Below are positions 1-64,000 of a stretch of DNA of 64,000 nucleotides, in pieces. Where the stretch lies: assembly GCA_012295275.1 (NCBI GenBank), contig CM022675.1:12958001-13022000 (forward strand), written 5' to 3'. Every line of letters begins with the position of its first letter. Position 1 is the stretch's first letter. Made by a program: the position numbers and the translations under genes. The notes below the pieces were generated by a model. The model was not told where the DNA came from. It saw only the letters and a list, made by a program, of their open reading frames with translations, and ran no database searches. This stretch comes from Chrysomallon squamiferum (taxonomy: Eukaryota; Animalia; Mollusca).

Positions 1-273
1 CAACGACAAATATAAAATCAGTTTATAATTTACCATCCTTGTCATAGTGTTGTTCATACCCTAAACGTGATAACGAGCACCTTGGGCATAGAAATAAATA
101 AATAAATAAATAATATTTATTAAAATTATTATTATTATTATTATCATTATTATATCACATTCAACATTTACGATCTTCTGTAAATGCATGTCCTGTAACA
201 GGTGTGTCGTATTGCAAAAACGTGGTTATACAATATCTGTATTTAATAGTAAAGACATACATGTTTATTTTAG

Positions 274-1579
<1,306 letters not shown>

Positions 1580-1740
1580 AAACGAGAAACTCCGACTGTG
1601 AAAAGAACCGTGTTGAAGAAATAGACGCTGAAAGTGTGATAGAGAAAGCAGACGTGGAACGTACGAATAAAGCAACGAGTGGACACAAAAAGGAAGTCGT
1701 GTTAAAAGCTGGACATTCTACGGATTCAAAATCTAAAACA

Positions 1741-2526
1741 AACACATCAAATATCAAATCAGAAGCAAACACACCAAGTATCAAATCAGAAAGAAACACA
1801 TCAAATATCAAATCAGAAAGAAACACACCAAGTATCAGATCAGAAAGAAACACACCAAGTATCAGATCAGAAAGAAACACACCAAGTATCAAATCAGAAA
1901 GAAACACATCAAATATCAAATCAGAAAGAAACACACCAAGTATAAAATCAGAAAGAAACACACCAAGTATAAAATCAGAAAGAAACACACCAAGTATCAA
2001 ATCCGAAGCAAACACACCAAGTATAAAATCAGAAAGAAACACACCAAGTACCAAATCAGAGAGGAACACACCAAGTATCAAATCAGAAAGAAACACATCA
2101 AATATCAAATCAGAAGCAAACACACCAAGTATCAAATCAGAAAGAAACACACCAAGTATCAAATCAGAAAGAAACACATCAAATATCAAATCAGAAAGAA
2201 ACACACCAAGTATCAGATCAGAAGCAAACACACCAAGTATCAAATCAGAAAGAAACACACCAAGTATCAAATCAGAAAGAAACACACCAAGTATCAGATC
2301 GGAAACAAACACGCCAGATATCAAATCAGAAAGAAACACACCAAGTATCAAATCAGAAAGAAACACACCAAGTATCAAATCAGAAGCAAACACACCAAGT
2401 ATCAAATCAAAAAGAAACACACCAAGTATCAAATCAGAGAGGAACACACCAAGTATCAAATCAGAAAGAAACACACCAAGTATCAAATCAGAGAGGAACA
2501 CACCAGATATCAAATCAGAAAGAAAC
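1741..2526 (+). repeat. 27-nt coding minisatellite, ~29 units (aacacaccaagtatcaaatcagaaaga)
   Basis: Direct reading; variants NTPSIKSER, NTSNIKSER, NTPSIKSEA, NTPDIKSER, with no stops or indels seen. Confidence 0.97.
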
Positions 2527-3311
2527 ATGGATAGCTCAAAATCGGAAACCAAACTGGATGAACCGTTTGTGGGTACAGAAACACTCAGACAAGGTTCAGC
2601 TACAGGCGAGGACAGAAACGATCAAACAAGCTGCCGAAGAGACTCACGTTACGTCACGAACGACAACTCCAGAGAAGTAACCAAAACGAATTTGCTTTGA
2701 ATCAGATGGAAAGTGAATTGTAAAATTCAAAAAATAGGACAGTGTGAAGAATGCTGTGTGCGTGTTCATGCATGCATGTATGTATGTATGTATGTATGTA
2801 TGTATGTATGTATGTATGTATGTATGTATGTATATGTATGTATACATGTATGTGTGTGTGTGTGTGATGTTTTCTCTTTTTATGCATTGACCTATGTTTT
2901 TAATATTATGTCTTAAAGTATATTCTTTGTAGTTATTATTTAATATACCTCCATTTCGCTACTGTAATTTATTGCAGTAAATATCTTACTTAAATTTATT
3001 CTATTATCTCTTCTTTGTTTTCTACAAAATATCGTGTTTTAATTCTTGTGTGATTTCGGTTTTTAGTCGAAAAATAATTGTATCATATAGATACAGTTTA
3101 TTTGCACTCAACGTCATGGACGTGACGAACAACGTTGATGCATTAACATCAATACATATTAAAACATCTTGTGTGAAAGTGTATTATCACTATATTTACT
3201 ATAGAACTCAGTTATCAAATTATATTATATTATTATTAGCATGTCACAGATCACTAAACAACGTATTTCATTTACTTTCAGTGATCTGAAAAGGTGTTGA
3301 TGTTTGCAAAA

Positions 3312-3342
<31 letters not shown>

Positions 3343-3723
3343 GTAAATATGTGTGTGAGAGAGAGTTTCTCTTAAAATCAAGGACTGAACATACGTCAGT
3401 TTAATATCCATATTTACATTCATACAGACAAACACACAGACAGGCTAATTGACTGACTGACAGACAAACACACAGATAGGCTGATTGACTGACACGCCAG
3501 CACACAAGTTTCATTTCTTACCACAGTTGTTCTTCAGTATCATTCATAGACTCTAATAACCTACAGTGATAATCAACTGACTGACTTATAATCCACAGAC
3601 AGGCTAATTAACTGACTGACATTTCCCTAATCCAAAATAATTTGACAATTTTCACAAGATTTTGTAAATGTTGATATTGTCAGTTATTCATGTTTAGGTC
3701 GTTGAAAATACTTCATGTAGCAG

Positions 3724-3774
<51 letters not shown>

Positions 3775-3831
3775 CACAGACACAAATGATAAACAAAAAT
3801 ACCTCAGCAGTATAGTCAAAGACTATTAAAT

Positions 3832-3949
3832 TTTATTGCACAGTTTCATTTGACGTTGTGTATAATCAAAAGATTATTAAAGAATTTTCAAATTTAGTAA
3901 ATCACGTTTTGCACGGTTAATGTCTTCTGTATCGTTACTTCCTGTAAGT
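3832..3949 (-). other. Non-coding terminal exon and AATAAA poly(A) signal of CAP paralog 1
   Basis: Donor 4 nt after the stop (4495), acceptor ttttcag ending at 3950, AATAAA at 3832-3837. The same exon and signal recur at 16586-16591, 28819-28824 and 43610-43615. Confidence 0.75.
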
Positions 3950-4029
3950 CTGAAAACAAAAATTATATATATTAATTATATTTTGTTTGTTTGTTTGTTT
4001 GTTTACTTATATATTTTTTTAGTTAGGTA

Positions 4030-4060
<31 letters not shown>

Positions 4061-4499
4061 TTTATTTATTTATTTATTTATTTATTTTACTTTTTTTTAT
4101 TATTATTTATATATACTTTTATGAACATGTAGATAATAAAAAAAGAAGCAGAATAATAGCATTAACTGTATTGATAGTCCTGTCGACTGAAGGTGTTTAT
4201 AAATTTATAAATAAATCTTCTATAAAATGTGAATATTTTAACACGATCTTTGATACATCAGTTGTACAGTATTAGTTATAAAAGTGTTGAATAAGAAACA
4301 ACCCAGTGAGTGTATTAACAACAAGAAAACAATAGTACGTGGAAAGAGAACAAGAACAAGCAGAACAAAAACAGAAGAAACAAAAAACGAATAATAGAGA
4401 TAATAATACAGAAAACAACATGAAGAAAAATAAAAAGAAGTAAACCAATAATAATAAGAAGAAATCTAAAAAAAAAAGCAATATGGCGATCTTACCAGT

Positions 4500-4781
4500 T
4501 CAACAAAGATGCATACACGCTATGTCTGCATACCAACAGTATCTTCGTAAACCTCTTCGAAATGCACGATTCAACTTTCTTTCACAAAACCATTTCCTTC
4601 TATCCCAACATCTGTAACCTTTTGAAATATTTATATATATATTTAATAACTAGACAGAGTTTTGAATATTTACACTTTAACTACAAGTTACTGAATATTT
4701 AGATTTTTAACTCCATATTATGAAATATTTCTATATTTTTAGTAGAATTATTTTTTCAAAATCCATGCTTCTAATATATAT

Positions 4782-4855
<74 letters not shown>

Positions 4856-7800
4856 AATAATATACAACAACAACAACAACAACAATAATAATAATAATAA
4901 TAATAATAATAATCTCCTCACCTGAACACACACCACATGAATATCTACATCTTCGCCTTATTCTCCTTCTGCTGCACATTCGATCCCAGATATAAGAAAT
5001 TTCCCCCAAAATCTCGTCAACACAACCTGAAAGAAAAATGCTTCAATAAATCAGTCAGTCCACATTGACACTTCACTAAACTTTACCTTTTATAAGTCAT
5101 AAGTTTTCATTTACTCCGATGATCTGAGAGAGAAAATCCGCTGTAGACAGTATGTTCTACTCCTACCAACTAGTAGCAAGAAGTCTTTCATTTGCTTCTT
5201 CCCACAAAGAGAAAGCAAAATATATGAGCCTTCAGCACACAGATTGAGACAGAAATGCAATATCTAATTACAGTTTTTCAAATCTACGAATAACGTTTTA
5301 TTCAACCCATTGTTAAGTTAATGACCAACAACGTAACAGCTGAAAACGGACGCCACGTTTTCAGATGGAAGTTTTGGGCAGCATTTAATATTTTCGTCTT
5401 CTTCATTTTGAAAATAATATAAACGAAAATAATGTTCACTGGATTATATTATTAGCATTTAAAAAACTAACTGTCTGCAGCATGTAGCAGTCTTGTCACG
5501 TTTAGTATTTAAAAATTAAAAACATACCACTGATCAGCTTTTGTTTATTGCCCTTTAGTATAGTATATCGGTGTCTTATTCAGAATGAGTAATTTCACTT
5601 GATGATCTACACTGACAGAAACGTGATACATAACTTACTGTTTTCACACATTGGTCCGTAGAAGTTTGTTTTGCATTCACACTGACAAGTTTCTGTGTTC
5701 AAAGTTCCACCATTCTTACACTGCACATTACAGGCAACTGTGGAGGAAATGGATATGTAGGTAAATGGATGGATGAACGGATGGATTGATGGCTATATGA
5801 TGCTTTAATGGATATACAGACATATAACTGCATATACGTTTATAGCAACATACACATACAAACATACACACATACATGCATATATACCAACATATATACC
5901 CAGCCGTGCACACACATATACATGTAAATAGAAACATACACATAGACCCACATACATACTTATATTTACGTGTGTAGACGTACACAGAGACACAAACATA
6001 CAGATACATATATGCACTCACTCCCTATAAAAGATAGTTACTCTGTTTACAATGTCGGTACATATGTATCTAATAATTATTTTGTATGTACTTGTAGTTG
6101 TTGGTGTTGTAGGTGTTGCTGTAGTTGTCGATGTTGTAGTTTTTGGAGTTGTAGTTGTAGTTGTTGATGTAGTTGTCGATGTTGTTGTTTTTGGAGTTGT
6201 AGTTGTCGTTGTTGATGTTGTAGTTGTCGGCGTAGTTGTAGTTGTAGTTGTCGGCGTAGTTGTAGTTGTAGTTGTCGGCGTAGTTGTAGTTGTTGTCGTT
6301 GTAGTTGTCCGCGTTGTAGTTGTGTTTGGCGTTGTAGTTGGTGGCTCGTCAGTTATTAGCGGTCCACTTATTGGCGGTGGAGTTATATTCGGGTCAGGTG
6401 TTGCAGATGTTGATGAAGATGACAGCGCTGAAATAGAAATAAATAGATTATCAGTCAAACATAGAAAAGAAATATTTACATTACCGAGATTTGATTCAAG
6501 ATCACGCTAAGTATTTTTAAGGATGGTGTGCAGTCTACACCACTCTAAGAAGTTCTGGTATTATTTTAATCAATAACTTACTACAGCAATAACATTACTA
6601 CAGCAATAACTTACTACAATCTCCGAAACAGGCACAAGCGCATCTTGTTCCATTTAAGTCTGTAACGTAACGCTTGTGGCCATCCTCCATACAGGTGACA
6701 GAGCACGTATCTGAAATATTTTATACACAAATATCTTAAGTCTTTACTGCTTTCTGTGTCTAAACCTACAACCACCACGTTGTTTTAACTACTCTAAGAT
6801 ACATACACATAACAGAAGATATGTAAGACATTTGTTTAAATTTGTACAATGTCTGTCTCTTAGTGCGCGTGTTTCTGAGAAAGAGAATGAAAACAAATAT
6901 TTCACTTCGTGTTCAACAGCCATAGAAAAGTTTAAGAACGTTGGAGATAAAAAGATCATGAGCAATAAATAAATATATATATATATATATATATTCTGTT
7001 TAAATATCTAAGCGAGTTCTTTATCAAATGTTTAGCAAAAACAATGGAATATATATATATATATATATACACAAACATACATACACACAGACAGACATAT
7101 ATTCCATTGTTTTTGATAAACATTTGATAGGGAACTCGTTTGGGATATTTAAACAGAATGGGAGAAAGGGTGGCATAGACAGAGTGAGATATAGAGACAG
7201 GCAAAGAGACAGAGAGACAGACAGACCTGTGAATATAAGGGCACAATCTGTGGTGCTCTATTTAATACTACACATGAAAATTCAATCATATATGTAAACT
7301 CTATATGTGTACGATAAAAACTACCTGCTTTCATAAAAAACACAAAAAGAAAACCGAGAAAAAACCACAAAAAAACCAACAACAATAGTAATAAAAAATA
7401 AATAAAATAGTAAAAAAATAAAATAAAACAAAATAATGAAAAAATAATTTAAAAACCGTAATACAGAAGAGTATAAATATACATTCTTAAATGTTGGAAG
7501 GCACAGTTACAAATGCCGGGTTACTTACCTGGACAGACCTTACATAATTTAGGACAGTACTGTGATGCGTAATTAAAGCCTCTATTGCAGTCATTCTTAC
7601 TGCACGTATAGTCCGAAACATCGGCAGGACAGTTCACTTGAAAACAGAATAATAATATATAGTTATTAGTCACTAATATTTGTCATGAAACAGTTGTTGA
7701 GCTCAGCAACTTTCATAACGAGCCAAATTAGTCTACCTTCGAAGTTCCAACATCTTTCTTAAAAACACACAGTGATATGACTTCAAACATTTAACGCATT

Positions 7801-9390
7801 AAGTACGTTACGCTCAAGTAACTATTCCTGTTTTGTTAGAGTCGAGGACACGTAAGTTTTGATTAACTGTTGATTTACAATATTCCTCAACTTGAAACTA
7901 TCTTAAACACAAAAGTAACAATTAATTACAAGTATACTGAAAGCAGTTGTGGTATTTGTTCTAATTACAAAGGTCTTGTATTACTAAATAAAACCACAAG
8001 TATAAAAAACATAGTAAGACTGGTCCAATGCCCATAGCAGTAAGCAAAACTATTAATACACTGCATCTGCGAGATTGCAACGTATTCCAATGAAACTTGT
8101 AATAGGTGACCTGTATTTTCACTCTTTATTCTTATCACTACATCAACATATTACAATTATTCTACTTACATGTTTCGCACCGACTGCTGGTAAAATATTT
8201 TGGACATGTACAAGAACAATCCGTAACATTCAACTTTCCTCCATTGAAACAGACCTTACCATAACAATCTGTAAAAAAAAACAGACTGAGTAAACGCTTT
8301 TATTTGTCACTGAAACAGTTTGAAAAGTCAGTATTATATTTTGTCTAGTAAATAAGTCATTTATCTGAATTATTGTAATGTTTCATTCATCAGCCTATTT
8401 TTGTCTGAAGTATCGTATTTCAGTATTTGTTTTTTAGTATAGGTTTTTCACTATTCAGATGATTTTTGATTGAATTATAGTGGTTCGTTCCTTTAGTAAT
8501 TTTTCTACTTAATAATACGGTGTATCAGTAGTCAAATGTTCCATTTAAAGTTTGATAATGCTTCATTAGTAAGACAATTTCTGTCTGAAGTATAATGCTT
8601 TAGTAGTCAAGTATTTATTCGATTGAAGAAATATAGTATATCATTGGTCAGATATTGATATTTGAAAGTATAGTGTTTCACTGGTCAGTATTCGTATCTC
8701 AAAGAGTACAGTTGTTTTAGCCACGAAGCAGTTATTTATCTAATTTGTAGTGTTTCACTAATCAAATACATTTAATTTGAAGCATTATTGTGTTTCACTA
8801 ATGAAGATAATTTTATCTGAAGTATCATTTCATTAATCCAACACTAGTTTTCTTATTACTGTAGGATAGTATTTGACAAGTGAAACAATTTCTATTTGAA
8901 GTATAACAATTTACTAGTTATGTACTTTTTATTTGAAGTATAACAATTTACTAGTTATGTATCTTTTATTTGAAGTATGGCAATTTACTAGTTATGTATT
9001 TTTTATTTGAAGTATAACAATTTACTAGTTATGTACTTTTTACTAGTTATGTATTTTTTATTTGAAGTATGGTTTTACTAGTTAAATTTGAAGTATAACA
9101 AACTAGTTATGTATTTTTTATTTTAGTCTTTGAAGTATAGATTGACTAGAAAGTAAGTATTTACCACAGGTGTTGGTGTAGACTCTGTTTCTCCTGAGAC
9201 ACGTGTCACACTTCATACCTGTAGCCGGGGCACAGTAAGGCTTAATAACAGTGATCTGTCTGAAGAAATGTGAAAACAAATAACTAAATAGTAAATACAG
9301 TTACTTACTTACATTATACATAACAAATACTGTAAGTGTATCAGAGGAGTATGTCCTATGAACTCTTTAAACTGTGTATCTTTATCACAG

Positions 9391-9422
<32 letters not shown>

Positions 9423-11635
9423 CCATTCATGCAGATACAGACGCACACACAGAGAGACACACTTATATAGATGCATATATGTATCTATTCTTACATACAA
9501 ACAAACACACGTCTACAGAGTGGGAGAGAATGGCTGCTATGAGTTCAAGTCTCGTCAGCGGCATCTGACTTTTGTGAGTTGTTTTATGGCGATTGGTGTG
9601 TTATTTTTGTTTTATGGTTTGAAAACTTACTGGTGCGCGTAATTACAAGCAACAATGTATCTGTATCTCCCGCGGATTCCATTGTCGCCACAGTCGACCA
9701 AAGCACAGCCCACTCTCGAAGATCTGTGCAGAATCATCTACAGTGTGTGAGATGAATGAATGAATGAATAGAAAAAAAAAATACATAAATAAATACATAA
9801 ATAAATAATAAAATGGGATTCGAAATGCTAATGTCAGTGAAAAAATTACATATTAGTTTTTAAACGATAGAAATCTTACTGAAACTGTAAAATAGAAATT
9901 TGAAAGTTAGTAACTGAATCTGTAGAAACTTAAGAAACTATTACGTCGGTCATTTTGAAATATCATGTAGTAGATTTGAAATCCTACACAACTAATTTTA
10001 AATACTGTATTAACAATATTCAATGGACATCTTTTGATTAATTTAGTGATTTGATTTTGTCAAGTCTTTAAACAATGACGCTATTTCTGAAACTGTTTGT
10101 CTGTATCTAAGTCTGACAGTATTAAAAATGCAGGTAATGTCTGCGGACAAAGTTAATATCTAGTAAACTGACCTGCGTGTAGTGACCAACTTTCCCAAAA
10201 TCGTTATTTGCACCGAATACGTAATTTATATTCTCTTTTTCCCAATTTTTGATGGCAGGAATTATGTCCTGAGTTCGACCACTAGTGACATATATATTTT
10301 GACCAGTTGATACCCCAGGTAGACCTATCAGTTAGAAACATACAAAAACGTATAATGTATATTCACTTCCGTTTATACATTCAACTTTACACATTTACGT
10401 ATATTTATACATTCATATTTACATGTTAGTTACGTCTGTACATTCATATTTATATATTTGTATATATTCTTACATTCAGTTTCATACTTTTAATTACCTG
10501 TGTACATTTATGTTTAAATTCATATTTAAATATTTACGTACCATTTTTTATTGTCATATTTGCATCCATTAGTAAGACTGTAAGTTCATACTTACACGAT
10601 AGTTTACTTTATCTTAGAGATTAAAATATTTTATTAAAGAAAAATTTACTGAAAGCTCTTCTGTGTTTTATCAATATTTACATATGTACATGCCATTTTT
10701 TGTTCTGTTCATGTTTACATCTATTCCTTAGAGTTAACTAATATTTGCATGATAGTTTATTCTGTCTCAACAGTAGAATTATTTTATCAAAGAAAACTCA
10801 CTGAAAGCTCTTCTGTTTCCCTTCTCCTCGTGTTTAAACACACACTGAGCAGCGTGTTTTTTGGCAATGAAAGCAAGCTCATCATCCCACACCTGCAACG
10901 TAGTTTTAAAATGCTCACTGATCAGTAAGTACCGTTACTATATCATCCATCATTAGTTAGTCAATGATTTTAATAACGGATACTGTCACTGTGGTCAAAC
11001 AGTTGTCTTAATCATTTGAAAATAAAATGTTTCGGCTTTTTGACATTTATGAATCTTTTTTTTTCTTTGTCCTGGCTTTTCAGTTAAAGATTTAGAGGAG
11101 GGAAATTAATAATGATTACAATACTGTTTAATGTTTACAGGACAAAACAATTTTTACGATACCATAGTCTCCATGTCACCAGCTGGAGGATGGACTTCGT
11201 TTCTCACACGATTGTGTTCAGCAACGGCAGCGTCTTTCTGCTGCTGTGTTAGTGGAATTTCAGTTCCAACATCAGTTAGACAGGCCGTGTGATTGGGACC
11301 AAAGAATTCATACTTGCACTGAAAAGGAATAACGTGATTTCTTCTTTTACAGTACTTCTGTTAACTACTACTGATACCACAACAACAACAGCAACTACTA
11401 CTACTACTACTACTACTACAGACATTATGACTATTACTATCTTTGCTACTAGGACTACGACTAGTACCACTACTATTACTACAACGTTTACTAGTACAAT
11501 AACAGCTATTACTACTAGTATTAAAAATACTCCCAAAACTACTAAGGTGATGATAATTACTTCTAATATTACTCCTATAGCTTTTGATAATAATAGTAAC
11601 TGCATATTTTTCTGTCATCACCACCATCATCAACA

Positions 11636-11666
<31 letters not shown>

Positions 11667-12639
11667 ATTTATTTATTTATTAAATACTGAATTAACTAAG
11701 TCTAAGGCATCAAAATGTATTACTAACTTGCCCATTAATTAAACTTTCACATTACCTATATATATATATCTATTTCAAATGAAGTAGTTTTTATTATATG
11801 AGACCTTAAAAGCAAAGGTGAACGAACAAACGTTATGCGTACATGAAAATGCAGCTAATATTAAATTCTGTGACCTTTGTGATCATTTTAAATACAGTCA
11901 ATATATTTATATACAAACTTACATTGTCTCGCTTTGTGATGGAATCTGTAAGTAATGATAATAATAATAATAATAATAATAATACGTATTTATAATACCG
12001 TGTTAATAATAGGTTTAATATATGTAGTATGATAATAGTAATAATTCGTATATTTATATTATTATAATGAAAAACAATATGACTCGTACTTGTTATATGA
12101 TAATCGTAATATGTATGACACACATAATATGATAACAGCAATTCATGTAAGACTGGTAACACGACAGCAAAGCGGACAATATTTGCAGTGTGATAATAAC
12201 ACAAATCATAGACGGATATGATAGCATGTATATGTCTTACGTTTATGGCAATAATACATTTTTAGTACTGGCAATTAAAATCTGAAATTGTTTTCGGAGT
12301 GACCGAGTTGCTGGCAGTTTAGCTCTATGAAGGATCAACGGTTTAGAACATTTTTCATTAAATGAAAATCAAAAATCCCTAATTTAATTATTTAATTTTT
12401 TACTTATCTTTTCGTTTAAGAAAAGCCTATTTTTTTTTTTCTCGCTCGAAAAAATTATTATCTATCGAATGTATTTGATCATTTTGTTTTTCATAAACAA
12501 ATACATTAGCCATAAAGGTGATGGAATTAGAAAATCTGCGAGGAAAAGCTTTAATAAAAAACAACTTACCTGAATCTTCAGCTAAGCAGAATGAAAACTG
12601 CAAGAAGAAACACAGAACTACAGTTCTGAAACAACCCAT
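4500..12639 (-). CDS. Secreted CAP (SCP/CRISP) protein, Conus Tex31/Mr30-like, with EGF, ShK, mucin and Arg-rich Cys modules; paralog 1 (~551 aa)
   Basis: Exons: 12570-12639 (MGCFRTVVLCFFLQFSFCLAEDS signal); 11923-11945 (DSITKRDN); 11163-11318 (CKYEFFGPNHTACLTD...EHNRVRNEVHPPAGDMETM); 10802-10892 (VWDDELAFIAKKHAAQCVFKH); 10173-10324 (GQNIY...WEKE...GHYTQ); 9631-9737 (SSRVGCALVDC...CNY); 9165-9259 (hinge); 8170-8268 (EGF, CFNGG..CSCTC); 7529-7636 (ShK, CPKLCKVC); 6615-6710 (EGF-like); 6092-6427 (Thr-rich); 5639-5737 (EGF, CKNGG); 4922-5026; 4500-4618 (TGA). All introns are GT-AG, phases agree, total 1656 nt. Confidence 0.93.
8330..9150. repeat. Degenerate ~38-nt tandem repeat (tttatctgaagtat...tttcactagt) filling intron 7
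   Basis: Near-exact 38-nt units at ~8893-9040; related degenerate arrays at ~20920-21550 and ~33600-34420. Confidence 0.7.
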
Positions 12640-12699
12640 TTTTTCTACCACAGAAAATAGCAGCTTGAAACAAATGTGCTTTAACACTGTTTGGTTTCG

Positions 12700-12709
12700 T
12701 ATATTTAAA
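12700..12709 (-). promoter_or_regulatory. TATA-like element (TTTAAATATA) ~60 nt upstream of the ATG
   Basis: Identical 10-mer at the same distance in all three CAP paralogs (12700-12709, 25361-25370, 38317-38326). Confidence 0.5.
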
Positions 12710-13614
12710 GGAATTAAACAGGCCATTTTTAATAAATTCTTTGTTTCATGTGTCTTCGGTTTTAACGCCAGCGCTTTCGAAATTCAATTTTTTTTCTTCA
12801 ATATATCTTTTTATTTCTTAACACTAATAACGATATATAGATATATATATATAAAAGAATGTTAGAGGAATAAATAAATTGACTTAAATTTGAATTTTTA
12901 GTTTCCAAAACACAAATATTTTCATATTATGGCCTTTCGGCCTACGCTTAAAAAGATAGGATCTACTACAGAGAAAGAATTGGGAATGGCTTGAAAATAA
13001 TAACATATGTGACATAACAACATCTTGCGAAATTGAGAAAAAAATAGATGAAAGAAATGAACTAAAACAAGAAAAAAAAACAAAAAAACAACAAAAAAAA
13101 CACAAAAGAAAGAAAAAAGAAGAAACAAAAGAAATAAAAAGACCCACCCCACCACTAAATTAACACCACTAAAAAAAATCAATTTGATGTTGTTTGTGCA
13201 AATGAAAAATGTTTCAAAATTTGTTACGAAACAAACTGGAGTACCATCATTTCCATGGAAAATATATTTTTTTTACCTTTTTTAATCGATGAAACAGAGC
13301 TACACGGAGTCATCACGTGCGAAGCCTGGGGCTGTGCGTTCGTGCACTGAGTACTGTCGTACGTGAGTATGTGCGTTCAACAGCTGGCAGCAGTTAACAA
13401 AGAACGTGGAGATTTTCCCTTTCTGATTGCGACGAACTGTGATGTGTACAGCAAGATTAGAGACGTCATAAATAAATGAAAACACACAGATTGTTTTGTG
13501 TGCATACAATTAAATTTAACATCACCTTGTTCTTTAGAAACTTACTACAACTTCAACACAGTTTCTATTAATGATGCATTTGATTGATTTATTTATTTAT
13601 TTATTTATTTATTT

Positions 13615-13649
<35 letters not shown>

Positions 13650-13729
13650 AAGGCAATTTAACTTAGACACATACACACACACACATCTGTTTCAATATTC
13701 ATTTTGTCAATACTTTCGAACGCAGATAT

Positions 13730-14100
13730 ATCTGTCGATGTAGCTCACGTCTGTTTCGCTAGAGTAATAAATGAATTCGCATGCTAAAGATAAAATGCGT
13801 CTGTTCTAACTTTTTTGCTTTGAGAAACGACACACGAGGGTGAATTTCAGTTCAGTCACGTTTATTAAGCACTGGTTGACACGTCACTTCACAAATATCA
13901 AATTTACCATTTTATATATTAATTCATATTTTAACAGTATTTAATACATCTATAGAGAGAAATCAAACTTTATTTCTACTGTCGTTTTTGATGAAACTGC
14001 AAGCAACTGAGAATACTTCAAAGTGAAAGTTAAACTTAAATTCCTGCAAGAAAATAATACTTTAATTGGCTACCTCCCTGTATTCAAGACTTATAAATAA
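13730..14100. repeat. Locally dispersed non-coding block in the CAP upstream regions
   Basis: ctgtttcgc...aagataaaat...tttcagttcagtcacgttt recurs at ~26870-27200, ~39430-39720 and ~41440-41640, and inverted at ~53380-53640, ~54180-54360 and ~54690-54890. Confidence 0.75.
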
Positions 14101-14639
14101 AGAGCAAGAACCAAAATATTTTATTTTCCTATTAATCTGATATTATTAACAAGAATACAAAATGGATGCCGAACACAGCTTCCATTGTTTGCTACCCTTG
14201 ATAACATTGCATTGTGATTCTACGCTGTATATTGTTATCTCACGTCTATGTATGTTATTTTATATTTCTATATAATACACATTCACTGTATAATGTATAA
14301 TATATATATATATATACGCACACACGCATGCACATAAAATAATATTTTCATTCCAGTTACTTCAGCTTCTGTATCTATTGATATTACAAGTGCTACTGTA
14401 CTACTACTACTACTACTACTCCTACTCCTCCTACTACTACTATTACTACTACTATTTCATGTTCTAACACAATAAGGACAAGATTTTTGTTTTATGAAGC
14501 ATAAATATGGTAGAACAATGAAGATTAACAATGTAATGCATAGTGTTTTTGTTAATGTAGTAGATATTCACTTTCTTCTATAAACAGGCGACAAGAAAAT
14601 GGTTAGTATACCAGTTGATTTCGAGATGAAATGTAGCAG

Positions 14640-14900
14640 CAATACAGGAATCTTTGCCTGAGATCAATCTTTCTCAAACATATGCTGGGTTCTCTGGAAT
14701 TGTTTCAGCTGTTGTTGTAACCACAGTTTTAATGCCAACCATCATGACAACAGAACATTTTTGGAAATTCTCCTGTTATCTGGCTATAATACTTTGCCTT
14801 GTCATCCAGTGTACTGGACAAGTAGCATCAACACAATGGATCTCCACTGTTGAACACTTCATAACTTACAGGTCTTGAATTGCCGAAGAAATCACACAGG
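14640..14900 (-). mobile_element. Possible highly decayed Tc1-like transposase N-terminal fragment
   Basis: Broken reading with RQSIIAR*QENFQK and VTTTAETIPE...RLIS, loosely like the Tc1 HTH region; contains stops and shifts. Confidence 0.3.
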
Positions 14901-15039
14901 ATAGTCAAAGGATATTTATCTGGAAACATGTGGGCCCAGAAATAAAAGCAATAATTTTGTCAAAGTCATCATTATTTATGCCCTATTCAATGTAAATTGA
15001 ATATAAAAATATGAAAGACTGAAAAGTATCACCAAAAAT

Positions 15040-15440
15040 AAAAGCTTGGAGAGATGTTGGTTAGATGTTTGTTTTCAGATATAGTCATGTCGGTTTCCCT
15101 AAAACGTAAATATAACGACTGATGTAAGATGTCCTGTAAAGGGACTGGTCAATTAGATTATGTTTACCATTTGTCAGAAGTAAATTTTAGCAGAGAGGGC
15201 GAGTGTTTATGATCATGGCAATGCAAGGCTGCTGGATGCTTCTTTAAAGAAAAGCTTTTGTTTTAATTGAAATGATCTCCAGTAAGTGTTCATGCTATAG
15301 GTCTGACCTGTGGACCATTAATAGTCAGATATTACACGGCTCAAAAAGAACTGATTGAATCACAAAGGAAAATGTTTTTACACAGACCAAGTTCAGATAG
15401 TCAAGTTAACTAATTTTTCTTTGTTTCTTTGTTTACCTTG
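15040..15440. repeat. Dispersed repeat fragment, second copy at ~52120-52440
   Basis: Shared atagtcatgtc.gtttc.c.aaaacgtaaatataacgactgatg...tgaaatgatctccag...agttcagatag. Confidence 0.75.
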
Positions 15441-15739
15441 ATGTGATTGCTATGATAAAACATATCATTTAAAATACGATAGCCTACCAATACTGTATAC
15501 AGTATATCCCATTATCTTCCAACGTAAATGGTTGATTTGATTCTTCTCATATGTTGTAGTGACCACTGCGTATGGATTTATTATTAATGGGAATACATAT
15601 TGATATTAAAATGTTATTACTGCAGTAATTTGTCAACGCTAGAACTGAAACAAATTCAGACCTGTATTTTTGTTTTTGTGATTACTGAAAGATTTTAATG
15701 TTATTAATATATATGGCTTGAAGTCAGTGATTAGCGGAC

Positions 15740-16260
15740 CAGGGAACAAGTAACAACAAATCCAAGACGTTGACGATCGACCCCGTTCAGATGATCGTGT
15801 GGCAACAAGATGTGTGCAGAATCGATTCATCCGTAACCAAGTTGTAACAAACCGAGATAAAACTGCAAATTAAATCGTTGAAAACCTTTATCAGTCTACT
15901 GGGGTCCGGGTTACAGGTCAGATGATTATAAGTCGTCTTCATGTTCCCAAATTTCATGTTCCCTTTTTTCATGCTCGACGTCTCAGACTTGAACTGCACG
16001 CCAGCGTCATCATGCGATTTCAGGGCAGATTTGGAGGTAGATCGATGGCGTTGGGTGGTGTTACCACATCTGACACAACGCCCCTCCATATAATGCAAGG
16101 AAAGATCAGTAGGCAGGACTACCAGGACAACATATTGAAAACATTTTTCGTCCTGTTTGCTAAGCGTAAGCGTCTCAGGATAACAAATGTCAGTGCTCAG
16201 CGGAGTGGAACAGATTCACTAAGATGACCTTTGAAAGACTTGCACACAGTATTCCTCATC
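15740..16260 (+). mobile_element. Decayed Tc1/mariner-family transposase remnant
   Basis: DVDDRPRS..R..T..VQNRFIRNQVVTNRDKTA resembles Tc1 DRPRSGRPRVTT..DR.I. RFGGRSMALGGVTTSDTTPLHIMQGKISRQDYQDNIL resembles Tc1 FGGGSVMVWGGI....G.L..I.G......Y..IL. The fragment is frameshifted and no TIRs were identified. Confidence 0.75.
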
Positions 16261-16493
16261 GACTGATTAAAAAATAAATAATAAAAATCCAGACAAACAC
16301 GCCAGCACAACAGTTTCATTTCTTACCACAGTCGTTCTTCAGTCTCATTCACTCTCTTAAAACCTACAGTGATACTCAACTACTACTTATAATTCACATT
16401 TCTATCACAGACATTCCCCTAATCCAAAATACTTGATATTGTCCGTTATTCATGTTTAGCTCGTTGAAAATACTTCATGTAGCAGAAACCCAC

Positions 16494-16528
<35 letters not shown>

Positions 16529-17228
16529 CACAGACACAAATGACAAATAAAAAAACCTCTGCAGTATAGTCAAAGACTATTAAATTTTATTGCACAGTTT
16601 CATTTGACATTGTGTACAGTCAAAAGATTATTAAAGAATTTTCAAATTTAGTAAATCACGTTTTACACGGTTAATGTCTTCTGTGTCGTTACTTCCTGTA
16701 AGTCTGAAAACAAAAATTTATATATATTAATTACATTTTGTCTGTTTGGCTGTTTATTTACTTATTTATCTTTTTAGTTATGTATTTTTTAAGTATTATT
16801 TTTTTCACATTATTTATTTATTTATTTTACTTTTTTATTATTGTTTATATATACTTTTATGGACATGCAAATAGAAAAAAGGAGAATAACAGCATAGACT
16901 GTGTTGATAATCCTGTCGACTGAAGGTGTTTATACATTTATAAATAAATCTTCTATAAAACGTGAATATTTTACCACGATCTTTGTTACATCAGTTGTAC
17001 AGTATTAGTTATAAAAGTGTTGAATAAGAAACAGCCCAGTGAGTGTATTAACAACAAGAAAACAATAGAACGTGGAAAGAGAACAAGAACAAGCAGAACA
17101 AAAACAGAAGAAACAAAAAACGAATAACAGAGATAATAATACACAAAACAACATCGAGAAGAAGAAAAAGAAGAAAACCAATAATAATAATAAGAAATCT
17201 AAAAAAACAATATGGCGATCTTACCAGT

Positions 17229-25300
<8,072 letters not shown>

Positions 25301-26583
25301 TGTTTCTACCACAGAAAACAGCAGCTTGAAACAAATGTGCTTTAACACTGCTTGATTTCGTATATTTAAAGGAATTAAACAGGCCATTTTTAATAAATTC
25401 TTTGTTTCATGTATCTTCGGTTTTAACGCCAGCGCTTTCGAAATTCAATTTTTTTTCTTCAATATATCTTTTTATTTCTTAACACTAATAACGATATATA
25501 GATATATATATATATAAAAGAATGTTAGAGGAATAAATAAATTGACTTAAATTTGAATTTTTAGTTTCCAAAACACTAATATTTTCATATTATGGTCTTT
25601 CGGCCTACGCTTAAAAAGATAGGATCTACTACAGAGAAAGAATTGGGAATGGCTTGAAAATAATAACATATGTGACATAACAACATCTTGCAAAATGTTT
25701 TCAATACATAATGCATACAAAATTACTTTTTTGATAGATCAAACATGGAGTCATCACGTGCGAAGCCTGGGGTTGTGTGTTCGTGCACTGAGTACGGTCG
25801 TACGTGAGTATGTGCGTTCAACAGCTGGCAGCAGTTAACAAAGAACGTGGAGATTTTCCCTTTCTGATTGCGACGAACTGTGATGTGTACAGCAAGATTA
25901 GAGACGTCATAAATAAATGAAAACACACAGATTGTTTTGTGTGCATCCAATTAAATTTAACATCACCTTTTCTTTAGAAAGTTACTACTGTTTGTACATT
26001 TGTTTCTATTACTAATGCTGATCTCAATACAACTTTCTTACTCTTACTATTCTACTAGTTCTATTGCTAGTGGGCATACAATTAAATTTAACATCACCTT
26101 TGTTCTTTAGAAAGTTACTACAACTTCAACACTACTTCTATTAATGATTCTAATATTAATACAGTTTGTTGTAACATCTGCTGTTACCACTACTATAACT
26201 ATCACTATTACAGATATTGCTACTCTTTACAGTAATAGTACTGTTGCGTCTACTTCTGCTTCTACTACAACGTTTTCTTCTGCTTCTACTACAGCTGTTA
26301 CTACCATTATTATCACCACAGTTACTTTCTCTTTTCTTTTCTCTTTTGTTTCTTTGCTACCAGCGTGACACTGCAGTTTGTACAGTTGTAATGGTTATTG
26401 GTGAGACTGACAGGGAATGATGACATTATGTAGCAGTAGCATTAACCATGGTAGTATTAGCAGCATTTGTTTTATATTAAAAGTAATATCAGTAGTTGTA
26501 ATAGTGAATATAACTTGTTTTCGAAGGGACTGTTTGCAGTTGATTTATTTATTTATTTATTAATTATTATTATTATTATTATG

Positions 26584-26630
<47 letters not shown>

Positions 26631-28082
26631 CCGCGAATATATAATATGAAGCCACATTGGCCATTGCATTTTATTGATTCGTTTAAGCTACAAAAAACAC
26701 TTCAATAATATTTCATGGTTTAACATTTCCAGTATTGTCGTTGTCGTCGTTGTTGTTGTTGTTATTGCTATTATTAAAAGATCACTTTATCTTAGACACA
26801 TGACACACACACATCTGTTTCAATATTCATGTTGTCAATACTTTCGAACGCAGATATATCTGTCAATGTAGCTCACGTCTGTTTCGCTAGAGTAATAAAT
26901 GAATTCGCATGCTAAAGATAAAATGCGTCTGTTCTAACCTTTTTGCTTTGAGAAACGAGACACGAGGAGGAATTTCAGTTCAGTCACGTTTATTAAGCAC
27001 TGATTGACACGTCACTTAACAAATATCAAATTTACCATTTTATATATTAATTCATCTTTTAACAATATTTAATACATCTATAGAGAGAAATCATTTTTAC
27101 TTCTACTGTCGTTTTTGATGAAAGTGCCAGCAACTGAAAATACTTCCAGGAGAAAGTTAAATTTAAATTCCTGCAAGAAAATAAAATAATACTTTAAACG
27201 GCTAATATTCATACACTGTATAACACACACATTACGTGCGTGTGCGTGTGTGTGTGCTTCCGTCAGCTGGCAGGAGTTAAATAAAATTCAGGGAGATTTT
27301 TGTAAATTAAAATGGAAGAAACTGTGAAAAAAATATAATAGATTTGTACGAAAAATAATGTATATAGGAGGTGCCTTAATGGGGTGGATTCTGTCTCTAC
27401 CAGAATTTATTGTTGTTTATTTATTATAAACTAGGATTTCAGATTACAGTGTCTAACTGGGATGTCAGAACAAATGTTTTTTTTTTTTTTTTTTTTTTGT
27501 TCATCCGTTTGTGCTTTCACTTTAAAAAAAAAAAAAAAAAAAAAAAGGAAATTAATTAAATGTCGTAATTGAAATAAGAAAAACTATCTATAAATCTAAT
27601 TTCTTTGACTCATTTTTGTTTTGTTCTTACACTCGTTCATTAACTTTTCATTTAGGGAAGGCTTAGGAAACCTTGCGTTAATACACTTCAGGAATTTTTT
27701 GACATTTTGTTTTTCATCCGAAAATAAATTTATCTTCAGTCTACTGCAGCAGCGTCCAATAAAACAATAAGAAGATTAATTATATCGATTTCCTGTCAGT
27801 CTGAAGTTTAAATTAAATACGATAGCAAGGAATTTTATTTTACCTGTCACTCAGTCTTTTTTAACCATTTGCCTTCACATCAAAACCGAATAATTTCCCT
27901 TAGACAATTAATTTAATTTATGCATTTTAAAATTTAGAAAATTCGTGTACACTTGTTAACTCTTTATATTTATATCTGGGTCGAAACTGCGGTTTGACGA
28001 GGCAATATGACAAAGTACCGAAAGTATTAAATATACTGTAATAAATAATTTACTTAAATTTGATTCTCTTATCTGTTTTTTT

Positions 28083-28125
<43 letters not shown>

Positions 28126-28380
28126 ATATCGTGTATTTTAGTTCTTGTCTGATTTCGATTTTTGGTGCAATAATAATTTTAATACAAAAATATAAAGTGT
28201 ATTTACACACAACGCCATGGACGTGGATTTATGTCAATAAGTATTAAAACAGCTCGTGTGTATCACTATATTTTACTATAGAATTCAGTTATTAAATTAT
28301 AATATATTATTAGTAGTATGTCACAGATTACTACACAACTTACTTTTTATTTTACATTTATGTTCAAATATCATAACTGT

Positions 28381-28420
<40 letters not shown>

Positions 28421-29095
28421 ACAAACACAAAAACAAAAATTACAAATAAAAAACAATCATGGCAGACATTCTTCAAGATATTTCGTGTTCAAAAAACCTA
28501 CTGTAATACTGAATTACCAACTATAATTTTTGTCCGTTTATGACATTAGCATTTCGCACACCTAATATAATTTCAGTTTTCGAATTGTACATTGTCATTA
28601 GCTTTCCACACAAAGGTTATTTTGAAGGACATACATACATACATACATACATACATACATACATACATGCATACATGCATACCTACTTACCTCCCTACCT
28701 ACCTACCTACCTACCTACATACATATATGAGAAAACACACACACACATATAGAGATACATACACAGACACAAATGACAAATAAGAAAACCTCTGCAGTAT
28801 AGTCAAAGACTATTAAATTTTATTGCAGTTTTATTTGACATTGTGTATAATCAAAAGATTGTTAAAGAATTTTCAAATTTAATAAATCACGTTTTGCACG
28901 GTTAATGTCTTCTGTGTCGTTACTTCCTGTAAGTCTGAAAACAAAAATTAAATATTTTAATTACATTTTGCTTCGAAAAGAAAATTAACGATATCTAAAG
29001 TACAATCATACATTTTTATGTTTGTTCTTAATATCCTTTTATTTATTTACTTTTTTCTTTTCTTGTAGCCATAATCTGTCTATATCTGTATCTAC

Positions 29096-29133
<38 letters not shown>

Positions 29134-29542
29134 ATATATATATATATATAGACAGATAGTTAGGTGTAGATATTCAGATACTTTTTTGACATGCGAAGAA
29201 AAAACTTAGAGAACCACAACTACAGCAATATGTATTACTAATATACGACAGTATAATATTATCGACTGAACGTTATGTGTAATGTGAAGGGTTTATGCTG
29301 AATTTTGTTACATCAGTCTTGCAGCACTAGGTATAACAGTAAAAAGCTGAATGAGAAACAATTCAATGACTGTGATAAAGTAGGACAACAAAGTGGAACA
29401 AAAACAAAAACTAAAAGAAACCAGAAAAAAAGAAGAAATAACAACAATAGCAATGACGACAACAACATCAAAAAGAATAAAATGAAAAAAGACAAAAACA
29501 AGAAGAGTAAATTTAAGAAAACAATATGGCGATCGTACCAGT

Positions 29543-32500
29543 TCAACAAAGATTCATACACGCATTGTCTGCATTCCAACAAAATCTTCGCAAACCTCTT
29601 CGGAATGAACGGTTCATCTTTCTGTTACAAAACCTATCATTTCTATCCCTGCATCCGTTACCTTTTGAAATATTTATATATTTTAAAAAAAACACCTCAG
29701 AAATGTCAGTATTTCTTATTATATTTGGTACAGTTGTAACTTCAAGTTAGTAAAATAATTATGTTTCATACTACGTATTCCACAGTTCTAACTCTATGTT
29801 ACTTTTCACACTTTTTATTTCAAGTTACCGAATGTTTATATTTTTACTCTACGTTACTGAATATTTATATATATTTGGTCTTTTCTAAGTCCATGTTTCT
29901 ACTATATATATATATCGTGCAATCCGTTAAATAATAATAATAATAATGAACATTTGCTCACCTGAACACAGACCACATGAAAGTCTACATCTTCGACTTA
30001 CTCGCGGTCTGCTGCACATTCGATCCCAGACATTCAAAACTTCATCCCAAATCTCGTCAACACAACCTGAAAGAAAACGTTTAAATAAATCAGTCAGGCC
30101 ACATTGACACTTCACTAAACTTTACCTTTTATAAGTCATAAGTTTTCATTTACTGCGATGATTTGAGAGAGAAAATCCTCTGTAGCCATTATGTTATAAT
30201 CCTATCAATTAGCAGCAGTTATTTTGGCCTTGCTATTAATGGAAAGCCAAAAGCAAAATAGAAAGATTTCCTAATCTACGAATAACGTTTTCTTCAAATC
30301 CATCATTACGTGTTTTTTTTTATTGGTCTGGTCCGCTATTGACATACAACGTACGAGCAGAAAAGGGAGTCCATGTTTTCGGATGGAAATTGTGTGCACT
30401 ATTTAATATTTTCGCCTAGTACTTCAGTTTGAAAATAATACTAAAGAAAATAAACATTAACATTTAACAAACTAACTGTCTGCAGCATGTATCAGTCTTG
30501 TCATATGTCCATTCAGTTTAATATTTAAATATTTAAAACAGACGATTGATCAACTTTTGTTTATTGCCCTGTTATAGACCCGTGTCTTATTCAGAATGAG
30601 TAATTTCACTTGATGATCTACACTGACAGAAACGTAATACAGAACTTACTGTTTTCACACATTGGTCCGTAGAAGTTTGTTCTGCATTCGCACTGGCAAG
30701 TTTCTGTGTTCAAAGTTCCACCATTCAGACACTGCAAGTTACAGGCAGCTGTGGAGGAAATGGACATTTAGATAAATGGATGGATGAATGAACGGATGGA
30801 TTGACAGATGATGTGCTATTGGATATACTGACGACACATACCTGCACTTACATTTATAGCAATGTACATATACACACACGCACGCATCTATATCTGGGTG
30901 AGTGTTTATATGTAGGTAAATATATATATATATAATTACTGAGATATATACACATACATATGTAAATAGAAACACGCACACACATACGTCACACACGCAC
31001 ACACATGTCACAGACGCATACATCAGTTATCGCTTTACAAGGTTAGTACTGAACAACAACAACAACAACAAAAAGAAACTTCTGATTTGTACAATATAGT
31101 ATTTGTTGTTCTAAAGAATTCTATGTGTAATGAAATTTTTATTTAGGTCGTTTTAACCTTGACCTGTATGATCAGGATTCATTAATGTTATCGATTACTG
31201 TTGCACTGTTAATCGTCAGCACATCGTGAAACTCAATTTGCACGTGCATGCATGATTCGATCGACATGTCCCGTGTCGTGTTCAGTCTTGATTGGGCAAT
31301 GACACTGAGTTTCTGTTAACCTACGGCCATGAATTTTGGGACCAAACAATGCATATATAACAGTCATTGGGCCTTGGTTTGTCTTCATCGAGTCATGTTC
31401 AAGCAAAGTTAACGGACGTGTCTTGTTTTGTTCATTAATAATTCAGCTAATAATGTTTTTTTTTTATCTTACTTGTAGTTGTTGGCGTTGTTGTTGTCGT
31501 TGTCGTATCCGGCGTTGTAGTTGTTGGCGTTGTAGTTGGCGTTGTAGTTGGCGTAGTTGTTGGAGTTGTAGTTGGCGTTGTAGTCGGCGTTGTAGTCGGC
31601 GTAGTTGTTGGCGTTGTAGTTGGCGTAGTTGTTGGCGTTGTGGTTGGCGTAGTTGTTGGAGTTGTAGTTGGCGTTGTAGTTGGCGTAGTTGTTGGCGTTG
31701 TAGTTGGCGTAGTTGTTGGCGTTGTAGTCGGCGTTGTAGTTGGCGTAGTTGTTGGCGTTGTAGTTGGCGTTGTAGTTGGCGTACTTGTTGGCGTTGTAGT
31801 TGGCGTAGTTGTTGGCGTTGTAGTTGGCGTTGTAGTTGGCGTAGTTGTCGGTGTTGTAGTTGCTGGTGTAGTTGTTGTCGAATCTAACTGGCCTGAAGTG
31901 GAAATACATCATCAAGCAAACACAGAAAAGAAACGCTTACATTACTGAGATTTAATTCAAACTGCAGCTAAGTATGTTTCACTCGTCGTCTAAGAATGTT
32001 ATGCAGTCTACACCACTATAAGAACTTCTAGTATTCTCTGAATCAGAGAAAACAGTAACTTACTGCAGTCGTCTCCGGTATAAGGTGCGACACAGGCACA
32101 AGCACATCTAGTTCCACTTGCGTCTGTGACGTAATGCCTGTAGCCATCATTCTGACAGTTGAGAGGGCAGGTATCTGAAATATGTTATAAAGAAATGCGT
32201 AAGTGTTTGTTTCTCTCTGAGTCAGTGTCTTTTATCTGTTATGTATGTTTAGATCTTCAACAACAAAACTGTTTTAAACAGACATACATACAATACGATA
32301 AATATGACATTTATTTAGATTTGAGTAATATCTGTCTCTTAGTGCGCGTTTTTGAGAAACAGAAGGAATAAGCAAATGATTCACTTTACGATCAACATCC
32401 ATAGAAACATATAAGAACGACGGAAAGAAGAAATAAAGGTCTGAGAGAGACAAAGATAAACTGGGAGACAGGGAGTCACAGAGAGAGAGACAGACAAAGA

Positions 32501-34263
32501 TAAACTGGGAGACAGGGCGTCACAGAGAGAGAGAGACAGACAGTAAAGGTAATATCTATGACAATGGTTTAAAAAAAAAAGTATGATCATTCATATTATA
32601 AGATACAATAAAACTCCTTTATTAAAAATTATTCCTTGATAATGAAAAATATAAATATGCCTACATATATTTCCTTAATGCTGGAAGCTATAAGCACAAA
32701 TACCTGGTTACTTACCTGGACACACCTTACAGCTCGTAGGACAGTACTGTGATGCGTAATAGAAACCATTGTCACACTTATCCGCTTCACAGTTCGAGTC
32801 CAACGGATTAGCAGGACAGGTCACTTGAAAGTAGAATAGTAATGTACAGTTATTAGTCACTATGCTTTACTATAGCTTCACTGTAGTTTAACCTCAATCA
32901 TCTTTCATTATATGGCGACATAATAATGTTAGGTACCAGATACAGAAGAAGAGAAAAGAAAAAACTACATGATATGATCAGCTACCGTACACAAAAGAAG
33001 GGCAGGAAACAAAACAAAAGAACAACAAAAAATCACAGTAATGGTTGTCAGAGATACACATCTGATCAAAGAGTATATGTCATAAACCAGTTGGTGAATT
33101 ATAGCACAAATTAGTCTCCTTCTGAACTTCAATCCGCATCTTTTTTTCAAAAATTCAAAGTGATAAGACTTTAAACATTTAATACATTAAGTGTCTCATA
33201 TTCCAGTAGTTATTCGTGTTTTTTGTTAGCGTAGAGGGGATACGTAACAACTCGTAAATGTTGATTTACATCTGTATTCTTCTAGTTAAATAAGGACTTT
33301 AGAACATTTGTTTAACCCCTACTTTTAGTAATATAATTATGGTCACTGTTCAGTTAATGACTAAAGTTTTGTTCTTATTGCTAGATACACCCGTTATTTC
33401 ACTTACCTATTTCACACTTGTCTCCTGTAAATATTTGATCGCCAAAGTTATCTTTGCAGGTACACGTGCAAACACCAATATTTAGTTCTGCTGAATTGTA
33501 GCACACCAAACCATAACATTCTGAAAAAAGAAACATAGATTCGTGTAAACTCGTGAATTAGTCACTGAAATCTTTGTAGTAAACAAATTATTTCATTAAT
33601 CAGAAACTCTGATAGACTAACCAAACCAATTTTAAAAAACAAATAATAATAATAATAAACTGTTTCATTACTCGTTCAGATTTATCTGAAATACTATTGT
33701 GTTTCACTGTTCAGGCAATTGTATTATGAAATACAGTGTTTCACTTGTCAAGCAGATTTTACCTCAAGTAATCATGTTTCATTATTCAGGCAATTTCTAT
33801 CTTGAATAGTGTTGTTTCACTATTCAGACAATTTCATCTTAAGTATTATTGTTTCATTATTCAGACAATTTTTATCTTACGTATTGTTGTTTCACTATTC
33901 AGACAATTTTACTCAAATTATGTAGTCGTTCAGTAGTCAATCAGTTTTTAATCTAAATTATAGTGTTTCAGTAATCATCTATTTGTTAACTGAAATATTT
34001 CACTATTCTGATAATTTTTATCAGAATCATAATTTCACCATTCAACTATTCTTTTTCTGCTTAAATAACACACTATTCCAGTAATCAAGTATTTTATTTC
34101 TAGCTTGATAATATTTCATTAATCAGGCAATTGCTATCTGAAGTATAGTGTTCAATTCTTCTCTATCTGGAATACTGATGTATACTGTTGTATTTTACCA
34201 GTCAAGATGTTTCATCTTAAGCAATTTACATTTTATTTGAATAGAGGTGTCACTAGTCAAGTA

Positions 34264-34322
<59 letters not shown>

Positions 34323-36202
34323 TCTATTTATTTATTTATTTAGTTTTCTATTATTTTTGTCTCAAGCAAGTTCTGCTTAACTAAAATGCATTTTATATGA
34401 AGAACAGCTTCACTAGATGTTAGCTATTTACCACAGGTCTTGGGGTAGTCCACGCTGTTTGTGCCACACGTGTCACACGTCATGCCTGTAGACGGGGCAC
34501 AGTAAGGCTGGTTATATTCTGAATTCAGCTGTCTGAAAAAAAGTGAAAACAAGTAACTAAATAGTAATAGTCATTTCATTACGTTATACGCTGATAATGT
34601 TATTATTGTATCCATGGGGTATGTCAAAAATAAACAAGTGCTCTTATTAATGCAATATTTTTTTTTAGTTTTTTTTGTTTTAGTTGTGTAAAACTTACTG
34701 GTTAGCGTAATTACAAGTAACAATGTATCTGTATGCCCCTTCGATTCCATTGACGCCACAGTCGACCAAAGCACAGCCCACACTCGAAGATCTGTGCAGA
34801 ATCATCTACAGAGTAGATGATAAAACAAAAAATAATACTTATCTAAATAAAAATATCACACTGTACTTTAAAACTGTTACGAAACCAATTCAAAATGTCC
34901 TATTGTCATTTAAAACTGCTTTCTAATTATTTCAAAATATCTCGTAGCCGCTTAAAGCTCCAACATGGCTAATTCAAAATGTCACACTGTTGTTTCAAAC
35001 TGCCATACTATAGATTATTCCTCTGAAATCCTGCATACGTATTGCATTAACAATATTTAATAGATAAAATTTAATTAATTTAGTGATTAGAATTTGACAA
35101 ATCTCTTACGTCAAGTCATTAAACAATGGCAGCATTTCTGAACTCACCTGCGTGTAGTGACCAACTTTCGAAAAATCGTTGCTTCCACCGTATGTGAAAT
35201 CCTTCTTCTCATCTTCCCAGCCTAAGATGGCAGGAATGATGTCACTAACCGTTCCACTCGAGATGTATATATTCTGACCAATCTTTACATCAGGTAGACC
35301 TGGACGTTAGAGAAGTAACCTTTATACATCCATATCTGTGTTTTCATACCTTTATACATATATTCATGTTTACATTCCTACGTATTTTTGTACATTAGCA
35401 TTTACACCTTTACTATATTCATGTTTACAGTTTTGATATTTCTGAAGTAAGATTTAGATTTTTATATATTTATACATTCAACTTCACAACTTTATATATT
35501 TATGTACATTTATGTAATTATATTCATATTTATATATTTACATAATATATATTTTATAGTCATATCTGCATGCATTAGTAAAACTGTAAGTTCATATTTA
35601 CATGATAGTATACTTTATCTTAAAAGTAAAATTATTTTGTCAAAGAAAACTTACTGAAAGCTCTTCTGTTGATGCCCTCATCGTGTTCAAACAGACACCG
35701 AGCAGCGTGTTTTTTGGCAATGAAAGCAAGCTCGTCATCCCAATACTGAAACAGATTTTTAAAATGCTCACTGATCAGTAAGTACCGTTATTTAATCATC
35801 CATCATTACTTAGTCAATGATTTTTGGTAACGGATGATGTCATTGTGGTCAAGCAGTTGTTTTAATCATTTGAAAATAAAGTTTCTGTTTTAGCATTATG
35901 AAAACAGTTTTTGAATAAATGATAATCAAGCCTTCTCGGAAACGTTTCTGAATTCGTCAGAAGCGATCAAATACATGAACAGGCACACAGAAGCAGAATA
36001 TTTAGAAAATTCTGAGATATGTACGTGTTTAAAGTACTTGTGTAATAAGCTTCGTTTTCCTATCATTTCTGTCTCCATTACATGCATGTTGCAAACATAT
36101 ATTTAACAAAATTTTGGTCAACGTGAATAATTCTCACAAAAAAAAACAAACAACTTAACTAATGTCTTCATTAGATATACAAAAACAGACCGTTTAAAAA
36201 TC

Positions 36203-36235
<33 letters not shown>

Positions 36236-36515
36236 GACGTTAGATAAAATATTTAAAACAGCTCTTTGCGCTAAATTATAACCAACGAAAAACTGTGACT
36301 GAATGACATTCATCTTTGTTGGACAGTTAGGTGGGACTTAAAAGACAACTGGGCGCGTGTAGAGTCACCAATTATGAACTTTCAGTAACTGTTCGGATGT
36401 CTTAAGACACAACAGTTTGAGATACCAGTATTTGCATCATCTGACATTTATAAAGTCTTTTTATCCACATTTATCATTTAATGATTTAGAGGACGAAATA
36501 TTATAATACTGATTG

Positions 36516-36564
<49 letters not shown>

Positions 36565-37407
36565 TATATTTATTATACCATTGTCTGCATGTCAGCAGCT
36601 GCAGGATCGACTTCGCTTCTCACACGATTGTGTTCAGCAACAGCAGCGTCTTTCTGCTGCTCTGTTAATGGGATTTCAGTTCCAACATCAACTTTACACG
36701 CCGTGTGAGTGGAGCTAAAAAATTCATACTTGCACTGAAAAGAAATAACGTGATTTGTTCTTTTACATTGCCTCTTTCAATTACTACTACTACCACTACT
36801 GTAACTACTACTACTACCATTACAATTACTGCTCTATTACTACAAATACAGTAACTACTACAGTTATTACTATTACTACTACCACTGCAACTACAACGTT
36901 CTCTAACAGTATTACTTCTAAAAGAACGAGTGCTGCTGGAATTACTGCTAGTATTGCTACTATCTCTACTAATACTACAGGGACTGTTACTACCAGAATT
37001 CAAACTATTACTAGAACTACTACTAACACTATGTTGTTTACGACATTTACTATAACAATAACAATAACAAAAATAATAATAATCATAATAATAATAATAA
37101 CAACAACAACGTCAATAATAATAATAATTTATTTATTCACTCATTTATTCATTCATCCATGTTTTATATTGTACTATTTATTTATTTATTTATTTATTTA
37201 TGAATTAACTGAAAGGTATCAAGATTCAATTTTCTTTCATTATCTCTTATGAAAATGAAGCAAAACAAAAATAATTATTCAAATACAAACAACAAAACAT
37301 AAACTTACCGTGTCCCGTTTTGTGATGGACTCTGAAAAAAAAAAAAAAAAAAAAAAAATACATAAGAAATAGTCACATAAACCAAATAATAAAAATAATA
37401 ATAATAA

Positions 37408-37439
<32 letters not shown>

Positions 37440-38255
37440 TAACATTTGTATAATATTTGTGATATTAAGATGATAATGCACATAACTTTAATAATAATTA
37501 TGCTAGTTATATTCATACGTAGTTTACCTCTGATATAATACTTATAGCATACGTAACGTGGTAAGTATAACAGTACATATAGTACTTGCAACATGATGAT
37601 TATAATAATACATAAATTACTTTTGTAAATTACATATAATGTGATATTAGAAATACGTATGCTATTTATAATAATAATCCTTATTATGCTTGCATTATGA
37701 TAGTAATGCAAATTACGATAATATGTATTAATAACAATACTAGTAAAAGTAATTACATCGTTAATATAGTATGCAATATTTACAAAATGATAATTATATT
37801 TTCTAGTAATATTATGTATCAAATATATATATAAAATTAAACTTCTGCTTGTAATATATATTTTTTAATTATATGTATATTCGATATAATAGTTTTAATG
37901 AATGTCACTAATGAAGAGCCACTACTGTTATTGTGACAAGTTATGAATATGATGTAAACATGTAATTAATTGGAATTCTTTACTTACAATACATGTACTA
38001 TGTATGTCTGTCTAATTCTTTTCCATGGGTTAAAAGAAAAAAGCACAACACACGCGCTTAAATTCATAACCTACCAAATTTTATTTAGTCAGTAAAATGT
38101 TTTATTATTTCAGAAAGCATTTATAATGTTCGTCACAGAAATAAGAAAGTTTGCCATGAAAAAGCTTTAATAAAAAACAACTCACCTGAATCTTCAGCTA
38201 AGCAGAATGAAAACTGCAAGAAGAAACACAGAACTACAGTTCTGAAACAACCCAT
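29543..38255 (-). CDS. Secreted Tex31-like CAP-EGF-ShK-mucin protein, paralog 3 (~591 aa)
   Basis: Exons 38186-38255, 37309-37331, 36579-36734, 35655-35745, 35148-35299, 34699-34805, 34432-34532, 33407-33520, 32716-32823, 32064-32174, 31473-31892, 30650-30748, 29962-30066, 29543-29661. All GT-AG, 1776 nt, in frame. Confidence 0.93.
31480..31860 (-). repeat. 12-nt coding minisatellite encoding (TTTP)n mucin stalk
   Basis: About 30 units of acaactacgcca/actacaacgcca within exon 11 of paralog 3. Confidence 0.95.
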
Positions 38256-40620
38256 TTTTGTCTACCACAGAAAATAGCAGCTTGAAACAAATGTGCCTTA
38301 ACACTGTTTGATTTCGTATATTTAAAGAGATTTCAAAAGACATTTAAAATAAATTCTTTGTTTCACGTTCCTTTCATTTTGGAGTCCAGAACTTAAACTG
38401 AGACATTTTTTAGAAAATATAATTCTGTTTCTTAATAGTAATAATGATGTATTACCTAAAATGATGTTGGTAGCAAAAATAAACCAACTTAAATTAGTCT
38501 TTTGGTATCCAGAATCACAAATGTTTTCATGTTATGGCCTTTTAGCCCACGCTAAAAACAACGCAGGACCTACTGCAGAGAGAGAGAAAGGATGGTTTGA
38601 AAACAACAACATACGTGACAACATCTCGTGCAAATTAAATACACAAAGTTCATTCCCGTAAGTAAAATCAATTGTAGAGGTGATTTTCTTTTATGGAGAA
38701 AAAAAAAAAAAAAAACATTTTAAATTTCATGCAAAACATATTTTATTGTAATTATTATTATTGTAGTAATAGTAGTAATTGTTGCTATTGCTGTAATATT
38801 AATGGTAGTAGCAATAATAAGATTAGTAGTAGTAACAATAATATTAGCGATTGTGTTGTTGTTGTTTTTTTTTTTTTTTATTGTTATTATATTTGTTAAT
38901 TTGTGTTAGATTTCTTTTTTGTTTGTTTGTATATTTATTTATTTATTTTTAGAATTCATCCATCCATACATACATATTATGTATACATGCATACAATTAA
39001 TATTATAATTATTTTCCTTCTTTTTTTCTTTCTTTTTTTTTCTTTCGTATTGTTATTATTATTTTTGTTTTGACTTTTTATTCTTTCATTTTTCTTTTTA
39101 ATAAGTTTATATAGATTGTAGTGTTGATACTAGAGGTGGCTGTTTTAGTGGTAGCGTATTACAGCAATGGTTTTAGAAGCATTTGTATAGCAGTACTATT
39201 AGAGTTGTAATTCATATAAATAACCATTGTTTTCGACGATGATTTGTTAGGGAAATCTTTCTTCCTTTTTCGTTTGTGTGTGTGTCATTGACTATCATTA
39301 TTATTTCATAATTATTATTATATTTTTTATTAATATTTTACTTTACTTATAATATATTCATTTATTATTTCGTTAGATTTGTTTGTCTTTATGTTGCGGG
39401 GTCAATTTTCTGTAAAGCAAATCTCTCAACAGCTGTTTCGCCACAGAAAGCAATGAATTCGAACAGTAAATTCAATTAAGATAAAATCTATCTCTTCTGA
39501 CCGTATTGTTTCGAACAGTGATGTACTTTGATGAGTTTCATTTCACTGACGCATAAAAAGTTTTATCACAAGTTACTGTAACCTATCAATTCATCATATT
39601 AATTTCTGAACACTATTTAATATGCTTATTCAAAATACATTTACTTGTAATCTGATTTCTGATGAATCTGTCAGCTGCTTAGCATGTTTCTAACAAAAGT
39701 TAGCTCTGTATTCCTCCAAGAAGATAGCACTTCACTGAGGTGAAACCCTGTGTGCAAGACTACTTCACGTCCTATAAGTGAAATGATACAGATTCACTAA
39801 CACCAGAAGAATCATAAACACCTCAGGTCTTCCACTAATTGTGGTGTTACTACCAATAATGGTTATTTTTGACTTTGCGGGTTTCTTCCTACACTTTGAA
39901 TTAAAGGTAGGTGTCTTTCACATTCATGGGACCTTTTAATTTATCTCTAAGATAAGACTGACAAATAAGACATCAACTTGAAGTAATTCTGGAGTTAGAA
40001 ATTAAGACGAATAATCTCACATTGCAAACACAAAAACCATTTGGAATAAATGTTGCATTGGGCATATTTTTATAGATAATGAGAAGGATAACTTTCGAAA
40101 TAGTTTTTAAATAGTTTAATTGATTTTAGAATATATTTTATTCTTCTAGAAGTGTATTTGTGTACACACCTTTAATGCTTCTGAATATTATTTTTAAATA
40201 TTTTATGTTTGTGAACAAATGTATTTCATATAGGATGACAAAGTAATACATACGTAGCCGAAAACACAGTAAGATAATTAAATTTAAAATTAAAGGGACC
40301 AAATACACACACACACACACACACACACACGCACGCACGCACGCACACACAGAGCAAATGATAGCGCCGTCATTTCTGTGGGAGAAATTTTCTAAATAAC
40401 AAAGTTTAATTATTTTCCACACAGATGAAACAGAAGCACGTGTTTACTTACCAGGTGTGAACCCACGATATCAAATGTGTGTGCGTGGATACCTGCGTTC
40501 AGCAGGTGGCAGGAGTTAATCAAATACGTGGAGATTTTCATTTTATGACTATAATAAATTTTGATCTGATTAGAACAGTTATATCCAGACGACCATACTA
40601 TCACGTACACTGTGCTATCG

Positions 40621-40651
<31 letters not shown>

Positions 40652-40682
40652 AACTACTACTACTACTACTACTACTACTACA

Positions 40683-40728
<46 letters not shown>

Positions 40729-41146
40729 TTATCGCAACCACAACACTTTCGTCGCCTTTTTTGTGTTATTTAAATAATTTGTTTTGATAAAATAAGAAAA
40801 TGTTTGACAAATGAAATAATTAAACACACACAACTGTTTTTGTGTGCTTAGAATTAAATTTAACTACTGCTTAAATGGTCAGTACTGTTTCGACATCTAT
40901 TTCTATTAGTACTACTTCTCCCACTTCTTCTACCACTATTACTACTACTGCTTTTACTGCTACTACAACAACTATTACTACTATTCCATATCCTACTAGT
41001 TTGTACTAGGTTTAACACTAGATGTGATTGTTGTAATGGTAGAGTAAAATATCATTAGTGTGAGTAATGAGAGTGTTAGAAGCATTAGTTGTTATGATAA
41101 TAGAAATATTTCTTGTTCTGGGAGGGGGGTAGGTTACGTTTTCTTT

Positions 41147-41181
<35 letters not shown>

Positions 41182-41702
41182 CATTTTCTCCCTCTGTCTC
41201 TTTGTTGTTATTGCAATTCTTCAACACTTGTTATTATTTTATTTTATTTTATTTTATTTTATTTTATTTTATTTATTTCATTTGTATATTTATTTATTAC
41301 TTTATTAATGTTTAGCTTTACTGACATTCATCTGATTTTTTTTTTTATCTAGTTCTTTGTTGGTTTTGGTGCTGAGGGGAGTGGGTTTGATCTGTTTTAT
41401 TGGAAAGCAAATATAAAAGTCAATGATGGTGACATCTGTTTCGCCACACAAAGAAATTAATTTGAACGGCAAATTAAAATAAAGATGAAATCTGTCTTTT
41501 CTGACCTTTTTGTTTCGAGAAATTGATTAATTTCAGTTCAGTCACGTTTAAAACGTGTTATCGGTTGTTGTATTTTCTGTGCGTATGTGTGTAATTGTTT
41601 TGTTTCGAGAAATTGATTAATTTCAGTTCAGTCACGTTTAAAACGTTTTATCGTTTGTTGTATTTTCTGTGTGTATGAGTGTATTTGAGCGTCAATGGTT
41701 TT

Positions 41703-41768
<66 letters not shown>

Positions 41769-42200
41769 GGAGGCCTTGTTTGCTTTTTCTCCTTTGTTGT
41801 TTTTTTGTTGTTTTAGTTTGGGCAATCATTGCTGAATCTGTATATGTATCTTAATGGAAATGTATATGTGTAGCTGTACATAATGTCAGTGTACTTGTGT
41901 ATAATACCTGACTACTTGTATATACGAGTTCATTTATATATCTGTATACGTATATATGTAATATCTGTATCCGTGATAATTATGTGTATGTGCGTGGATA
42001 ATAATAATATATGTAGACATGTACAACAGTATGTGTACCTGTAAATAATTACTGTGTTTCTGTGTGTATGTGTGCATATGTGTCATATTTGATTATTATA
42101 ACGAACTGTGCTCCAGAACCTCAACACTGCGAACTGATATTAATTTACGAAAAGGCTTTTTGCAGTATAATAAATTATAATTTACTAACCAGATAACATA

Positions 42201-42270
<70 letters not shown>

Positions 42271-43718
42271 GATGAATATTATTGGCTGATAATCCAAGAT
42301 GGCGACAATTTTTAAAGGTGGCCTTCAAGTTATTCTCCTGAAGTTGACTTTTAATAATATTTGTATTTGTGTGATTTGCCCGATCTAAGCTACGCTCATC
42401 TACGGAAGATCGGTAGAACCAGCAGAGACTGAGCAGTTACACTGGATCGAGTTTGTGGAACTCAGTCCCAAGTAACACCAGGAAGGCTAAAACAACAACC
42501 AATCATTTAATAAAATAAAACAAAATTCTTATTAAAACAAAAGAAACCAAAACAGAAATAAAAGGTGTTTTTTTTTTTTTTTTGTAATTATAGACAGGGA
42601 AAAAAAAGGGTTATCCCTCCCTATCTAATATTTATACCATTATACCATACTGAATGATGTCAACATATATATATACATGTACAAAAAACAAGAAATTAAC
42701 TTATTATAATGGAAACGAAAATTGGTCACTTTATTTCAGTTAGATTAGTAAAAACTGACCAAGAGTGTTACTTCAAGCAAAACGAAAATAAAATTAAAAT
42801 GTAACTTTTAACAGTGTAGTTAAACTCGTAACTACATTGAATGGTTATTTTCATTTTCTTGTTTTATAATAGATTTGTGAGAAAAGTCATTTACTTAGGG
42901 GGCTATAATGGTATGAATTCTGGATTTTACTTATCTATTATAAACTAGGATTTCAGATTTCAGAGCCTATTGTATTCTCCAGTAAGGCTTAAGATAGATT
43001 TATTTTCTTTATCCATTTTCTTATTTGGGTTTTTACTTTAAAATAAAATAATAAGAAATAAAAATTGAAAAGTAAATTCATTAAATGTCGTGATTAAAAT
43101 AAAAACTACTTAGAATTTCATTTCTTTCACTTTGATTTGTTTCTGTTTTGGACGGATTCCCAATCTCTTCAGAAGGGCAAACCAAATCCTGCGTCAATGC
43201 ACTTCAGAAATTAGTTAACCTTTTTACTCCCCATCTTTTAGAATTGAAAATAAATTTATCATCAGCGTAATGCAGCAGCGTTCAATAACACAATCTGGAT
43301 ATTAATTATACTAATTCTATTCAACGGTTCCTGTCTGAAAATTTCAACTAAAATCTGGTGTTCAAGAATGTCGTTTAGCTATGACTCAGTCTTTCGTTCA
43401 AATTCAGCTTTATTTCAAAATGGATTGATCTCCACTCGATTAATTTAACTGCCAGCTATTCACTCTGAGTCGAATCGATGGTTCAACGAGACAATAACAG
43501 AAAGTATTGTTACTAGAAACATACACTTACATATAGATACAAATACACACACCCTCCTTACAAATGACAAATACGAAAGCCTCTGCAGTATAGTCAAAGA
43601 CTATTAAATTTTATTGCACAGTTTCATTTGGCATTGTATATAATAAAAGTGCGTGAAAGAATTATCAAATTTAGGAAATCAAGTTTTGCACGCGTAATGT
43701 GTTCTTTATCGTTACTTC

Positions 43719-50953
<7,235 letters not shown>

Positions 50954-53900
50954 GACAGAAATCAGTCGTACCGTACGAAATCCTACAATAATCTGAGCCC
51001 AAGTATTATCTGTTTAATACAGTTTTTGCGTCACTAGTGGTGAAGCGAAATAAAAATGCTGATCTGCGTCGTAAATATTAATAATTCAACATCACTGACA
51101 TATCGTGTTGCTGCCAAAAGATCAATTATGATGATTTTTTTCACCGAAAAATTAAATATTACTAACACAGTAAAAAGCTTTGCATGTATGAACAAGAAAA
51201 AAAAAATACAGTTTTTATTTATGCGCTAAATATAATACTGCTGCATAATAAGAGCAGAATTTGGTTTAAAAATCCGGCAGTCGTAATAACGGATAAAATA
51301 TTTGAGTCGTAATACAAATAACAGGATTGTAGATATAACAGGTGACATGAGACAACAAATAGGATATGTTACTCAGAACTGTTGAAAGGATAGGTCATAT
51401 AGGACTGTTGATGGGCTAGGCTACACAGGATCGCAGCTGTATAGGACTGTTGATTTTAGATAGGATGGTTTTCGTAGGAATAAAAAGAATAAAAAGACAG
51501 GACTTAAGACAGGCTAGATTACACAAAACAGTAGACAGGATAGGCCTTTGTTGAAGCTACAGTTTTACAATTAAGAACTGCTGGAAAGTTGGCAACTCGA
51601 CTTTGAAATACGCCAGCAGAAAATGTTCCTTTTTGACAGGACAGAAATCTGCAATAAAATATGCTGATTCCGTCTCCCATTTTGTTGGTCTGTGAAATGT
51701 TGTGAGATTTCATTGTTTATCTTTTATGAAATAAGCTGCAATGTAATCCCCTATTTTTCATCATTTGCTGTGTTTGACTGCTTTACTAACATATAACAAC
51801 AGGTGCGGGCACAGTGAGTTGACCACGTTCAAATCAGAAAGGCTGGAGAAATAAAAAATTGAAATTTAATTAGAGAAAATAAGTAAATAAACATTATAAT
51901 ACACATTTGTTTAACAGACATTTGACATCTGTATCTGAAGTGCATGTAAAAATGACACACACTCACACACACACACACACACACATTCACACACATACAC
52001 ACATATATAACAGACATATATTCTGATAGATAAAAAAAACAAAAACATTTAAAACATTAATAATAATTTATGATTTATTAACCACACCAGCCAAATTGTA
52101 TTTTTGTGCTAAAACAATCGGCTAGATTTTAAGCCTGAAGCATGGATTTATAGTCATGTCAGTTTCACCAAAACGTAAATATAACGACTGATGTCCTGTA
52201 AGGGTACTGATCAATTAGGCCATGTTACACCATTCAGCAAAAGTAAATTTCTCAGAGACAGATGATGTTGTTGACCATGTTAATATAAAAGCCTGCTGGA
52301 CACTTCTTTAATAAGCAGTCTCTGCTTTAACTGAAATGATCTCCAGAAAGTCTTCATGCTACAGATCTGATCTGTAGGAAAATCTTTCTCCGATGATCAG
52401 CTGTGAAGTTCAGATAGACTCAGGTAACTAATTTTACTTCTTTTTTTTTTTTTTTTTCAAGAAACAGACATGAGTGAGATCTCAAACTTCAGAGATAACC
52501 TGAAGAGTGACGTCAAGATCCGGGAATTAAAGGGAGAAAGGAACTTAAATTCAGACTTGAAAGAGAAATCTCAACAAGACTCGGACGTTAAAGAGAGATC
52601 TACGGTAATGGATAAGAGAAATATCCTGCATATTATGATAGAAACATCAAATCTGACACAGTTTTTCTCCAGTAGATTAAAATCAAATGCATTTTGAAAA
52701 TCAAAAATGGCGGCCATTTTTCAAGATGGTCTTCGAGTTATTCTCCAGAAGTTGATTTTTTTGGTAATATTTGTAACAAAAATTATCTTATTATAATGGA
52801 AAGGAAAATCTGTCACTTTATTTCAGTTAGATTAGTAAAAACTGACCACGAGTGTAACTTCAAGCAAAACGAAAATAAATTTAAAATGTAGCTTTTAACA
52901 GTGTAGTTAAATTCGTAACCATACTGAATAGATATTTTCATTTTCTTGTTTTAAATGACTTGATCAAACATCAGTCATTATGAAAAAAAAAGATGGATGT
53001 AATATTTGAAAGTACAAAAGAATTATTTTTATTACAACTACCAATATTACTTCTGCTACTATACAAATGATTTTAATGCTGTCATTACTAATACTACTGG
53101 TATTTTACGCTACCGGTACAATAACCACTTCTAGTCTATTACTACTACATCTGCTACACTAATAAAGGAAAAAAAAGATGAAATATTAAATACTGCTGTT
53201 TTATCTTTTCCATCTTTTTTGTTTTTTGTTTGTTCTTTTACTACTTTATGTATGTGCATATATACATATAGAGAAAGTAATTTGAATAAATGCTGTAGTT
53301 AATTTAAGAAGAACTATTTAGTTTAGCTTTATTTGGTAAACAGAATGTGTAATAACACAGAGCTTCAGCTCAGTAAAGTATTATCTTCTTAGAGATATTT
53401 TTAGTTACTGGCAGATTCATCAGAAACGAAATTAGAAATACAGCTTCATATCTTTGTAATCATTTTCAATAACAGTAACAAAAATTGTTAAAATATTAAA
53501 TAGGCGCAACATGGTAAAATTGATATTTGTAAAATGACGTGTCAGACAGTGTTTAATAAACGTGACTGAACTCAAATTCATCTCTGTATATCCCTTCTCG
53601 ATAGAAAGGTCAGGACACACAGATTTTGCCTTCAATTTAATTTAGTTTTCATACTGTGATGAAACAGATGCTGTGTTTAAAACACTGACAAAAAAAAAAA
53701 AAGACACGTGCAACAATAAAGAATAAATAAAAAAGATATATATGTTTGTAAAATCACAATAAAAACGAAGAAACAAAAAAAAAAATAAAAACCTAAAAAT
53801 ACCCCCCAACAATACAACAACAAAATACAGTTATAATTATAAAAAGAAAACAACTATCTTTAATTTAAAAGCTAGAAAATATGCACAAACTCTGAAACGA

Positions 53901-54440
53901 CCACCACTGGTACAAAGGCCACAATTAGTGAAATATATGAAGTGTTTATGATTCTTCTGGTGTTAGTGAATCTATATCATTTCATTTACAGGATGTGAAG
54001 TAGTCTTGCACACAGGGTTTCAGCTCAGTGAAGTGTTATCTTCTTGGAGGAATACAGAGCTAACTTTTGTTAGAAACATGTTAAGCAGCTGAGAGATTAA
54101 CCAGAAACTAGATTACAAGTAAATGTATTTTGAGAAAGTGAATTTTTTTATAAACTTATTAAACGTTGTTCAGAAATTAACAACTTGGTAAATTTCTACA
54201 TTTGTAAAGAGCCGTGACATAAAACATTTTAAACGTGACTCAACTGAAATTAATCTAATTCGTTTCTCGAATCAAAAACGTCAGAACAGAAAAAAATGTA
54301 TCTTTAGTTTAATTTGCCGTTCAAATTAATTTCTTTCTGTGGCGATACAGATGTTGAAGAACATTTACAGATATATCTGTTTTGAAGACAATCGACCGAA
54401 AAAAAAATCAAACGAATAATACATACGAGTAATGAACCGT

Positions 54441-54479
<39 letters not shown>

Positions 54480-54512
<33 letters not shown>

Positions 54513-55063
54513 TGTCATTATATGGAGAAGAAAAGAAACTAAACCTCAGAAAAAAAAATAATAAATAAAAAAATAAAAATAAACACCAAAATATATAAAG
54601 TATATTACTCTACCACTACAACCGCCACGTCTGTTGATATTACTACAACATCGACTACAGAAATAAAAGAATGAAAAAATTAAATATTAAATACTGTTCA
54701 GAAATTAATAGCATGATAAATTTACACATTTGTAAAGAAACGTGTCCTAAAACGTTTCAAACGTGACTAAACGCAAATTCGTCATTTTTAGAAACAAAGG
54801 TCAGAATATACAGATATTATCTAAAAACAATATCGAACCAAATAAGAAATGAATTCGTTTGCTGAATTAAATTAAAGATAAAATCTGATTACTACCATCT
54901 GTTAAACGCACATACGTGGTAACTCTCCAAGTAATTCTTTTTGATCAATTTTTTTTTTAAACTAAACCTTTTCACCTTGAAAATATCTTCTATAGAAATA
55001 TCGGGGTTCCCATTTTCTGTTATATATGTCTGTGCATCTGTACATATGTATGCAAGTATGTAA

Positions 55064-55105
<42 letters not shown>

Positions 55106-57342
55106 TACAACAACAAACACAAAAATAATAATAATCACAACATTACTAAATAAATAAAAAAGGAAATAAGATAAAAGTGATCATGAAGGTTGAGAATACA
55201 AAGAACAAAACAAAATCAAAATAAGAAAGCAAGAAACTATAAAAAAAAATGTTTATTACTTCTACTATTATTCTTGTTACTGCTACTACTACTATCATTC
55301 CAGTTACAACAAAAAAAAAAAAAAAAACAGCAACAACAACAACAACAACAATAATAATAATAATAATCATAATCATAATCTTAATAACAATAATAATAAT
55401 ATGCGTTTTCAATGAAATTTAAAATATTTTTCGTTTGACTGATTTGACTTAGGGTAATGGACTTTGTATATTTTAATTTGCACGAGATGTTTTATGTCAC
55501 ATATGTTATATTTTTCAGACCATCCCTTTATCTTTCTCAGCAGTAAATCCTACCTTGTTTTAAGCGTAGGCTCAAAGGCCATAACATGAAAACATTTGTG
55601 TTTTTGGAAAGTAAAGGCAAATTAATTCACTTTAATTATTCTTCTAACATTCTTTTTGGTACACCAGTGCGATATGCAGTTATATCGAGTAATCTTTCAA
55701 AGTAAATTGTTAATTTGACTTCTCTAATCTCTTGTAATGACTACTGTGTTTGGATTCACTTTTAATACTTCTGCGATTTCCTTGATCTAAGCGCGGATTC
55801 CTATGTTTTCGAGCCTGCTGGTGAGGATTTTCTTGTTTTCAAAGCCAACTTTAGTGATTGACTGCAATATGACTGCAATATGACTGCAATATGCTACGGA
55901 AGATTGTTACAGAGTCTTAGCAGTTATACTGCACCGAGTTCGTGGAACTGAGTCCCAGATAACATCAGGAAGGCTAAAACAACTTATTAATTAATTAATG
56001 ACATAAAATAAAATACTGTTATTATTTTAAACTTATTAAAACAAAAGAAACCGAAATAAAACCCATAAAAATGTTTTGTGTAATTATAGAAAAAAAAAAA
56101 AAAAAAAAAATGATTTACCCCCACCCATAGCAAATTTTTATACATTATCACATATTGAAGTCAGCATTACATACACGTGTGTATCATATTTTAAATATTA
56201 GAAAGGAAAGGAAAACCAGTATTTTATTTCAGTTAGATTAGTAAAAACTGACCATCGATGATACGTCTAGCAAAATAAAAATAAAATTAAAAGGTAACTT
56301 GAACTAGTGTAGTTAAATTCATAACTCTATTGAACAGTTTTTATTTAATTTTTTAATGTTAATGACATATCAAATATCATTACGGACGTATTATTCCAAT
56401 CGGAAACTGAAGTTACAAAATAACGTTTTGCAGTGATAAAGAGTACTTGCAAATATAGAAGAGAAAGAAACAAAATTATAATAGATCTGTGACAAAAATG
56501 ATTTTTTTAGAGGGCAATATTGGGGTGTTTTCTGTGTACATTATTATATTTTATTATTATTTATTTATTATCAAATAGGATTTCAGATCTCAGTGCCTCA
56601 CCCAGATGGAGGTAACAAATATATCTTTTGTGCTGTTATATTGTCCAATACGGTTTAATAGATTTATTTTTATCTATATGTGTTTTTATATATATGTGTT
56701 TTCAAAGAAAACCAAAAATTAATGTGCTGTTCAAGAGAGTCATTTAGAAGTCACACAGTCCTTTTTTCTTTTTTTTTTCAAAAATAACTGGTCTCCCTAA
56801 GACAATTAATTTAACTTGTCATCAGAATTTTTTTGCGATCTAGAAAAATGTTTCCACGTGTTAGCTCTTTATGTTTTTATCTGGGTCAACCCTTTCTTTC
56901 TGTTGTCTACTCTTTGTTTGCTACAAAATATCGTGTATTAATTCTTTAATGACACATATTATTTAGTATGTCACAGCTTACTACACGTTTGCTGTGTGTG
57001 TTTTATGTTCAGTTCTCTGAAAGATGTTGATGTTATTTACATACATAACAAAGTCGAGGAAGCAGAAATGGTAATGTTAGTATCAACTGTTAGACCGAAA
57101 GTGTTTCGACTACATATGTCTTAGAGAACGTTCAGACCTGTTTGCACGTGCATCCTCACGTGATCCATACACATATGTTCTGTGTCATTTCCGATTTTGA
57201 CAGTTTCGAAGAAGGTCGATTAACTACAGTGAAATATTGGTTCTCTCAACCTTTTTTGCATTCTATTAATGGCAATAATAATAATTACTAATAATAATAA
57301 TGAAATAATAATGATAATAATAACAATAATAGCAATTTTATT

Positions 57343-57383
<41 letters not shown>

Positions 57384-57936
57384 TGTCATTATATGGAGAA
57401 GAGAAGAAACTAAACCTCAGAAAAAAAAAAAAAAATAAAAATAAAAATAAACACCAAAATATATAAAGTATATTGCTCTACCACTACAACCGCCACATCT
57501 GTTGATATTACTACAACATCTACTACAGAAATAAAAGAATGAAAAAATTAAATATTAAATATTGTTCAGAAACTAATAGCATGATAAATTTACACATTTG
57601 TAAAGAAACGTGTCCTAAAACGTTTCAAACGTGACTAAACGCAAATTCATCATTTTTTAGAAACAAAGGTCAGAATATACAGATATTATCTAAAAACAAT
57701 ATCGAACCAAATAAGAAATGAATTCGTTTGCTGAATTAAATTAAAGATAAAATCTGATTGCTACCATCTGTTAAACGCACATACGTGGTAACTCTCCAAG
57801 TAATTCTTTTTGATCAATTTTTTTTTTTTAAACTAAACCTTTTCACCTTGAAAATATCTTCTATAGAAATATCGGGGTTCCCATTTTCTGTTATATATGT
57901 CTGTGCATCTGTACATATGTATGCAAGTAATGTAAA

Positions 57937-57989
<53 letters not shown>

Positions 57990-60232
57990 TACAACAACAA
58001 ACACAAAAATAATAATAATCACAACATTACTAAATAAATAAAAAAGGAAATAAGATAAAAGTGATCATGAAGGTTGAGAATACAAAGAACAAAACAAAAT
58101 CAAAATAAGAAAGCAAGAAACTATAAAAAAAATGTTTATTACTTCTACTATTATTCTTGTTACTGCTACTACTACTATCATTTCAGTTACAAAAACAAAA
58201 ACAAAAACAAAAACAGCAACAACAACAACAACAACAATAATAATAATCATAATCATAATCTTAATAACAATAATAATAATATGCGTTTTCAATGAAATTT
58301 AAAATATTTTTCGTTTGACTGATTTGACTTAGGGTAATGGACTTTGTATATTTTAATTTGCACGAGATGTTTTATGTCACATATGTTATATTTTTCAGAC
58401 CATCCCTTTATCTTTCTCAGCAGTAAATCCTACCTTGTTTTAAGCGTAGGCTCAAAGGCCATAACATGAAAACATTTGTGTTTTTGGAAAGTAAAGGCAA
58501 ATTAATTCACTTTAATTATTCTTCTAACATTCTTTTTGGTACACCAGTGCGATATGCAGTTATATCGAGTAATCTTTCAAAGTAAATTGTTAATTTGACT
58601 TCTCTAATCTCTTGTAATGACTACTGTGTTTGGATTCACTTTTAATACTTCTGCGATTTCCTTGATCTAAGCGCGGATTCCTATGTTTTCGAGCCTGCTG
58701 GTGAGGATTTTCTTGTTTTCAAAGCCAACTTTAGTGATTGACTGCAATATGACTGCAATATGACTGCAATATGCTACGGAAGATTGTTACAGAGTCTTAG
58801 CAGTTATACTGCACCGAGTTCGTGGAACTGAGTCCCAGATAACATCAGGAAGGCTAAAACAACTTATTAATTAATTAATGACATAAAATAAAATACTGTT
58901 ATTATTTTAAACTTATTAAAACAAAAGAAACCGAAATAAAACCCATAAAAATGTTTTGTGTAATTATAGAAAATCTAAAAAAAAAAAAAAAAAAAAAAAA
59001 AATGATTTACCCCCACCCATAGCAAATTTTTATACATTATCACATATTGAAGTCAGCATTACATACACGTGTGTATCATATTTTAAATATTAGAAAGGAA
59101 AGGAAAACCAGTATTTTATTTCAGTTAGATTAGTAAAAACTGACCATCGATGATACGTCTAGCAAAATAAAAATAAAATTAAAAGGTAACTTGAACTAGT
59201 GTAGTTAAATTCATAACTCTGTTGAACAGTTTTTATTTATTTAATTTTTTAATGTTAATGACATATCAAATATCATTACGGACGTATTATTCCAATCGGA
59301 AACTGAAGTTACAAAATAACGTTTTGCAGTGATAAAGAGTACTTGCAAATATGGAAGAGAAAGAAACAAAATTATAATAGATCTGTGACAAAAATGATTT
59401 TTTTAGAGGGCAATATTGGGGTGTTTTCTGTGTACATTATTATATTTTATTATTATTTATTTATTATCAAATAGGATTTCAGATCTCAGTGCCTCACGCA
59501 GGTGGAGGTAACAAATATGTCTTTTGTGCTGTTATATTGTCCAATACGGTTTAATAGATTTATTTTTATCTATATGTGTTTTTATATATGTGTGTTTTCA
59601 AAGAAAACCAAAAATTAATGTGCTGTTCAAGAGAGTCATTTAGAAGTCACACAGTCCTTTTTTCTTTTTTTTTCAAAAATAACTGGTCTTCCTAAGACAA
59701 TTAATTTAATTTGTCATCAGAATTTTTTTGCAATCTAGAAAAATGATTCCACGTGTTAGCTCTTTATGTTTTTATCTGGGTCAACCCTTTCTTTCTGTTG
59801 TCTACTCTTTGTTTGCTACAAAATATCGTGTATTAATTCTTTAATGACACATATTATTTAGTATGTCACAGCTTACTACACGTTTGCTGTGTGTGTTTTA
59901 TGTTCAGTTCTCTGAAAGATGTTGATGTTATTTACATACATAACAAAGTCGAGGAAGTAAAAACAGTAATGTTAGTATCAACTGTTAGACCGAGCGTGTT
60001 TCGACTACATATGTCTTAGAGAACGTTCAGACCTGTTTGCACGTGCATCCTCACGTGATCCGTACACATGTGTTCTGTGTCATTTCCGATTTTGACAGTT
60101 TCGAAGAAGGTCGATTAACTACAGTGAAACATTGGTTCTCTCAACCTTTTTTGCATTCTATTAATGGCAATAATAATAATTACTAATAATGATAATGAAA
60201 TAATAATGATAATAATAACAATAATAGCAATT

Positions 60233-60267
<35 letters not shown>

Positions 60268-60817
60268 TGTCATTATATGGAGAAGAGAAGAAACTAAACC
60301 TCAGAAAAAAAAAAAAATAAAAATAAAAAATAAACACCAAAATATATAAAGTATTTTACTCTACCACTACAACCGCCATGTCTGTTGATATTACTACAAC
60401 ATCTACTACAGTAATAAAAGAATGAAAAAATTAAATATTAAATATTGTTCAGAAATTAATAACATGATCAATTCATACATTTGTAAAGAAACGTGTCCTA
60501 AAACGTTTCAAATGTGACTAAACGCAAATTCATCATTTTTAGAAACAAAGGTCAGAATATACAGATATTATCTAAAAACAACATCGAACCAAATAAGAAA
60601 TGAATTCGTTTGCTGTATTAAATTAAAGATAAAATCTGATTGCTACCATCTGTTAAACGCACATACGTGGTAACTCTGCAAGTAATTCTTTTTGATCAAT
60701 TTTTTTTTTTAAACTAAACCTTTTCACCTTGAAAATATCTTCTATAGAAATATCGGGGTTCCCATTTTCTGTTATATATGTCTGTGCATCTGTACATATG
60801 TATGCAAGTAATGTAAA

Positions 60818-60849
<32 letters not shown>

Positions 60850-63066
60850 TACAACAACAAACACAAAAATAATAATAATAACAACATTACTAAATAAACA
60901 AAAAAGGAAATAAGATAAAAGTGATCATGAAGGTTGAGAATACAAAGAACAAAACAAAATCAAAATAAGAAAGCAAGAAACTATAAAAAAAAAGTTTATT
61001 ACTTCTACTATTATTCTTGTTACTGCTACTACTACTATCATTCCAGTTACAACAAAAAAAACAAAAACAAAACAGCAACAACAACAACAACAACAACAAT
61101 AATAATCATAATCATAATCTTAATAACAATAATAATAATATGCGTTTTCAGTGAAATTTAAAATATTTTTCGTTTGACTGATTTGACTTAGGGTAATGGA
61201 CTTTGTATATTTTAATTTGCACGAGATGTTTTATGTCACATATGTTATATTTTTCAGACCATCCCTTTATCTTTCTCAGCAGTAAATCCTACCTTGTTTT
61301 AAGCGTAGGCTCAAAGGCCATAACATGAAAACATTTGTGTTTTTGGAAAGTAAAGGCAAATTAATTCACTTTAATTATTCTTCTAACATTCTTTTTGGTA
61401 CACCAGTGCGATATGCAGTTATATCGAGTAATCTTTCAAAGTAAATTGTTAATTTGACTTCTCTAATCTCTTGTAATGACTACTGTGTTTGGATTCACTT
61501 TTAATACTTCTGCGATTTCCTTGATCTAAGCGCGGATTCCTATGTTTTCGAGCCTGCTGGTGAGGATTTTCTTGTTTTCAAAGCCAACTTTAGTGATTGA
61601 CTGCAATATGACTGCAATATGACTGCAATATGCTACGGAAGATTGTTACAGAGTCTTAGCAGTTATACTGCACCGAGTTCGTGGAACTGAGTCCCAGATA
61701 ACATCAGGAAGGCTAAAACAACTTATTAATTAATTAATGACATAAAATAAAATACTGTTATTATTTTAAACTTATTAAAACAAAAGAAACCGAAATAAAA
61801 CCCATAAAAATGTTTTGTGTAATTATAGAAAATCTAAAAAAAAAAAAAAAAAAAAAAATGATTTACCCCCACCCATAGCAAATTTTTATACATTATCACA
61901 TATTGAAGTCAGCATTACATACACGTGTGTATCATATTTTAAATATTAGAAAGGAAAGGAAAACCAGTATTTTATTTCAGTTAGATTAGTAAAAACTGAC
62001 CATCGATGATACGTCTAGCAAAATAAAAATAAAATTAAAAGGTAACTTGAACTAGTGTAGTTAAATTCATAACTCTGTTGAACAGTTTTTATTTAATTTT
62101 TTAATGTTAATGACATATCAAATATCATTACGGACGTATTATTCCAATCGGAAACTGAAGTTACAAAATAACGTTTTGCAGTGATAAAGAGTACTTGCAA
62201 ATATGGAAGAGAAAGAAACAAAATTATAATAGATCCGTGACAAAAATGATTTTTTTAGAGGGCAATATTGGGGTGTTTTCTGTGTACATTATTATATTTT
62301 ATTATTATTTATTTATTATCAAATAGGATTTCAGATCTCAGTGCCTCACCCAGATGGAGGTAACAAATATATCTTTTGTGCTGTTATATTGTCCAATACG
62401 GTTTAATAGATTTATTTTTATCTATATGTGTTTTTATATATATGTGTTTTCAAAGAAAACCAAAAATTAATGTGCTGTTCAAGAGAGTCATTTAGAAGTC
62501 ACACAGTCCTTTTTTCTTTTTTTTTCAAAAATAACTGGTCTTCCTAAGACAATTAATTTAACTTGTCATCAGAATTTTTTTGCAATCTAGAAAAATGTTT
62601 CCACGTGTTAGCTCTTTATGTTTTTATCTGGGTCAACCCTTTCTTTCTGTTGTCTACTCTTTGTTTGCTACAAAATATCGTGTATTAATTCTTTAATGAC
62701 ACATATTATTTAGTATGTCACAGCTTACTACACGTTTGCTGTGTGTGTTTTATGTTCAGTTCTCTGAAAGATGTTGATGTTATTTACATACATAACAAAG
62801 TCGAGGAAGTAAAAACAGTAATGTTAGTATCAACTGTTAGACCGAGCGTGTTTCGACTACATATGTCTTAGAGAACGTTCATCCTTACGTGATCCGTACA
62901 CATGTGTTCTGTGTCATTTCCGATTTTGACAGTTTCGAAGAAGGTCGATTAACTACAGTGAAATATTGGTTCTCTCAACCTTTTTTGCATTCTATTAATG
63001 GCAATAATAATAATTACTAATAATAATAATGAAATAATAATGATAATAATAACAATAATAGCAATT

Positions 63067-63104
<38 letters not shown>

Positions 63105-63878
63105 TGTCATTATATGGAGAAGAGAAGAAACTAAACCTCAGAAAAAATAAAAATAAATAAATAAAAATAAACACCAAAATATATAAAGTATATTACTCTA
63201 CCACTACAACCGCCATGTCTGTTGATATTACTACAACATCTACTACAGTAATAAAAGAATGAAAAAATTAAATATTAAATATTGTTCAGAAATTAATAAC
63301 ATGATCAATTCATACATTTGTAAAGAAACGTGTCCTAAAACGTTTCAAATGTGACTAAACGCAAATTCATCATTTTTAGAAACAAAGGTCAGAATATACA
63401 GATATTATCTATTAACAATATCGAGCCAAATAAGAAATGAATTCGTTTGTTAAATTAAATTAAAGATAAAATCTGATTACTACCATCTGTTAAACGCACA
63501 TACGTGGTAACTCTCCAAGTAATTCTTTTTGATCAATTTTTTTTTTTTAAACTAAACCTTTTCACCTTGAAAATATCTTCTATAGAAATATCGGGGTTCC
63601 CATTTTCTGTTATATATGTCTGTGCATCTGTACATATGTATGCAAGTATGTAAAGTAATAATAATAATAATAAAAATAACTACAACAACAAAGCAACTAC
63701 ATTACTAAATAAATAAAAAAGGAAATAAGATAAAAGTGATCATGAAGGTTGAGAATACAAAGAACAAAACAAAATCAAAATAAGAAAGCAAGAAACTATA
63801 AAAAAAAAGTTTATTACTACTACTATCATTCCAGTTACAACAACAACATTCAAGTTACAAAAAAAATAAAAATAAAAA

Positions 63879-63912
<34 letters not shown>

Positions 63913-64000
63913 AATAATAATAATAATAATAATCATAATCATAATCTTAATAACAATAATAATAATATGCGTTTTCAGTGAAATTTAAAATATTTTTCGT
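54480..64000. repeat. ~2.87-kb tandem repeat, three complete units plus a partial fourth running off the window
   Basis: Marker tgtcattatatggagaag at ~54513, ~57384, ~60268 and ~63105. The units differ mainly in microsatellite lengths and scattered substitutions. Confidence 0.97.

What the first reader, a model, noticed from the sequence alone, without database searches (positions are those of the whole stretch)
6615..9259. Hypervariable hinge-EGF-ShK-EGF exons inside conserved intron flanks
Seen: the ShK exon reads NCPADVSDYTCSKNDCNRGFNYASQYCPKLCKVCP, SCSDEILSSFCAPDVCKYGFYNAIQYCPATCKVCP and TCPANPLDSNCEADKCDNGFYYASQYCPTSCKVCP in the three copies. The Cys are fixed and the loops replaced. Yet the flanking intron bases in copies 1 and 2 are identical (aaatgccgggttacttacc; cacttgaaaacagaataataatatatagttattagtca). 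EGF exon 8 varies in length (99/117/114 nt) and exon 10 too (96/111/111). The signal peptide is identical in all three, and exon 12 nearly so. Known: a conserved signal and introns with divergent inter-cysteine loops is the pattern seen in conotoxins and snake toxins under diversifying selection. ShK folds can target K+ channels, but many do not.
Basis: partly seen in the sequence, partly recalled or inferred. Interest (0 to 1): 0.7.

Follow-up and report, generated by a model that had tools for sequence, protein, structure and literature searches.

The report
Fast-evolving exon cassette in CAP-ShK genes
In a tandem cluster of three mollusc-type CAP-ShK genes, four small cysteine-rich exons differ far more than the rest of the gene (between two of the copies, two to three times more than the introns beside them), likely through selection plus exon swapping, in a predicted secreted protein that likely recognises changing partners and is probably not a venom toxin.

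Summary
Three minus-strand genes encode signal-CAP-hinge-EGF-ShK-EGF-mucin-EGF-ShK-like-cationic proteins; a Gigantopelta aegis protein has the same layout, matching molluscan type II CAP-ShK. Copies 1 and 2 show three tiers: 0.015-0.03 substitutions/site outside, 0.14-0.18 in introns 6-10, 0.50 in exons 7-10. So the introns are an older, unhomogenised tract, not conserved, and against copy 3 the exons diverge no more than whole introns. Mean dN/dS is 0.63-0.66, but a site class near 3 appears, and for exons 8-9 neutrality fails at either possible age. Recombination is visible: copy 2 has an inserted hinge exon beside a truncated old one, and shares a 117-nt tract with copy 3. Exons 7-8 of copy 1 showed no allelic difference in 3 of 3 runs that laid; more paralogues lie outside the window. 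The ShK dyad lysine is absent and the nearest named relatives come from a non-predatory vent snail, so a Kv-blocking venom is unlikely. Verdict: diversifying selection plus conversion in a known family; the target is inferred, not shown.

The parts
4497..12639 (-). Copy 1: 14 coding exons, 551 aa, 47 Cys; signal-CAP-hinge-EGF-ShK-EGF-mucin-EGF-ShK-like-cationic Cys module; exon 15 is 3' UTR
17226..25300 (-). Copy 2: 521 aa if the fallback mucin acceptor is used, 47 Cys
29540..38255 (-). Copy 3: 591 aa, 47 Cys
9165..9259 (-). Copy 1 exon 7, CAP hinge (4 Cys)
   Evidence: no allelic difference in 3 runs
8170..8268 (-). Copy 1 exon 8, EGF-like (99 nt)
   Evidence: Cys pattern only, no Pfam EGF hit for this exon
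7529..7636 (-). Copy 1 exon 9, ShK-like module, C-x8-C-x4-C-x10-C-x3-C-x2-C
   Evidence: (Pfam ShK 17.7 bits, cut-off 20.9)
6615..6710 (-). Copy 1 exon 10, EGF-like, 5 codons shorter than in copies 2 and 3
6092..6427 (-). Copy 1 exon 11, Thr/Pro mucin-like stalk; its end is the 3' edge of the divergent tract
6092..9680 (-). Older, unhomogenised tract between copies 1 and 2 (mid exon 6 to end of exon 11), sharp edges
21676..21767 (-). Copy 2 exon 7: divergent hinge cassette (29% aa identity to copy 1) placed in front of the old hinge
21564..21640 (-). Copy 2 remnant of the original hinge exon: 5' part and acceptor missing, 4 Cys and donor intact; likely unspliced
20750..20866 (-). Copy 2 exon 8, EGF-like (117 nt)
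19629..19736 (-). Copy 2 exon 9, ShK-like
19178..19288 (-). Copy 2 exon 10, EGF-like (111 nt)
19114..19230 (.). Copy 2 / copy 3 conversion tract over the 3' half of exon 10 and the start of intron 10 (2 mismatches in 117 nt)
18775..19020 (-). Copy 2 mucin exon; no AG at the homologous acceptor, nearest in-frame AG at 18991 has a poor pyrimidine tract
34432..34532 (-). Copy 3 exon 7, hinge
   Evidence: same 16 differences seen in contigs of 2 runs
33407..33520 (-). Copy 3 exon 8, EGF-like (114 nt)
32716..32823 (-). Copy 3 exon 9, ShK-like
32064..32174 (-). Copy 3 exon 10, EGF-like (111 nt)

Best explanation
These are tandem paralogues of a molluscan type II CAP-ShK gene in which gene conversion likely keeps most of copies 1 and 2 nearly identical, while the hinge-EGF-ShK-EGF exons diverge, likely through positive selection on the inter-cysteine loops plus occasional exon-sized swaps between paralogues. 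Shown: the domain layout, the three-tier divergence, the two hinge exons in copy 2, the copy 2/3 shared tract, the fixed cysteines. Inferred: all four exons are bounded so that swaps keep the frame (exons 8-13 are phase 1-1), conversions that overwrite them are purged, and each copy keeps its own binding surface. Inferred function: a secreted surface or mucus protein whose CAP domain binds lipid, whose variable modules recognise a changing outside partner, held out on a Thr/Pro stalk and anchored by a cationic C-terminus. My odds for the partner: microbes or parasites at an epithelium 45%, gametes 20%, mantle/shell matrix 15%, prey ion channels 10%, other 10%.
For: Pair-HMM distances 1v2: introns 1-5 0.03, introns 6-10 0.14 [0.14-0.18], introns 11-13 0.015, exons 7-10 0.50 [0.40-0.50]; introns 7-9 trimmed 0.183 +- 0.014. 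Exons 8-9 72/201 nt against 352/1562 in the most divergent intron alignment, Fisher p 7e-5. Only 2 of 28 unchanged degenerate codons differ in exons 8-9; simulations with omega 1 give p at most 0.154 (age 0.18) or 0.305 (age 0.45) against 0.358 observed, and old-age models miss the low synonymous count (P 0.005-0.01). M2a against M1a on exons 7-10: p 0.004 (F3x4), 29-35% of sites at omega about 3. Copies 1 and 2 share 39-44% aa in exons 8-9, no more than either shares with G. aegis (37-61%), but 83-94% in CAP exons. The G. aegis pair repeats the bias: CAP 15/168 changed, exons 7-10 29/144, p 0.005. Conversion: 117-nt copy 2/3 tract; 193 of 205 nt shared around exon 1 by copies 1 and 3 while intron 1 is at 0.75. 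Exon 14 net charge +7 to +8.
Against: Mean omega over exons 7-10 is 0.63-0.66, significantly below 1; M2a is not significant under F1x4 (p 0.06); no single exon has M0 omega significantly above 1. Against copy 3, exons 7-10 equal whole introns. Pooled exons 7-10 of 1v2 have a synonymous clock of 0.42-0.47 that rejects the intron clock (p 0.003-0.008), so part of the excess is older age or import, not acceleration. The CAP exons give a stronger M2a signal (p 0.0002-0.0007), so selection is not confined to exons 7-10. Site tests on three recombining sequences are prone to false positives (own knowledge). In G. aegis exon 8 is conserved (3/38). Relative-rate tests were significant in 1 of 21 comparisons only. 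Nothing here shows expression, tissue or ligand.
Confidence: 0.65

Rival explanations
1. Segment switching without point-mutation acceleration: loops and whole exons are imported by short conversions from older paralogues, using the conserved splice flanks and cysteine codons as homology arms; selection at most keeps them.
For: Inserted hinge cassette with an undecayed remnant (remnant differs from copy 3 at 15 of 72 nt, like copy 1 at 16 of 72). Copy 2/3 tract. Third positions differ in 54% of changed codons in exons 8-9 and 65% in exon 9, more than omega 8 at age 0.18 predicts (P 0.005-0.01). Further paralogues exist outside the window. Pooled synonymous clock older than introns.
Against: Omega 15 also fits those third positions (P 0.16 and 0.05). 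Neutral divergence even at the copy 3 age does not reach the observed distance. No donor was identified.
Confidence: 0.2
2. Neutral older tract: exons 7-10 merely lie in a block that escaped the latest conversion, and the loops are under relaxed constraint.
For: Sharp block edges and flat intron divergence inside the block; mean omega below 1; exon equals intron against copy 3.
Against: Inside the same block exons 8 and 9 of 1v2 are at 0.40 and 0.60 against 0.14-0.18 for their introns, intervals not overlapping; neutral simulations fail; exon synonymous rates elsewhere are at or below intron rates, so exons are not generally hypermutable.
Confidence: 0.08
3. Venom or salivary toxin: the ShK module blocks prey Kv channels and diversifies like a conotoxin.
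For: Gapless alignment to ShK toxin with identical Cys spacing; type II CAP-ShK genes are salivary-specific in Cumia and include Conus Mr30/Tex31 (PMC6409789); same exon-over-intron ratio as conotoxin mature exons, 2.9-fold (10.1101/107672).
Against: The Lys22 column holds N, Y, Y. Closest named homologues with the full layout are from G. aegis, which grazes and then lives on endosymbionts. Oyster type II genes are mantle-specific (PMC6409789).
Confidence: 0.1
4. Copies 1 and 2 are two alleles assembled in tandem, with a balanced, highly polymorphic middle.
For: 97-99% identity outside the tract.
Against: Copy 1 letters and the copy 2-type joint 7917-7965 occur together in 3 of 3 runs that laid; about 2.2 kb of unshared spacer separates the copies; copy 1 exons 7-8 are invariant in those runs.
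Confidence: 0.05

Closest known systems
Molluscan type II CAP-ShK proteins (CreCAP-ShK 4-7 of Cumia reticulata; Conus Mr30/Tex31 clade), PMC6409789
   Same: Signal peptide, CAP domain, then poorly recognisable ShK mixed with EGF-like and unassigned Cys arrays; dyad generally lacking in Cumia ShK.
   Different: Here an internal Thr/Pro stalk and a cationic C-terminal module; no 30-50 aa low-complexity spacer before CAP; that paper is on transcripts and its main text has no hit for positive selection.
Gigantopelta aegis XP_041352054.1 (P0005) and XP_041350891.1 (P0006)
   Same: P0005 has the same module order throughout, 50-58% identity in CAP exons 3, 4, 6; the pair also differs most in hinge and ShK.
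   Different: One extra residue between ShK Cys3 and Cys4; exon 8 conserved within that pair; automatic names only, no function.
Conotoxin and snake PLA2 exon-over-intron divergence; abalone fertilisation genes (10.1101/107672, passages)
   Same: Conserved signal exon, variable exons about 2-3 times as divergent as adjacent non-coding DNA.
   Different: Large mosaic protein, not a processed peptide; holds only for copies 1 v 2; Cys codons vary here (4-8 of 22 differ).
Peak of divergence under gene conversion (red/green opsin exon 5; PMC3924837, passages)
   Same: Paralogues homogenised except where selection keeps differences.
   Different: Here a 3.6-kb block of intermediate age with sharp edges, exon peaks inside it, and at least five family members.
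ASSET segment switching in snake three-finger toxin exons (PMC2474615, abstract)
   Same: Exon segments radically different between conserved frames while intron segments stay alike.
   Different: There inferred from products; here one swap is caught with its remnant still in place.
Vertebrate CRISPs (stecrisp, natrin, triflin)
   Same: CAP fold and hinge followed by an ShK-type module (the latter on the G. aegis stand-in).
   Different: An EGF sits between hinge and ShK, five further modules follow, and the GEN/GES motif reads GQN as in Ves v 5.

Membership tests
CAP superfamily (PF00188) | CAP domain by profile or fold | tested here: met
   Exons 4 and 6 hit PF00188 singly below cut-off (19.5 and 15.7 bits); exon 5 profile hits Ves v 5, natrin, stecrisp, GLIPR1 at E 5e-6 to 4e-3; homologue P0005 scores 55 bits and its model matches CAP structures.
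CAP superfamily (PF00188) | His-Glu-Glu-His tetrad of the central cavity (recalled, not from a call) | tested here: not met
   The Glu of natrin and stecrisp aligns with Gln in all three copies, as in Ves v 5; Gln is nearly invariant among 18 homologues. Not required for membership.
Type II molluscan CAP-ShK | Signal peptide plus one CAP domain | tested here: met
   Hydrophobic exon 1 and CAP exons 3-6; signal peptide judged by eye, no predictor run.
Type II molluscan CAP-ShK | C-terminus of weak ShK plus EGF-like plus other Cys arrays | tested here: met
   ShK hits below cut-off in exons 9 and 13, EGF-type hits in exons 10 and 12, unassigned exon 14.
Type II molluscan CAP-ShK | Placement in the type II clade with Mr30/Tex31 | tested here: inconclusive
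   Top named hits include proteins auto-named Mr30(-like) from Patella, Ostrea, Gigantopelta, but no Cumia or Conus sequence was in my tree.
Type II molluscan CAP-ShK | 30-50 aa low-complexity spacer before CAP (Cumia members) | tested here: not met
   Only about 8 residues (exon 2) lie between signal exon and CAP.
ShK domain (PF01549) | Six Cys with ShK spacing | tested here: met
   Gapless alignment to 1ROO; Pfam 17.7, 11 and 15.9 bits, all under the 20.9 cut-off.
ShK domain (PF01549) | ShK fold and disulfide pairing | tested here: inconclusive
   AlphaFold of exon 9 mean pLDDT 52; ShK region of the P0005 model about 55-68.
Kv-blocking ShK toxins | Lys22-Tyr23 dyad | tested here: not met
   Aligned pairs are N-Y, Y-N, Y-Y; dyad definition from PMC6409789, which notes the dyad is neither necessary nor sufficient.
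Kv-blocking ShK toxins | Channel block; venom or salivary gland expression | not testable with these tools
   Needs electrophysiology and tissue RNA.
Conotoxin-type hypervariable genes | Variable exons more divergent than adjacent introns | tested here: inconclusive
   Met for copies 1 v 2 (0.50 against 0.14-0.18), not met against copy 3.
Conotoxin-type hypervariable genes | dN/dS above 1 in the variable region | tested here: inconclusive
   Mean 0.63-0.66; site class near 3 with p 0.004 or 0.06 by frequency model.

The most novel reading that the evidence does not exclude
A non-venomous snail lineage runs a cassette-exchange system for a CAP-ShK recognition protein: symmetric Cys-module exons are traded among tandem paralogues through conserved splice flanks and then tuned by selection, giving each copy its own microbe-binding head on a shared chassis. 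ShK/EGF modules would then be variable recognition units of molluscan immunity or symbiosis, and the toxin-like evolution of venom CAP-ShK a pre-adaptation.
Probability: 0.2. Interest if true: 0.75.

Novelty: new member of a known kind. Interest (0 to 1): 0.45.

Why it matters
It shows toxin-like exon acceleration in the CAP-ShK family where venom is unlikely, and points to the hinge and first ShK/EGF modules as the working surface of a family with no characterised molluscan member (PMC6409789). It also catches one exon swap with its remnant in place, a testable case for how 'exons faster than introns' arises. Protein family and evolutionary pattern are each already known.

Tried and rejected
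No whole genome is held, so paralogues outside the window could not be read. Run search: no RNA holder listed; no inference on expression. Contigs were laid on 7460-9290 only, so copy 2's tract and exon 10 were not tested for alleles, exon 9 was thinly covered, and tables were cut; the run of organism B laid 0 records. Word-index protein searches gave 0, 1 and 1 unnamed hits. AlphaFold of the ShK exon was unusable. Atlas search on the gene 4 exon gave only scores under 0.8 and included intron repeat; a second Atlas search did not complete. Intron distances depend on the aligner: 0.10-0.16 against 0.21 (where unrelated introns gave 0.43-0.57); I rely on the pair-HMM and test against the highest value. 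NG86 dS of 0.40-0.57 first suggested old exon islands; counting unchanged codons showed much of it comes from multi-base codon changes. 'Copy 3 is ancestral' (tree) was dropped: relative-rate tests do not support it. CpG hypermutation rejected: CpG counts in exons 8-10 (2-5) are no higher than in exons 3 and 5 (4-6). Mucin exon 11 was left out of all codon tests. Literature: searches found no paper on selection or conversion in molluscan CAP-ShK genes; three vent-snail genome papers have no main-text hit for ShK or venom; their supplements were not examined and may hold expression data. Earlier-finding look-ups gave nothing on this locus.
Full report
1. What is there. The window is AT-rich animal DNA. 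Three genes lie in tandem on the minus strand about 12.6 kb apart, each with 14 coding exons: 551, 521 and 591 aa, 47 Cys each. The order is signal peptide, CAP domain (exons 3-6), hinge (7), EGF-like (8), ShK-like (9), EGF-like (10), Thr/Pro stalk (11), EGF (12), ShK-like with five Cys (13) and a cationic five-Cys module (14, net charge +7 to +8). Exon models rest on splice signals, frame and homology; no RNA was available.

2. Family and organism. A profile of exon 3 found 55 proteins at E up to 0.001. Of 20 looked up by name (19 of these hits plus one TPR hit), the named ones with an organism are molluscan; the two best single-domain hits are Gigantopelta aegis XP_041352054.1 and XP_041350891.1. 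The first has the same module order from end to end. The organism is therefore likely a gastropod related to that vent snail; I did not determine it. The layout matches type II CAP-ShK of Gerdol et al. (PMC6409789; I read passages, section 2.2 and the first part of the Discussion). Exon 9 aligns without gaps to ShK toxin, but the Lys22 column holds N, Y, Y. Folding did not confirm the ShK fold; the model of the G. aegis stand-in matches CAP/CRISP structures through its CAP domain.

3. Divergence has three tiers. Between copies 1 and 2, pair-HMM distances are 0.03 for introns 1-5 and 0.015 for introns 11-13, 0.14 [0.14-0.18] for introns 6-10, and 0.50 [0.40-0.50] for exons 7-10 (introns 7-9 without splice ends 0.183 +- 0.014). 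The block runs from mid exon 6 to the end of exon 11 with sharp edges, and its introns are flat at about 0.17 beyond 20 nt from an exon. So the introns are not conserved: they are an older tract, and the identical flanks are short splice-proximal pieces of a kind seen at other exons too. Against copy 3, exons 7-10 (0.33-0.40) equal introns 6-10 (0.33-0.40).

4. Selection. Averaged over all codons, dN/dS in exons 7-10 is below 1: NG86 0.60-1.21, M0 0.63-0.66. A two-speed picture fits better: M2a puts 29-35% of sites at omega about 3 (p 0.004 with F3x4, 0.06 with F1x4). The cleanest test is exons 8-9 of copies 1 and 2: 72 of 201 nt differ (p 7e-5 against the most divergent intron alignment, 352 of 1562), yet only 2 of 28 unchanged degenerate codons differ. 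Simulated neutral loops reach at most 0.154 at the intron age and 0.305 at the copy 3 age, against 0.358 seen; old-age models with selection predict too many silent changes (P 0.005-0.01); omega 8-15 at the intron age fits. A caveat: unchanged codons cluster at exon ends, where conversion from the flanks could erase silent changes. At protein level copies 1 and 2 share 39-44% in exons 8-9, as low as their identity to another species, but 83-94% in CAP exons; branch lengths to copies 1 and 2 are 0.10 and 0.03 in CAP and 0.71 and 0.78 in exons 7-10, while the stem to G. aegis stays at 0.81-0.86. The G. aegis pair shows the same bias independently (15 of 168 against 29 of 144, p 0.005), in hinge and ShK but not exon 8. 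CAP exons also carry a few fast sites (31 of 501 nt against 61 of 2230 in introns 1-5, p 3e-4).

5. Recombination. Copy 2 has a divergent hinge exon (21676-21767) followed, about 35 nt later, by the 3' part of the old hinge exon, which lacks its acceptor but keeps four Cys and its donor and is as close to copy 3 (15 of 72 nt) as copy 1 is (16 of 72). An undecayed remnant beside a very different replacement points to a recent cassette insertion (inference). Copies 2 and 3 share 117 nt with 2 mismatches across exon 10 and intron 10. Copies 1 and 3 share 193 of 205 nt around exon 1 although intron 1 is at 0.75, so the identical signal peptide may reflect conversion as much as constraint. Pooled exons 7-10 reject the intron clock (p 0.003-0.008), exons 8-9 alone do not (p 0.3-0.6): exons 7 and 10 carry the recombination signal. 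Copy 2 also lacks the usual mucin-exon acceptor and likely makes a shorter or stalkless protein.

6. Alleles or paralogues. Contigs of 4 runs were laid on 7460-9290; 3 laid, 1 (another organism) did not. In those 3, the copy 1 contigs differ only at intron positions, none in exons 7 or 8; one run may be the source sample. A copy 2-type joint occurs in all 3, copy 3's hinge (the same 16 differences) in at least 2, and one further hinge type matches no copy in the window; 7 of 8 loose-end motifs tested are absent from the window. So the variability is between paralogues, and the family has more members. Six near-identical exon 3 products in another assembly suggest similar arrays elsewhere.

7. 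How it likely works. Genetically: duplication, repeated conversion of promoter, signal, CAP and C-terminal parts, and survival and acceleration of differences in four small exons whose phases allow in-frame swapping. This is the peak-of-divergence signature described for opsins (PMC3924837, passages), combined with the exon-over-intron ratio of conotoxins and abalone fertilisation genes (10.1101/107672, passages) and the segment switching proposed for snake toxins (PMC2474615, abstract). Functionally, all inferred: a secreted surface protein with a lipid-binding CAP domain (role as summarised in PMC6409789), a variable binding head, a glycosylated stalk and a cationic anchor. Net charge of hinge, exon 8 and exon 9 shifts from positive in copy 1 to negative in copy 3, as expected for different partners. 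G. aegis grazes and then lives on endosymbionts (PMC7895826, passages) and oyster type II genes are mantle-specific, so a host-microbe role is my first choice and venom a minor one.

8. Verdict. A new member of a known protein family showing a known evolutionary pattern, with an unusually legible record of how it arose. Interest 0.45.

Noticed in passing
window 43700-50950, minus strand: A fourth gene has its own signal peptide and a different Cys-containing N-terminal exon (48279-47966) but ends in the family's stalk remnant, ShK-like exon, Cys exon and 3' UTR exon: an N-terminal domain swap.
   Followed up: partly
window 47740-47970: The end of that exon with its GTGAGT donor is repeated 7 times as a minisatellite, offering alternative donors.
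   Followed up: partly
window 4497, 17226, 29540: The stop codon lies 5 nt before the last intron in all three copies; exon 15 is untranslated but conserved in all four genes.
   Followed up: partly
window 10216-10230 and 9667-9674: Copy 1 differs from copies 2 and 3 in tight clusters of amino-acid-changing bases inside otherwise homogenised CAP exons.
   Followed up: partly
window 54400-64000: About 3.5 copies of a 2.87-kb tandem repeat, each holding an inverted piece (82%) of the CAP genes' upstream region 12853-13034.
   Followed up: no
window 275-2700, plus strand: 3' exons of a TPR-like gene with about 30 copies of a 27-nt repeat in its last exon; the frame around 1560-1580 looks interrupted.
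   Followed up: no
window 15700-16200: Degenerate Tc1/mariner-like transposase remnant in the spacer between copies 1 and 2 (by eye, recalled likeness).
   Followed up: no
window 6580-6618: The exon 10 donor of copy 1 is tandemly duplicated next to the 15-nt shortening of that exon.
   Followed up: partly
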